Shown: positions 1 through 64,000 of the stretch, piece by piece
Position numbering within the stretch: position 1 is the stretch's first letter
Layout: each line of letters starts with the position of its first letter
Virus record (IMG/VR): IMGVR_UViG_2843675664_000001
Coordinates: 5,636 to 69,635 of that record
Strand: one strand, 5' to 3'
DNA from: a virus
Taxonomy: Duplodnaviria; Caudoviricetes
DNA: 64,000 bases
The notes under the pieces: generated by a model
What the model saw: the letters and a program-made list of their open reading frames with translations, nothing else
What the model was told of the DNA's origin: nothing
The model's database searches: none
Made by a program: the position numbers and the translations under genes

Positions 1-741
1 TTCCTCTGCCTTTCGCCGCTCCGCTTCAACTGCGGCCAGCTTTTCACGCTCAGCCTTCGCGATAGCCTCCTGCTTTTCACGCTCTGCGCGTTCCTGCGCC
101 TCTCTGGCCTCGCGTTCTCGCTTAGCTGCCGCCTCGACTTCCTGTCGTGCTTTAAATTCCGCAGCTTCACGTTCCTGTTTGGCTTTCAGTTCCGCCGCCT
201 CACGGTCACGTTGTGCTTTTTGCTCAGCTTCGATTCGTGCCTGCTCTGCAGCCTGACGCTTGATTTCGTTTTCATGCTCAATGCGTTTGCGTTCTTCTTC
301 GGCTTTACGCAGGTCATGCAACTCATTCATCTGCAGTGCTTCTTCGTGGTCACGCTCAATTTGGCGAGCTAATTCTTCCGCTGCTACACGCGCCTTTTCT
401 GCATCCTCCCAGGCTGTTACCGGTTTGCGGATTTCTTCGCTCAGTGCGTCGAGTTCATCCCGGCACTGTTTGCGACTGGCATCCACTTTTTTCGGCAGCT
501 CTTTCAGCTCATCAACGACAGCCTTTCCGGCTTTGTCGATGTATGTTTTTGACTGCGTAACTTTGTAGGCCAGTGATTTGATAGCATCGCGATTCTTGGC
601 TTTCGATAAATCAGTATCGAGTAATGCCTGCTCTGCTAATGCTTTCTCCCGGATACCGGACAGCAGTACCTGAACCTTATCCGGCGCTGTAAAAAGGTCG
701 AGCGCTGTCGCTGGCTCGATAACGACCAGTTCGTTTGCCAT
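1..741 (-). CDS. Phage coiled-coil protein (often annotated TolA-like), runs off window
   Basis: ATG at 741 with upstream GGAG; MANELVVIEPATALDLF... followed by E/A/R/K-rich coiled coil; not in ORF track because 3' end is outside. Confidence 0.7.
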   Translation of the reverse strand, partial: MANELVVIEPATALDLFTAPDKVQVLLSGIREKALAEQALLDTDLSKAKNRDAIKSLAYKVTQSKTYIDKAGKAVVDELKELPKKVDASRKQCRDELDALSEEIRKPVTAWEDAEKARVAAEELARQIERDHEEALQMNELHDLRKAEEERKRIEHENEIKRQAAEQARIEAEQKAQRDREAAELKAKQEREAAEFKARQEVEAAAKREREAREAQERAEREKQEAIAKAEREKLAAVEAERRKAEE

Positions 742-798
742 AATTAACTCCGTTTATTTATAGGGTGGGTTACTTCTGTGTGAAAGAGAGCAGGGCGG

Positions 799-1074
799 CT
801 ATTCGCGGCCAAGTGCTTTTTTGATGATGCTATTTAATTCAGATTGGTGTTTATCAGACAGATAATAAGCGCCGTTGATTCGGAGCAGAAAATCAATCAT
901 TTCCGGTGCCGCCGCCATCAGTTTCGCATTAGCTGTCGCTTTTTCCTTTCCGATGCTCTTTCCCATAACCAGACAAAGTGTTTTTCCGTCTCCGTGAATA
1001 GCACCACCTGCTGTTTCATTAAGGCCGTGGCTGTCTGCATGTAACCACGGCCACGGCGTACCTTTAAATTCCAT
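799..1074 (-). CDS. Phage early hypothetical protein (MEFKGTPxPW type)
   Basis: ORF with RBS, coupled to upstream ORF in pL operon. Confidence 0.7.
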   Translation of the reverse strand: MEFKGTPWPWLHADSHGLNETAGGAIHGDGKTLCLVMGKSIGKEKATANAKLMAAAPEMIDFLLRINGAYYLSDKHQSELNSIIKKALGRE

Positions 1075-1075
1075 G

Positions 1076-1291
1076 TTATTCCTCCGTTACCACATATCCC
1101 TGCTCGGTGAGATATTTGATAATGTCTTCATCGCCAATTTCTTCGAGAAGCGTCTCTGCGGTGTATTCTTCGATAATTTCCGATGCGTCAACGAACCCGC
1201 AGAGAACTGCGCCATCGACATCAATCTCAACTCTGCCGGTACTACGCTGACCAGACCCTGAAAATCCAGCGCACTCAAATGTAATATTCAT
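1076..1291 (-). CDS. Phage hypothetical acidic protein
   Basis: ORF with AGGA RBS in pL operon. Confidence 0.6.
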   Translation of the reverse strand: MNITFECAGFSGSGQRSTGRVEIDVDGAVLCGFVDASEIIEEYTAETLLEEIGDEDIIKYLTEQGYVVTEE

Positions 1292-1427
1292 ATCTTTTTC
1301 CTTTCGTTATCCCCGCTACGGGGTGTTAGTCAGTATTGGTGATTGGTGGCGGATTACCGGTATCAAATATCCAACCGCCCGCATTCACCAATCCCAATAC
1401 TGACTGGATGCCCGTCTTTCCGGGCTG

Positions 1428-1622
1428 TCAGTCTCCAAGCCACTCGACGTAATTCAGCAACTCAAGAACACGCTTATCTGTCGGCGGTCTGTTCTCTTTG
1501 TTACACTCTTTGCAGTTTGTTGCCGCTACCGGTTGGCCCATGCACCCGCAGTCTATTCCTGGACAGCAAATGCTAAACTCAATGCCGTCATTGCAGTACT
1601 TGTTGCTACACGTCATATCCAT
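1428..1622 (-). CDS. Cys-rich phage hypothetical protein
   Basis: GGGAG RBS; multiple Cys motifs. Confidence 0.55.
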   Translation of the reverse strand: MDMTCSNKYCNDGIEFSICCPGIDCGCMGQPVAATNCKECNKENRPPTDKRVLELLNYVEWLGD

Positions 1623-1681
1623 CTCCCGTTATTAACTCACCATAGCCCACTCACCGAATGGGCTATAATTTGTATCTGCGC

Positions 1682-1897
1682 TCACTGGCGGGAATCGCGG
1701 TCACGGCGGAGTGCAATCACCGTATCTTTGTTGTGTTTTGCGTCCTCGCGGGTAGTAATCTCTGAACTGCACTCATCACATATATGAGACATGAGAGTGA
1801 CCGAGTGCTTTTCAGATTTGTATTCAACTTCAACTTCTTCCTGCGCCGGGTGGAGACGACCCTTACCGCACGCAGGGCATAATTCCTTATCTTTCAT
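1682..1897 (-). CDS. MqsA/YgiT-type zinc finger protein (no HTH)
   Basis: CPACG...ICDECSSEI pattern with AGGAG RBS. Confidence 0.65.
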   Translation of the reverse strand: MKDKELCPACGKGRLHPAQEEVEVEYKSEKHSVTLMSHICDECSSEITTREDAKHNKDTVIALRRDRDSRQ

Positions 1898-2000
1898 TGT
1901 GTCTCCTGTTATCTGCGCTCACACAACACATCAGGTTATGCTCTGGCAGGCAAAAGAAAGGGGCCGTGTAATTAGCCCCTTAATGGAATATGTTTTTTGC

Positions 2001-2675
2001 TTACATATTTCTTATTTTAACCGTACCGTCCTGTACTCCGTACCGGCTCATCTCCCAACATGCCTCTGCCGCCTCTAACATATATTTTCTGGCTAACGGA
2101 GGTATTCCTTCTGCTGAGTTAATCCAGTCAGCTGTTTGCTGTTTGCTTAATTTCATTCTCTGGTGTTTGCCGCCAACTTTGCAGGATTGACGGATCAGCA
2201 TATCAATAGCCCCCTGTTCGTAACGATAGTTAGCCATTAATATCTGGTAGGCCATATTCAGGTCGTGGGTCGCATCTGCAATTCTCTTTGGCCCTATGCA
2301 GGCAGGGTCTTTCAAGCAAGCGTCCCACTCTTTTTTAGCTTTTTCCTGCTGTATTTTTTTCTGCTTTTCTTGCTCGAATTCTTTTATTCCAGCGTCATAG
2401 TTATTTGCCCATCTATTATAAAAACATTCAGAATCCCATTTGCATGAAGATGTGTCAGGGTTTGTTAACTGAGTTTTTGTGATTTGAAAATAATCATTTC
2501 TTAGGCTGTTTACGCTATTAATACTGCCATTCCGCCCCTTGAATTTATCATTCGCCATCTTAGCGTATTGCTCTGACTCACTAGGTGGCTTGATGATTGA
2601 ACATCCAGCAGAAAATAAAAAAGAAATCACAAATATAGTTTTTAATAATTGCGAAGCTGTAGTTTTTTTGTTCAT
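2001..2675 (-). CDS. Lipoprotein moron (possible superinfection exclusion)
   Basis: MNKK-hydrophobic-FSAGC lipobox; AT-rich; AGGT RBS before ATG 2675. Confidence 0.65.
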   Translation of the reverse strand: MNKKTTASQLLKTIFVISFLFSAGCSIIKPPSESEQYAKMANDKFKGRNGSINSVNSLRNDYFQITKTQLTNPDTSSCKWDSECFYNRWANNYDAGIKEFEQEKQKKIQQEKAKKEWDACLKDPACIGPKRIADATHDLNMAYQILMANYRYEQGAIDMLIRQSCKVGGKHQRMKLSKQQTADWINSAEGIPPLARKYMLEAAEACWEMSRYGVQDGTVKIRNM

Positions 2676-2763
2676 TTGCCTACCTGGTAATTTAACCATT
2701 GTCAGTAGACAAACTTTACTATGGCTCCAACGCAAATCCAAACAAACTATAGAGCAATGTGAT

Positions 2764-3063
2764 TTAAGCCTTAACTGTAATCCCGAACTCACCTTTCGGC
2801 TGTCTGGTCTTAACTCCGCTGAAAATTGCCACTTTAGGCAGGCAGCAGTTATCACCGGACGGGTAATACTTCGTTGGTTTCAGTGTCAGCGCCGGACGTT
2901 CTTCTTTCGCTGGCGCAAATACTGAATCAAAAATCTCCTCCACTGAGCGACTTTTAGGCATCGCTGCATACTCCTCACGCTTTCTGTCCCAAAACGCCAT
3001 TTGCTTTGCTAACCGGCGGTTCTTCGCGTTGTCTTTCTTTGGAATAACAGTAATTGTTGCCAT
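2764..3063 (-). CDS. N: N-like antitermination protein
   Basis: First pL gene; DNAKNRRLAK Arg-rich motif like P22 N; nut sites present. Confidence 0.7.
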   Translation of the reverse strand: MATITVIPKKDNAKNRRLAKQMAFWDRKREEYAAMPKSRSVEEIFDSVFAPAKEERPALTLKPTKYYPSGDNCCLPKVAIFSGVKTRQPKGEFGITVKA

Positions 3064-3217
3064 ATTGCCTCCTGAGTAATTTTTGGTGGTGTAGCGAATG
3101 CTGGCGTTACTCTGCCACAGCTTGCGATACTCTCCAGTCCCGACTCAGCTTGCATCTGTGGATGCGCTGCTGATTACTTTTGGTGCCGGTCGCTACACCC
3201 CAAAAACCACTCAGTGG

Positions 3218-3261
3218 TGATCTGACACTTATTCAGATCAGGTTCTAATTTGTTAAAGAGC
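3218..3261 (-). promoter_or_regulatory. nutL (boxA + boxB hairpin)
   Basis: GCTCTTTAACA then TGATCTGA-loop-TCAGATCA on minus strand. Confidence 0.7.
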
Positions 3262-3306
3262 TAAATCCGTTTTATCTTTGGCTCCGTGCCGTTGATGATT
3301 AAAAGA

Positions 3307-3365
3307 TACAGGCAAAACTGTATTTGGTCAACAGATAAAACTGTATTTTTATCGATAAAACTGTA
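3307..3365. promoter_or_regulatory. oL: three operators TACAG-N6-CTGTA, with pL
   Basis: Sites at 3307, 3330 and 3350; same motif recurs at oR. Confidence 0.75.
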
Positions 3366-3432
3366 ATCGGGTGATTTTCATTGAAATTTAGATACAAAAA
3401 AACCCGCCTGAGCGGGTTGGTTTAAATGCGTG

Positions 3433-4065
3433 TTACCTTTTTCTTCGGTAAATTCGGTGCTCTACCATTGTGCCGATTATCCGGAGATTGATTTTCTCGC
3501 TATCGAGTACTGGATAGTCGTCATTGAGTGGGACTAGCTCGTAGTGCTGCTCGCCATTAATCATGACATGGGTAGGCCTGTATTTCTTGAATGTTGCCTC
3601 TTGTTCACCATTAGATGCTACAACAAACTCCCCTGGATGTGGCTCTATCTCAGGATCGATAATCACTACATCTCCGGTTTTAAAATCAGGCTCCATTGAA
3701 TCACCTTCAATACGAAGGGCGAACGCATTATGAGATAAGTCCTGATCGGTAAGAACGTACTCAAAAGACCCGTCACAATCACTGATCGGTATGCTTTCAG
3801 CCAAGTTTCCCGCCTGTACGTAACTAATTAGAGGTATCTTCCGTGTATTTACCTCACTGATTGGCTGAATATTATCTCCCGTCATCAGCCACCCTGGGTC
3901 GCACTGCAATGCAGCGCCAATCGCAATTATATTACGAGGTTTAACAGTCTTACCATCTTCAATAGACGCCCACGACTGCTGTTTAATTCCTGCTTTTTCT
4001 GCTGCTTCTGTTTGTGTCATTTCGAGCGCAAGGCGACGACTTTTTACTCTGCTGGCAAGACTCAT
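3433..4065 (-). CDS. cI: CI repressor (HTH-XRE + S24 peptidase)
   Basis: N-terminal HTH; GDSMEP and ATFKK S24 motifs; divergent from cro. Confidence 0.95.
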   Translation of the reverse strand: MSLASRVKSRRLALEMTQTEAAEKAGIKQQSWASIEDGKTVKPRNIIAIGAALQCDPGWLMTGDNIQPISEVNTRKIPLISYVQAGNLAESIPISDCDGSFEYVLTDQDLSHNAFALRIEGDSMEPDFKTGDVVIIDPEIEPHPGEFVVASNGEQEATFKKYRPTHVMINGEQHYELVPLNDDYPVLDSEKINLRIIGTMVEHRIYRRKR

Positions 4066-4094
4066 TTTTCCACCCCCTGTAATAAAGGGATTTT

Positions 4095-4155
4095 CACAAT
4101 AAAAACTGTATTTGACAAACAGGTGTATCTGTTATTAAATACAGATAAAACTGTA
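4095..4155. promoter_or_regulatory. oR: three operators, pR (-35 TTGACA at 4112)
   Basis: Sites at 4095, 4118 and 4140 match the oL consensus. Confidence 0.75.
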
Positions 4156-4173
4156 TGAAGGAGATAAGAAAGT

Positions 4174-4374
4174 ATGGAAACCATCTCTCAACGTGTAAAA
4201 GCTCGGCGTTGTGAGTTGAATCTGACTCAGTCTCAACTCGCTGAGCTTGTTGGTATTAAGCAGCAATCTATCCAGGCGATTGAGTCTGGTTCAACTAAGC
4301 GCCCACGATTCATTTTTGAATTATCAAAAGCCCTGAAATGTAGCGCGGCGTGGCTACAACAAGGCAAAAAATAA
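4174..4374 (+). CDS. cro: Cro repressor (434-like)
   Basis: TQSQLAELVGIKQQSIQAIESG HTH; RPRF motif. Confidence 0.9.
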   Translation: METISQRVKARRCELNLTQSQLAELVGIKQQSIQAIESGSTKRPRFIFELSKALKCSAAWLQQGKK

Positions 4375-4383
4375 AATCAGCAC

Positions 4384-4426
4384 CGCTCTTTACACAATTT
4401 AGCCCGTTCCGGATATGTGCTGGAAC
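4384..4426 (+). promoter_or_regulatory. nutR (boxA + boxB)
   Basis: CGCTCTTTACA followed by GTTCCGG-loop-CTGGAAC hairpin. Confidence 0.7.
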
Positions 4427-4497
4427 ATTTTTCAACACAGCAACACCTCACAGGAAGTGAGGCGAATAACTGTATCTCAATAAGGACATTATGAATT

Positions 4498-4824
4498 ATG
4501 GAAAATGCAAATCCACGCAAATCGTTTAACCGGTTTGTGTCAAATCATCTGATGGCAACAGCTCATCAGGCACTGAGAAGCACCACACAGACAGTGGTTG
4601 CAAAACTGCTCGGTGTACACGATTCAACAGTCTTACGCAGAACAGAAAAGTTACCGGAGATATGCGAGACATTGGCCGCAGCCGGTATCACAGATTTTGT
4701 TTTGCCAGGCGAGAAGAAAATCAGCGAGGAAGAGTACCGGTTTCTGTGGAAGCAGATCGGCGAACTCTCTCTGATGAGAACAAAAGAAAACGCCCCGGCT
4801 GTTGGAGCAGCAGAGGCGCATTAG
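4498..4824 (+). CDS. cII: CII transcriptional activator
   Basis: Position after cro; HTH; TTGC-N6-TTGC pRE site on minus strand at 4507-4520. Confidence 0.8.
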   Translation: MENANPRKSFNRFVSNHLMATAHQALRSTTQTVVAKLLGVHDSTVLRRTEKLPEICETLAAAGITDFVLPGEKKISEEEYRFLWKQIGELSLMRTKENAPAVGAAEAH

Positions 4825-4850
4825 TAAATCACACACTGGAGTAATTATAC

Positions 4851-5018
4851 ATGAAACAACGGTTTAATTACAGCGCTGTGCACAAAAACAACGCACGTGA
4901 CCGATTTAACCGAACAGTCACCGAACAGGGAATTAAGTGTATTCGCCAGATGTTTGAGGAAGCGAAGGTAAGAACGGAACACAGGGAAGAATTGCTGGGA
5001 GGTAAGCGGCATGGGTAA
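4851..5018 (+). CDS. Small phage protein between cII and O
   Basis: GGAG RBS; 55 aa ORF overlapping O start. Confidence 0.55.
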   Translation: MKQRFNYSAVHKNNARDRFNRTVTEQGIKCIRQMFEEAKVRTEHREELLGGKRHG

Positions 5019-5922
5019 CGTGTCATATGCACTACAGAAGCGCGTAGAGCAGCCTGTTAAATCAGGCAAGGGGTTTGCCTTTATGCACAGACAAATTGTT
5101 GACTGTGACTTTTACAGGAAGGATTCAGAGGCAGTGCATTTGTGGCTCCACCTGATCATGACTGCAAGCAGTAAGCCGGAAGTGGTGGAAACTGATATCG
5201 GTATGATTTCAATCGGTCGCGGCCAGATGATGAGAAGCCGCCCTGTTCTGACAAAAGAAACCGGTATTTCTGATAATAAAATCCGGTCACTTTTACGCAG
5301 TTTTGTGACAAAAGGCATGATCAGTATCGATGCCAAAAGTAAAAAAATCAGCATCATTACCGTGCTGAAATACGACGAATATCAGGGTCAAAATTGTCCG
5401 GAGAATGTCCGGAAGTTGTCCGATGCAAAACCAGTAACAGCAACGCCTGAACGGGTGGAGTGTCCGACGATTGTCCAAGAGTTGTCCTTATACAATAATA
5501 TAAATAATATAACTACATCTAACGATGTAGTTGGTGGGCTTTCTGACGAAATCCACGAAGACCAGCCAGCAGAAATCAAATCTAAAAAATCACCACCGGT
5601 TCCCTACCAAGCCATCATCGACGCATACCATGAGATCCTTCCTGAAATGGCAAGAATCCAGGTTGTTCGCGGAACACGGAAAAATAAAATCCGATCGTTC
5701 TGGCAGAAATGCAACAGCGAGTACATGAAGTCACACAACAGACCGTTCACGCTGGAAAACTGGCGCGGATATCTGGGGTATATCTCACAGCACTGCCGCT
5801 GGATGACCGAAGTCAGACCTAACGGAAAGGGCGGCTTCTGGAGAGCCAAAAATCTCGATTACCTGATCACCGATGAGTGTTACACCGCCGTCAAGGAGGA
5901 CAGAGCCAATGACCGGAAATAA
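5011..5922 (+). CDS. Replication initiator (O-like)
   Basis: Position; internal iterons; C-terminal WRAKNLDYL motif. Confidence 0.85.
   Translation: MGNVSYALQKRVEQPVKSGKGFAFMHRQIVDCDFYRKDSEAVHLWLHLIMTASSKPEVVETDIGMISIGRGQMMRSRPVLTKETGISDNKIRSLLRSFVTKGMISIDAKSKKISIITVLKYDEYQGQNCPENVRKLSDAKPVTATPERVECPTIVQELSLYNNINNITTSNDVVGGLSDEIHEDQPAEIKSKKSPPVPYQAIIDAYHEILPEMARIQVVRGTRKNKIRSFWQKCNSEYMKSHNRPFTLENWRGYLGYISQHCRWMTEVRPNGKGGFWRAKNLDYLITDECYTAVKEDRANDRK
5393..5515 (+). repeat. Phage ori iterons (TGTCC repeats) and AT-rich tract
   Basis: Six TGTCC(G) repeats in two triplets inside O, then an AT-rich stretch. Confidence 0.7.
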
Positions 5923-7306
5923 TTTTAACCAAGTTCCACAAAGCCTCGAGGCTGAGCAAAGTGTTATCGGCGCATTGCTGCTTGACCCACAGGGCGACAG
6001 AAGCCAGATGGTGCTATCCAGACTTCAGCCGGAAATGTTTTACCAGGCATCGCACAGGCTGATTTACGCAACAATCCGTGAGTTAAACCGAACCAGCAAG
6101 CCGGTCGACCTGATCACGGTAACTTCAGCACTGGAAAGCGCTGGTCAGTTAACACTGGCAGGCGGATTCTCATACGTCGCTGAGATCAACCACAGGACAC
6201 CAAGCGCAGCCAATATCGTGGCATATGCCAATACGGTTCGCGATAAGGCCGTAGAGCGGCAGGCAATCGAGAAGGCCGGAGAAATACAACGGCTGTTTAC
6301 CGAAGCCAGTGTTCTCAGCCTGGCAGAAAAAATCGATATGGCTCAGACGATGCTGTCCGATGTGGTGGAGAGTAGCAAAACCGGCCGGCAGTCAGGACTG
6401 ACGAATATATCTGCCGTGCTGGATGAGTGGGTTATCGAGGTTGAGGAGCGATTCAAAGATCCCGATGCTAACCGTGGCCTGAAGACTGGCATTGCGCCAC
6501 TTGATGCCATGCTTGCGCCGAAGTTCATTGTTCGCGGCTCCCTATTCGTTGTTGGTGCGCGTCCGAAGATGGGCAAAACCACAGTCCTGACCGAAATGGC
6601 TAAAAACGTTTCCGATTCCGGATTGCCGGTAGCGCTGTTCTCGATGGAAATGACCAACAAGCAGCTGGCCGAACGAATGATCAGCCAGAAATCTGGAATC
6701 AGTTCCAATGCCCTGTATGACAGCGGTGATGAGTACGAGTGGGGGCTTATCAGCAAAGCCATGGGTGAGTTAAGTGAGCGCCCTAACATCTGGCTGGATG
6801 ATACTCCGGGAATGACGCTGGCGCACATTCAGGCCGAGTGCCGGAAACTGAAGCGCAAGACAGGGAAAATCGGGTTTATCGGTGTTGACTACCTGACGTT
6901 GATGAAAGCAGGCAAGGCAGACCGGAACGATATCGCATACGGCGAAATCACGAAGGGTCTGAAGCAGCTGGCAAAAGAACTCGATACCACCGTTGTTCTG
7001 CTGACCCAGCTTAACCGTAAGTTGGAAGACCGGGCAGACAAGCGGCCTATGCCAAGTGACAGCCGCGACACCGGCCAAATCGAACAGGACTGCGATTACT
7101 GGCTGGGTATCTACAAAGATTCAGTCTACAACGACAATGCCGACAAAACTCTCACAGAGCTGATTGTGCGCCTTAACCGGCACGGCAAAGCAGGTACGGC
7201 ATACGTCGAGCAGAAAGGCCTGTGCATGTTTGATATCGACCAGACTCAGGCAATGGTCAGAGCCGAACCGCCGGCGCGGCATAACCCAAGACAGAAGGAC
7301 TTTTGA
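5909..7306 (+). CDS. dnaB: Replicative DNA helicase, DnaB family
   Basis: GARPKMGKT Walker A; VDYL; QLNR; RDTGQIEQDCD. Confidence 0.95.
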   Translation: MTGNNFNQVPQSLEAEQSVIGALLLDPQGDRSQMVLSRLQPEMFYQASHRLIYATIRELNRTSKPVDLITVTSALESAGQLTLAGGFSYVAEINHRTPSAANIVAYANTVRDKAVERQAIEKAGEIQRLFTEASVLSLAEKIDMAQTMLSDVVESSKTGRQSGLTNISAVLDEWVIEVEERFKDPDANRGLKTGIAPLDAMLAPKFIVRGSLFVVGARPKMGKTTVLTEMAKNVSDSGLPVALFSMEMTNKQLAERMISQKSGISSNALYDSGDEYEWGLISKAMGELSERPNIWLDDTPGMTLAHIQAECRKLKRKTGKIGFIGVDYLTLMKAGKADRNDIAYGEITKGLKQLAKELDTTVVLLTQLNRKLEDRADKRPMPSDSRDTGQIEQDCDYWLGIYKDSVYNDNADKTLTELIVRLNRHGKAGTAYVEQKGLCMFDIDQTQAMVRAEPPARHNPRQKDF

Positions 7307-7593
7307 TTATGGCGGCAACAACGATGATGCAGTTGCTCGACAGGTATAGATGGCAGGCACTTATTTTGGCTGACAGACAAGCACCGATTGATGGAAAAGA
7401 CGAAATGTTATTTCACAGTCTCCACCTCAAGCATGAAAAAAAGCTATACCCACGCGGCAAAACGTTAACCAACCTGATGAAGATTCAGCGGGAATTTATC
7501 AAATATCGCCGCAGTGAGGAATATTTGCAAAAGCTTTGTGATGACTACGCCGCCAAGCATGATGGAGCAACCAAAATCCAAGAGGAACCATAA
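7303..7593 (+). CDS. Phage hypothetical protein
   Basis: Coupled ORF in pR operon. Confidence 0.5.
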   Translation: MIMAATTMMQLLDRYRWQALILADRQAPIDGKDEMLFHSLHLKHEKKLYPRGKTLTNLMKIQREFIKYRRSEEYLQKLCDDYAAKHDGATKIQEEP

Positions 7594-7595
7594 TT

Positions 7596-7799
7596 ATGGA
7601 ACCAACGGATTTTGAAAAGTGGTGTGCGGGGGAAATGAGCATACCACTAGACGGCGTCATACGAAGCAGATTTGGCGACGGATATAAATACACCAGCATT
7701 CACACCAGATACCGCGCCTACATGGCCGGAGTTCACAGCAGACTGCCGTACCAGACACCGCCAAAAGGAGATGAAGATGAGGGGAACAACGCTGACTGA
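7596..7799 (+). CDS. Phage hypothetical protein
   Basis: GAGG RBS; MEPTDFEKW. Confidence 0.55.
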   Translation: MEPTDFEKWCAGEMSIPLDGVIRSRFGDGYKYTSIHTRYRAYMAGVHSRLPYQTPPKGDEDEGNNAD

Positions 7800-8025
7800 T
7801 TTAAATAAGGCGTACAGCAAGCAAGGTCGCTATATCGCAGTCCGTTACATTCGGGAGCAGAGCCATTTTTTCAAAGGCAAGACGGATTCGGTATTTTTGA
7901 ATGTCATTGCGCAGCAGAAAAGCACCAGCCGAGAGGACGGGCATACCAGCGGATAATCTCACTTGAGAACGCGGCAAACACCAGACGCTTTGCTGAACTA
8001 CAGCGCATGATAAAGGAGTCCACCA

Positions 8026-8247
8026 ATGAAATGGATTAAGAAAAGTGAATCTCCGCCAGTGGATGAAGGAAAATACCTTGTCTTTGGTTCTCACGGAAGG
8101 ACTACCGCATGGTGGAAGCCGGATATCAGGAAATTTTGTGATGCAGAATCCGGAGAGAATGAAGGCATGCAGGACTGGGATGGCGAAGTATACCTTGTCA
8201 CGCACTGGATGCCATTACCAGAGAAACCACAACCACCGGAGGAGTGA
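8026..8247 (+). CDS. DUF551 family protein
   Basis: MKWIK...VTHWMPLPEKP. Confidence 0.85.
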   Translation: MKWIKKSESPPVDEGKYLVFGSHGRTTAWWKPDIRKFCDAESGENEGMQDWDGEVYLVTHWMPLPEKPQPPEE

Positions 8248-8600
8248 TGAAGTATTTCAAACAATATCCGGTAACTCTCAGACACTTTTTTGACCGGCCA
8301 GCGTACGCCGCCGCAGCTGGATATGACTTCAATTTCTTCGACTGCATGGCGTTTACGGCGCATAAATATGTCGAATGCATGAGTAGTTACAATTGGTTTT
8401 TCTGGCTGGATACTGAAATCAGAGAGCTGCCATTCACAGCTATCACATTGTTAACCATGATTTTCATTGCAGTGACAACGCCGTTTATTTATCCGGTTTA
8501 TGGTGTGGCTACATACGTTATGTGCAGGAGAGCGCAAAAAGTGCAGCACACCGAAATCATCGACAGGAACATTACCGGCTGGTTAATGAGGTTCAAATGA
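8244..8600 (+). CDS. Phage membrane protein
   Basis: Coupled ORF with hydrophobic segment. Confidence 0.6.
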   Translation: MMKYFKQYPVTLRHFFDRPAYAAAAGYDFNFFDCMAFTAHKYVECMSSYNWFFWLDTEIRELPFTAITLLTMIFIAVTTPFIYPVYGVATYVMCRRAQKVQHTEIIDRNITGWLMRFK

Positions 8601-8800
8601 CAGAGAAAACACAGGAGTTGAAGCCGTGCCCGTTTTGCGGGTGTAATCGTATTTTTGTGGCGACTCATGAATTCGATGAAAGGCCAGATTACTACAAGGT
8701 TGAGTGCAATGAATGTGAGTCTGAAACCGGATTTAAACTCAGCGCGCCGGAAGCAATCGCCGCCTGGAACCGCAGAGCACCACAATGTGAGAAGGAGTAG
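8597..8800 (+). CDS. Lar-like restriction alleviation protein
   Basis: ELKPCPFCG...CNEC...AIAAWNRR. Confidence 0.85.
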   Translation: MTEKTQELKPCPFCGCNRIFVATHEFDERPDYYKVECNECESETGFKLSAPEAIAAWNRRAPQCEKE

Positions 8801-8803
8801 GGG

Positions 8804-9061
8804 ATGGATGAAATTATCAAATACGCGACCATCGGCCTGATGGCGGTCGGTTATTTTTGGATTATCGCAAAATCAGTCGAGTGGTTTCTGAGTTTGATAT
8901 TCAGGAAGGCATTCAAGCGTAAGGAAAAAGACCGTAAGCAGGCGGCGATAAACGAGCTGTATGATGCCTATGAGCTTGGTGACATGAAGCCCGGAGACGA
9001 CCTGAAGATTACAACAAAAGGCGGCCTGGTCGTTTTCATGTATCGCAGGCCGGAGGAATGA
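8804..9061 (+). CDS. Phage membrane-anchored hypothetical protein
   Basis: N-terminal TM segment; RBS. Confidence 0.6.
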   Translation: MDEIIKYATIGLMAVGYFWIIAKSVEWFLSLIFRKAFKRKEKDRKQAAINELYDAYELGDMKPGDDLKITTKGGLVVFMYRRPEE

Positions 9062-9064
9062 GAA

Positions 9065-9352
9065 ATGGATAGTCACAAATTACCAGACGAAATCCGGCGA
9101 ACGATAGCAGAGCACCCGGTGTTTGTTGAAGTGGTGGAAGAATGCCTGACCACTGACGAACTTGTTGAGCAATTCCAGCGCCTGTACAACGTATCTCTGC
9201 CACGCAAAAGCGGTAACCCACTGGTTGACATGGTTGATGAAGCGACCGGATTTAAGGAATCACAAACATGGGAATTTCTGTCTCATTTCGTGCCATTTGT
9301 TCACCGGTGGATTTGGCTCCCACTGTATAGCGAGGGAAAATTAGGAGGCTAA
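9065..9352 (+). CDS. Phage hypothetical protein
   Basis: ORF with RBS in nin region. Confidence 0.6.
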   Translation: MDSHKLPDEIRRTIAEHPVFVEVVEECLTTDELVEQFQRLYNVSLPRKSGNPLVDMVDEATGFKESQTWEFLSHFVPFVHRWIWLPLYSEGKLGG

Positions 9353-9796
9353 ATGGAAGCAGAATTTCTCTTCCACGAAACGACCAAAGATGCAGCCTGG
9401 AAACACCTCAAAGAAGCACTCGCAACAAACAAACCCCACCGAGTAATCATCAAGCCCTGGAAATCTACCCGCTCACTGCCACAAAACCGCCTCTTTCATC
9501 AGTGGTGCGGTGAGATAAGCAATTATCTGTGTGATAACGGCTCTAAATTCACGCCTGAGACAGTCAAGGAAATGCTTAAGCATACATTTCTTGGCTACGA
9601 GGTCACTGAAATGATAGACGCCACCACACAGCATACAGAGCGCGTAAGGACTATGAGAAAAACATCAAAGTTAGACACCGGGGAAATGTTCCACTTCATG
9701 GGTCAGGTTGAGCGCTGGGCTACAGGCATCGGTTGTTTTGTGACGATACCCGAGAATTCGGAATATATGAAACTCAAAAGGGAGCAGGACGCATGA
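9353..9796 (+). CDS. ninB: NinB/YbcN family recombination protein
   Basis: TRSLPQNRLFH and TSKLDTGEM motifs. Confidence 0.85.
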   Translation: MEAEFLFHETTKDAAWKHLKEALATNKPHRVIIKPWKSTRSLPQNRLFHQWCGEISNYLCDNGSKFTPETVKEMLKHTFLGYEVTEMIDATTQHTERVRTMRKTSKLDTGEMFHFMGQVERWATGIGCFVTIPENSEYMKLKREQDA

Positions 9797-9959
9797 AGAA
9801 ATCAAGTTTACTTATGGCTCTGGCTGTTGGATTGTCGGCGAATGGCCTTACCTGGGCGCTGCGTGATAGCGCAAGAGGTTATCACTATCCGCTGTCACGC
9901 AACCGCATCACCGGTCACCGGAAACTGAACCGACAGGCGCAGAAGCGGAGGAAAGCAAA

Positions 9960-10292
9960 GTGACAAGGGAGAAGAAAACTTATATCAAAACCGCCGAACA
10001 GAAACAGGATGTATGCCTGCGGCTAGTCCGGAATCTTCGGCAGCTGGACAGCTTCACTATGAAGATGGCTTCATTGTCTGCTGAGTTAAATATCGTGATG
10101 GCGACAACGTTCGTCAAAATGATGGAAGACATCGGCAGTGTCCACGTGAGCCACAAACGCGGAAAGCAGGTCTATTACGTTTTTGATGATTATGCCGTAT
10201 CAAAAATTAAGGCTCACTTCAGCAACTTTCCCGATAAAAGGCGCAAGGGGGAGAAAGCGTCGGTGCCTGATCGGGAGGTGCGCTGTGGGTGA
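9960..10292 (+). CDS. Phage hypothetical protein
   Basis: Coupled ORF. Confidence 0.5.
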
Positions 10293-10944
10293 GAGAAACG
10301 GAATATACCAGCGAATCAGCGGTGATCAATATCGGCATATTTGGGTGGTTGGCGACCTGCACGGATGCTATCAGTTACTGATTGATAGGATGCAACAAAT
10401 TGATTTTGATAAACAAACTGACTTAATCATTTCTGTAGGTGACCTGATAGACAGGGGTGACCAAAACGTCGAGTGTTTAGACCTGCTCAATGAAAAGTGG
10501 TTTACGGCTATTCGCGGCAATCATGAGCAAATGGCGATTGATGCCCTGTTCAATGGCGGCGACGTCAATAACTGGCTGTATAACGGCGGGAACTGGTTTT
10601 TCCTTCAGGACTACGACAAAGAGATTTTATCTCGGGCATGTCTGGCGAAAGCCGAAAAACTGCCCCTGATTATCGAGGTCATCACGAACGGAAAGAAGGT
10701 TGTAATAGCCCATGCTGATTATCCATCAGATGAATACGAGTTCGGGAAACCAGTAGATGAGCAGGCCGTTATCTGGAGTCGTGAGCGCGTTGCTGACGAC
10801 ATGCCACGGGAAATTAAAGGTGCTGACCTGTTTATTTTCGGGCACACGCCAATGATTAAAGGTATCGGAAAGAGAGCCAATCAGGAATATATCGATACCG
10901 GCGCAGTATTCGGCTATGGCCTTACGCTGAGGAAAATACAATGA
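10183..10944 (+). CDS. ninI: Ser/Thr protein phosphatase (NinI-like); true start probably near 10285
   Basis: GDLHG, GDLIDRG, RGNHE, FGHTP, IDTGA motifs. Confidence 0.9.
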
Positions 10945-11075
10945 CATGCCAACTGTGCAGTAAAGAACTGGCCGACGATGAAACATGGCTGTGCGACCAG
11001 TGCGCCAGTGAATGTCCGCATCTGGAAGTGGTCGAGAAGATAAAAGGAGATGGTGATGCCGAGAAGAAGGATTAA
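10941..11075 (+). CDS. NinF-like small Zn-binding protein
   Basis: [22 protein letters not shown]; ATGA overlap. Confidence 0.6.
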
Positions 11076-11231
11076 GTACATGCATAAACACAAATATCCG
11101 AAAGGTGAAAATAATACCGGCGGATCGCATAAACGGGACGGCATTGAACAGGCGACACGATATATCCCGTTCGTATTGTGCTGGGTGTTGTTCGTTCTGG
11201 CTATCGGCATCAGTTTATCGTGAGGTGAAAT

Positions 11232-11855
11232 GTGGCAAAGGCAAAGCAGCCAAAGCCTAAGAAATGTAAAGTCTGCGACAAAGAATTCCTTCCCTATCTA
11301 TCCACTAAAAAAGTTTGTTCCATCCCGTGTGCCATCAAGTTTGCAGCCAGTGAAGTACAGCGAAAGGTTGAAAAAGAACGCAGGCGGCAGGACTCCATTG
11401 AGCGCAAAGAATTACGCGAACGGAAAGACAAACTCAAATCCAACAGCGATTTAGCAAAAGAAGCTCAGGCAGCATTTAACAGATATATCAGGGCGCGTGA
11501 CCGTGGAAAGCCTTGTATTAGCTGTGGATGCAATTTGGTTGATGCTTCCGGGTATCTGACGGGAAGTGCTACAGACGCAAGTCATTACAGGTCAAGAGGT
11601 GCGGCAAAACATCTCAGGTTCAATGTTTTTAATGTTCATTCATCGTGCACCAGATGTAACCGGCAGCTGAGCGGAAACGCTGTCGAGTACCGAATCAGGC
11701 TGATACAGAGGATCGGTATCGAAAGGGTTGAAGCTATCGAGTCAGATAACTCACCACGGAGATTCAGCAATGAATATCTCAGGCGGGTTAAGCAGATATT
11801 TGCAAGGCGGGCCCGGTGGTATGAACGCAGGCGGAAACTGATGGAGGCGGCGTAA
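11232..11855 (+). CDS. ninG: NinG/Rap endonuclease
   Basis: AFNRYIRARD, CISCG, DASHYRSRG, CTRCN. Confidence 0.9.
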   Translation: MAKAKQPKPKKCKVCDKEFLPYLSTKKVCSIPCAIKFAASEVQRKVEKERRRQDSIERKELRERKDKLKSNSDLAKEAQAAFNRYIRARDRGKPCISCGCNLVDASGYLTGSATDASHYRSRGAAKHLRFNVFNVHSSCTRCNRQLSGNAVEYRIRLIQRIGIERVEAIESDNSPRRFSNEYLRRVKQIFARRARWYERRRKLMEAA

Positions 11856-12058
11856 TGTTCACAGACATAGCGGCGGCAATCGAAGAAGCCAGGTGGCTCA
11901 GGCGTGAAACAAAGCATCACCACGTAGTCACACAGAAAAGAGACGGATATCTCAAGGTTCGACAGGAAGTCGGCGAAAGCAGGGAGTTGCTACTGAGGAA
12001 GGTGTTCAGCACCAGGTACGACTGCCACAAACACACTGTTTTGCCGGAGGTAAGATGA
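11855..12058 (+). CDS. Small nin-region protein
   Basis: MFTDIAAAIEEAR; coupled to ninG and Q. Confidence 0.6.
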   Translation: MFTDIAAAIEEARWLRRETKHHHVVTQKRDGYLKVRQEVGESRELLLRKVFSTRYDCHKHTVLPEVR

Positions 12059-12557
12059 GCTATATCGGAGAAAAGGAACTCACCAAAGAGCAACACGACT
12101 GGTTGAATCAGTGGCTGGAGTTGTGGGGGCGTGGGTATATTCTGGTCGTATTGATATTCGCATGATCAACATGATTTATAAATTCATGCAAACAGCAGAG
12201 CCGAGTAAAAACCCATCAAGACCTATGTGTAATGACGATGAAGGAATGTTGATTTCTCAGGTCGTAGATTCAGTCATCGCCACTGACACACAGGCTTATG
12301 GAATATTACTAAGTTATTACGCTCATGGTTCATCTAAGTTGTCGATTGCATCTTACTATCACAGAGTTGCAAAACCACGCAAAATGCAAACCAAGGGTGG
12401 CAATAGATTTAAAAAGCCATCACTTGGAACTTGCAGAAATGATGTTGATGCAAAACTCAAGGCTGCACAGTGGTTATTGTACGAACCTCTGCGAAATGCA
12501 ATGAATAATCGTAAACATGTAGCTAAAGTGAAGAAAATAACTGAACTTTGCTATTGA
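12055..12557 (+). CDS. Q: Late antiterminator Q (P22 gp23-like), apparent -1 frameshift in G5 at 12125-12129
   Basis: LTKEQHDWLNQWLELWG in one frame continues as AWVYSGR...CNDDEGMLISQVVD in another. Confidence 0.85.
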
Positions 12558-12633
12558 CTTATAATATCAAATTAGCAATACTAATCAGGTAAGTTGCTTT
12601 ACGTGACTCTTAAGTTTGCTTACCTCATTCAAG

Positions 12634-12658
12634 ACCTCGCTACGGCGGGGTTTTTTGT
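12634..12658 (+). terminator. tR'-like intrinsic terminator
   Basis: CCTCGC-TACG-GCGGGG then T tract, downstream of pR'-like TTGACT at 12555. Confidence 0.75.
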
Positions 12659-13005
12659 TATCTAGCACACTCTTCATTTTGGAGAGTTGTGTGATTAGGG
12701 ACACCAGATATCCGTCGACCAAAACATCATCTGGTGTCCCTTTCTATATCAAATTTTGAGCAATCAAGGCCTGTGCGGGGTAATTGGTATAAAAAGCTCG
12801 GTCGCCAAACTTCTGCTTTTTATCTAATTAATTCCGCTTCTCTAATCTGGTGTAATCCCACTATTTTAATTCCCCCGAATTCGAGGGAATAAGTTTTTGA
12901 TATTTATCCAGAGTGCTTATTTGCATTGTGGTAATCCAACCATCCGGAATTACCGGATAGTTCACATATTCGGTTATTCCGAACAACTGAATTACGGAGT
13001 CGTTA

Positions 13006-13242
13006 ATGCGAAGTAAAGCAATAAGACGCCATCACGAGAAACGCCTCAAATCCAAGCGCAGTAAATATTACAATGCCGGACACGCCACTAAGCGCAACAT
13101 AGGCATGTGCTACCGCACTCCCGCACTGTGTGGTTGCTGGATGTGCGCTAATCACAGAAAAGTATTCGGCATGAGCATCAAAGAAGTTCGTGACCGGCAG
13201 TGCTGCATTGATACTGAGCAACTGCTGCAAAATATGCAGTAG
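13006..13242 (+). CDS. Basic Cys-containing phage hypothetical protein
   Basis: GGAG RBS; CGCWMC motif; followed by terminator. Confidence 0.6.
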   Translation: MRSKAIRRHHEKRLKSKRSKYYNAGHATKRNIGMCYRTPALCGCWMCANHRKVFGMSIKEVRDRQCCIDTEQLLQNMQ

Positions 13243-13413
13243 TTCAAAATATCGCAGGCCCACAGTCCCAATAGATAAATATTCCAAAGGTCGCCTTGTG
13301 CGGCCTTTTTTCATATACGCCGCCACAGAATCCTGAACAAACAAACGTAATCAGCGCAGAGATACTGTGCGCGGCACCCTATTATCTAACCAGCCCCAAG
13401 CTAAGGGGGAGGT

Positions 13414-13728
13414 ATGCGTAAAATGCCCTATAAAGACCCCGGAAACTACAACTGGCTTGTGGGAATGCTCATTAGCATCATGACTCTTCTCGGCACTGCC
13501 GCAAGCTGCGCCTACAAGGTGCTTAACGGAGAAAAAATAAGCTGGGGATTTTTCTTTCTTCAGGTGATTGTCTCCATCTTTGCCGGTGCGATGGTGTATC
13601 TGGCCTCCAGTTATTACCAGTGGGTGCCGGAGCTGGCAGGCGGCATTGCTGGTCTTGCTGGCTGGTCTGGCGCTGAACTGATTAAAACCCTTGAGAAGCG
13701 ACTTTTACGGAAGGTGAGTGATGACTGA
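13414..13728 (+). CDS. Holin (dual-start M-R-K-M)
   Basis: 3 TM segments; upstream of endolysin. Confidence 0.85.
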   Translation: MRKMPYKDPGNYNWLVGMLISIMTLLGTAASCAYKVLNGEKISWGFFFLQVIVSIFAGAMVYLASSYYQWVPELAGGIAGLAGWSGAELIKTLEKRLLRKVSDD

Positions 13729-14203
13729 GCCAAAATGGATTACTGAAGCCCGGAAAGAAATCGGTGTATCAGAGCACACAGCAGCAGGTTCAGCAGCTGT
13801 AGACCAGATGTGGATTGATAGCAAACTGCGCGGGCTGGTTGGCACTGCGCGTAAAGTGCCGTGGTGTGCAGGATTTGTTAATGCCTGCCTGGAGCGTGCC
13901 GGTATTCGGTCGACCCGCTCTGATTCTTCCCGCTCATATCTGGCGTTCGGAAAAATGCTGACACAGCCTGCATACGGTTGCATTGTCACATTCTCCCGTA
14001 CTGGCGGAGGCCATGTTGGTTTCGTGGTCGGCAAGACAGAATCAGGTCAACTGATGGTATTGGGTGGTAATCAGTCAGACGCGGTAAATATCAAAGCATT
14101 CGGTACCGACCGCGTTACTGGTTACCGCTGGCCGTCAGGTGTTCCGGTGGATAATCGTCCGCTGCCGATTGGTAACGCCGCGCTGTCAGTGAAAGAGTCA
14201 TGA
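13718..14203 (+). CDS. Endolysin, TIGR02594 NlpC/P60-like peptidase
   Basis: VPWCAGFV, GGHVGFV, LGGNQSD motifs. Confidence 0.85.
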   Translation: MMTEPKWITEARKEIGVSEHTAAGSAAVDQMWIDSKLRGLVGTARKVPWCAGFVNACLERAGIRSTRSDSSRSYLAFGKMLTQPAYGCIVTFSRTGGGHVGFVVGKTESGQLMVLGGNQSDAVNIKAFGTDRVTGYRWPSGVPVDNRPLPIGNAALSVKES

Positions 14204-14204
14204 T

Positions 14205-14534
14205 ATGGACACTAAGACAAAAATAATTGTGGTGATTTTTTTTGCCATGGTGACTGTGATTGTATGCCTGGGTAACTCACTAAGTGATGCCAGAAAAGAG
14301 CGTGACTCGCTATCTGAAAAACTGTCAGCCCAGCAGGTGATTAATACCACCACATTAACCGCAGTCGCCACCTTTCACCGTATCTCTGGAGAAACCATAG
14401 ATGCCAAGCGGAAAAACACACTGGACGCACAGACTGCCAAGAAAGACGTCAAAGTTATTCTTGTGGGTAATGACTGTGCTTCCGCTGATGCTCCTGGTGC
14501 TCTCATTGACCGGATGCGGCAGTACAAAAACTGA
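14205..14534 (+). CDS. i-spanin (Rz)
   Basis: N-terminal TM plus coiled coil after endolysin. Confidence 0.8.
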   Translation: MDTKTKIIVVIFFAMVTVIVCLGNSLSDARKERDSLSEKLSAQQVINTTTLTAVATFHRISGETIDAKRKNTLDAQTAKKDVKVILVGNDCASADAPGALIDRMRQYKN

Positions 14535-14727
14535 GTATGTATCAGCCCCTCACGTTCCAATCCCTGCAAGCCTGACAGCTGACTGCCCGATACCCGATAT
14601 CCCCGACAAAATGACGTGGGGCGATATCGCGGAATACAACATCGAACTGATGTCAGTAATTAAAGCATGCAATCTGGATAAGCGGGCAATACGGGAGATA
14701 GAAAAAGCGAGGCTAGCCCCGCTTTAA
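14470..14727 (+). CDS. o-spanin (Rz1) lipoprotein
   Basis: LTGC lipobox; Pro-rich; overlaps Rz. Confidence 0.8.
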   Translation: MTVLPLMLLVLSLTGCGSTKTEYVSAPHVPIPASLTADCPIPDIPDKMTWGDIAEYNIELMSVIKACNLDKRAIREIEKARLAPL

Positions 14728-14731
14728 CTAA

Positions 14732-14947
14732 TCACCCCACCTTGCGATAAGGGTATCCGGCTTTTTTAATGTGAGCATCAAAATACTGGCCTTTTGATGA
14801 TGCGTTCATTAATCCGCTGTGAATATGCGGAGGTACACCGGAGTACTGATAAATGCCACTACTGTGGAACGCAATTTCCAGCACGTGAGTGGCAGGGTCA
14901 TAACCAACTGAACGAAGGTTTGAAGATGAAACAGGAACACGATTCAA
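14732..14947 (-). CDS. KTSC domain protein
   Basis: VSSSNLRSVGYD...YQYSGVP...ASSKGQYF. Confidence 0.9.
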   Translation of the reverse strand: MNRVPVSSSNLRSVGYDPATHVLEIAFHSSGIYQYSGVPPHIHSGLMNASSKGQYFDAHIKKAGYPYRKVG

Positions 14948-15283
14948 TTTCTAAATCTCCTATCATCGGGAAAAGTCCCGAGGAGATAGTAGAGCATTTC
15001 AATAAATATAACTTCGTGGACGATCACGGACACCGCCTTGAGTTTTGTCAGGACTTCATCGACTTAATCCGGGCGGCAACAACGCCTCGCTAAATAGCGG
15101 GGCTTTTTATGGAGAAATACTATGGCAGCTCAAGGTTTCGATAACCCGAGTAAGTTTTACGATGACGTTTTGAAAAACGTTCCTCAGAAATAACCCCGAC
15201 AAGGTTAGATAGCTCTTCTCTGACCATGACGAAATGAGCAGTACGACATCAAAACGCCTCCTTAGTTGGGGGCTTTTTTATGT

Positions 15284-15336
15284 GCGCAATCTAGGCTGAT
15301 CCCCGAAAAGACGTCACGCCAGAGTCCTGATTGCGC
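15284..15336 (+). ncRNA. int-alpA-like structured RNA motif (prophage copy)
   Basis: GCGCAATC/GATTGCGC stem enclosing TAGGCTGATCCCCGAAAA and an inner hairpin; same core at 45633. Confidence 0.55.
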
Positions 15337-15363
15337 TCACTAATTGGCGATAGCGAGGCGACT

Positions 15364-15924
15364 ATGTTCAATACTGCGTATCTTAAATCTCTCGAAGTAA
15401 GAAAACCGCTAACCACAAGACTGATGAGCCGCATTGAGGTAAATGATAAAACCGGGTGTTGGGTATTTATGGGCGGGAAAGACCGCTGTGGTTACGGAAG
15501 AATAAAGGTTGGTCCGCATAGCTTAGGCGCACATAAGGTGGCATATTTAATGCTGGTTGGAGATTATGACCAAGCAAACCTTGAGCTAATGCACACGTGT
15601 GACAATCCAGCATGCATAAACCCAAAGCATTTGATTCCGGCAACTCACAGAGAAAATATATATGACTGCATTTCGAAAGGAAGGCATACATATCAAAACG
15701 ACATCCTTAACAAATTTATACATTGCAAAAAAACTGACGTTAATTCAGGTGGTTTAATAATATATAAAAGTAGCCGAGCTTTAGCTTTGGATAATGGGGA
15801 TAGGAATTATGCTGGTTCCCCATGCAAAAAGCATCAGTCAACAATTCGCCGATCCTCAAATGGTCAGTGTATTTATTGCTATAACGATTACCTATTAAAA
15901 AGACGAACAAAACGAGAAAATTAA
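15364..15924 (+). CDS. HNH homing endonuclease
   Basis: GCWVFMG...GYG...MHTCDNPACINPKHL...EN. Confidence 0.9.
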   Translation: MFNTAYLKSLEVRKPLTTRLMSRIEVNDKTGCWVFMGGKDRCGYGRIKVGPHSLGAHKVAYLMLVGDYDQANLELMHTCDNPACINPKHLIPATHRENIYDCISKGRHTYQNDILNKFIHCKKTDVNSGGLIIYKSSRALALDNGDRNYAGSPCKKHQSTIRRSSNGQCIYCYNDYLLKRRTKREN

Positions 15925-16006
15925 AAAATAACGCAATCACAATAGACCGCCGAGCGGTCTTTTTTATGCGATAATGCGCAGTCCAACACAGATAAGGGGC
16001 TGCATA

Positions 16007-16207
16007 ATGAATTGGATTTCAGTTGAAGACGAATTACCAAGGCCGGTTACTCAGCAGGCGATGTTTATTGTTTGTACAGAAAATGGTGTTGGAGTTGCCA
16101 AATATGATTATGGTTTTGGAGAAGTTTATTTTGATGGCAACACTCAATATCATGGCGACAAAGTCACTCACTGGATGCCTATGCCAACCAGTCCATTCAA
16201 TGAGTAA
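16007..16207 (+). CDS. DUF551 family protein
   Basis: MNWISVEDELP...VTHWMPMP. Confidence 0.8.
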   Translation: MNWISVEDELPRPVTQQAMFIVCTENGVGVAKYDYGFGEVYFDGNTQYHGDKVTHWMPMPTSPFNE

Positions 16208-16573
16208 ATGAACCACAACGTATGACAACCCGCTCCGGCGGGTTTTTTATTACCTCCGAGCCGCCGATCTCCTCTGCCACATTAGCCACGACCTGTGCCA
16301 CTCCTCACAGCGAGCGTGTGGACATCCAGAATAATCGGTAACACCGGGATAAAGACACTCTCATATGCGGCGACACCTGCCGTGGTGGAAGAAATGGTGA
16401 CATATGACCTACAAGAGAGGCAATTATGATTACAACAACCATCAGTTACAAAATGACCCTACGCCGGTATATGAAGCCGGTATTATTTATCGCCGCCTTT
16501 CTGCCTGGCACATGGTTAGCAAGCCTGTGCTTTAAGAAAGAAATCGTATTTGAAGGACAGGAGGTTGAATTGA

Positions 16574-16772
16574 ATGGCTGAAAAATACGAAGTCACAGCA
16601 ACCAAAAAAGGACGGTACGACATATCACGGATTGATGACAACGAAAGAGCCGCGCATTACTAACGGACTGATTGGTATTGCCGGTCTGGACGGTTCATGG
16701 ACATATATCGCACCGGATGAAATCAGCGACATCAGATACATTCCGGTGGTTGAGGAAAAGAGTAAGGAATAG
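16574..16772 (+). CDS. Small protein upstream of terS, apparent +1 frameshift in A6 at 16604-16609
   Basis: Removing one A gives MAEKYEVTATKKDGTTYHG...KSKE* ending just before terS ATG. Confidence 0.5.
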
Positions 16773-16774
16773 GA

Positions 16775-17377
16775 ATGGCTAAAAGACCAGACTGGGAGGC
16801 CATCGAGTCGGCTTACAGGGCTGGCGTGATGTCACTCCGTGAAATTGCCTCACAACACGACATATCCGAGGGGGCGATAAGAAAGAGGGCAAAGCGTGAT
16901 GATTGGTCGCGTGACCTGAATGCGAAGATAAAAGCCAGGTCTGATGACATGGTACGCAAACAGGAGGTACGCAGGCAGGTACGCACAGAAACAACATTAT
17001 CAGAACGCGTACTTATCGAAGCCACCGCAGAGGTAATAACCAATGTTCGCATGGAGCATCGTGGCGATATCCGGCGGGCGCGTGAATTGGCTAACGTGCT
17101 GTTTGATGAACTGAGCGCAGAGTGTGCCGATGTGGCTGCACTGGAGAAACTCGGCGAGCTGATGATTGAGCCAGATGATAATGGGCGAGATAAGCTGAGC
17201 GAGATTTATCATGCTGTTATCTCTCTGCCTGAGCGCGTGAAGTCAGCCAAAGCGCTGAGCGAAACACTGAAGAACCTTATCGGTCTTGAGCGTCAGGCAT
17301 ATGGCCTTGATGACATGCAGCCGAATAAAACAGCCAGCCAGCTATCCGACCTGATGGACGAACTATCGAGCAAATAA
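16775..17377 (+). CDS. terS: Terminase small subunit
   Basis: MAKRPDWEAIESAYRAG HTH family; directly upstream of terL. Confidence 0.8.
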   Translation: MAKRPDWEAIESAYRAGVMSLREIASQHDISEGAIRKRAKRDDWSRDLNAKIKARSDDMVRKQEVRRQVRTETTLSERVLIEATAEVITNVRMEHRGDIRRARELANVLFDELSAECADVAALEKLGELMIEPDDNGRDKLSEIYHAVISLPERVKSAKALSETLKNLIGLERQAYGLDDMQPNKTASQLSDLMDELSSK

Positions 17378-17378
17378 C

Positions 17379-18860
17379 ATGAAGCCAGAGCATTTAGCGT
17401 TACTGCGTAATAAGCAATGGCGTCTGAATAATCTGTACTGGATCACCGATAAAGAAGGTCGCCCGGTTCGCTTTAAAATGACGCCTGAGCAAACTGAATA
17501 TTTCGAAGGCATCCACAACCGCAATATCATCCTGAAAGCCCGTCAACTTGGATTCACGACTGAGGTCTGTATCATCCAGCTTGACGCGGCCATATTTGAA
17601 TCGGCCAAGTGCGCACTGATAGCCCACACTCTTCCGGACGCAAAACGCCTGTTCCGGGAGAAGATAAAATACGCCTACGAGCGCCTGCCGGACGAAATCA
17701 AAGCGGCAAATCCTGCAAGTAATGACTCCGCCGGTGAACTGGTGTTCAGCAAAGGCGGCTCAGTGACTGTGTCCGTGTCGTTTCGTGGCGGTACGCTGCG
17801 TTACCTGCACGTATCGGAGTTCGGGAAGATATGCGCCAAGCAACCAGAGAAAGCCCGTGAGATTGTCACAGGGGCGTTTGAGGCGGTGTCGACTGAGTGC
17901 TTTACGACGATTGAGAGCACAGCAGAAGGGCGGGCCGGTTATTTCTTCGATTACTGCCAGTTGGCAGAAAAAGCACTAATGCAGGGTAAATCATTATCTC
18001 CGCTGGACTGGAAGTTTTTCTTCTTCTCCTGGTGGAAGAATCCGCAGTACGCAATCGACCCTGTTGAGCAGTTACCGCAACGCCTGACTGACTATTTTGA
18101 TGAGCTATCAGGCAAATATGGAATCACGCTCAACGACCGGCAGAAAGCCTGGTACTACGCCAAAGAAAAAACACTCGGCGACGATATGAAGAGGGAATAC
18201 CCGTCGATACCGTCAGAGGCATTTCAGCAGTCTGTGGATGGTGCGTATTACGCCAAGCAATTCCGCTGGCTGTACGAAAATAAACGCATTGGTGAAATCC
18301 CTGATAACTCACATCTGCCGGTGCATACGTACTGGGATATCGGTGTGGGTGACTCAACGTCAATCTGGTTTGTGCGTGAAGTCGGTGAAGAATTCCACAT
18401 TGTCGATCACTACTCAAACAGCGGTGAAGGTCTGAGGCACTACATGAAGGTGCTGAAAGACAAAGGCTATGACTATGCCAGCCATAACGGGCCACATGAT
18501 ATCGATAACCGCGAATTTGGTTCTGATGCGAAATCACGCCGGGAACTGGCGCGGGAGGGGTACGAAATTGACGGGCAAACCTACTCCATCCGCTTTGAGG
18601 TGGTACCGAAGCTATCCGTTGATGAGGGTATTGAGGCAGTGCGCGAAATCCTGCCGCTCTGTGTATTCGATGAGAACAAATGCGGCGAAGGCATTACCCA
18701 CCTTGAGGCGTACCGGAAAGAATGGGATGACAAGCGTGGGTGCTGGAAAGATAAACCACTTCACGACTACACATCACACGATGCTGACGGATTCCGCTAT
18801 TTCGCGGTCAGTCGCCGTAATAAGAAATCTCACTCCGGCATGCTGGTTCGTAAACGTTAA
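17379..18860 (+). CDS. terL: Terminase large subunit
   Basis: ILKARQLGFTT, LHVSE, ESTAEG, WDIG, SHDADGFRY. Confidence 0.95.
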   Translation: MKPEHLALLRNKQWRLNNLYWITDKEGRPVRFKMTPEQTEYFEGIHNRNIILKARQLGFTTEVCIIQLDAAIFESAKCALIAHTLPDAKRLFREKIKYAYERLPDEIKAANPASNDSAGELVFSKGGSVTVSVSFRGGTLRYLHVSEFGKICAKQPEKAREIVTGAFEAVSTECFTTIESTAEGRAGYFFDYCQLAEKALMQGKSLSPLDWKFFFFSWWKNPQYAIDPVEQLPQRLTDYFDELSGKYGITLNDRQKAWYYAKEKTLGDDMKREYPSIPSEAFQQSVDGAYYAKQFRWLYENKRIGEIPDNSHLPVHTYWDIGVGDSTSIWFVREVGEEFHIVDHYSNSGEGLRHYMKVLKDKGYDYASHNGPHDIDNREFGSDAKSRRELAREGYEIDGQTYSIRFEVVPKLSVDEGIEAVREILPLCVFDENKCGEGITHLEAYRKEWDDKRGCWKDKPLHDYTSHDADGFRYFAVSRRNKKSHSGMLVRKR

Positions 18861-18871
18861 TGAGGGCAACA

Positions 18872-20317
18872 ATGGAAGTAAACAGAGACAGGCTGTCATT
18901 GGCGGTGAATAACGCTATCAGCGCGGTAGCAAGAGCCAGAATGACATACGCAACCGGCGGCATAGGAACCGGAAACACAAAGCGTCCGCGCATCTGGCGT
19001 GAGTTCGGTTATCCGGAAGTGCTGACGTTTAATGACTTTTACAACGCCTATGACCGTAACGCTTTGGGCGGTGCAGCGGTGGACCGGTATATCTCCGGCT
19101 GCTGGATTGATGTCCCTGAAATATTCGAAGGTGACGAAGAAGCAGACCGGGACGGTTCTACTGACTGGGATAACAAGCTGAACAAGCTGCTTAAATCACA
19201 CTGGGAACAAATCAAAGAGGCTGACAAGCGTAACCTTGTCGGCCGGTATTCCGGGCTGATCATTCAGTTGCGTGACGGTCGAAAATGGGATGAACCGGTC
19301 GACAGAGCCGTGGTTTCCCGCCTGAAAGATAAAGCCATTATTCGCATGATCCCCGCGTGGGAAGAGCAGCTTGATGTGAGGCGATGGAATGAAGACCAGC
19401 TCAGTGAAGATTACGGCTATCCTGCTCTGTACTCATTTACAGAATTGCATGTCGGTAAGGAATCAGATGGCTCTCCAGGGCGGATTATTGATATTCACCC
19501 TGATCGCGTAATCATTCTTGCTGAAGGGGCGGCAGACGGAAAATTAACATCCGGTACCCCGTTACTGAGGAAAGGCTACAACAAACTCATTGATGCTGAA
19601 AAGGTATCGGGCGGCAGCGCTGAAGGATTCCTGAAAAACGCCAGTCGTCAGCTCAACTATGCGTTCAGCAAAGAAACCGACTTCCAGCGCCTGGCGGAGG
19701 CATTAGGCACCAATATGGATGGCCTGGCCGATGCACTTGATGATCAGGTTCGCAGGCTGAACGAGAGCATTGACGCATCAGTGATGATGCAGGAAGGAAC
19801 GGCAAGTGTGCTTTCCGTTGCACCGGCTGATCCTGAACCAACATGGCGTACCGCACTGGCTGAATTCGCTGCCTCAATCAATATGCCGGTTAAGGTGCTT
19901 ATAGGTCAGATTACCGGTGAGCGGGCATCAACAGAGGACATGAAGGATTGGGCTAAAACGTGCATGTCACGGCGCACAGGATTTCTGAAATCAGTGATTG
20001 AGTCCGTGGTATCACGATTCTGGGCGCTCGGCATTATCGAGCCAAGAGAGGAAATCACCGTCAGTTGGTCTGATTTACTGGCACCGAGTAAGGCTGAGAA
20101 AATCGACTCGATGAACAAGGCCGCCGATATCGCCGTTAAAACGCAACAGGCATTCGGTCATTCGGTATTCCAGGAGAACGAAATCAGGGCGCTGGGTGAG
20201 TATCCGACCCTTACCGAGTTTGAGAATACCGAACCACCGGAAACCGGCCCCAAAGGAGACCCGTTAACTGATGATAAAGAACCAGAGAATAGGGTCGCCG
20301 ATAATACCGAGGAATAA
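18872..20317 (+). CDS. Portal protein (DUF1073-type)
   Basis: Position after terL; IHPDRVII, GQITGERASTED. Confidence 0.85.
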   Translation: MEVNRDRLSLAVNNAISAVARARMTYATGGIGTGNTKRPRIWREFGYPEVLTFNDFYNAYDRNALGGAAVDRYISGCWIDVPEIFEGDEEADRDGSTDWDNKLNKLLKSHWEQIKEADKRNLVGRYSGLIIQLRDGRKWDEPVDRAVVSRLKDKAIIRMIPAWEEQLDVRRWNEDQLSEDYGYPALYSFTELHVGKESDGSPGRIIDIHPDRVIILAEGAADGKLTSGTPLLRKGYNKLIDAEKVSGGSAEGFLKNASRQLNYAFSKETDFQRLAEALGTNMDGLADALDDQVRRLNESIDASVMMQEGTASVLSVAPADPEPTWRTALAEFAASINMPVKVLIGQITGERASTEDMKDWAKTCMSRRTGFLKSVIESVVSRFWALGIIEPREEITVSWSDLLAPSKAEKIDSMNKAADIAVKTQQAFGHSVFQENEIRALGEYPTLTEFENTEPPETGPKGDPLTDDKEPENRVADNTEE

Positions 20318-21266
20318 GGCTGACCCGACACAGTCAGGAAATCCTGTCAGAAAGATGTACCGCGATATTGAAAACCGGTATCACGGACTGAAAAAAGCAC
20401 TCCGCCAACTGTTCGATCTGTCATTCACCGGCAGAGATCGAAATCAGAACTCACTCTACAGCTACATCCTCGCTAAAAACGCACAGAACGAACCGGATTC
20501 GCTTATCAGGGTTAACGCCGGTGTTTATTCGTATGACCTCGCTGAGCGCCCTGACGAGTACGCACGGTTCCTTGAACGGCTGCAATCTATTCTGGATGAA
20601 TATCTGCTCGACGGCGGGAGTGAAAATCTGTGGGCGTTCAGCCATATTGCGGCGGAGTATGACCGCGGAACCCTGAATGCGTATACCAACCTGTCGTTAC
20701 AGTCAGAGGTGTACGCATCACAGACCACGCTCACCTACCTGATGTCGCAGCCTGCATATCAGAATCAGATAGCCGCCGCGTTTATCTCAACGTTCAGCGA
20801 CTGGAAAGGTATTTCTGATGCCGCGCGCGCCGACCTGTCGAACATCATCGGAACATCGATAGCCAGGGGTGTCAACCCGAGAGAAACAGCCAGAATCGTG
20901 AGTCAGCGGCTGGATGTCTCAATGAGCAACGCAAAGCGCATAGCTCAGACGGAACAGGTAGGCGCGTTACGCCGTGCAAACTGGAACGAAACCACATGGG
21001 CGAGTGAGCGGCTCGGGCTGCGCACCGGTCTTCTGTGGTTATCTGCACTGAAACCAACCACACGCAGCTGGCATGCAGCACGACACGGCAAGGTGTTTAC
21101 TGTCGAAGAAGTCGAAGCATTTTATGCCGACGGCGGCAACCGCTTTAACTGCTACTGCGCGACACAGCCGGTATTACTGAATGACGACGGGACGATTTAC
21201 AACAAGGGTATTGCTGACCGGCTGACGGAAGAGCGGAAATCCTGGTCAGCAGACGAAGATTCATAA
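20271..21266 (+). CDS. Head morphogenesis protein (SPP1 gp7/Mu F)
   Basis: RIAQTE, HAARHG, NCYC. Confidence 0.85.
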   Translation: MIKNQRIGSPIIPRNKADPTQSGNPVRKMYRDIENRYHGLKKALRQLFDLSFTGRDRNQNSLYSYILAKNAQNEPDSLIRVNAGVYSYDLAERPDEYARFLERLQSILDEYLLDGGSENLWAFSHIAAEYDRGTLNAYTNLSLQSEVYASQTTLTYLMSQPAYQNQIAAAFISTFSDWKGISDAARADLSNIIGTSIARGVNPRETARIVSQRLDVSMSNAKRIAQTEQVGALRRANWNETTWASERLGLRTGLLWLSALKPTTRSWHAARHGKVFTVEEVEAFYADGGNRFNCYCATQPVLLNDDGTIYNKGIADRLTEERKSWSADEDS

Positions 21267-21282
21267 CCAAAGAGGCCACCAC

Positions 21283-22686
21283 ATGAAGTTTTCGGGTATT
21301 CATGTTAAATCGCTGGCTATCAACTCCTCCAATATCTCAACTGAAACCATCGACGGTGACGAGCATATCGTCATTCGCGGCGTTGTGCCGGTTGTTGATG
21401 ACGTTGTGATGAACGGGGGGCTATATCCGGCCAGCGAAATTAACAAAAGCTTTCAGTCGATGGAGGGGAAACAGTGCCCGTATGGACACCCAAAAATCGG
21501 CACAGATTACGTATCGGCTGACTCGCCGAGAGCAGTAAACCAGTTTCACATCGGCGCATGGGCTGAAAATGTCCGCAAAGATGGTGAAAGAGTTGTCATG
21601 GACGTGAAGGTTAACCGCCGTTTCGCTGATGCCACAGAGAAAGGGAAAGAATTTCTTGCCCGCGTTGATGACATCATTGCCGGTAACAGCACGGACCCGA
21701 TCCACGTATCAACCGGATTGCTGCTGCAGCGCGAGCAGAACAAAGGCAAGTCGAAGGGTAAGCCGTATACATGGGTCGCCCGGAACATGCACTTTGACCA
21801 TATCGCCATTCTTCCGGCGAGCGAGCCAGGCGCGGCCACTCCTGATGATGGTGTCGGGATGTTCGTTAATGCTGACGGGCAGAAATGTGATATCGAAAAT
21901 GCCAGCCTGGTTGATGCGGCGAACTGCACGAAGGCGGATATTTTCAGTCAGGTGAAATTCTTCTTCACCAACGGCTCAAATTTCTCTTTCGAGGATATCC
22001 ACAAAGCACTGCGAGATGCCCTGAGAGAGCAATCATCAGGTGACGACTGGCCTTATCCGGAAACAGTCTGGCCTGACAAATTTATCTACTACAAATCCGG
22101 TAAAACCTACCAGCAAAAATACCTCATTGACGACAACGGCGAAGCTGATCTTGTCGGTGAGCCCATTGAAGTTGTGCGCAAGCCAACAGAGTACGAAGTA
22201 AAAACCAATAAGGAAAACGACCCGATGAAACAACTCATCACAAACGCACTGAAGGCAAAAGGCATCGACACAGACGGTAAATCCGATGCTGAGCTGATGG
22301 ATGCGTACAACCAGATGATCGCCAATGAATCAAAAGGCGAAGAAACGCCGGAAGAGAAAGCGGCGCGTGAGAAAGCGGAGAAAGAGGCCAAAGACAAAGC
22401 CACTAACACAGATGACGTCACCGCAGCAGTGAATGCAGCACTCAAGCCGCTCACTGATGAAATCAGCGCACTTAAAAGCCAGTTAAACGCAAACGCTGAC
22501 AAAGAAAAATCAGCTATGCGTGAGGCAGTAAAAGCCAAATTCACCATGTCAGATGCAGCTGTGAATGCGCTGGACGGTGATCCTCTGAAAGAACTGTACG
22601 CACAGTGTGCATCGGTTCAGGGGCTGAATGGCTCGTTCCATTCTCAGCATAACTCCTCCACCTCAGTATCAGAAATGCCGGAGTAA
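21283..22686 (+). CDS. Prohead protease/scaffold (DUF2213-like)
   Basis: GHP, VSTG, FDHIAIL; acidic C-terminal scaffold. Confidence 0.8.
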   Translation: MKFSGIHVKSLAINSSNISTETIDGDEHIVIRGVVPVVDDVVMNGGLYPASEINKSFQSMEGKQCPYGHPKIGTDYVSADSPRAVNQFHIGAWAENVRKDGERVVMDVKVNRRFADATEKGKEFLARVDDIIAGNSTDPIHVSTGLLLQREQNKGKSKGKPYTWVARNMHFDHIAILPASEPGAATPDDGVGMFVNADGQKCDIENASLVDAANCTKADIFSQVKFFFTNGSNFSFEDIHKALRDALREQSSGDDWPYPETVWPDKFIYYKSGKTYQQKYLIDDNGEADLVGEPIEVVRKPTEYEVKTNKENDPMKQLITNALKAKGIDTDGKSDAELMDAYNQMIANESKGEETPEEKAAREKAEKEAKDKATNTDDVTAAVNAALKPLTDEISALKSQLNANADKEKSAMREAVKAKFTMSDAAVNALDGDPLKELYAQCASVQGLNGSFHSQHNSSTSVSEMPE

Positions 22687-22692
22687 AACGAA

Positions 22693-23130
22693 ATGGTGAA
22701 CAAAACAAAACGTGTGATTCATGCTGGCGGTATCTTTCCTAACCCGCTGTTAAATCGTGAAGGCGAGGTATTAGCAGACATTAAGCCCGGCACGGTAGGC
22801 TTTTTCGATGGTGGTAAGTTTAAAGCCTCAGTAGATGGTAAAGAGTCGGCGATCCTGTACGTGGCAAACATGGATTATCTGCGCTGCAAAGGTGTAGATG
22901 ACGACCTGAAGGCCGGTGATTTGGTGGTGGCAATCCAGCCATTACAGGGATTATTCCTGAACGTCCGCGCTGCTGCCGGTACGTACAAAAAAGGCCAGCC
23001 GGTGATTGTTGCCAACGGTCAGATCACAGCGGCCACCGCTGCGGAAGGTGAAGTCGTATTCGCCTATGTCGAAGAAGATTCAGCACTGACCGCTAAGGCG
23101 GGTGAGCTGGTTCGCGTTGTGTTCAAGTAA
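22693..23130 (+). CDS. Capsid decoration protein
   Basis: Size and position between scaffold and capsid. Confidence 0.65.
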   Translation: MVNKTKRVIHAGGIFPNPLLNREGEVLADIKPGTVGFFDGGKFKASVDGKESAILYVANMDYLRCKGVDDDLKAGDLVVAIQPLQGLFLNVRAAAGTYKKGQPVIVANGQITAATAAEGEVVFAYVEEDSALTAKAGELVRVVFK

Positions 23131-23140
23131 GGAGAACCGA

Positions 23141-24217
23141 ATGTTTTATTTTTCAACCAAAAAAGCGACCGAAACCGGCAACCTCGAAGCAAACACGGCG
23201 CAGTTTGGCGAATTACAGATTGCCCGCGATGCATCCGCACAGGCTGTTGCTGAGTTCATTATACGCGCCAATTCACGCGGTAACGGCGCAATCAAAGTTG
23301 ATGCCGCTAACGCAGTTGATGACATCCGCCGCCTGTACAAAGCATACGACCAGACCGTCCTGTCTGAGTTTCAGCCAACCACTGAGTTTACTCTGCTGAA
23401 TGACCTGATGGGGCTTTCCCGCTCCGTGCGCCTGGAAGAATCCGTGTATGAATACGCCCGCAAAGGCAGTGGTGGTGTGGCTCATACATCAATGTCCGGC
23501 CAGATTGGTGCGCTGCTGGATGCTGGCGCGTTCACCTTCGACGGTACTATGGTGCCGATTCACGATACTGGCTTTAAGTTCGGCTTCCGTGACCCGATCT
23601 TCGCGAAAGGCTCCGCGCTGGCCTCTTTGTCCGATGCACAGTCTGATTCTGTTGATACCGTGCGCCGCAAGCTCATTGATTTCTTCTGGAACGGCTTCCG
23701 TGATGTGGCGGGAAACTTCATTAAGTTCGACGGTAAATCATGGAAAGGTCTCCGTGCAGATGAGCGCGTTGCTCAGGTAACTCTGACGACTAACTTCGCC
23801 ACCGAGCAGGACGGAAAGGTAATTCGTACTGAAATCATCAAGCTGCGCGATGTGCTGAAGCTGAAAAACCTGCAATACGGCGAGCAGACCTGGTACGTGT
23901 CAGGTGAAATCCTGTCCAACTGGGAAAGCGTGTATTTCGATGTTAACCAGACCCGCACAATCCTGGACGAAGTGAAGAAAATCACCGGCATCAAAGACAT
24001 CAAAGAAGATTACGAGCTGAAAGGCAATGAAATGCTGATCGTTCCGCTGGGTGCTGGTGTTATCGCTCCGATTGTCGGTCAGGCGTTCGGTACTGTTGCT
24101 GACCCACGCCAGTTCTATAACTCAGATTACGTCTGGCGCACATGGGGCGCTGCCGGTCTGATGGTTAAGCAGGACATCAGCGGCCACTTCTCAGTCATCC
24201 ACGCGAAAGGCGTATAA
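23141..24217 (+). CDS. Major capsid protein
   Basis: ~358 aa; strong RBS; position. Confidence 0.85.
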   Translation: MFYFSTKKATETGNLEANTAQFGELQIARDASAQAVAEFIIRANSRGNGAIKVDAANAVDDIRRLYKAYDQTVLSEFQPTTEFTLLNDLMGLSRSVRLEESVYEYARKGSGGVAHTSMSGQIGALLDAGAFTFDGTMVPIHDTGFKFGFRDPIFAKGSALASLSDAQSDSVDTVRRKLIDFFWNGFRDVAGNFIKFDGKSWKGLRADERVAQVTLTTNFATEQDGKVIRTEIIKLRDVLKLKNLQYGEQTWYVSGEILSNWESVYFDVNQTRTILDEVKKITGIKDIKEDYELKGNEMLIVPLGAGVIAPIVGQAFGTVADPRQFYNSDYVWRTWGAAGLMVKQDISGHFSVIHAKGV

Positions 24218-24226
24218 GGGGGATTT

Positions 24227-24631
24227 ATGGCACTGGTAAAAATCTTAGCAGGAAACATTTTTGCCGGTGCCGACTTTCAGAAACTGGAGGTCGGCGCTGT
24301 CTATGATGTTAATGATGATCTGGCAAAAAGCTGGATTGCCAGCGGTAAGGCTGAGCACACAAATGAAAAAAGTGGGGAATTGATTTTTGAAGTTTCCACA
24401 CCGGCTAAGCATGAAGGCGATGACCAATTCACGGCAGAGTTGGCGACAGCAAAACTCCTGATCGCAGAACTGGAAGAGAAAAACGCTCAATTGCCGGTTA
24501 TCTCTGGCGAACTGGCTGAAGCTAATGAAAAGGTATCGGCACTCACCACAGAACTGGAAGAGAAAAACGCCCAGATTGACGCGGTCACTGCAGAACTGAA
24601 TGCGCTGAAAAGCGGCAAAAAGGCGAAATAA
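24227..24631 (+). CDS. Head-associated hypothetical protein with coiled-coil repeat
   Basis: ELEEKNAQ repeated twice. Confidence 0.65.
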   Translation: MALVKILAGNIFAGADFQKLEVGAVYDVNDDLAKSWIASGKAEHTNEKSGELIFEVSTPAKHEGDDQFTAELATAKLLIAELEEKNAQLPVISGELAEANEKVSALTTELEEKNAQIDAVTAELNALKSGKKAK

Positions 24632-25002
24632 TGCAGATAACTCTTGATGACGTAAAGCCGATGATTGCAGAACTCGGGTTTACATTGCCTGATTCTGTGC
24701 TGTCGCTGTTACTGAGTCAGGTTAATGCAAAGTCCGGATGTCTCGAAGCCAACTACGACGAAACCACGCAGAAACTGCTGCTGATCTACACCGTTGTGCG
24801 GCTGGCTTCACTGTCTGGTGCACGAAAGATATCATCACAGAGCGCTCCTAACGGGGCGTCTCGTTCTTTCGCGTACGATTCTGCCGGCACTGATTATCTG
24901 CTGAACCAGATCCGCGCATGGGACAGCTCCGGGTGCCTTTCTGATTTGCCGCTGTCGAGCAAAACGGTCGGATTCTTTGGTGTGGTCGGGGGGTATCAAT
25001 GA
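24631..25002 (+). CDS. Head-tail adaptor
   Basis: ISSQSAPNGASRSF motif; position. Confidence 0.7.
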   Translation: MQITLDDVKPMIAELGFTLPDSVLSLLLSQVNAKSGCLEANYDETTQKLLLIYTVVRLASLSGARKISSQSAPNGASRSFAYDSAGTDYLLNQIRAWDSSGCLSDLPLSSKTVGFFGVVGGYQ

Positions 25003-25340
25003 GTTCATTGGCAAACTGGGCTTATACCTCATGGGCTACGCTGTGGCGGCTTACTGGGAAAGACAAGTACGGTAAGCCCGAATTTTCGGAGCCGGTTCAT
25101 TTCCTGTGTGGCTATGGTAGTGAGCTTAAGGGCGGAAAGATTGATATCGGCTCTGAAATCACAATCAAACTGGTGTTCTGGACTGAGTACGCTGATGCGA
25201 AGAAAGGTGATTTTATCTCTATCGGAAAGCACTCAGGCGATCTGGTTTCTGCCGGTGCTGACGAAATCAAATTCATCAAACGTGATGAGGATTTATTCGA
25301 GCACATAGCGGACGACTATACCCTGATAACGGCGGTGTGA
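24999..25340 (+). CDS. Head closure protein
   Basis: Position; DKYGKP motif. Confidence 0.65.
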   Translation: MSSLANWAYTSWATLWRLTGKDKYGKPEFSEPVHFLCGYGSELKGGKIDIGSEITIKLVFWTEYADAKKGDFISIGKHSGDLVSAGADEIKFIKRDEDLFEHIADDYTLITAV

Positions 25341-25341
25341 T

Positions 25342-25710
25342 ATGGCGGCAAAAATCAGAGGTATCGCAGAGGTCAGCGCCAATATCAATGCGCTGGTTGG
25401 CAATATCACAGGGCGCAAGGTTATACGCGCAATACAGGCGGCAATGCTGATTGGTGGTGCTCAGACCACGCTGTTCACGCCTATCGACACATCAACGCTT
25501 ATCAACTCTCAGTTTCGTGAAATCACAGTGAACGGCACCCGCGTTACCGGTCGTGTCGGGTACTCTGCGAACTATGCGGTATTTGTTCATGATCCGAAAG
25601 TTAAGCAGACATTCCGGCGCGCCACTGCACGAAAAGAGTTCCTTACGCTGGGATTTGAAGAGAGTCGCGATGAGATTGAAGCGGCCATGCATCAGGAGAT
25701 GCGCATATGA
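25342..25710 (+). CDS. Neck/tail completion protein (HK97 gp10-like)
   Basis: TPIDTSTLINS, YAVFVH. Confidence 0.75.
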   Translation: MAAKIRGIAEVSANINALVGNITGRKVIRAIQAAMLIGGAQTTLFTPIDTSTLINSQFREITVNGTRVTGRVGYSANYAVFVHDPKVKQTFRRATARKEFLTLGFEESRDEIEAAMHQEMRI

Positions 25711-26075
25711 TACACGAAGCGTTTGAGCGTTATCTGAACCGCGTCGGCCTGCTGGATGATTTCACTGTTCAGTACCTGACATGGACGGAAGAGCCGGAGT
25801 CACGCACACAGCAATATGCTGTTATTCAGCCTGACGGCGGCAGCGGAAGATTTGCCGACCTTGGCGCAGATGACAATGTGATGCTGATTCTGGTGTCCGC
25901 ACAGAATGACCCGGAGCCGGTATTAACCAGGGCAAAAGATATCCTCAGATTCGTGGCGGAATTTCCGGAAGATTGTGAACTCAACTCAGTTTACAACCTT
26001 GGCGGCATGCCTAAGCCGGTACCGACAGAAGAAGGCCGGTTCATCATGCAATTGGCTTTCCGCTGTACATCCTGA
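25707..26075 (+). CDS. Tail terminator
   Basis: Position before tail tube; TEEGR motif. Confidence 0.65.
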   Translation: MIHEAFERYLNRVGLLDDFTVQYLTWTEEPESRTQQYAVIQPDGGSGRFADLGADDNVMLILVSAQNDPEPVLTRAKDILRFVAEFPEDCELNSVYNLGGMPKPVPTEEGRFIMQLAFRCTS

Positions 26076-26139
26076 ACAAACACACTTCAAACAGGTCGCT
26101 TATGCGGCCTTTTTTATTTGCAAATAAAGAGGTTACAAC

Positions 26140-26895
26140 ATGGCACAATGCCCTGATGATAAAGGCCTGGTGATGGGTAATGCGGGAATTCTCCGTATCG
26201 CGCCCGGTTGCCCAGGCACGGTTCCTGAACAGTCAGCGTTTCTGCGTCTCGGCGCACTGACCAGTAAAGGGCTGGATTATGGTACTGAAACGGTTACTTC
26301 CAAAGCAGACGACACAAAAGGGTTGACTGAGGCTATCGTGACCGGTCTGGATTTAACCATTAAGTTTGATGGGGAGCTGAAGCGCAAAGGTGCCGATGGT
26401 TCCACGTCTGCTTTTGATATCGCCAAAGAAATCCTTGCTGAGGTCAAGGCCAGCCGTCAGCCGTCATACTGGGTGCAGCTCGATATGAAAGGCGACGGTA
26501 GTGATGTGATTCAGGGGTACATGAACTTCACATCATGGTCTATGGAGTTCCCTACCAAAGAGATCGCCACGTATTCCGGTGAGCTGAAAGTCGCAGACGC
26601 TGACAGCTTTGAGTGGTTACAGGAAGAGGTCGTGGTGCAGAGCATTACCGCTAACTCAGCAACACTGACAGTGAAAGCCGGTGAAACGGCAACATTCACG
26701 GTTGGATTTAATCCGGTTGACGCGACAAACAAAAATTACGAGGTGGTCAGCGATAAGCCTAATTTTGCTACCGTCAGTAAATTGCTGAATGTTGTCACTG
26801 TCACCGGTGTAGCAGCCGGTACCGCGAATATTACAGTCACATCTGAAGATGGCAGCAAGACGGCGAAATGTGTCGTTACAGTCACTGCGGCCTAA
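26140..26895 (+). CDS. Major tail tube protein with C-terminal Ig-like domain
   Basis: Big_2-type VTGVAAGTANITVTSEDG. Confidence 0.85.
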   Translation: MAQCPDDKGLVMGNAGILRIAPGCPGTVPEQSAFLRLGALTSKGLDYGTETVTSKADDTKGLTEAIVTGLDLTIKFDGELKRKGADGSTSAFDIAKEILAEVKASRQPSYWVQLDMKGDGSDVIQGYMNFTSWSMEFPTKEIATYSGELKVADADSFEWLQEEVVVQSITANSATLTVKAGETATFTVGFNPVDATNKNYEVVSDKPNFATVSKLLNVVTVTGVAAGTANITVTSEDGSKTAKCVVTVTAA

Positions 26896-26945
26896 ATATT
26901 ACAAAGGGTATCTCCGGGTGCCCTTGATAATGTTCAGGAGGATAT

Positions 26946-27638
26946 ATGACACCGTGTTTAGAATACGGCGAGATGGTGATATCCACTGCCGAAAATGATT
27001 ACCTGTTCCGCCCGTCACTGGATGCTATGACGCGAATCGGAGCACCGAAAGAGATTGTAAGCGCATTTACGCGATTAAATGGCGCAGAGGTACAGCAAAT
27101 TATTGCGTCTGCTGTGGACGCTTACGGAGTGGTTCCTGAATGGCTGATAACGCTGTTAAATAAGCCGGTGTACGGCCGCAGTATTTTATCGACCGCAATG
27201 GACGTGATGCAGGCATGTTGTGACGATGACTGTTCTGAGGTTATCGGCGAGTGGCGACCAGGCAAATCAGGCATGGTCTACCGGCAGGGAGCCATGCATT
27301 ACCGCGATATCATCCTGCTGGCGCGTGAGCTAATGACCCACGGTATTATCGGTAAAGCTAAGGTGCGCAAACTCCAGCGCAACGAAGGCAAAGACGAATA
27401 CTCAGACGAGTTCCGCGCTGTCGATTACATCAGTGCGGCCCGCGTGCATTTCAACATCACCCGCAGTGAAGCGGAGCAACTCACAATGACAGAGTTCGTG
27501 ATGATGCTGAAAGCGAAATATCCGGATGAAAAAGGCTTCACGAGAGATGAGTATGAGGCCATCACCAAGGCCGACGATGCCCGTAACGATGACCTGATTA
27601 AGGGCAAGCGCCGGTTGGTGAGCAGGAAGAGCAGTTAA
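26946..27638 (+). CDS. Tail assembly chaperone-like protein
   Basis: Follows tail tube; EAEQLTMTEF motif. Confidence 0.65.
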   Translation: MTPCLEYGEMVISTAENDYLFRPSLDAMTRIGAPKEIVSAFTRLNGAEVQQIIASAVDAYGVVPEWLITLLNKPVYGRSILSTAMDVMQACCDDDCSEVIGEWRPGKSGMVYRQGAMHYRDIILLARELMTHGIIGKAKVRKLQRNEGKDEYSDEFRAVDYISAARVHFNITRSEAEQLTMTEFVMMLKAKYPDEKGFTRDEYEAITKADDARNDDLIKGKRRLVSRKSS

Positions 27639-27654
27639 GGTAGCATTATAAAAA

Positions 27655-28401
27655 TCAAGATATTTCACCAACTATGACAAAGGCTGGAACTGTAATATTG
27701 GTGTAATCGGGTTTAGTAAAAGTGTATTGTCTATCGATGGCTATACATCCTTTCATGGTTATATCTGCACCAGAAGCAAATAATATTTCTTTCTCATGTC
27801 CCTTCTCGGTGCCTTTCGTTTTATAGACATATGCTTTTGTTTTTGGCTTTGTTACTTTCAGCACAACAAGCTCTAATTTTTTTGAATTAATTGGTTTTCC
27901 GCAGAATTCCGCCTCTCTCAAGGCAACCTGTGGGCATAGTGATGTTGATAATGGACGCGTTGTTTTAAGCTGCCCATTAACGCGTGGTAAAACCCCTCCG
28001 TGGAACACGTATTGACCATCTGGTAGCAGAACTCCAACATCTTTAATTATTGAAGATACCTCTTCGTATGCAAGGCCTGGGTCATATGCCTCTTGGTAAT
28101 CAGACAATGCGCTTGGTGTGGTCGATGGCATTTTTGATAATAAATTTGAAAAATTCACATCGTTATCCAAATAATTATCAATATGATCTTCTATGTTAGT
28201 TACTGCCTTGGTTAACTGATAAATAGCAGCCTCGTGATGGTTTTTAATAGTAGTTATTAATTTTACTTTAACGTCTGGCGCAAAAATATTGCCGTGAATT
28301 TTAGCGTGAGAAGAGATCTCATCTGAGGTTGGCTCTCTCGTTTGCCATACTTCATAAGGCGGATTGAATGGGTTAACTATCTCTAATTTTCCATTAGTCA
28401 T
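27655..28401 (-). CDS. Moron, putative ADP-ribosyltransferase-fold protein
   Basis: VFHGG...LSTSL...HEKEIL in ART motif order; AT-rich. Confidence 0.5.
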   Translation of the reverse strand: MTNGKLEIVNPFNPPYEVWQTREPTSDEISSHAKIHGNIFAPDVKVKLITTIKNHHEAAIYQLTKAVTNIEDHIDNYLDNDVNFSNLLSKMPSTTPSALSDYQEAYDPGLAYEEVSSIIKDVGVLLPDGQYVFHGGVLPRVNGQLKTTRPLSTSLCPQVALREAEFCGKPINSKKLELVVLKVTKPKTKAYVYKTKGTEKGHEKEILFASGADITMKGCIAIDRQYTFTKPDYTNITVPAFVIVGEIS

Positions 28402-28439
28402 TTTATGCTCACATCATTAAGTTAACCGGTGTCCGGTGG

Positions 28440-29294
28440 TTATTTGTTTTTAAGTAGCTGCTCAAGCATGGATTCGATCTTATCAAGGCGTGAGGCTAAC
28501 TCTTGATTGCTGATTTTTGTGTCTTTTTCATGGAAATCAATCGGGTGTTCGCTATGAAATAGTTCAGGTTGAACATTGACCAACCAATCAGGCATGGGGT
28601 CACTGATTGTTTTCATCCAATTTGGAGGGTTCCCGAATCCTGCGCGAAGTGACAAATTCAACCTTGATTCTATGGCCACCCCAATAATAAAGCAGTTATG
28701 ATTAATTGGTATCATGGGGTATTTGCTATTTAGCGATAGTAGGTATTCATTCCCTTGGTCTATGACGTATTGCTTAAATGTTATCGAACTATAGTCAGGC
28801 AATCGGCATAAAACGAAATCGCCGTGAGTTGCTTCTATTGTTGGGTCAAAAATTACAATGCTGCCAGTAGTAAAACTCATTCCAACTTCAGTTTGCATAG
28901 ATTCGCTTTCTATAACAACAGCAAATGCATCAGATGAAGCCTCTCGTGATGATGGGATGTAATCATATCCGACCAAATTTTCTTCATCATCGCCAATAAA
29001 AAGCTGGGCAGCCTGGGCGTAAGTGATCACAGGTATTAATGGCAAGGTTGCGGTTTCACGGATATGACCAATGTTTGGTGGCTCACCAACTCCAGACGAT
29101 AGCCACTCTACAGTCGTCCCCAAAGCAGCGGCAAGATTGTTTAAGGCATTTACGCGAGGTTTGGCCTCTCCTCCTTCGTAAGCCGCTATTTGCCTAGGAA
29201 CTACTCCTACTTTTTTTGCTAATTCGGCCTGAGTCAAACCAATGGCATTTCTCGCCATAGATACACGTCTTGGGAATGATTCGTCAAAATTCAT
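28440..29294 (-). CDS. XRE/S24 repressor (secondary immunity)
   Basis: HTH LTQAELAKKVG; ESM and TFKQ S24 motifs. Confidence 0.85.
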   Translation of the reverse strand: MNFDESFPRRVSMARNAIGLTQAELAKKVGVVPRQIAAYEGGEAKPRVNALNNLAAALGTTVEWLSSGVGEPPNIGHIRETATLPLIPVITYAQAAQLFIGDDEENLVGYDYIPSSREASSDAFAVVIESESMQTEVGMSFTTGSIVIFDPTIEATHGDFVLCRLPDYSSITFKQYVIDQGNEYLLSLNSKYPMIPINHNCFIIGVAIESRLNLSLRAGFGNPPNWMKTISDPMPDWLVNVQPELFHSEHPIDFHEKDTKISNQELASRLDKIESMLEQLLKNK

Positions 29295-29369
29295 ATTTGA
29301 ACCTTAAAAAACTCATTGACTCAATGTGGTTGTTTGGTATTATGAAAACACATTATTGAGCCGTGTAAA

Positions 29370-29570
29370 ATGCAAAAGTACATAATGGAGAGAATGATGA
29401 AGCAAAATGATGTTAAGAGCAAGCAGATTAGTTATCGTTTACGGCCTGAGGTTGCGGAATTTCTTGCAAATTACGCATCTAAAACGCATCGGTCTATTCA
29501 GGGGATGCTGGACACAATTATGGACAGAGTGATCGACAAGGAAAAGAAAGGTGAAAGTATTATTCAGTAA
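29370..29570 (+). CDS. Arc-like ribbon-helix-helix repressor
   Basis: ISYRLRPEV...HRSIQG; divergent from repressor. Confidence 0.7.
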   Translation: MQKYIMERMMKQNDVKSKQISYRLRPEVAEFLANYASKTHRSIQGMLDTIMDRVIDKEKKGESIIQ

Positions 29571-29635
29571 AAGGCCCCGGTTGCGCGAACAACTGAGGCC
29601 AGTTGCCAAATACCCTTACGACAGGAATAAATGAC

Positions 29636-30367
29636 ATGAACAGTGTAGCGAAAACAGACTTAACTTTCCAGAGCTTCACGTTTAACCCAGTTACTGAAAA
29701 TGGTCAGGTGTGGCTGACTTCGACTGAAATAGCGAAAGTGCTTGGTTACAGCAGAACGGATGCTGTCAGCAAGATTTACTCACGCAATCAGGACGAATTT
29801 TCAAGCACCATGTCAATGACCGTCAATATGACGTTCAACGGTATTAACAACAGCTTACGTAACAAAGCGGTCAGGGTTTACTCACTGCGCGGAGCTCACC
29901 TGATAGCGATGTTCGCATCAACGCCGGTCGCTAAACAATTCCGTAAGTGGGTACTGGATATTCTGGATCGTGAAATTGAACTCGGTAATCATGCGCCAGC
30001 GTTTCACTATCACTACCCGATTGAATCTGCTGATGTGCATGACCGTAAATTCCAGAATTCCTGGTTAACAGCGCGCCGGTTGCTCGATGAAAGAAACCCA
30101 GCGCCAGATCTGGCGTTACTCGACCAGTTAGAAGCTGATGGTTTTGATGTAACAGGTGCAAAGGCTCGTATTTATGCACTGTACAGCGTAGCTGAAACCA
30201 CCGTCAGCATGGAGGATGTTTTTGCAGAGTCAGGGAAAATGCTGCAAAGACTCAAAGATAATTTTAAATGGGGAGCCAAAACAGGGGGATTGAACGTAAC
30301 TTTTGAAGGAAACGAAAAAGGATTGGTATATGGCGGATTTAAAAAGAGGCATATCGGATGCCACTAA
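29636..30367 (+). CDS. Antirepressor, BRO-N domain
   Basis: VWLTSTEIAKVLGY...YSLRGAHLIAMFASTPVAKQFRKWVLD. Confidence 0.85.
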   Translation: MNSVAKTDLTFQSFTFNPVTENGQVWLTSTEIAKVLGYSRTDAVSKIYSRNQDEFSSTMSMTVNMTFNGINNSLRNKAVRVYSLRGAHLIAMFASTPVAKQFRKWVLDILDREIELGNHAPAFHYHYPIESADVHDRKFQNSWLTARRLLDERNPAPDLALLDQLEADGFDVTGAKARIYALYSVAETTVSMEDVFAESGKMLQRLKDNFKWGAKTGGLNVTFEGNEKGLVYGGFKKRHIGCH

Positions 30368-30433
30368 AAACAGAAAAGCCAACAGGTGCGAACTGTTGGC
30401 AATTCCCAAACTTAACCATGATGGAGAAGTTGT

Positions 30434-31162
30434 ATGAACGAGTTGACTTTATCAAATAGCGTTGGCGCTGTCACGAACAAAGTAATCGATACGCAAAAGT
30501 TGCTTTCCATGATTAACATGGCTCGCAAGTCGTGCGGTGAAAATCAAATCCGCAATAACGTATTGATTGAGCGGGTAAAAGACGAATTAGATGGCGAGCA
30601 CTACAAAATTTTTGTAGTTCAAAAACCGAACAATACATCGTCTGAAATTATCGAAATGGAGATTAAGCAGGCATTGCGTGTCGCCGCCCGTGAATCAAAA
30701 GCTGTTCGCCGTGTGTTGGTCGATAAGCTGGAGTCAATGCATATTGCGGCGCAGAAAGGCGGAAAGAGCCAGTCCGGGCTTCCGGAATATCGTCAGGCGC
30801 GGACACTGAAAATGTCAGTGGATGCGATCGGCAACCTGTTTGACATGATGCCAAATCTCAGCCCGGAAGCAAAACAGTGTGCGGCGGCGAATATCGTTAA
30901 TCCAATCGTCGGCTTTGAGGCAGTCCCTCTGCCGGTTCTTGAGCAGAAATATTATACCGCCGGTGAAGTTGGTGAGATGCTGGAAGTGTCAGCGAATAAG
31001 ATAGGCCGGATCGCCAACAAGCATGAACTGAAAACTGATGAGTTCGGCAAATACTTCCTCGACAAATCGGCACACTCTGCAAAACAGGTTGAAGCGTTCC
31101 GCTATAACGATGAAGGCATTAAGGCGCTTCGCCATATCATTCACGATAAGCAGGTAGCTTAA
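30434..31162 (+). CDS. Antirepressor/Rha-like phage regulator
   Basis: QALRVAARESKAVRR; YYTAGEVG...SANKIGR C-terminus. Confidence 0.75.
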   Translation: MNELTLSNSVGAVTNKVIDTQKLLSMINMARKSCGENQIRNNVLIERVKDELDGEHYKIFVVQKPNNTSSEIIEMEIKQALRVAARESKAVRRVLVDKLESMHIAAQKGGKSQSGLPEYRQARTLKMSVDAIGNLFDMMPNLSPEAKQCAAANIVNPIVGFEAVPLPVLEQKYYTAGEVGEMLEVSANKIGRIANKHELKTDEFGKYFLDKSAHSAKQVEAFRYNDEGIKALRHIIHDKQVA

Positions 31163-31448
31163 ACACCCACAGGCCACGGACGGCCTTGTAATTCAGATCA
31201 CACGCCGCCTCTTAACTGAGGCTTTTTGTATTGGAGGTAGTATGGAAGGTGATAAATCCTATCAACGCACGGCATCAGATTACATCGCTGAGAAAATGAA
31301 GCGGCAGGTCACAGAAAGTGCACCGCAACATAATCGTGATATTCACATTAATTATTGTGTACCAGATCGATTTATTAACAAAGATAATGGAAAACCAAAA
31401 TAACACATGCATTAATATCTGATTGCCTATTTTGCATGAGGATAAATT

Positions 31449-32006
31449 GTGATTTCTGACGATTTTAAAAACAAATGTGTAGCGCCTGTCGCCAAGCACG
31501 AAGCCGGACACTGGTTAGCAGCTTATCTTTTCGGCTGGGAGCCAAAGGGCATTGCAATCAAGGTTCCGGAGGAGGAAGACAAGCATCACAGTTATGCAAT
31601 GACTAGCCACCGCGTCAAGATAGGCTCGCTTGATGAGGTCAGAGATTATGCAAGAAAGAGAGTTATCATCCTGTATAGCGGGATGTATGCATCCTCTTTT
31701 AATGGTCGAACATTTGACATGAATAAGATACAACTGGAGATTGAACCATCAGGTGCATCTTACTCTGATTTCTGGAAGGCGGAGGAGATTTATTTCTTTT
31801 ACTACAATACTCTGAGTAGCCCCAAAAGCTGGAATGATGAATTTCTGCCAATAATTAGAAAAACGGAAAAAATCATCGTTGACAACAATAAATTCTTGAA
31901 CGCTGTATCTTCTATCATATGCACGATGGCAAATGATGTGGGGCAGACAATCGAGTTAAGCTATGCGGATCTGGAAGCGATATATAAAGAGGCCATGTCT
32001 GCGTAG
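31449..32006 (+). CDS. Moron, HExxH (M41-like) metallopeptidase
   Basis: VAKHEAGHWL; GASYSD. Confidence 0.6.
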   Translation: MISDDFKNKCVAPVAKHEAGHWLAAYLFGWEPKGIAIKVPEEEDKHHSYAMTSHRVKIGSLDEVRDYARKRVIILYSGMYASSFNGRTFDMNKIQLEIEPSGASYSDFWKAEEIYFFYYNTLSSPKSWNDEFLPIIRKTEKIIVDNNKFLNAVSSIICTMANDVGQTIELSYADLEAIYKEAMSA

Positions 32007-32075
32007 TGTTTGTTTTGCTTTTCTTTTTGCTACTCGGTGCTAGCATAAAGAAAACTAATATTTAATGGTGTTAAT

Positions 32076-32669
32076 GTGAAAGTAAAATTTGATAAAATCA
32101 AAATTAGCCTATTGTCAGGCACGGTGGTGTGCATTTTATTAGGAGCAGGTATAGGTTTTTTTTCTTGGTTTTTTTTTGATTTTTTTCGATCAGGCAGTGG
32201 TGGCGTGATGGTTGCCATCATAGTACTTATCTTTATTTCATCCAAGATCGCGCAGGTAAAATATAGTGGCGGCAATAAAAGAGACTATATCCTGGGTATA
32301 TCTATACTGAGTGACATGTTTACTATAGCAACATTAGGGCTCAATCTGGCTGTGGATTATGTTGAGGCGCATCCGTTGTGGTCTGCCTCAGCTATAGCAA
32401 TTTGTTCATCTATTCTTCTTTTGGTGATGTTTATGACTCATGATGGAAGCGTTACCAATATCAGCAGTCATGATGGCAGCGAAGGAGTGGACATAAAAGC
32501 ACTGGCAGTTAAACTTGGGTCGGATACGGAGTGCATCAAGCTAGATACCCAAAGAATAAAAAAAAGCTTGGGCGATGTAAAAAAAACCTTCTACACGTTG
32601 CTTGGTGCGATTATTGCTGTCGCTTTGGGGCTGGCTGGGTTAATGGCGAAGGGCTTCGGCTGGCTGTGA
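32076..32669 (+). CDS. Moron, multi-pass membrane protein
   Basis: About 5 hydrophobic segments. Confidence 0.65.
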   Translation: MKVKFDKIKISLLSGTVVCILLGAGIGFFSWFFFDFFRSGSGGVMVAIIVLIFISSKIAQVKYSGGNKRDYILGISILSDMFTIATLGLNLAVDYVEAHPLWSASAIAICSSILLLVMFMTHDGSVTNISSHDGSEGVDIKALAVKLGSDTECIKLDTQRIKKSLGDVKKTFYTLLGAIIAVALGLAGLMAKGFGWL

Positions 32670-32697
32670 TTTAAAACTAATTATTGAGGGTGGGGAT

Positions 32698-33036
32698 GTG
32701 ACAGAAGAAGAATGGCTGGATGGACTGAAAAATCTGCCTGATGATGTAATTTTGGATATCCACTTTGGGCTGCAAGAAAAAATCAAAAAACACTATAAGT
32801 TGCGCGATAAAGGCGACAATTTAAACAAAGCCATACATTTTTGCGAACAGCAAATAGCTCTTTCATCAAGGGCTATGCAGGCGCTGAAAAACAACCCAGG
32901 AATGTATAACGGGTCTGAGTTTTTCGCTCCATCTCATCATGGATTCAAGCAATACTCAGTCATTCTTAAAAAAAGAAAAGAACTTGAAAAACTGAGTGAA
33001 ATTACAGAGAAAATGAAAAGAGAGGGGTGGAGATGA
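32698..33036 (+). CDS. Moron hypothetical protein
   Basis: GAGGG RBS; coupled to next ORF. Confidence 0.65.
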   Translation: MTEEEWLDGLKNLPDDVILDIHFGLQEKIKKHYKLRDKGDNLNKAIHFCEQQIALSSRAMQALKNNPGMYNGSEFFAPSHHGFKQYSVILKKRKELEKLSEITEKMKREGWR

Positions 33037-33560
33037 GAAAGTCATTAATGTGTTTTTCTGTTCTATCTTCTCTCGCGCTCCTTGCTGGGTGTGGAGAAAA
33101 AACCGCGTCAGATACTGTGCTGGAATTCATAAATACCGAGAACACTGACTTGTTGTCTCATTCAAAAATAGAACAATGCACTCCTGATGGTATAAAAAAT
33201 ATAATATTTGTTGATAAAAATCGCCTTCCGGAAACAAATAATTACTATGAATTGAGCGGTTATTTATATGGCAAGTCAAAGTATAGCGTTATTTCTGAAA
33301 AGAAAGATGGAAATGCATACGTTGTCAGCGTCAAGTGGGTGTATCCGAAAGTTATCGATGATGCTCAGTCATTTATCGAGGCAGACAATCCAAGGATTGG
33401 CGAAGATGATAAAAAAGAGCTGGATAACCTAAAGTTACTATACGAAAACGGTGAGTTGGAAAACCTTGAATATGCCGAAGATATAACTGAATGGGTGGTA
33501 TTGCCTGATGGGATAGACCCCAAGCTTTCAGCAGGTAACATCGAAGCTTGTTCTAAGTAA
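33033..33560 (+). CDS. Moron lipoprotein
   Basis: LAGC lipobox; followed by terminator at 33582-33605. Confidence 0.7.
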   Translation: MRKSLMCFSVLSSLALLAGCGEKTASDTVLEFINTENTDLLSHSKIEQCTPDGIKNIIFVDKNRLPETNNYYELSGYLYGKSKYSVISEKKDGNAYVVSVKWVYPKVIDDAQSFIEADNPRIGEDDKKELDNLKLLYENGELENLEYAEDITEWVVLPDGIDPKLSAGNIEACSK

Positions 33561-33623
33561 ATGTTACACATAATAACCAAACCCTGCCAATCGGCGGGGT
33601 TTTTCATTTTAAGGAGCCGGTAA

Positions 33624-36600
33624 ATGGCACAAGTAGGCGAAATCGTATATCAGGTGCAGATGGATGTTGCTCAGTTGCTGACATCGCAGCGCCAACTGGA
33701 TCAGCGGCTGCGGAATATGGAAGGTGGGTTTAATCGCACCACAAACGCTGTCAATGGTACTGATCGGTCAATGGTCTCGCTGTCGCGCGTTGCTGCGTCA
33801 CTGACTGCATACTTGTCTGTATCTGCCGTTGCCAGCTACGCTGAAGCCTGGACGGTGCTGAATAACAAACTCGTCAACTCCATAAAGGCTGGAGAGACGC
33901 TGGCGGTGGTGAATCAGCGCGTGTTTGATATTGCTCAGAACAGTCGTTCAAGCCTTGACGGTATCGCAACGCTGTATTCACGACTGGAAAGAGCGATGCG
34001 CAGCGCCGGGCTCAGCGGCGAAGAATTAGGGCAGATAACCACCACTATCTCAAAGGCAATGACCGTTTCAGGTGCCACAGCAGCAGAATCAGAAGGTGCA
34101 CTTGTCCAGTTATCACAGGCGCTGGCATCTGGTGTACTGCGCGGTCAGGAATTTAACTCAATGAGTGAACAGGCTCCGGCGCTGATGAAAGGCTTGGCAG
34201 ACTCACTTGGGGTGAGTATCGGTAAGCTGAGAGCGATGGCCGCAGAAGGTAAGTTAACCACGGATGTGCTGTTAAAAGCATTCCGCGAAATGGGGCCAAC
34301 TATTGAGAGGGAGTTTGCGAACACAACACAAACGATGTCGCAGTCTCTTCAGATCGCCAGCAACAATATCACCAAGTTCTTTGGCGAAAACGCCACTGTT
34401 AAGACATTCACGAGAATATTCAATGATTCGGTTGTAACTATAAGTGAAAACCTTGACGGGTTGGCGGCAGTGCTGACGGTAGCGGCCACTATCATCGGAA
34501 GCCGTTTTGCTGGGGCTATGGCGCTGGCTGCGAAAGAAAAAATACAGGGAGTAATTGCGGCCAGAGCATTAAGTGTAGCAGAAGCTGAGGCAACAAGGTC
34601 GGCAGAGTTACATGCAGCTGCCGAGTTAAGGACTGCCAATGTTGCGAAACAAAGAGCTCTTGATGAGCTCAGGTTAGCAAAAAACCTAAGAGATGTTGCA
34701 ATAACCGAGAATCAGGTTGTCGCTGCTGAACAGCGATTGTCGCAAGCCAGGCAGGCTGCGTCCATAGCAACGGGAAACTATAATTCTGCACTGGCAGCTC
34801 ATACGGCGGCGCAGAATGCAGCAGGGGCGGCAGCAAACAGAGCCAGCATTGGAATTGGAACAGCTTTGCGTGGAGCACTTAGTTTTATTGGTGGACCTGC
34901 CGGTCTTGCTGTTGCCGCAGCATCTGCATTGTTTTATTTCAGCCAGAGAGCGAAAGAGGCGAGAGACGACGCCAATAATCTGGCTGACAGCGTTAATACC
35001 CTGATCGGTAAATTTGGCGAAATGAGCCGGATTCAGATAGCTGAGGAAATAGGCAAGGCAGGAGAAAAAATACCTGAACTTACCGAGGCCGTCGCTGAGG
35101 CGCAGAAAAAATATGATGACCTTACATATGCCGTTAATCGCAACCAGCAAACAGTGGAGCGATACGGTGAATCAACCAGAGCAGGAAAGGAAGCAGCGGC
35201 AGCGTTAGCGATTAATCTGGATAGGCAAGCCATTGCAGCCGGTGAACTCGACAGGGCTCAGCAGCGTTTAAGCCAGACTCAAAACATGATCCGTATGGGC
35301 AGAGCTCAGTTGAACGGGGAACTTCTGAAAGGCGCTGATTTACTGACAACTGAGGCTGGGACGGTACTGCCGAATGCCGGAGCCGCATGGAAATCGTATG
35401 GGCTTGATATTGAAAATGCAACAAGAGCAAAACAAAAGTTCAACGCTGAGAGCTTAAAAGTCCAGTGGTCAGACGCTGGTGCTGACATGAAAAAGACCCT
35501 TGAGCGTGAAATTGAAATGGCCGGCGCGAAAGATGATGTGGTGAAGCGTCAGTTACAGGTCAAGTATTACGTTGAAGATAAGGGGATATCAGGTCAGGAG
35601 GCTGAGAAACTTGCTGAATTAGCAGCTAAGGCTGGAGAGGCTAGCGAAGCAAAAAAAACCGGCATTAAGACATCAAGGGAAGCCGCAGCGGAGGCAAAAA
35701 AAGAAGCCACGGAAGCCGAAAAGCTCAAGCAGAAGATAACCGACCTGGCTAATGCGACGAAGGTTGCTGAACTTGAGACTAAAGGACTTTCCCGCGAGGC
35801 TGCTGTTCTTGAGGCAGTGCAGAAGCTTGGGTCAAAGGCTAATGCAGCACAGATAGCCGAAATAACTGAACTTGCCGGTAAGGAGTACGACCTCACTCAG
35901 AAGATAAAAGACCGGAAAGATGCCTTTGAGCAGAATCCTAGGGTGAAAGCCGATCAGGATATGAAACTGGCTCAGGAGCAACTTGAGCGACAACTGAAAG
36001 GTAAGTTGGTTACCGAAGAGCAATATCAGCAACGCAGGGCGGCGATACACGCTGAGTATTCGCGCAAAATATCGGAAGAAACATCAAATGGTCAGGTGAA
36101 TATTGTCGCTGAGAATCGGGCAAAAATTGACCCAATTCAGGCACTGGCTAACGAAAATGCTCAGAAGCTGGCACTGATGGAATCGTACTATCAGGCAGAA
36201 CAGGCATTACTGAAGAAGTCGCAGCAGGACGGGCAAATCAGCCATGACCAGTATATCGCAGCCAAGCAAGCCACCGATGCACAGTATTTGGCGCTGAAAA
36301 CCGCACAGGATAAACAGTATCAGGAGCAGCAAATTGCAGCACAGTGGCAACTGCTGAGTCAGCAAAGCCTTGGCTATGACATGCTCACATCAGCGGTTGA
36401 TTCTCTATCAGGGAATGCGTCCAACGCTATCACCGGCCTGATCACTCAAACCATGAGTTGGAGTGACGCTGCGCGGTCGCTGGGTAACACCATGCTTAAC
36501 AGCGTGGTCAACTCTATCGTTCAGGTCGGCGTTGAGATGGCTAAAAACTTCATCTTGGGGCAGACATTGGGTGTTGCCACTCAGGCGGCAAACGCATCAG

Positions 36601-37103
36601 CAGCTGTTGCCGGTGGTGCTGCTGCGCTGGCTGCGTGGACTCCGGCAGCTATCGCGGCATCTATCGCAACGATGGGGGCCGCATCCGCGAGTGGTCTTGG
36701 TGCGTATACTGCGGCACAGGCGACCGGCGCGGCAACCAGTATCGGAATGAAGGCACTCACGATTGCCGGTGCGCGTAAAGATGGAGGCCCTGTATCTGCC
36801 GGTGAAATGTACCGGGTTGGTGAGGGTGGTAAGCCGGAGATATTCAAAGCGTCAAACGGTAACCAGTACATGATCCCCGGCGATAACGGCAAGGTCATCA
36901 GTAACCGTGATATTGGCGGCGGACAGGTGCCGGTGACAGTGAATATCAACGACTATTCATCCGGAGGTAACAGGGTTGATGCTCAGGCCAGACAGGACAG
37001 CAACGGCATGACCATAGATGTGTTTATCGCGGACATGGACAACAAAGGGCCGATGCATAGCGCTATTACACGAAACACAACAGCATCTGCGAGGGTGAGA
37101 TGA
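33624..37103 (+). CDS. Tail tape measure protein
   Basis: QLSQALASGVLRGQEFNS; GARKDGGPV...GEGGKPE. Confidence 0.95.
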   Translation: MAQVGEIVYQVQMDVAQLLTSQRQLDQRLRNMEGGFNRTTNAVNGTDRSMVSLSRVAASLTAYLSVSAVASYAEAWTVLNNKLVNSIKAGETLAVVNQRVFDIAQNSRSSLDGIATLYSRLERAMRSAGLSGEELGQITTTISKAMTVSGATAAESEGALVQLSQALASGVLRGQEFNSMSEQAPALMKGLADSLGVSIGKLRAMAAEGKLTTDVLLKAFREMGPTIEREFANTTQTMSQSLQIASNNITKFFGENATVKTFTRIFNDSVVTISENLDGLAAVLTVAATIIGSRFAGAMALAAKEKIQGVIAARALSVAEAEATRSAELHAAAELRTANVAKQRALDELRLAKNLRDVAITENQVVAAEQRLSQARQAASIATGNYNSALAAHTAAQNAAGAAANRASIGIGTALRGALSFIGGPAGLAVAAASALFYFSQRAKEARDDANNLADSVNTLIGKFGEMSRIQIAEEIGKAGEKIPELTEAVAEAQKKYDDLTYAVNRNQQTVERYGESTRAGKEAAAALAINLDRQAIAAGELDRAQQRLSQTQNMIRMGRAQLNGELLKGADLLTTEAGTVLPNAGAAWKSYGLDIENATRAKQKFNAESLKVQWSDAGADMKKTLEREIEMAGAKDDVVKRQLQVKYYVEDKGISGQEAEKLAELAAKAGEASEAKKTGIKTSREAAAEAKKEATEAEKLKQKITDLANATKVAELETKGLSREAAVLEAVQKLGSKANAAQIAEITELAGKEYDLTQKIKDRKDAFEQNPRVKADQDMKLAQEQLERQLKGKLVTEEQYQQRRAAIHAEYSRKISEETSNGQVNIVAENRAKIDPIQALANENAQKLALMESYYQAEQALLKKSQQDGQISHDQYIAAKQATDAQYLALKTAQDKQYQEQQIAAQWQLLSQQSLGYDMLTSAVDSLSGNASNAITGLITQTMSWSDAARSLGNTMLNSVVNSIVQVGVEMAKNFILGQTLGVATQAANASAAVAGGAAALAAWTPAAIAASIATMGAASASGLGAYTAAQATGAATSIGMKALTIAGARKDGGPVSAGEMYRVGEGGKPEIFKASNGNQYMIPGDNGKVISNRDIGGGQVPVTVNINDYSSGGNRVDAQARQDSNGMTIDVFIADMDNKGPMHSAITRNTTASARVR

Positions 37104-37576
37104 TTATCGACTATCCTGACTGGCTTCCTCTGGCACAGAAGTCAGACAAAAACATGACCATCGACACCGGTTATATGACAGATCAGCCACAGGTAGGCGC
37201 GCCGATATTCCAGAAACTGACTGATGACCTGAAAGTGGTCTGGAATGTCACCTGGATATTTACACTCGTACAGGAACGGGCGTTTGCTCAGTGGATCCGG
37301 CATCCGGATTATCTGGACAACTGCAATCGGTGGTTCCGGATGAAAATCGACATCGGTGGCAGCGGACTGCAGGAGCAGGAACTGCACTTTGTGTCATATC
37401 CTGTGCAGACCAGCGTTAACGGCGCATCAGTCACATGGACCGGTCAGGTTATCTGTAAAAATCTGCATAACGATGATGATGAATTCGGTGATGTGATTAT
37501 CGAATTCCCGCCGCCGTTCGGCAGCTGGCTGGATATCATTGTCACTGAAACACTGCCACGGTGTAAGGAGGGATAA
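37100..37576 (+). CDS. Distal tail protein
   Basis: Follows TMP; IDYPDWLPL. Confidence 0.7.
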   Translation: MIIDYPDWLPLAQKSDKNMTIDTGYMTDQPQVGAPIFQKLTDDLKVVWNVTWIFTLVQERAFAQWIRHPDYLDNCNRWFRMKIDIGGSGLQEQELHFVSYPVQTSVNGASVTWTGQVICKNLHNDDDEFGDVIIEFPPPFGSWLDIIVTETLPRCKEG

Positions 37577-38046
37577 TGCCGACATTGCGTGAGTTCCGCG
37601 CACAACGACCAAACCGCATCCTGTACGAAACACTCCAACTATCACATCCGTCATTCGGCGACATTTACCTGATCACTCACCAGATTTTCCCGAAGATACT
37701 CGGCGGAATTGAATACCTGCCGTGCAACTTTGAGATGTCTGAGAGTCAGCAGAGTAAAACGCCGATCATCGATGCGAGCGTGAAATTCAGCCGTGTGGCG
37801 CATGAGTTTAAACAGAAACTGAAAGCGTGGCGGTCGTATTCACGGATGGTGCCGGTCGAGGTTACTTACCGGCTGTTTGATGAGGCTGACAAAGGCACGG
37901 CAATCGTGCGTTGGAAACTGTTTGCGAAAGATATCTCACTGGATGCGGAAGCGGTATCAATGACACTTTCGATGACCAATCCTCTGAACAAAAATGTCGG
38001 ACGCATTTATGAGCCACAGGAGTGGCCGGGGCTGGAGGCCGTATGA
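37576..38046 (+). CDS. Minor tail protein (DUF1833-like)
   Basis: YETLQLSHPSF...IYEPQEWPGL. Confidence 0.7.
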   Translation: MPTLREFRAQRPNRILYETLQLSHPSFGDIYLITHQIFPKILGGIEYLPCNFEMSESQQSKTPIIDASVKFSRVAHEFKQKLKAWRSYSRMVPVEVTYRLFDEADKGTAIVRWKLFAKDISLDAEAVSMTLSMTNPLNKNVGRIYEPQEWPGLEAV

Positions 38047-38435
38047 CGACAGATGAATTTACAGACAGAATGATCGGGGTGCCGTGGGTTAACCGGGCGT
38101 GTTCGTTTACTGCGTGTGACTGCTGGGGCCTTGTGGCGCTCTATTACCGGTATGTTGTCGGCGCTGAAATTCACCACGACAGCGGTTATGAATCAGACAG
38201 TGATTTTATGACCTGTTATCAAAGTGAGGTTAGTTTCTGGAAGCCGGAAGAACATCCGGTAAGCGGCGGGATATTTGTGGCTTATAACGGCTCAGTACCG
38301 GCACACGTTGGCATTGTGATCGGCGGAATGGCTCTGCACAGCCGGGGAGATAACGGACATGTCCGCCTGGACAGATTGCTGACCATTCGGCGGATATACA
38401 GCAAAGTGGAGTTTATGACTTATGCCGGTAATTGA
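38043..38435 (+). CDS. Tail tip NlpC/P60 protein
   Basis: DCWGLV...HVGI...LHS. Confidence 0.85.
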   Translation: MTTDEFTDRMIGVPWVNRACSFTACDCWGLVALYYRYVVGAEIHHDSGYESDSDFMTCYQSEVSFWKPEEHPVSGGIFVAYNGSVPAHVGIVIGGMALHSRGDNGHVRLDRLLTIRRIYSKVEFMTYAGN

Positions 38436-40893
38436 AATTCAGCGCCTGCCGGGAACACCAAAAGAGAGAGTCGAAGTAAAATCCGGCTCTCTTTTTTTTG
38501 ACTGGCTGAAAGAGCAGAGCATCAGCAGTGACGTAGTGATCATGGTTAATGGTGTGAAACTGACCGATAGCGACAGCCTTGATTTTGTTGTCTCTGAATT
38601 ACATCACATTCAGGTGTTTGATCAGCCGAAAGGCGGTGCAATCGGAGATCTGTTAAGCCCGATATTCAAACTGGTATCGAAGGTATTTTCTTTTCTGGCA
38701 CCGAAAACTCCGTCATTCACCTCAGCTGACGCAAACGTTAAAGATAGCCCGAACAATCGGCTCACAGGGCAAACCAACGTTGCCAGGACATACCAGGCAC
38801 GTCCGGAAATTCACGGGCAGGTAAGGGCATATCCGGATCTGATTCAGCAATCGCTGTTTGAGTACATCGATAACAAGAAAAAAGTCACGGAGTGGATGAA
38901 CTTCGGCATCGGAAAATTTGATGTCGAAAACGTGAAATACTCAGAATCAGAATTAACCGCACTGGACGGTGCCAGCTATCAGATATTTCAGCCAGGTGAA
39001 AATATCCCTGAAATATTTGAGGGGTTTGAGTTTCACGACGTTGACGGGCAGGAAGTTCCTGGCCCGAATGAAAGCGATGAAATACCGCAGTATCAGGCAA
39101 CGGCGAATGAGGTTATATCAGGTGAGATAAAGGGCGGCGAAGCGATGATTAAAATCGCCAGACAGGATGAGTTCGATTACTTCTACGACATCATCAAACC
39201 GCGTTCAGTGTCAATGACCGTAAATGTATCGTACGACACGCCAACCGGTAACGTGACAAAAGACATCAAAGTCGATGCTTATCTGTCTGAGGCGAAAAAA
39301 ACAGATGACGGGTCAATCGTGTTGCCGAAAAAGTATTACGAGTTCTTTTTCACCAGCCTTTCCGGTAATGACCTTGCCGCACTCCCGCCGAATGCCGTTG
39401 TTAACACCACCAAATTCATTCTCTATGACAACCAGTTCCTGACCGTCGGTCCGTTCTTTTCTCCTATGGAGGGCGGCGAATTATGGATACACATAAACGC
39501 TCAGCTTGGTGAGGGTGATTATGCGAATGCCAGAATGGAATTCTGGAAGGTGGATGATAACAACGAGGAAATTTCCGGTACCAGGGAATCATATAATCGT
39601 GGTTTCCCTGCAGCGCCTAAGACAAAGAACTATTACAAAACAGAAAAATTCACGCCGCGAGGTGGTTATGGACGATATGCATTCCAGTTGACCAGGCTTG
39701 AAAACAGCAACGACAGCAGCATTCTCAAGCTTGAAAAAGCGCACATTATCCGCCGCAGGCTCAATGAGAAGCATAATGACGATACCATTGTCCGTGTGAC
39801 CGTAAGGGCAACGGAGAACCCGACAAGCTCACGTGAGCGCAAATATAACGCTCTGGTGACGCGGCATGTGATCAGTTATGACATGGTCAGCCGCAAAGTG
39901 GATTACACAGAACGGCCATCACGTTCATTTGCGGATGCAGTGGCACATACGTGGCTGGTTACCGGCAAGCAACCGGAGAACACTATCGACCTGCACGGAC
40001 TGTATGAGATTTACGCCGGACTGCCTGATGAACACCTCGGGTACTTTGATTACACGTTTGATGATGAGGATGTATCGTTAGGCCAGCGTATCGAGACAAT
40101 CTGCAACGTGGCACGGGTGACGGCATTCTTTGATAACGGCGTGCTGACATTTTCCCGTGAGGAAGAGCGGAGATATCCGGCAGCGGTGTTTAACCGGTCA
40201 AACATCACCGGTAATAACTTCCGTATCTCATACGATATGTCATTGCCGGGCGGGAATGACGGCGTTGAGGTTGAATACGTTAACCCGCGAACCAACAAAA
40301 AAACCTATCTGAAGTACCGTATCGAAAACGGCGCAGTGGTGAAAGGAGCAGCGAAAAGCCCTAATAAAATCACCCTGCACGGATGCCGGAACGAGTATCA
40401 GGCCGCTGACCGCGCATTGCTGGAAATGGACAGGCTGGTCAGTCAGCGGACAAGCATCAGCCTGCAAACACTGGCAGACGGGGATTATGTTTATCCCGGC
40501 GATATGGTGCTGGTGGCAGACAGCTACGACAGTAATCAGCAGGGCGGACATATCACCGGCAGAAACGGGAATGTGTTCAGCACCAGTGAGCGCATTGAGT
40601 TTTCCGGCGACATGGTGGTGAGCATCACCGACCACCTCGGTAATTCATCCGGCGAATATCCGGTGCAGGCACGGATCGATACGGATAAAGGTTTTATTGC
40701 TGACATCCCTGATATTAAGCTCAATATCTATGACGGCCATAATGTTCAGTCTCCGTCACGATACATCATATCAACCGTCACTGAAATGGATGCCATGCGC
40801 TGGGTAGTCTCTGACAAGAAACCTGACGCAGACGGCACCTTCTCTATCACCGCAAGCGAGTATTTCGCACCGAAAGCAGACTATAACGTCTGA
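38422..40893 (+). CDS. Tail tip/host specificity protein (J-like)
   Basis: SPNNRLTGQTNVAR...PEIHG...YPDL. Confidence 0.85.
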   Translation: MPVIEIQRLPGTPKERVEVKSGSLFFDWLKEQSISSDVVIMVNGVKLTDSDSLDFVVSELHHIQVFDQPKGGAIGDLLSPIFKLVSKVFSFLAPKTPSFTSADANVKDSPNNRLTGQTNVARTYQARPEIHGQVRAYPDLIQQSLFEYIDNKKKVTEWMNFGIGKFDVENVKYSESELTALDGASYQIFQPGENIPEIFEGFEFHDVDGQEVPGPNESDEIPQYQATANEVISGEIKGGEAMIKIARQDEFDYFYDIIKPRSVSMTVNVSYDTPTGNVTKDIKVDAYLSEAKKTDDGSIVLPKKYYEFFFTSLSGNDLAALPPNAVVNTTKFILYDNQFLTVGPFFSPMEGGELWIHINAQLGEGDYANARMEFWKVDDNNEEISGTRESYNRGFPAAPKTKNYYKTEKFTPRGGYGRYAFQLTRLENSNDSSILKLEKAHIIRRRLNEKHNDDTIVRVTVRATENPTSSRERKYNALVTRHVISYDMVSRKVDYTERPSRSFADAVAHTWLVTGKQPENTIDLHGLYEIYAGLPDEHLGYFDYTFDDEDVSLGQRIETICNVARVTAFFDNGVLTFSREEERRYPAAVFNRSNITGNNFRISYDMSLPGGNDGVEVEYVNPRTNKKTYLKYRIENGAVVKGAAKSPNKITLHGCRNEYQAADRALLEMDRLVSQRTSISLQTLADGDYVYPGDMVLVADSYDSNQQGGHITGRNGNVFSTSERIEFSGDMVVSITDHLGNSSGEYPVQARIDTDKGFIADIPDIKLNIYDGHNVQSPSRYIISTVTEMDAMRWVVSDKKPDADGTFSITASEYFAPKADYNV

Positions 40894-40954
40894 CATAGCA
40901 CTCAAAACAACAAGCCAGCTACCGTGCTGGCTTTTTTATTGGAAGAAAAGGCAC

Positions 40955-42652
40955 ATGGCTACTATCCCTACTCAAAATGCAGTACCGAGTGAAGCACCGC
41001 GCGACCTGAAATTTAACTCAGGCAAAATTGATGAGTTCGTGACATCTCTGGAACGCGAATACAAAGACCGGTTTGGTCGCTGCCATATGACCATAGAAGG
41101 CATGCGCTGGATATTCGAGCAACTTATGGAGCGATTCAAAGTCGATATTAACCAGGCGATCATTGCCGCCGGTTATATCCCGATGGACAGCTTCCAGCAG
41201 GGTGCGGAAATCACAAAGCGCAATGAAATTCTGCGTGACGAAACCACCGGTGAATATTACCGCTGGGATGGTGATTTGCCGAAATATGTTCCGGTGGGCT
41301 CTACGCCTGAATCTGCTGGCGGTATTGGCATGGGTGCGTGGGTTAGTGTGGGTGATGCGTCACTGAGAGGCGAATTATCCAAACCAACCGGTGCTGGCTT
41401 AGTAGGTACTGAATCCGGTAAAACCGTGCAGGAATCTCTTTCTAATGTATCCGAAGTTGTTGAAGGGAATACAATAAACTCAAATGAATACAAGGTATTA
41501 AATAATGATTTATTTTCTCCATTTGGTCATATGGGGATTTTGGTAACAGGACAGTCTCTGGCAGAAGGCGGGGTTGGTAATAATGTATTTCCGCCTGTAA
41601 TGTCGTGTATGAATTACTGTGCAAAAACATTATCTCTCGGGCCTATCATGTACAGCGATAACACAATTGGCTCCGATATTATTGGCGTAAAGGAGCCTAT
41701 AAGAGCATCAGTGTCCACGACGTTAACTGATGGGCTGATAACGAGATGTATTGCTGATAATGCGTATATTAGCGGTCAGGCATGGGGCGGCAAGAAATAT
41801 GTTGATATCAAGAAAAACGGAAACACAGATCTGTACAACAAGTGCCTGGCCCAGGCCACACGATTTAAGGCACTGAGACCTTCAATTAATTATGGGGCGG
41901 TAGTTGTTATTCATGGTGAGGCTGATGGCTATGTTAACAACACAAATTATGCTGAAAATATAATTGAATGGCAGAAGGATTTTAATGCTGACATCTCATC
42001 TATAACAGGACAGAAAAATAAAATACCTATGTTTTTGTGCCAGACAGCAACAGCCGGTGGATATGGTTGGAATGGTGGCATAAATGACATGAATTTTCAG
42101 TCTCCAATTCAGCAACTGATCGCACACGAATCAAAGGGTGATGTATTCATGGTGTGCAGCAAGTATCACCTTAAATACGCAGACCACGCACATATTACAA
42201 ATGAATCACAGGCCGTCCTTGGTGAGTATTATGCCAAGGCAATGGATTCCTATTATTCAACAGGAAGTTGGGAGCCATGCAGACCAGTAAGCATAATTCA
42301 GTCGGGCACATCAATCACCATTAAATTTACTGGTGTGGAGGATGGTCTTGTTTTTGATGTGTCAGCTGTAAAACCGGCTGAAAATAAGGGGTTTGCTTTC
42401 TCTGATGATAGTGGCGCGGAAATAATCGACGTTGCGATATCCGGTAAAGACAGTGTGGTCATTTCATTAAGCAAAACACCAACGACCAGTAAAGTTTTGG
42501 CGTATGCATACCATAACGGCGCAGGCGGCAGCGCTAACCAGGTTAGTGGCCTTGGTGATCGTGGAAATCTTCGCGGAACCAGTAAGCAGACATCTAAAAC
42601 CACTGGCCTCAACCTGCACAACTGGTGCGTAATTTTCCGTAAGGAGTTTTAA
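40955..42652 (+). CDS. Tailspike: attachment domain + SGNH/SASA esterase domain
   Basis: N-terminal PSEAPRDLKFN...YYRWDGDLPK; GQSL, HGEAD, DHAH. Confidence 0.8.
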   Translation: MATIPTQNAVPSEAPRDLKFNSGKIDEFVTSLEREYKDRFGRCHMTIEGMRWIFEQLMERFKVDINQAIIAAGYIPMDSFQQGAEITKRNEILRDETTGEYYRWDGDLPKYVPVGSTPESAGGIGMGAWVSVGDASLRGELSKPTGAGLVGTESGKTVQESLSNVSEVVEGNTINSNEYKVLNNDLFSPFGHMGILVTGQSLAEGGVGNNVFPPVMSCMNYCAKTLSLGPIMYSDNTIGSDIIGVKEPIRASVSTTLTDGLITRCIADNAYISGQAWGGKKYVDIKKNGNTDLYNKCLAQATRFKALRPSINYGAVVVIHGEADGYVNNTNYAENIIEWQKDFNADISSITGQKNKIPMFLCQTATAGGYGWNGGINDMNFQSPIQQLIAHESKGDVFMVCSKYHLKYADHAHITNESQAVLGEYYAKAMDSYYSTGSWEPCRPVSIIQSGTSITIKFTGVEDGLVFDVSAVKPAENKGFAFSDDSGAEIIDVAISGKDSVVISLSKTPTTSKVLAYAYHNGAGGSANQVSGLGDRGNLRGTSKQTSKTTGLNLHNWCVIFRKEF

Positions 42653-42654
42653 TC

Positions 42655-43656
42655 ATGTCTCATATCATCCCAAAAACATACACCGGAAGCGGAATTACAC
42701 AGAGACCTGGTGAGCTCGTTAATGACAATGGGGTTCCGGCTTTCGCCGGTAACCTGTTTGCAAGGAGAGAGCATTTTATAAGGAATGGATATTTCCAGAC
42801 AAACATGACTAATATCACCGGCAGTGTGACTATTGTCGGAACAGACAGAAAGCAGTGTACCGACGGGTGGTATCTCAGCGTTGCAAATATGGTCACGTCA
42901 AGAGCAAGGAGATATGCTCACCAAACGACTGATGTCTATGCCCCTTTCTTTATTGAAATTGAGTACAGCGCTGACACATCAAAAGGTACAAGCTTTGTAG
43001 CGCTTGAGCAAACGCAATACGATGTGGCAAGGTTTGCCGGTAAGACGCTTGCATATTCGTTTTATGCCAAAGCAAATACACCATACACATTACAAATAGA
43101 AGTTAAATATGCCTATAACGATGCAAACTCAAGCACAGAGGAATCTATTCTGATTCCAGTGATGGTTGATATCGGAACATCGTGGGAAAAGCATGATGTG
43201 CGGATAGCGATACCTGAAGTCCATCCGTCAAAGCTGACTAAGATGACGAAAATGACACTGCGTCATTTTGTTCATTCAAAAGGAACCAGGCCATTTAATC
43301 AGGGCCCTGATAACAATATTGTCCACTTTGCTAACTTTGATGATGGGTCTCCGTGGGCGTATACAGACACTACAGAGCAAGAGGTTCAGGTTGGTAAGTA
43401 TTACGAGAATACAACAACCGCCATTCCGCTTAGTGTAAATAATACTGGAGTTATAAGGGGATTTATCCCGTTTGTATTCCCCAAGGCGTACCCTCCGGCA
43501 GCATCACAAATTACAGTAAATAAAAGCGCCACGGTCGCTACGCTTTCCATTTCATCGGTGACTAAATACGGTTTTCAGGTTACTGGTACTACAGTAAACA
43601 ATGAGAATACTGTCGCGCTTGTATATGGTTTCGTTGTTGAGATTGGGTACACATAA
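42655..43656 (+). CDS. Second tail fibre/receptor-binding or carbohydrate-binding protein
   Basis: Beta-rich; FAGKTLAYSFYAKA...TSWEKH CBM-like; coupled to tailspike. Confidence 0.5.
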   Translation: MSHIIPKTYTGSGITQRPGELVNDNGVPAFAGNLFARREHFIRNGYFQTNMTNITGSVTIVGTDRKQCTDGWYLSVANMVTSRARRYAHQTTDVYAPFFIEIEYSADTSKGTSFVALEQTQYDVARFAGKTLAYSFYAKANTPYTLQIEVKYAYNDANSSTEESILIPVMVDIGTSWEKHDVRIAIPEVHPSKLTKMTKMTLRHFVHSKGTRPFNQGPDNNIVHFANFDDGSPWAYTDTTEQEVQVGKYYENTTTAIPLSVNNTGVIRGFIPFVFPKAYPPAASQITVNKSATVATLSISSVTKYGFQVTGTTVNNENTVALVYGFVVEIGYT

Positions 43657-43665
43657 TATACGCCG

Positions 43666-43890
43666 TCACTCCCCCTCATACTCAAACCCGCGCGGAAGAC
43701 TTTTCCCGATCTCCCTGTAGTGCTTTAGTCTCTCTCTGAAGTACGGGCGTAAATGCTCGGGCTGCTGGTTTTCTGTTTCGTACAGATCATGAGGCAGTCC
43801 GAGTCTTTCTTTGTACGCTATACCGGACGCGGCTAAATCGGCATTAATTTTGTCTTTTTCGTCTTGTGGCAGGTTGGCGATATTGTGCAT
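43666..43890 (-). CDS. holE: DNA polymerase III theta homologue (Hot)
   Basis: DKINADLAASGIAYKERL...QPEHLRPYFRERL. Confidence 0.85.
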   Translation of the reverse strand: MHNIANLPQDEKDKINADLAASGIAYKERLGLPHDLYETENQQPEHLRPYFRERLKHYREIGKSLPRGFEYEGE

Positions 43891-44080
43891 GTTGGTTTCG
43901 GAGTGGTGGGTGATGATGTGAGTATAGCAGGGGGAGTGTGGGATGGGGCGTAAATGGGGCGGATAAACTAAAATGACTTGAAATGACATCGAACGACTTT
44001 GAACAACTTCATTATGGAAATGGTGCGTGAACACTGGTTACTTCCATATTTTATTGATTATAAAAGATTAATTCTACGCT

Positions 44081-44124
44081 CTTCTAAGCCGTAGGTCACA
44101 GGTTCGAATCCTGTAGGGGTACCA
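44081..44124 (+). tRNA. 3' fragment of tRNA-Arg(TCT): prophage attR and satellite attL
   Basis: CTTCTAA anticodon loop, GGTTCGAATCC T-arm, ACCA end; 5' half missing. Confidence 0.85.
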
Positions 44125-44289
44125 TTCTCAAGTATTTCAACGTCTACCATCGTCTCCTAAACCCCCATAGAATCAGCATTCAGTTATATTTTCAGTATCC
44201 TGTGGTCTACCCTCGTCTATTGAAATCTACATACAGAAGGGGGCATAATTGGTGGCATGCCCCCGTTCAATGAAATTCGGTGCCCCCAC

Positions 44290-45501
44290 ATGAAGCTGAC
44301 AGCCAGACAGGTAGAGACATCCAAACCTAAAGAAAAATCATATAAACTTTCTGATGGCGGGGGCATGTATTTAGAAGTCGCGCCTAACGGATCAAAATAC
44401 TGGAGAATGAAATATCGCTACGCCGGTAAAGAAAAAAGACTGGCGTTTGGTGTTTATCCGTCCATCACATTGGCGCAAGCCAGAGCAAAACGTGAAGAAG
44501 CAAAGCGGGTATTAGCCCAGGGGGATGATCCGGCACTGGTGAAAAAGGCTGAAAAGCGGGAAAGGGAATCTCTGGTTAATAACAGCTTTGAAAAAATCAC
44601 GCTGGAATGGCATGGGTATAAAAAGCCGAACTGGTCTCAGGGTTATGCTGAGGATCTGCTGGAAGCCTTTCAGAAAGATATATTCCCTCATATTGGCAAA
44701 GTCAGCATTACAGAGTTAAAGCCGCTGGATATGCTGGAGGTTCTGCGTAAGCTGGAAAAAAGAGGTGTGCTGGATAAGCTGAAAAAAATCCGCCAGGCAT
44801 GCAATCAGGTTTTCCGCTATGCAATCGTAACGGGGCGGGCTGAGTATAATCCCGCCTCTGAACTTGCAGGGGCTTTATCTGCACCAAAGTCAAAACACTT
44901 CCCTCATTTGAATGTGGATGAGTTACCTGATTTTTTACAGGCATTGTCAGCTTGTAGCGGCAGCAAAATAACGCTGATAGCCACGAAGCTACTCATGATA
45001 ACCGGGGTTCGCACCATCGAACTCAGAGCGGCAAAATGGAGCGAGATTGATTTTGATAAAGCCATTTGGGAGATCCCGGTCGAACGAATGAAAATGCGCC
45101 GTCCTCACATGGTTCCGCTATCATCTCAGGCACTGGAACTATTGCGTGAGATTGAAACAATAACCGGACGATTCAGTTATATTTTCCACGGTCGGAATGA
45201 TGCTTCAAAACCGATGAGTGAAGCGGCAATCAACCAGGTACTGAAAAGGGTCGGGTATGATGGCAGAGCAACCGGTCACGGCTTCCGGCATACCATGAGT
45301 ACAATCCTGCACGAACAGGGTTATAACACCGCATGGATTGAGACACAGCTTGCACACGTAGATAAGAACTCAATCAGGGGCACATACAACCACGCACAGT
45401 ACATCGACGGACGCAGGGTAATGCTTCAGTGGTACGCGGACTATATGGACGCACTGGAGAACGGCGATAACGTTGTTCACGGTAATTTCAAACGGGCATA
45501 G
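44290..45501 (+). CDS. int: P4-type tyrosine integrase
   Basis: KLSDGGGMYL arm-binding domain; R...HGFR...LAH...YN catalytic residues. Confidence 0.95.
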   Translation: MKLTARQVETSKPKEKSYKLSDGGGMYLEVAPNGSKYWRMKYRYAGKEKRLAFGVYPSITLAQARAKREEAKRVLAQGDDPALVKKAEKRERESLVNNSFEKITLEWHGYKKPNWSQGYAEDLLEAFQKDIFPHIGKVSITELKPLDMLEVLRKLEKRGVLDKLKKIRQACNQVFRYAIVTGRAEYNPASELAGALSAPKSKHFPHLNVDELPDFLQALSACSGSKITLIATKLLMITGVRTIELRAAKWSEIDFDKAIWEIPVERMKMRRPHMVPLSSQALELLREIETITGRFSYIFHGRNDASKPMSEAAINQVLKRVGYDGRATGHGFRHTMSTILHEQGYNTAWIETQLAHVDKNSIRGTYNHAQYIDGRRVMLQWYADYMDALENGDNVVHGNFKRA

Positions 45502-45624
45502 TCCACCAGCAGCACACCGAACCAGCCAGAGTAAAGGCTGGTTTTTTATATCCGGAATACGTGAACTGGATAAATAGACAGGTGTAGTAGTCTTTAGTAG
45601 ACTGACGTAGACGATAAAGAATAA

Positions 45625-45680
45625 AGCTATGCCTAGGCTGATCCCCGAAAACCAGTACACCTCTACTGGCTGGCATAGCT
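45625..45680 (+). ncRNA. int-alpA-like RNA motif
   Basis: AGCTATGCC/GGCATAGCT stem enclosing TAGGCTGATCCCCGAAAA and CCAGTA/TACTGG hairpin; between int and alpA. Confidence 0.65.
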
Positions 45681-45708
45681 CCTATAAAAAGAGGGCGTGA
45701 GGTGGCGT

Positions 45709-46371
45709 ATGAGTGAACGGCAGTTCCATCTACTTGATTCTTTTGGGGAGTCAATAAAAAACAAAATTCTAAGAATTAAAGAAGAAGATGATATTATTTA
45801 TCAATCGGATGAGTTCGATGGTGTAATTAAAGGATTATTTTTTGATATTAAAGAACAATTACAAATAGCTACAAGCAATATATTTACCCCTGAAGAGCTG
45901 ATTATTACAGTTGAGCTAGAGAGTGCGCTTTCTGTTTTTTTAAATGATATACGAGAACAAAATATCATTGGCTATTTGTGCTTAAGCACCAAAAGTGTGT
46001 GTGACGAAATTGGATTGTCATTCCAAACATACGGCATGAGCATTTTTTGCTCTCTTTATTACATAATGAAAAAATTCGATCATATTTCTTATGAGTTTTT
46101 TTTGGTGGTTGTTCAACCGATATTGACGGCGATGAGACTGGAAGATGTCCCTAAAGAAATTGGGAAAATGGGAGGTCGCCCTGAACACCCAAGAAAAGAA
46201 GAAGCTCTTAAAACAGCAATGGAACGGTGGAGTAAAATACCCTACGCAAGCTTATCTAGTGTAGCAACATATGTTAAATCCAAGCTTGAAGAAAAATACA
46301 CAGATGCCCCTAAGTTGCCATCAATAAAGTCATGGTTGAATAAAGCAAATTTAAAGCCAGTAAAAAAATAA
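45709..46371 (+). CDS. Satellite hypothetical protein, C-terminal GGRP/HTH-like
   Basis: GAGG RBS; AT-rich ORF. Confidence 0.6.
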   Translation: MSERQFHLLDSFGESIKNKILRIKEEDDIIYQSDEFDGVIKGLFFDIKEQLQIATSNIFTPEELIITVELESALSVFLNDIREQNIIGYLCLSTKSVCDEIGLSFQTYGMSIFCSLYYIMKKFDHISYEFFLVVVQPILTAMRLEDVPKEIGKMGGRPEHPRKEEALKTAMERWSKIPYASLSSVATYVKSKLEEKYTDAPKLPSIKSWLNKANLKPVKK

Positions 46372-46374
46372 AAA

Positions 46375-46421
46375 ATATAAAGGGGTTTATATCTAAAAAT
46401 GGATATAAAGGGGTTTATATC
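46375..46421. promoter_or_regulatory. Tandem palindromic operator pair upstream of alpA
   Basis: ATATAAAGGGGTTTATATC at 46375 and 46403. Confidence 0.6.
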
Positions 46422-46512
46422 CATAACCGATTATATTTTCCTGATGCACAATCATTCCTGTAAACCTCACACCGTCTACTCAGGTGTTTAAAGGACTAAT
46501 ACAGGAGGCTAT

Positions 46513-46731
46513 ATGCCAGCAATTACTACGCAGAAAGAAAGTCTTATCCGTCTGCCGGAAGTTATCCGGCGTACAGGTTGCTCTAAACCGTGGCTGTACA
46601 AACTCATAGATGCCGGTCAATTCCCAAAACAGGTAAAAATCGGCTCCCGCTCTATCGCCTTTGTTGAATCAGAGGTTGATGCGTGGGTAGCGAATAAAAT
46701 CGCAGAATCCCGCACTGGTGAGGTGGTGTAA
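46513..46731 (+). CDS. alpA: AlpA family regulator/excisionase
   Basis: LIRLPEVIRRTG...FPKQVKIGSRSIAFVESEVDAW. Confidence 0.95.
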   Translation: MPAITTQKESLIRLPEVIRRTGCSKPWLYKLIDAGQFPKQVKIGSRSIAFVESEVDAWVANKIAESRTGEVV

Positions 46732-47126
46732 TGAAAATGAAAAACCACCCGTCACAGGTGGCTTCTGAGGATAGCTTCGCGTCATCTATCTTATCAAAGA
46801 ACCCGCCGAAAAAACACCGCGTCCGTTTATATATGATCGGTACTGGCATTAATGGCTTTACGGAAAATGAAATCTTATTCCATTGCCGTTTATCGTCCGG
46901 ACGCAATTACCCGAACGAACTCGAACGTAAGCTGAATATTGAACTGGAACGCCTTGATGAGCCTAACCCTGATGGTATTGGCTCACATTACCGCTATCGT
47001 TTTAAAACCTCTCAGGATGTGCAGAAGGTGATTAATTTAATCAACGATTGTGCAGAGCAGGGAAAGTATCAGCCGGTAAGCAAAGCACTCACAGATAATA
47101 TTTTAAGCCTGTACCCGACAGAATAA
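46731..47126 (+). CDS. Satellite hypothetical protein (possible winged helix)
   Basis: Coupled to alpA. Confidence 0.65.
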   Translation: MKMKNHPSQVASEDSFASSILSKNPPKKHRVRLYMIGTGINGFTENEILFHCRLSSGRNYPNELERKLNIELERLDEPNPDGIGSHYRYRFKTSQDVQKVINLINDCAEQGKYQPVSKALTDNILSLYPTE

Positions 47127-47139
47127 CGGAGTAATCAAA

Positions 47140-47829
47140 ATGGAAAAGAAAAATAACAGCTTAATTGCTGGCGGATTCGCTCACCCTGAAATCAGCTCGG
47201 AGACTATTTTAGTTCAGCACAAAACAGAGCCTAGAATTGATAGCCGCCTGTTTGCTAAACGCATCGGAATTAAACATAAGAACCTTTTTGAATTAGTAAA
47301 AAAGAATACAAAGAATTTACGTCAATTTGGAACCCTTCCGTTTCAAACGGAGCGATTAAATACCGAACAATTAGGTTCGCGTGAACATAAATACGCCTTA
47401 CTCAATGAAAGCCAATTTGATTTTATGTGCCGTATTGTTCGCGGTCGCGATCACGAAAAAATGACTCAGTTTAAGCTGGACGTTACCAAGGCATTCAGTA
47501 AGAAACGTGCCGCTGACCCTATCCGCCGTGAATACCTGCCGCATTATCATGAATCACGGGACGCACTCAGAGACTTAGGCGCAGAGAAATATCATTACAT
47601 CAACCTAGCCCGTACAGAGAACCGATTAACAGGGTTACTCACTGGCGAACGTGCCAGCGCAGACGAGCAACAATTAGGTTTATTAGTCTGTATGCAGAAA
47701 ATCGAACAGGCAGCATTTCAGGACGCGATTGATTCGGGTTTATCGGCTACTCAGGCATTGCGAGAGGTAAGTAAACGCATTGAGCAGTTCGCCAGCTTAA
47801 TGAGTCCTGCGGCACGGATTGGTGGCTAA
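47140..47829 (+). CDS. Rha family phage regulatory protein
   Basis: RIDSRLFA...HKNL...YALLNESQ...FKLDVTKAF. Confidence 0.8.
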   Translation: MEKKNNSLIAGGFAHPEISSETILVQHKTEPRIDSRLFAKRIGIKHKNLFELVKKNTKNLRQFGTLPFQTERLNTEQLGSREHKYALLNESQFDFMCRIVRGRDHEKMTQFKLDVTKAFSKKRAADPIRREYLPHYHESRDALRDLGAEKYHYINLARTENRLTGLLTGERASADEQQLGLLVCMQKIEQAAFQDAIDSGLSATQALREVSKRIEQFASLMSPAARIGG

Positions 47830-48719
47830 TATGATGACTATCGCCTCAGCAATGTTTGATACACCCAAATCGGCGTATCAAAGCACAAATATTAATCAAT
47901 TAACCTCGGTATTGGGGAATATTGCCAGCCAGGGGAAAGGCTCTCTCCTGGACGGCGGGGAGTCGGTTAAACTGGACACCCTCACGAATACTGTAACTTC
48001 AACTTACGGTATTACCGGCAATCAATCAGACAAACTTTCGTCCGGGCGTTCGGCTTTGACTCTAACTTCAGGTTATACCCAAAAGACCAGCGGCCACTCA
48101 GCCAATATTTTGGCTCAACACTCAGCAAAACTATTTGCTCAGTCATCGGCTAAGGGTTCAGCAGGTCAATCAGCGAAATTTTACGCCGGTCTCAAATATG
48201 AAACCCTGAGCTGTCCAAATCCGGATATCCCAAATCGTGGGGAAATTACACCATTTAAAGGTTTTATCGGGGTCACTACGCGGGGCGAAATTGAGTTTTG
48301 TCAGCCCATAAATGATAGGCGTGTAGAGTTTTCGGAGTCCATAAAAAAGGACTGTGTAGAGTTTTGCGAGTCCATAAAAAGTGATAGAGGCGTAGAGTTT
48401 TTAGAGTCCATAAAAAAGGGCAGCGTTTCCACCGCCCTTTGCGTGTTCGATATTAAATATCGAGCAAATCAGCCATTACAGATTAGTCAGCGGCTGAGTG
48501 GCGGCATATCGGATATTTCCGGGGAAGCCGAAAACTTTGATGATAATCACTTGTTTTTATCGTCAGATGTTCGTTATAGTGATCGGGCACCGGCAAAATC
48601 CGGTGCCAGGATTGAGACCCTGAATATACAAACGGCGACACATGACGCGCCTTGCGTCTTTTTTTGTGTCCGTGCCTACGCACACCTGCAAAATACGGTA
48701 TTATGCCGTCCTGATTCAA

Positions 48720-48797
48720 TGGTGGCGTTGGTGGGGCAGCCTTCGGGCTGGCTGGTTTCCGTTTGTGCCAGTAGTCTCAACCCTGTCAACGTCACCA
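48720..48797 (+). ncRNA. C4/CI-type antisense RNA
   Basis: Cloverleaf with TTCG loop; GTCTCAA and CCGTTTGT are complementary to TTGAGAC and ACAAACGG sites both upstream (48609-48635) and downstream (48808-48850). Confidence 0.85.
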
Positions 48798-48859
48798 CCC
48801 CTATAGAGATTGAGACCTCTGGTGGTGACTCCGCGTTAATACAAACGGAGATCATCGTT

Positions 48860-49048
48860 ATGATGGCTATCCCTGCCCAAACTCAATTCAAATTCCTGTT
48901 TCTGGCGGTAAAGCGCACAGACAGCACAGATATTCCGCACCGCATCGAAGCCACAGCACCAAACGAGCATAGCGCCCGCATGCTGCTGGTACGCGATTAC
49001 ATCCTCTCTTTTGCCGGACGTTTACCGATTCGTGAGGTGTCCGCATGA
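48860..49048 (+). CDS. icd: Icd-like host cell division inhibitor
   Basis: FKFLFLA...EHSARMLLVRDYILSFAGRLP; GGAG RBS just after C4. Confidence 0.8.
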   Translation: MMAIPAQTQFKFLFLAVKRTDSTDIPHRIEATAPNEHSARMLLVRDYILSFAGRLPIREVSA

Positions 49049-51102
49049 GCGCAAATATCACCTTGCAGCAGGCCGCTGAACAGGCTCACCAGCTAGAAAT
49101 TATCAGCCTGATGATTGAGTCCTACCCGCACAAATTCACAGATACTGACATTACGGTGCTTGCGTCACTGATGGTGAAATTATCCGGCGGTGTTTCAGGT
49201 TTCCTCAGTGAAAAATCCGCAGCACTGGAGGGCAAATCATGAGCCAGTCAGTCATTCCGTTGGATGTTGCCGCCTATAAAGCGCGGCAGGTCACATCACT
49301 GTATTCCGTCATTCTGGAGCAGGCATTGAAAGAATGCTCACCGGATTTGTTCGACCTCATTTCTATTGCCAGTGACATACATAGCGATATCAGTCAGTCA
49401 CTGACTCATAAAGCAGGAGACGACAAATGAAAACCATCAAATTATCGGAAGGTGACATGGTTCGGTTTCGGTCTGCTTTACATATCAGTGAGGAAATTAT
49501 CGCGCTGCTGCTTCCGGTGATGACCGCTGTAGAAAATGAGGCTGAACCCGATACACACCTGATGGTCAGGGCAATCAAACGCATTGCGGCTGAACAGTAT
49601 GAAAAATTGAGAGTGCTGGCGGAGGTGATGAAATGAATCCGGAACAAAAATACCAGATAAGGCAGTTACTGGAAGTCCCACAGATGAATGCTGCTCAGAT
49701 GATTACATTGCTGTCCGTCTGGCTGGATGCTGAACGCGACCCTGAAGTTGTCAATATGATATGTGTTGCGCTGAACGTTGCCAGAGAGATTGACAAATCC
49801 CTGTCGGTGGCTTTGGAGGGCAAGATATGAGCGAATACCGCACCGAAGTCACCGGCTCTGCCGTGGCTGTGATGAAACGCAACGCTTCCGGTAAATATCA
49901 GCGTATCGCCCTGATACCGCTGGCAGACATTCCCGCCCGTGCGGATGCCGGAGAGTGGGACAGCAATATGCTGCTGGGGTTACGTCTGATTGCGACATAT
50001 TTAGACCATGCACAGGGTGATAAAGCGAAAGATTTGCTCGCTTTCCGCTGGATGGTCGCCGTGCTGTATATCCGTGAAACCACCGCAAAGAACGGGATGC
50101 CTTACTACCGCAATCACGGGGTCATGCTGCCGCCCCTGCCGGACTGTGAACGGATAGCGATGGCGAATCATATCGAGGGCGCAATGACAGAACGCCACGG
50201 TTCAGACAACGCAGAGCACATCGTCAGCCTGTACGTTTCAATGATTGACGGCAGCGGCACGTTACGCCTGTCTGAGTGGGGCACTGACATTATGGACACC
50301 ATACACGGGGCAATAGCGCAGGACGTGGCAAGCGGTGTGCCGGAGCAGCCGGAACTGCGGACACACTGAGGACAAATAACATGGCACTAATCACAAAAAA
50401 CTTCCGTGTGAATGCGCTGGCCAATCTGTTTGCCGGGGCGGTTTATCACGATGTCACCACACGGAACGGCGGCGACTGGTTCCCGATGAATGTAGGCAAT
50501 AAAGCGATTGAGGTGGCGATTACCGACGGTGTGAAAGGCATCCGGATGCTGGTGGACAGCTATCTGCTGGAAGCCCTGCAACAACAATCCCGGGCGTGGG
50601 AACCGGCAGCGGTACAGGTACTGGAGCAGTGTACCGCGAACGGCTTTATCACCGGGTTCGGGCGCGAGATATGGCAGAGCATGATTAACGATATGGGCGA
50701 CACGCTGGCAGACAAAGGAGCATTTCAATGAGTAACGTGATCCCGTTCAGACAGAAAAATAACACGCTGGAGAATCTGACCCGCGATTTTGCTGCCGCAG
50801 TATACCGTTGTCACCATCATGACTACGAGGACAGTTACCGGCTGACGGAGACGCTGGGCGGTAATACCACCTGCCGCGACATCCCGCCGTCAGAATATAT
50901 CGTGCTGCTGACCGACTGGTATTTCATCGAACCACTGGCAGAGCAGGCGGACGACTACGAAGCGGCAGCAACGGACGCACTGACCCGTGCTGTAGATTCC
51001 GGACGTTTAACTCCGGCGGGGGAGGCGTTGTATCAGTCAATCCTCAGCATATCCCGTGATATGTCCGCACCGGAAGGAGGCGCAGACGATGAAATCCATT
51101 GA
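49045..51102 (+). CDS. Run of seven coupled small satellite ORFs (49045-49242, 49239-49430, 49427-49636, 49633-49830, 49827-50369, 50381-50731, 50728-51102)
   Basis: ATGA overlaps and RBSs; functions not recognisable. Confidence 0.65.
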
Positions 51103-53803
51103 TGTTATCCGTGAGGTGAAACTGAAAGCCAACGGGCAATGGCAGGGCATTCTGTCCGCTGTGGGTGCGGAGGTGCCGGTAAATACTCACACAGCCTGCC
51201 CGGGATGCGGCGGTAAAGACCGGTTCCGTTTTGATGATAAGGACGGTAACGGCACGTTTATCTGTAATCAGTGCGGCGCAGGTGACGGGTTAGACCTCGT
51301 TCAGCGTGTACTAGGCGTGGGTGTGACGGAGGCCGCGAAAGAAGTTGCAGGGATTATCGGTATTGATACCCGCTCAGACCATCAGCCCGCCAGAGAACGG
51401 ACTCAGGTTAATGCGCAGCAGGAGAGCCACAAAGCCGCGCAGCAGCAGAAAGAAGCCGGTGACGCAGCAGAGAAACAAAAACGCTTCACAGCGCGTTACA
51501 ACGGTCTGTTATCGCAGGTTCAGCAGGGAGAATCCGTTTATCTGACCGGTAAAGGGCTGACCGGCTTCACGCTGCCGTTACTGCCTGACGGGGCAATCCT
51601 GATCCCGCTGGTGAATGCGACCGGCACCGTCACCGGCGCACAGACCATTAAGCCGGACGGCGGGAAACGCCTGTTAACGGACAGCACGAAGAAAGGCAGT
51701 TATTACCCCGTCAATACGCCTGATAACGTTTCTGAGGTGATTATTGCTGAGGGGCTGGCAACCGCCCTGACGTGTCACTTAATCCGCCCTGATGCGCTGA
51801 CCGTGGCGGCAATAGATGCCGGGAACCTGATCCACGTTGCGAAGCACTTTCGAGACCAATACGCGCGCGCGACCCTCATTATTGCTGCCGATAATGACGC
51901 AGATAACACGATCAACACCGGCAGGGAAAAAGCAGAAGCGGCAGCACGGGCGGTTAACGGTCAGGTGACGATGCCGGCCACCAGCGGGGACTGGAACGAT
52001 ATGTATCAGGCTGAGGGGTTGGGTGCCGTGGTAAGCGCATTCACAGAGGGAATGTATCAGCAGGAGGATAGTGACAGCGGACAGGCACCGGAACCGGTAG
52101 AAAAGCCCGCCGCAGCCGACCAGATGAAGCCCCGGATTGAAACCCGTGATAACGGTGTCTTTCAGGTAATCCCGAAGCTGGATAAAGAAACCGGGGAAAT
52201 CATCAATAACGAGCAGTGGCTCAGTGACCCGCTGACGGTGGTGGCTGCGGGTGTTAACGATGTGAATGAGTCATTCCTGATAATGGACTGCGGCAGCGGC
52301 ACCACAAAGGCGATCCCGATGGCAGATATCGGTGAGCGTGAGGGCTGGCGGACACTGAAAGCCAGCGGCGTGATTGTCACCACCAAACCGGCGTTACGGG
52401 CAACACTGGCAGACTGGCTGATGCGCAGCAGGGGGCGGGATGTGTGGAGCGTGACCCATAAATCCGGCTGGCACAAAGGCGCGTATATCATGCCGGACGG
52501 CTCTGTTATCGGTGAGCCGGATAAGCCTGTGCTGTTTAACGGGCAGAGTGCGGCCGCAACTGCCTATCAGGTCAGCGGAACAGCGGAAAGCTGGCGGAAT
52601 GAGGTGGCACGGCTGGCGGAAGGCAATATCTTCATGATGTTTGCTGTCGGCGCAGCACTGGCAGCACCCATGACCGGGATCACAATGGCGGACAGCTTCG
52701 GTATTCACCTTTATGCCCAGTCCACCGCCGGTAAGAGCACCACGGCGGATATGGCGGTCAGTCTGTACGGGCATCCGGATTTACAGCGGCTGACATGGTA
52801 CGGCACCGCCTACGGTATCGCTAATGAGGCTGTAGCGCACAATGACGGGCTTTTATATCTGGATGAAGTCGGACAGGGCGCAGATCCGAAACATGTCTAT
52901 AAATCGGCGTACACGCTGTTTAACGGCAAGGGAAAGATTCAGGGAGCCAGAGACGGCGGTAACCGTCCGCTGGAGAGCTGGCGGACAGTGGCGATCAGCA
53001 CCGGTGAAAAAGATATCGAAACATTCCTGCTCAGTTCCGGCGTGAAAATTAATGCCGGGCAGTTAGTCCGGTTGCTTAATATCCCGGTTCAGCGGGCAAC
53101 GGAGCTTCACGGCTGCGAAACAGGTAAACACCATGCCGACACTATCAAAGTGAACTGCCGTTCTCATTATGGCGCAGCGGGACGCGGGTGGATCACCTGG
53201 CTTTCCGCGCACAAAGATGATGCAAAAACCGCTTACCGTGACGCACAAAAGCGGTGGAGCAAACTGATCCCGGATAACTACGGGGAGCAGGTTCACCGGG
53301 CAAGTGACCGTTTTGCTGCGGTTGAGGCAGCGTTACTGACCGGACGGGTGATCACCGGCTGGCGTGAGCAGGACTGCCGGGATGCGGTTCAGGCGGTATT
53401 CAATGTCTGGCTGGCAGAGTTCGGCACCGGCAACAAAGAAATTGAGCAGATAATCGGACAGGCGGAGGCATTCCTCAACGCACACGGACTGAGCCGGTTC
53501 GCACCACTGCCGTATGACTGCCGGGACATGCCAATCCGGGATTTGGCCGGGTACAGAAAGAAAGGGGATCACGACAATGACCCGATTGTCTTCTACACCT
53601 TTCCGGCGGCATTTGAGAAAGAAATCTCTCAGGGCGTGAATTACAAACAATTTGCCGAAGTGCTGAAAACAGCCGGAATGCTGATACCGCCGTCCAGCGG
53701 CAGAGGCTATCAGCGGAAAAGTCCGAGAATAGACGGGCGGCAGATTAACGTCTATGTGCTGCGGTTTATGCCGGAAACCTCAGACCCGGAGGATGAAAGT
53801 TAA
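51089..53803 (+). CDS. Primase-helicase (Zn finger, TOPRIM, DUF927)
   Basis: CPGCGGKDRFR, AEGLAT, AADND, STAGKST, LDE. Confidence 0.9.
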   Translation: MKSIDVIREVKLKANGQWQGILSAVGAEVPVNTHTACPGCGGKDRFRFDDKDGNGTFICNQCGAGDGLDLVQRVLGVGVTEAAKEVAGIIGIDTRSDHQPARERTQVNAQQESHKAAQQQKEAGDAAEKQKRFTARYNGLLSQVQQGESVYLTGKGLTGFTLPLLPDGAILIPLVNATGTVTGAQTIKPDGGKRLLTDSTKKGSYYPVNTPDNVSEVIIAEGLATALTCHLIRPDALTVAAIDAGNLIHVAKHFRDQYARATLIIAADNDADNTINTGREKAEAAARAVNGQVTMPATSGDWNDMYQAEGLGAVVSAFTEGMYQQEDSDSGQAPEPVEKPAAADQMKPRIETRDNGVFQVIPKLDKETGEIINNEQWLSDPLTVVAAGVNDVNESFLIMDCGSGTTKAIPMADIGEREGWRTLKASGVIVTTKPALRATLADWLMRSRGRDVWSVTHKSGWHKGAYIMPDGSVIGEPDKPVLFNGQSAAATAYQVSGTAESWRNEVARLAEGNIFMMFAVGAALAAPMTGITMADSFGIHLYAQSTAGKSTTADMAVSLYGHPDLQRLTWYGTAYGIANEAVAHNDGLLYLDEVGQGADPKHVYKSAYTLFNGKGKIQGARDGGNRPLESWRTVAISTGEKDIETFLLSSGVKINAGQLVRLLNIPVQRATELHGCETGKHHADTIKVNCRSHYGAAGRGWITWLSAHKDDAKTAYRDAQKRWSKLIPDNYGEQVHRASDRFAAVEAALLTGRVITGWREQDCRDAVQAVFNVWLAEFGTGNKEIEQIIGQAEAFLNAHGLSRFAPLPYDCRDMPIRDLAGYRKKGDHDNDPIVFYTFPAAFEKEISQGVNYKQFAEVLKTAGMLIPPSSGRGYQRKSPRIDGRQINVYVLRFMPETSDPEDES

Positions 53804-53885
53804 TTTAGTGTTACTAAACCCCCCCGAAGCATCACCGGGGTGTATTCAGATAAAAAACGCTATACGTGAAAAACAGTGTTTTAGT

Positions 53886-54178
53886 GTTGGTTCAGTTGGT
53901 TCATTTAATAAGGTGTATTGATTTATAAGGAAAATAGTCTGTTTTCTGAACCAACACTGAACCAACAAAGGGCTGTTTTGAACCAACAAACGGGCATTTT
54001 GAACCAACACTGAAAATCAGCCGTTTCCCCTCTGGCTGGCAGTGACCGGAAAGAATGTTGGTTCAGTGCCGGAGTATGTTGGTTCAATCGGGGGCAATGT
54101 TGGTTCAGTATTTTGAAATAAATCATTTAAAAACAATCGTCTTTACAAATTGAACCAACTGAACCGACTGAACCGACA
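53886..54178. repeat. Satellite replication origin iterons (TGAACCAAC, both orientations)
   Basis: About 12 direct and inverted copies just after the primase gene, with AT-rich flanks. Confidence 0.85.
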
Positions 54179-54223
54179 CCTGATCGCGTATTTATATAAA
54201 AAAATAAAACGGGAGTAACGAAA

Positions 54224-54693
54224 GTGAGCAGAGAAATTCTCACCTTAAAGAAAAGCAACAAAGCTATAACAATTCAGACCGATACCAGCGCACCAAAAAG
54301 CGCACCGGATAAAACGCAGCAGGAAGCCCCACAGCAGCCGCAGAAGAAAAACAGGGCAGAGGCTCACGCGAAGAAGCGGAAACGCCGTACAGACCGGATA
54401 GCGCAGCACTGGCCGGTATTCACTTTACAGGGAGCCAGACCGCTGGCAATCGGCATACGGGAACAGATGATTGCGGAAGCTGAGGCGCGGGGCTGGATAT
54501 TACCGGCGGGCAAATAAAACAGGGAATACACGCTTACATTAACCGGAAGGTGTATCTTAGAACTCTCATGACGGGCGGCAATCGCTTTGATATGAACGGA
54601 CAGCCTAACGGTGAAATTACACCAGAGCAGGCAGATGCCGCTGAACAAAAGTTGCAGGGATGGCAACACACTAATAAGCAGGATGAATTATGA
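54224..54693 (+). CDS. ProQ/FinO domain protein, apparent -1 frameshift in G4 at 54489-54492
   Basis: PLAIGIRE then, in the shifted frame, YLRTL...RFDMNGQPNGEITPEQ; restored ORF ends in ATGA overlap with next gene. Confidence 0.75.
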
Positions 54694-54911
54694 AAATGAC
54701 CTACCGAACCGAAGGAGAGACGGATGTAATTGAACTGGAATATTCAATATTTGAGCTTGATAAAATTAAATATGCAATAGAATCAATCAGGCGAATAGCA
54801 GATGTTAAAATTGAAACAACCGGCTTTTTTCTGAAACGAATGAAAATTAAAGGTACCCCAGAACAGGTCAAAATAGCAGGAAAGGCATTAAGACGCAGAT
54901 ATCATCATTAA
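54690..54911 (+). CDS. Small hypothetical protein
   Basis: Coupled ORF, followed by hairpin at 54919-54939. Confidence 0.55.
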   Translation: MKMTYRTEGETDVIELEYSIFELDKIKYAIESIRRIADVKIETTGFFLKRMKIKGTPEQVKIAGKALRRRYHH

Positions 54912-55076
54912 TCAAAGTAGCCGGGGGATTCCCCCGGCTATCCCCTCATAGAAATAAAGAAACTAAAAATAAAAATAAATAGAAAATAATTCTCCAAAAC
55001 TATAGATATCATGGGGTGTTTGTTGCTTATTTATACAAATCAATTAAAATAACTGTATGTAAATACAGGAGGCACT

Positions 55077-55289
55077 ATGAGCAACAATAAACGGGATATG
55101 CATCCTATTCTTATCGAACTGGACTCAATCGAACGGGTTAAGCAGATACAAAAAGCCGCGCAATCCACCAGCCTTATCAGCCTGAATATCACAACGTCAG
55201 AATATATTCGCGGGTTACTGAATAAGGCGATTGAACAGGCAGAGAAATCACTGAATATCATGAGGGAGGGGAGCGCATGGCAACAATAA
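55077..55289 (+). CDS. Small putative DNA-binding protein upstream of TMP
   Basis: AGGAGG RBS; overlaps TMP start. Confidence 0.6.
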   Translation: MSNNKRDMHPILIELDSIERVKQIQKAAQSTSLISLNITTSEYIRGLLNKAIEQAEKSLNIMREGSAWQQ

Positions 55290-57679
55290 TTGATGCGCTG
55301 ATCGTATCGCTCAGGCTTGATAATAGTGGTTTCAGCAATGAAGCCAAAAAATCGACGGCAGAGAATAATAAATTATCGGCATCTGTTGAAAATGTCACTA
55401 ATGCGTCCGCAGATTTAACCATCACGATAAAAAACCTCGGTAACGAAACCAAAAAGGCGACGAAGAAGCAGGATGATTTCACGAAGTCTGTTAACGAAGG
55501 AGTGAAAGCTGTCGGTGCGCTTTTCTCGGCTATTCTGGTTTCTTCGGGGCTGGCGAAACTCATCTCTGAAGTTAACCGGGCAAATGACCAGCTTTATTTC
55601 CTGAGCAAAAACCTCGGCATGAGTGCCACTGAGATTAAAAAGTGGCAGAACATGGCTGAGATGTCCGGCGGCTCTGCGGATGGTATGGCGGCGAGCATGT
55701 CCAACCTCAGCAAATCGCTGTGGGATTTGGTCACTATCGGGGATTCCTCGGTGCTGCCGTATTTTAATGCGCTGAATGTCGGCGTGGTGGACTCAGGCGG
55801 TAAACTGCGCGACCTCGACGCTATCCTGCTGGATGTGGCCGACAGCCTCTCCGGTATGTCCCGCCCGCAGGCGTACAACATTGCGAAAAACATGGGCTTT
55901 GACGAGGGCACGATTAACACCCTGCTGCAAGGCCGTGACGCAATGCAGAAAATGCTGGACACGCAGCGCGGCCTGGTTATCTCCGGCGAGGAAGAACTGG
56001 AAATCAGCCGTCAGCTCAACAAACAGAATGCGAAGGTTCGGCAAGGCTGGGAGGGTCTGAAAACCCTGCTGGCAAACTACCTGATGCCGTCACTGCTGAA
56101 ATTCTCTGAGGTGATCACCGGTGTGCTGATGTTCCTGAACAAGAACAGAGACACGGCTGTAATGGTGTTTAAGGGCATCGGAATTGTGCTGGGCGTCCTG
56201 CTTATCCCGCTGGTGATAAAAGCCGCTGCGGCCTTTCTGGGGCTGTTTGCGTCAATCGGGCTGGTTCCCCTCGCTTTGTTTGCTCTCGGTGCAGGTCTCT
56301 GGCTGCTGTATGACGATTATAAAAAATGGAAAGAAGGCGGCGAATCACTGCTGGGTGAATATTGGGCTAAGTGGGATAAAACCATTACCTATATTCTGAT
56401 GAAGCTGGATCAGTTCGAAAGATGGTTCAAAGGAACCACTATCGGGCAATGGTTTACCGACCAGGAGGGAAACCTCAATAAACTGGAAGCAGCGTTTGCT
56501 GCGTTTGCCGCATACATTGCTACCAAGTGGGCGGCGAAAATGCTGAACGCATTCGGGCGGGTATCAAGGGGCGCAACCAAAGTCGGCAAAGGCTTAGGTA
56601 AAGGATTTATTGGCAAAGCTGGTGGAGTAGCAGCAGCGACATATGTTGCCTCTGATTTGGTTGATTATGCGCTGAATGAAGCTTTCGGTGGGTTTGACTG
56701 GTTCCAGCGGTTTAGAACAGCCCCAACGTGGGGATATGCAGGTAAAGCCATTATTGGTGAAGGGGATGCCCGCTGGGTGGATGGAGAGTGGGTTGATAAC
56801 CGCGGTAAGCAAAACGGAGCGCGCTTAACTGAAAACACACTGGATATACCGACCGGCGACCCTGAGAGAGATACACTTGCCGCCAAAGTGTCAAAAGGCG
56901 AATTAAGCCTGGACGAGGCTAATGATATCCTGATGAATGGTTATGATATTTCATCTGATACGGACGGTGAGGACGGCAGCGTTGCCAGAAATCATAGCGA
57001 GAGAGGCTTGCGCTATAACAGCCCGCTAAACCTTGCTTATGCTAATCAGCAGGGCGCAGATAATATCGGTGGCTGGGCTAAATTTGATACGGAATACAAC
57101 GGAATACGAGCCAGTGCAAACCAACTGAAGATGTATTATGACGGCACATCACGCGCCGCCGGTTATCAGAAACTGCAAACGGTGTGGGATATTATTCACA
57201 AATGGGCACCCAAAGGACACGGTAAAAATGATCCGGTCGCATACTCAAATACAGTGGCTTCCGGGATGGGGGTTGACGTTCATGATAAAATTAACCTGAA
57301 TGACCCGTCGGTGATGTATGACCTGATGAAAGAAATGTCCAAAATGGAAAATAAGGGGAAATTCCCGTATTCCAAAGGGCTGGTTATGTCTGCCATTAAT
57401 GGTACTGGTGATCCGGCTGTAGATCTGGCAAATAAAATCAATAGTTTTAATGACTTTGTTTCCAATCCCATTGCGCCGAACGCAGCCGCAGGAACCCGGC
57501 AAATTATGGCTAATTCACAGATGCTTCAGCCGGGAAACAAGACCGTTAATAACCGTGTTGAGGCTAATTTCGGAGATATTAATATCAACACCTCATCAGC
57601 GACAGTCAGCGGTAATGTGGCAGATGCGACCACATCCGCCCGCGAAAACATGTTCCAGCTGATCACACCGATGAGTTAA
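55277..57679 (+). CDS. Tape-measure-like protein with C-terminal lysozyme/transglycosylase-like domain
   Basis: MATIIDALIVSLRLD N-terminus, helical/TM middle, RGLRYNSPLNL...KFDTEYNG...IIHKWAP...NDPVAY. Confidence 0.75.
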   Translation: MATIIDALIVSLRLDNSGFSNEAKKSTAENNKLSASVENVTNASADLTITIKNLGNETKKATKKQDDFTKSVNEGVKAVGALFSAILVSSGLAKLISEVNRANDQLYFLSKNLGMSATEIKKWQNMAEMSGGSADGMAASMSNLSKSLWDLVTIGDSSVLPYFNALNVGVVDSGGKLRDLDAILLDVADSLSGMSRPQAYNIAKNMGFDEGTINTLLQGRDAMQKMLDTQRGLVISGEEELEISRQLNKQNAKVRQGWEGLKTLLANYLMPSLLKFSEVITGVLMFLNKNRDTAVMVFKGIGIVLGVLLIPLVIKAAAAFLGLFASIGLVPLALFALGAGLWLLYDDYKKWKEGGESLLGEYWAKWDKTITYILMKLDQFERWFKGTTIGQWFTDQEGNLNKLEAAFAAFAAYIATKWAAKMLNAFGRVSRGATKVGKGLGKGFIGKAGGVAAATYVASDLVDYALNEAFGGFDWFQRFRTAPTWGYAGKAIIGEGDARWVDGEWVDNRGKQNGARLTENTLDIPTGDPERDTLAAKVSKGELSLDEANDILMNGYDISSDTDGEDGSVARNHSERGLRYNSPLNLAYANQQGADNIGGWAKFDTEYNGIRASANQLKMYYDGTSRAAGYQKLQTVWDIIHKWAPKGHGKNDPVAYSNTVASGMGVDVHDKINLNDPSVMYDLMKEMSKMENKGKFPYSKGLVMSAINGTGDPAVDLANKINSFNDFVSNPIAPNAAAGTRQIMANSQMLQPGNKTVNNRVEANFGDININTSSATVSGNVADATTSARENMFQLITPMS

Positions 57680-57701
57680 ACGATAAAGGGCTCAAAGCCC
57701 T

Positions 57702-58058
57702 TTATTTACAAACGACAGGGGAAGATATCGGCTTGCCGGGACGTTCCGGTGAGCCGTCCTGACTAAATAAAAAATACCGATGCGTGATTATTCCGGTATC
57801 TCCTGAATGGTGGAGTTGAGATACTTTTCTATTCCCTTTAAATCCATAAAAAAGATATGAATCTACATTGCCATTTTTGTTAACTTTATGGCTGATAATT
57901 ACAATATTGGTAGGGACATCATTTACTCTGACTTCATTAATATAGTCATTTTCTTCAAATAGCTGAATGAAATCGGTACCACAAGTCATCGTCATAACAC
58001 TAGCGGTGGCCGCCAGTGGCAATACTGATAAAACCAGCACAATAAATTTTAATTTCAA
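57702..58058 (-). CDS. Secreted/periplasmic protein convergent with TMP
   Basis: Signal peptide KLKFIVLVLSVLPLAATA; shared hairpin at 57685-57703. Confidence 0.65.
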   Translation of the reverse strand: MKLKFIVLVLSVLPLAATASVMTMTCGTDFIQLFEENDYINEVRVNDVPTNIVIISHKVNKNGNVDSYLFYGFKGNRKVSQLHHSGDTGIITHRYFLFSQDGSPERPGKPISSPVVCK

Positions 58059-58144
58059 GGTGCTTCTCCTTTTTCCTGAAAGAGTTTACGGGTAATAGTA
58101 AATTAAAAAATGTACAAAGACAGCAATTGAAAGAGATAAAAGCT

Positions 58145-58336
58145 ATGCAGAAAAGCACAAAGAAACAGACTAACCGCTACTTTAACGGTACACCGACAAC
58201 ACGCCTGACAGTCACCTGTGAGCAGTCTGTTATTGACGCGGTAGACAGCCACATTAAGCGCAGCAGGCACATGCGGGGCAACCGTGCAGAGTTCGTCAGG
58301 CAGGCTATCATTGAGAAATTAGAGCGTGAACTCTGA
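58145..58336 (+). CDS. CopG/RHH protein
   Basis: RLTVT...NRAEFVRQAIIEKL. Confidence 0.75.
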   Translation: MQKSTKKQTNRYFNGTPTTRLTVTCEQSVIDAVDSHIKRSRHMRGNRAEFVRQAIIEKLEREL

Positions 58337-59084
58337 TGATTTAGACACCAGTACGCGCACGCGCGAGAGGCTGACAGCTTTGATGATTTTCGGACATGTT
58401 AGAAAGCCCGTGAAAGCGGGCTGAATAGCGACAAATACAGAGAGTAAATCCTAACAAATCCTAACGTTTTTCGGATATCGCAATACTAAGTTTTACTAAG
58501 TCTTATCGGCCCGAATCTTTGGAAATCTTAAGTAAAATGATAACAATTGATGCCGTTATCTGGCGTTTCTGACCCGGTACGGATGCTAACATTTGCTAAC
58601 GTTCCGGGTGATAAGGTTTGATAAGGTAAATACCTCCGCAGATCCCCGCCGCGCCTTAAAAAATCTATAAATGTTTCCGGTTCGCATGTATCGGAATGTA
58701 TCGGTATTGTGCGCGCTGAACTGCGCAAAACGAAACCCGAAAACTGTGCAGTGCGAACCACGGTAAAAGCCTTGTGTAACAATGGTTAACGTGATTTTTG
58801 CGCAAATATGGATGTATAGAAATGTTAAGGTCAAATTGCGAATTGCGGGCGGAGTGCGGAGTATGCTTAACATCAGAGTTGATACAAGTTTGATGATGAT
58901 TGGCACGTTTTGTTTTTGCTTTTTAACTAAATCCTAGTAGTTTAGTTTTTCTGGTTAGCCTAGTTATGTACGTATTGGTTATATCAATAAAAGGTGTATA
59001 CTTAACAATCAACTTATTAGATTAATACTGAAATTCAGACTAATGCTAATAAATTCAAATAACTAACTAGTGGTAATATTACGC

Positions 59085-59660
59085 ATGGGTCGCCAAATTC
59101 ACATTGGATACCATAATTGTCGTGATGAAGGTGGTTATGATTTCCTCCGTGAAAATGTTCCTTTTTTAAGCGGAGAGGGAGATAATCAGTGGCTGACTCA
59201 AGGCTACTACTTCTGGACAGATGATACCTACTGGGCTGAACGGTGGAATCAAGGGAAACAGGTAACAATAAGTAAGTTTACTATTACATTTCATGAAGAT
59301 GATGAGCTACTAGATTTAGTCGGCAACACTAGACAAATATGTGAATTTCAAAAAATGCGTACGCAAGTTGCGCAAAAATTAGACATTAAAGATGTGGGTA
59401 AAATTACGGTTTCTCAGGTGATCGCTTTTTTTAGAAAACTGAACAAGGAAACCAAATCTTCAGGAATTTTTCCCTATTTAGCAGTTAAAGCACAAGACGC
59501 TCCACATGATAGCAGGTTCCTCAAAATGCTATTTACCCGTTATCGGCGAGAGCATCTTTGTTTAGCCACTAGGCAGCAAATGTGCGTTTTTGCTCACGCG
59601 AAGGACAGAATTGATTTTAGCTGTTTCATGTCCCCAAAAGAGTACACTGAACAAAATTAG
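59085..59660 (+). CDS. ADP-ribosyltransferase-like toxin (CmdT-like)
   Basis: GYH...QWLTQGYYFW...LLDL...QMCV; first gene of TAC triplet. Confidence 0.65.
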   Translation: MGRQIHIGYHNCRDEGGYDFLRENVPFLSGEGDNQWLTQGYYFWTDDTYWAERWNQGKQVTISKFTITFHEDDELLDLVGNTRQICEFQKMRTQVAQKLDIKDVGKITVSQVIAFFRKLNKETKSSGIFPYLAVKAQDAPHDSRFLKMLFTRYRREHLCLATRQQMCVFAHAKDRIDFSCFMSPKEYTEQN

Positions 59661-59669
59661 GAGGAAATT

Positions 59670-59903
59670 ATGCTTTCCTTTGAAGAAAGAATGACTTTAT
59701 TAGAAGCGGCTCTCAGTGAGTATACTCCTGAGTCTCTTTTTGAAGAACTGTCTAAATTCCCAGCATATGGGAGATCTTTAGCTGCTCATGTAGTTGAAGT
59801 ATCTGAGCGAGTAACTGTCATCGAGCCTAGTAATCTCGATGCTCCTAGCAGAAGAAATATTATTTTTTCTTCAGAAACTTACGACATGGGTGAAGCAGCT
59901 TAG
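59670..59903 (+). CDS. Antitoxin (CmdA-like) with C-terminal AA degron-like end
   Basis: Lies between toxin and chaperone; ends YDMGEAA. Confidence 0.6.
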   Translation: MLSFEERMTLLEAALSEYTPESLFEELSKFPAYGRSLAAHVVEVSERVTVIEPSNLDAPSRRNIIFSSETYDMGEAA

Positions 59904-59905
59904 CA

Positions 59906-60307
59906 ATGAAGCTTTCATTGAAAGAAAATAAAGTAAACCAGCTAATTCTGGTTGATGCCGAAGACAATCAGACGTTAGATTCTGACTTTAGCTTAAGTTT
60001 TGAGCCGATTTTCTATGAGGAAGACGCTAGAAAATTCAAAATTGTGTTCGATTTTGAATATATAACTACAGATAGAAAATACTTAAGAATAGATTATCAG
60101 AGCTATTTTATTACTGATTCAGATATTAATGAAGCTTTTCGTAATTCTAAGTTTCCAGTAATCAATGCGCCGGCTATCGCATTCCCATTTTTAAGGGCTT
60201 TTTTGGCCAACTTACTTATTAGTGGAGGCCATCCGCCGGTGCTTCTTCCAAGTATAAACTTCCTTCATTACGCCCAAGAAAACATCTCTAAACCTGAAGT
60301 GTTTTAA
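59906..60307 (+). CDS. SecB-like chaperone (CmdC-like)
   Basis: INAPAIAFPFLRAFL...PPVLLPSINF. Confidence 0.85.
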   Translation: MKLSLKENKVNQLILVDAEDNQTLDSDFSLSFEPIFYEEDARKFKIVFDFEYITTDRKYLRIDYQSYFITDSDINEAFRNSKFPVINAPAIAFPFLRAFLANLLISGGHPPVLLPSINFLHYAQENISKPEVF

Positions 60308-60729
60308 ATGGATAGACCCATATCTCTGGGTCTTTGCTTTCTGCGCTTCCACGCAGAATAGATATCCTTGTCCCACGCTTTACCGGCCTTTGTCTGATAG
60401 CCAGCCTCGTTAATCCGTTCAGCAATGACACGCCCGTTATCCACCCCCTCAGACAGCACCTGATTCACCACAGCGACGATTGCCGGTTCATTGTAGGCAT
60501 GAGGCGGGATATCGGCTTTACCTGCAATCAGTGAAGCGGCGGCGGATTCCAGTCTTTCCACCAGCGTCAGCATACGGGCATCAGGACTCCCCTCTGGGCG
60601 GTTCAGCTTCTCTTTAATGGCTGAAGCTATCCATGATGTTTTATCGCTGCCGGAAGCCGTTACAGCGTCATTAAACACGGTCTGGAGTTCAGCGGGGAGA
60701 CGAAAGGCGACAAGGTTAGAATTGCTCAT
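60304..60729 (-). CDS. RHH + recombinase-like HTH DNA-binding protein
   Basis: VAFRLPAEL N-terminus; IAERINEAGYQTKAGKAW. Confidence 0.6.
   Translation of the reverse strand: MSNSNLVAFRLPAELQTVFNDAVTASGSDKTSWIASAIKEKLNRPEGSPDARMLTLVERLESAAASLIAGKADIPPHAYNEPAIVAVVNQVLSEGVDNGRVIAERINEAGYQTKAGKAWDKDIYSAWKRRKQRPRDMGLSI

Positions 60730-64000: not shown

Follow-up and report, generated by a model that had tools for sequence, protein, structure and literature searches.

That a satellite can copy the packaging site of its helper phage is a principle that is already known. P4, SaPIbov5, and EcCICFT073 carry the cos site of their helper and are packaged by the helper's terminase, and the cos site of P4 adjoins a variable/defense region. 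The term "packaging sequence mimicry" is used for satellites with a helper cos in a report which also describes, for PLE of Vibrio cholerae, a 14-bp mimic of the ICP1 pac site that is needed for transduction (Nucleic Acids Res 2024, PMC11417361). In SPP1, whose pac comprises pacL-pacC-pacR, the part that is bound by the small terminase subunit (TerS) is described as overlapping the coding sequence of the TerS DNA-binding domain (PMC6316719), and P22 is given as having an asymmetric 22-bp pac that falls within its terS gene (PMC9611059). The latter source still calls the recognition of viral DNA by small terminases unclear and presents specific TerS-pac binding as hard to show in vitro (PMC9611059), and a study on PICMI satellites reports that neither a pac nor a cos site was found (PMC10803314).

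The window analyzed here, a 64-kb stretch that derives from an IMG/VR provirus record, includes a satellite whose non-coding DNA holds three arrays (A, C, and B) with a total of about 20 units, in each of which a word of 7-9 nt occurs twice, or rarely three times, at intervals of 10, 11, or 12 bp. As in PLE, a non-coding satellite stretch holds what may be short exact copies of helper packaging sites. The PLE of the published account has one site, one helper, and its own packaging proteins, whereas the arrays draw their units from several terS lineages in an element with no terminase gene, and the originals of the array units sit inside terS coding sequence. For SPP1, the archetype of Terminase_2, the likeness is one of position, because its pac lies in the same terS segment as the doublets, and the difference is that the site belongs to a phage rather than to a satellite array. 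P22 as described shares the embedding of a packaging signal in terS coding sequence, but its TerS is of another family and its site is single and asymmetric rather than a phased doublet. Moreover, the P22 pac is not known to lie in the helix-coding segment. The cos-carrying satellites resemble the present element in the route that we propose for the arrays, wherein a helper terminase packages DNA through a copied cis site, but they carry the cos of one helper type, whereas no cos was identified here. Finally, the annotation of P4 (X51522) includes "ori type 2" repeats of 10 bp in tandem and integrase arm repeats of 12 bp in pairs. This geometry, in which direct repeats of a satellite follow each other at one helical turn, is the one seen in the arrays, except that all of the P4 copies repeat one word for one protein and that these words have no terS counterpart.

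Phased repeats in a PICI-like satellite

A siphovirus-like prophage occupies bases 1 to about 44000 of the window, and its genes include an HNH gene, terS, and terL. The satellite (44104..63271, + strand) spans 19.2 kb and is bounded by a 15-nt att core, TCGAATCCTGTAGGG, at 44104 and 63257, the left copy of which is part of a tRNA 3' fragment. It encodes a P4-type integrase (44257-45501), an int-alpA RNA (45626-45694), an AlpA-like gene (46513-46731), and a DUF927/Toprim primase-helicase (51056-53803) directly followed by origin-like iterons of the TGAACCAAC type (53886-54170), as well as Rha and Ash/Ant-type regulators and isrK and C4 RNAs. Doublets of GGGGGCAT that resemble integrase arm sites are located near 44240 and at 63181. 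Family searches (Pfam, PHROG) recovered no capsid or terminase genes in the satellite, the sole exception among head and packaging families being an 800-aa protein that matches tape-measure/transglycosylase PHROGs, and a Terminase_2 gene was found in none of the five records searched, the present record included. Because it combines an integrase, att sites, an AlpA-like gene, and its own replicon without capsid or terminase, and is far smaller than a phage, the element is a PICI-like satellite, integrated in tandem with the prophage. It is not P4-like in the strict sense, as psu, sid, and delta have no Pfam or PHROG match in it.

Array A lies within the 733 bases (58337-59069) between a 69-aa ribbon-helix-helix (RHH) gene (58127-58336) and a 196-aa gene (59070-59660). 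This stretch contains five of the nine exact period-10 doublets of at least 7 nt that occur in the whole 64 kb. When periods of 10-12 are counted, five doublets are observed against a shuffle mean of 0.125, and none of 2000 shuffles reaches five; chance is excluded as the source of these doublets. All units are on the + strand. At the left edge is a GP3_package-type unit, TGATGATTTTCGGACATGTTAGAAA (58381..58405), which reads FSDMLE and has a degenerate copy at 58334-58357. Five period-10 units follow, namely TCCTAAC twice (unit 1, 58445..58467, with AAATCCTAAC twice from 58446, reading ILTNPN-V), the exact doublet of TACTAAG (unit 2, 58483..58505, with TACTAAGT twice from 58484, ILSFTKS), TGCTAAC twice from 58584 (unit 3, 58581..58603, MLTFANV), TGATAAG twice (unit 4, 58606..58628, with TGATAAGGT twice from 58609, VIRFDKV), and TGTATCG twice (unit 5, 58683..58705, with ATGTATCGG twice from 58686, RMYRNVS). 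A last stretch (58809..58862) comprises the degenerate unit ATGTATAGAAATGTTAAGGT (MYRNVK; ATGTATAGAAATGTTAAGG from 58811) and then two period-7 heptad doublets, AATTGCG (58834) and GCGGAGT (58849). The repeats of the first-pass annotation were thus all recovered where it had placed them, and translation reproduced its peptides ILTNPN, ILSFTKS, MLTFANV, VIRFDKV, RMYRNVS, MYRNVK, and FSDMLE.

That annotation had also seen no credible open reading frame in the cluster. Indeed, the two longest frames (58586-58906 and 58528-58782, minus strand) have no match in a Pfam search, and related copies of the array differ by indels of whole repeat units. At E 1e-5, BLAST found no match to 58100-59000 among E. 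coli genomes, plasmids, or phages. Rfam places no RNA family within the arrays, its hits being confined to int-alpA, isrK, C4, and c4-a1b1 elsewhere, and a promoter and terminator scan found nothing that exceeds shuffles. We also considered whether the doublets are replication-origin iterons, a reading that was rejected, in that each doublet has a different word and the iterons sit at 53886-54170.

The feature exceeds the extent that was first assigned to it (58385..58920) and includes two more arrays, at 60996-61268 (array C) and 61428-61600 (array B). The region 60790-61740 has 10 additional doublets against 0.13 expected, a number reached by none of 2000 shuffles. Together with array A (1684 bases in all), it accounts for 15 of the window's 35 doublets of period 10-12, which corresponds to 8.9 doublets per kb versus 0.32 per kb elsewhere. 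Array C comprises, on the + strand, the period-10 units TGTTGAC twice (MLTNVD-I) and AACCTGTCA/AACCTGACA (NLSKPDI) at 61032..61078, a period-12 unit with GGTACGCA twice (LVRRLVR; 61198..61221), and a period-11 unit with TACCGGACA twice (61243..61268). Array B (61428..61600, + strand) is a run of seven contiguous period-11 doublets that read NNKVTTR, NGEITVR, KGEIRAR, NGKITVR, YGKITAR, NHKVTTK, and YAKVTLR. Between arrays A and C is a complete PD-T4-9 defense system (59070..60307, + strand; genes A, B, and C with PADLOC E values of 2.9e-94, 3e-36, and 2.2e-56), in a slot that is variable and holds other genes in related loci. A further RHH gene is present at 60304.

Arrays of the same kind occur in Proteus myxofaciens, in a Providencia sp., in the Streptococcus suis satellite Javan574, on IMG/VR contigs of 8.7-20.7 kb, and on numerous contigs from metagenomes. 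Related arrays keep the frame and differ in their units, of which three, five, and six are present in L020, L032, and L063, respectively, with breakpoints at unit edges; L063 retains unit 4 (TGATAAG) and the first part of the 58809..58862 stretch. Contigs of two other organisms match 58399-61549 and then skip 46 nt, wherein two units of array B are gone. These contigs have three substitutions in array A versus about 35 in the next gene, and leftward of 58399 they no longer resemble the window. Because similarity starts at that position, the RHH gene at 58127 lies outside the array module. A search for relatives of the RHH gene gave one partial match, and one for relatives of the 800-aa protein gave seven loci, none of which has the downstream DNA in common with the window; the array is therefore not tied to either gene.

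The commonest word in related arrays is TGCTAAG. Its doublet was found at 69 metagenome loci, of which 64 are non-coding, often amid further doublets, and the five that fall in long frames did not look like terS. It was absent from all 401 host-order genomes and from both array-bearing genomes searched. An open reading frame just downstream of this doublet in L412 and L434, which has no Pfam or PHROG family, may resemble small terminases.

Matches of the doublets to small terminase genes

An exact search of IMG/VR with the first doublet returned 48 stretches, which comprise 15 terS genes, eight homologous satellite arrays, and an unrelated remainder, mostly zinc-finger-like repeats of giant-virus contigs. 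In the 15 terS loci, GAAATCCTAACAAATCCTAACGT encodes ...TARSCASEILTNPNV..., the ILTNPNV doublet is identical over 22-23 nt (ASEILTNPNV), and the family is Pfam Terminase_2 (E 7.9e-22). AAATCCTAACAAATCCTAACGT is found within Terminase_2 terS genes, where it encodes EILTNPNV. Unit 3 of array A equals the terS of L085 and L093 (SRMLTFANV) at 23 of 24 letters, and the half-site word TGATAAG is also doubled in the terS of L083 (RMISFDKV). Doublets of ACGGCAAG match Terminase_2 terS genes as well, as do those of TGCTAAC, TGATAAG, and AACCTGTCA/AACCTGACA. The central proposal of the first-pass annotation, which took the cluster for variants of a Terminase_2 helix and for a collection of specificities, is therefore supported by real terS genes for ILTNPNV, RMLTFANV, and TGATAAG.

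The other two arrays show the same relationship. In array C, AACCTGTCAAAACCTGACATC is 100% identical over 21-22 nt to the terS of Cronobacter phage phiES15 and of Bordetella phages IFTN8/9, in which ENLSKPDI is read from it near codon 40, and the AACCTGTCA/AACCTGACA unit also matches terS genes of Morganella, Vibrio, and Lactobacillus phages. The pattern of array B, ACGG[YR]AGATTACGG[YR]AGG, occurs in at least 115 stretches. Among the 80 loci that were fetched, 51 place it in open reading frames of at least 120 aa (ELL-N/D-NGKIT-A/V-R) and 29 in non-coding doublet arrays. The three frames that were tested are Terminase_2 (E 2e-26, 2.2e-28, and 1.9e-15), and array B matches a cyanophage terS in addition. 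At the FSDMLE edge of array A, a motif that had been taken to be of terS type, TTTTCGGACAYGTTAGAAA is exact in one Xenorhabdus GP3_package gene (L274, ...NSEFSDTLERI...; Pfam E 5.4e-29) and recurs at the left edge of the homologous arrays in Proteus and Providencia. This putative GP3_package link is the weaker one, given that a single gene provides it.

Other parts of the cluster did not find such partners. For ILSFTK, RMYRNVSV, and MYRNVKV, which had likewise been read as terS sequence, the searches turned up no counterpart in terS, and the motifs TGCGCAAA and GCGGAGT could not be tied to any terS. The array A words without a counterpart are TACTAAG (unit 2), which is absent from the 71 parsed loci of the terS sample described below, TGTATCG (unit 5), for which all nine exact IMG/VR matches are in non-coding arrays on contigs of 8.7-20.7 kb and none is in terS, and TGTATAG/TGTTAAG. 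The terS of CP-T1 has no doublet at the helix position.

In total, six units match terS-internal sequence, over 19-24 nt. All six are in the terS sense, on the + strand, and they stem from the same helix position in different terS lineages. Matches of the array end after 19-27 nt, and after 22-27 nt for terS-bearing loci; the repeats thus do not represent one decayed gene. Indeed, a decayed terS pseudogene was rejected, as there is no continuous similarity to any one terS beyond a single motif and the longest frames have no Pfam match. Moreover, the repeats do not match non-terS loci equally well, which was the other outcome that could have undermined the proposal. In searches of a phage collection at E <= 10, arrays C and B matched 32 records, eight of which are annotated as terminase small subunit; a ninth match is the same Lactobacillus gene in a different record, and a single chance match in T4-like tail-fibre genes accounts for 17 others. 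By comparison, a 681-nt control stretch from the same island matched 63 records with no terS among the 60 matches listed. Array A matched nine records, including one terS and one Streptococcus satellite.

To describe variation at the helix position, we used a terS sample that was drawn by protein profile with search patterns outside the doublet. Eighty loci were kept, of which 71 were parsed and nine were dropped for want of the anchor motif. The parsed sample contains 24 distinct 23-mers at the helix position, 11 of which have identical 7-nt halves. Nine half-site words are represented among these 11 (TCCTAAC, TCTTAAC, TCCTAAG, TGCTAAC, TGATAAC, TGATAAG, TTGCGAC, TAGTAAC, and TAGTAAG), and five of them are present as doublets in satellite arrays. 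Identity between the halves averages 6.2 of 7 positions at offset 10, versus 0.8-2.0 at offsets 7-9, 11, and 12. In the terS genes that share the array B pattern, the halves co-vary among four words (GGCAAG, GGTAAG, GGTGAG, and GGCGAG).

An offset of 10 places the two halves in different reading frames, such that a change of word alters unrelated residues jointly (I..P to M..A). The fact that the halves co-vary even though they are read in different frames shows that selection acts on the DNA repeat. Constraint at synonymous sites agrees with this view: 12 distinct SEILTNPNV-encoding stretches have one synonymous change across the seven doublet codons, and the invariant residues that flank the doublet use two to four codons each.

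Correspondence between satellite words and a resident prophage

The resident prophage, a likely helper, carries a terS gene (16775..17377, + strand) that belongs to phrog_1206, a terminase small subunit family (E 2.3e-86). This gene contains three copies of GGTACGCA, at 16951, 16966, and 16978 (spacing 15 and 12), and array C of the adjacent satellite contains two, at 61201 and 61213 (spacing 12). These five copies in the window compare with 1.58 expected, and one of 100 shuffles reaches five. In record G003, a homologous terS (78% identical) has a different word, GGTTGCCA, at precisely the three corresponding positions (23158, 23173, and 23185), and the satellite of that record has GGTTGCCA three times as well, at 67792, 67807, and 67819, with the 15/12 spacing of its terS. 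No GGTTGCCA-type 15/12 cluster exists in the present satellite. That the word, the geometry of its copies, and the neighboring phage vary jointly is the strongest argument that the arrays would serve the terminase of a helper. Induction and transfer of the satellite by a helper phage would likewise be in line with its place beside a prophage and with the terS word that the two have in common. The match between helper and satellite words is not universal, as the satellites of G001 and G004 have GGTTGCCA repeats, yet no P0002-like terS was found in those records.

A comparison of the prophage with array A for a shared cos or pac gave only 11-14-mers at chance level. The HNH gene of the resident prophage adjoins its terS, an arrangement that is typical of cos phages. 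A cos-type helper would additionally need a cos cleavage site, and no cos site common to the prophage and the satellite was found.

A candidate library of pac-site mimics

We consider it reasonably probable that the arrays are a multi-specificity library of pac-site mimics in a satellite that itself lacks a terminase, and that they probably let the island be packaged by many helper phages. Each unit would reproduce a site from within the terS gene of one helper-phage lineage. Once the satellite has excised and replicated, a pac-type phage that infects or is induced would supply its ring-shaped TerS, which would bind the unit with the matching word, with neighboring TerS helix-turn-helix domains contacting successive turns of the DNA. 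TerS would then recruit TerL, and headful packaging would start rightwards through the satellite concatemer. We infer binding, cleavage, and packaging at the units from the sequence relationships described above. The units appear to come from at least four terS groups, namely Terminase_2 of the ILTNPNV/ENLSKPDI type, Terminase_2 of the NGKITxR type, resident phrog_1206, and GP3_package, and with about 20 units from these groups many different phages could be helpers. Because no pac has been mapped experimentally in phages with these terS doublets, the word "pac" is applied to the matched terS stretches, as putative sites, by their position and by analogy with SPP1.

The same sequence evidence would also be expected if the arrays were a decoy that binds helper TerS, either to titrate it or to misdirect terminase cutting, as interference with the helper or with competing phages alongside PD-T4-9. 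The arrays flank a defense hotspot, and satellites are described as blocking helper packaging (PMC11417361), but one doublet per specificity would make a poor sponge, and productive packaging better fits both the terS-sense orientation of six of six units and the match to the neighboring prophage. We therefore judge a decoy to be unlikely as the main explanation, while noting that decoy and packaging functions are mutually compatible. It is improbable, in our estimate, that the units are sites for some other DNA-binding protein that also acts in terS, such as a phage late regulator, an excisionase-/Cox-like protein, or a satellite RHH protein, through which the arrays would sense or regulate. 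Tandem direct repeats of 10-12 bp are a typical feature of sites for Cox, Xis, and RHH proteins and of integrase arms, P4 has a tandem of three 10-bp repeats besides its paired 12-bp arm repeats, and the present satellite has both the arm-like GGGGGCAT doublets and RHH genes at 58127 and 60304; the almost exclusively non-coding location of TGCTAAG doublets points the same way. However, about 20 different words are beyond one or two regulators, the words track the terS lineages of four families at the same helix position, and the RHH gene at 58127 is unlinked to the array in other strains, where similarity begins at 58399.

If short tracts of phage terS genes had entered a recombination-prone hotspot by gene conversion or recombination and persisted as functionless debris, this would account for arrays that border a variable cargo slot and whose units are gained and lost among relatives. 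We find this very improbable, because only the 19-24-nt doublet is ever copied and never its flanks, because orientation is uniform, because unrelated satellites, from Morganellaceae to Streptococcus, contain the same words, and because array A differs at 3 positions where the next gene differs at about 35. A cos site of the P2/P4 type centered at 58641-58657 was suggested by the reverse complement GGCGCGGCGGGGA, which agrees with the P2/P4 cohesive end at 12 of its first 13 letters. The remainder of the 19-nt end and the conserved flanking hairpin are absent, conservation of the stretch does not extend to the homologous array of L014/L026, and psu, sid, and delta have no matches, leaving this reading largely refuted and with almost no probability. 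Each of these four alternatives is less likely than the reading of the arrays as a library of pac-site mimics.

A more tentative extension, to which we give somewhat less than even weight, is that the doublets are true TerS recognition words, written in many phages in the very codons that specify the DNA-binding helix of TerS. Mutating such a site would then change its reader too, which would create a self-encoded and co-inherited specificity code extending from Proteobacteria to Firmicutes and cyanophages. Satellites would collect the words of this code as a catalogue, and both the helper range of satellites and the pac specificity of phages would be predictable from sequence alone. In searches of the open full-text literature, we found no description of a multi-specificity array drawn from terS helix-coding sequence or of a co-varying doublet within terS.

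Both on how satellites without terS are packaged and on TerS recognition, the present data offer a concrete, testable answer. The phased doublet within the helix-coding segment is a candidate for the recognition site of TerS and comes with natural co-variation tables, one family providing nine words and another four. A satellite that stocks many of these words could thereby have a broad range of helpers with no packaging gene. If this is true, then the content of an array would predict which phages move the island and its defense systems between strains.

Repeat doublets in other satellites, contigs and terminase genes

Doublets like those of the arrays, the non-coding clusters of short repeats that are putative mimics of packaging (pac) sites, also occur in distant elements. 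The Streptococcus satellite Javan574 (L403), which is Gram-positive, carries TGCTAAG twice, TCCTAAC twice and two further doublets of period 10 between positions 1520 and 1800, in the intergenic region separating integrase and repressor, and its words are identical to those of the Morganellaceae arrays. In metagenome contigs L421, L442, L443 and L458, the unit GGATGCTAAGGTTTGCTAAGGTTTGCTAAGGTTTGTTAAGG is present in four tandem copies that form an AT-rich island within GC-rich DNA, and contigs L435 and L414 contain 4 to 5 differing doublets consecutively. Non-coding stretches of a Kangiella metagenome-assembled genome (L275), Psychrobacter (L277) and Proteus (L272) carry two or three tandem copies, at a period of 24 nt, of the FSDTLE-type unit TTTTCGGACACGTTAGAAA, the type found at the left edge of array A.

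The terS gene of Vibrio phage CP-T1 (L404), a Terminase_2 relative, lacks a doublet at the usual helix position and has CTGTAGCG twice with period 10 one helix earlier, at nucleotide 155 of the gene. In metagenome contigs L412 and L434, a TGCTAAG doublet and two copies of TTGCGCA directly precede an ORF of 127 aa that contains the motif GNTNAVKHG. This ORF matches no family in Pfam or PHROG and might encode a small terminase whose site is located upstream of its gene. A match of another kind is present at 58641–58657, where the reverse complement, GGCGCGGCGGGGA, is identical to the P2/P4 cohesive end at 12 of its first 13 letters; this match is not kept in related arrays.

Defence genes between the arrays

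A complete PD-T4-9 anti-phage system, comprising three genes of low GC content (A, B and C; E values of 2.9e-94, 3e-36 and 2.2e-56, respectively), occupies 59070–60307 and is flanked by arrays. Its C protein includes a weak SecB-like region. The cargo slot of related elements holds other genes, such as a 346-aa Abi-like gene adjoining the array in L015.

Ends, replication and regulation of the satellite

The satellite is bounded by the repeat TCGAATCCTGTAGGG at 44104 and 63257, and the left copy is included in a tRNA 3′ fragment. At 63181 (period 12) and near 44240, GGGGGCAT forms tandem doublets, which look like integrase arm-type sites. Although one tRNA site holds prophage and satellite in tandem, ARAGORN finds no intact tRNA within the window.

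Directly 3′ of the primase-helicase gene, at 53886–54170, a single word recurs in both orientations (GTTGGTTCA, CTGAACCAACA and ACTGAACCG, each twice); this region is probably the satellite replication origin. Rfam matches to isrK (E value 4e-14), to C4 antisense RNA (2e-15) and to the a1b1 target of C4 (3e-8) span 48574–48802 and are enclosed by a 409-aa Ash-family frame (47819–49048); therefore, the true start of the protein gene probably lies downstream of the RNAs.

An 18-nt exact match, CACTCTGGATAAATATCA, links the satellite (61363–61380) with the resident prophage, where it lies between genes (12898–12915, minus strand), and the satellite of record G001 shares a longer version. CACTCTGGATAAATATCA could be a common regulatory site by which the satellite senses the phage.
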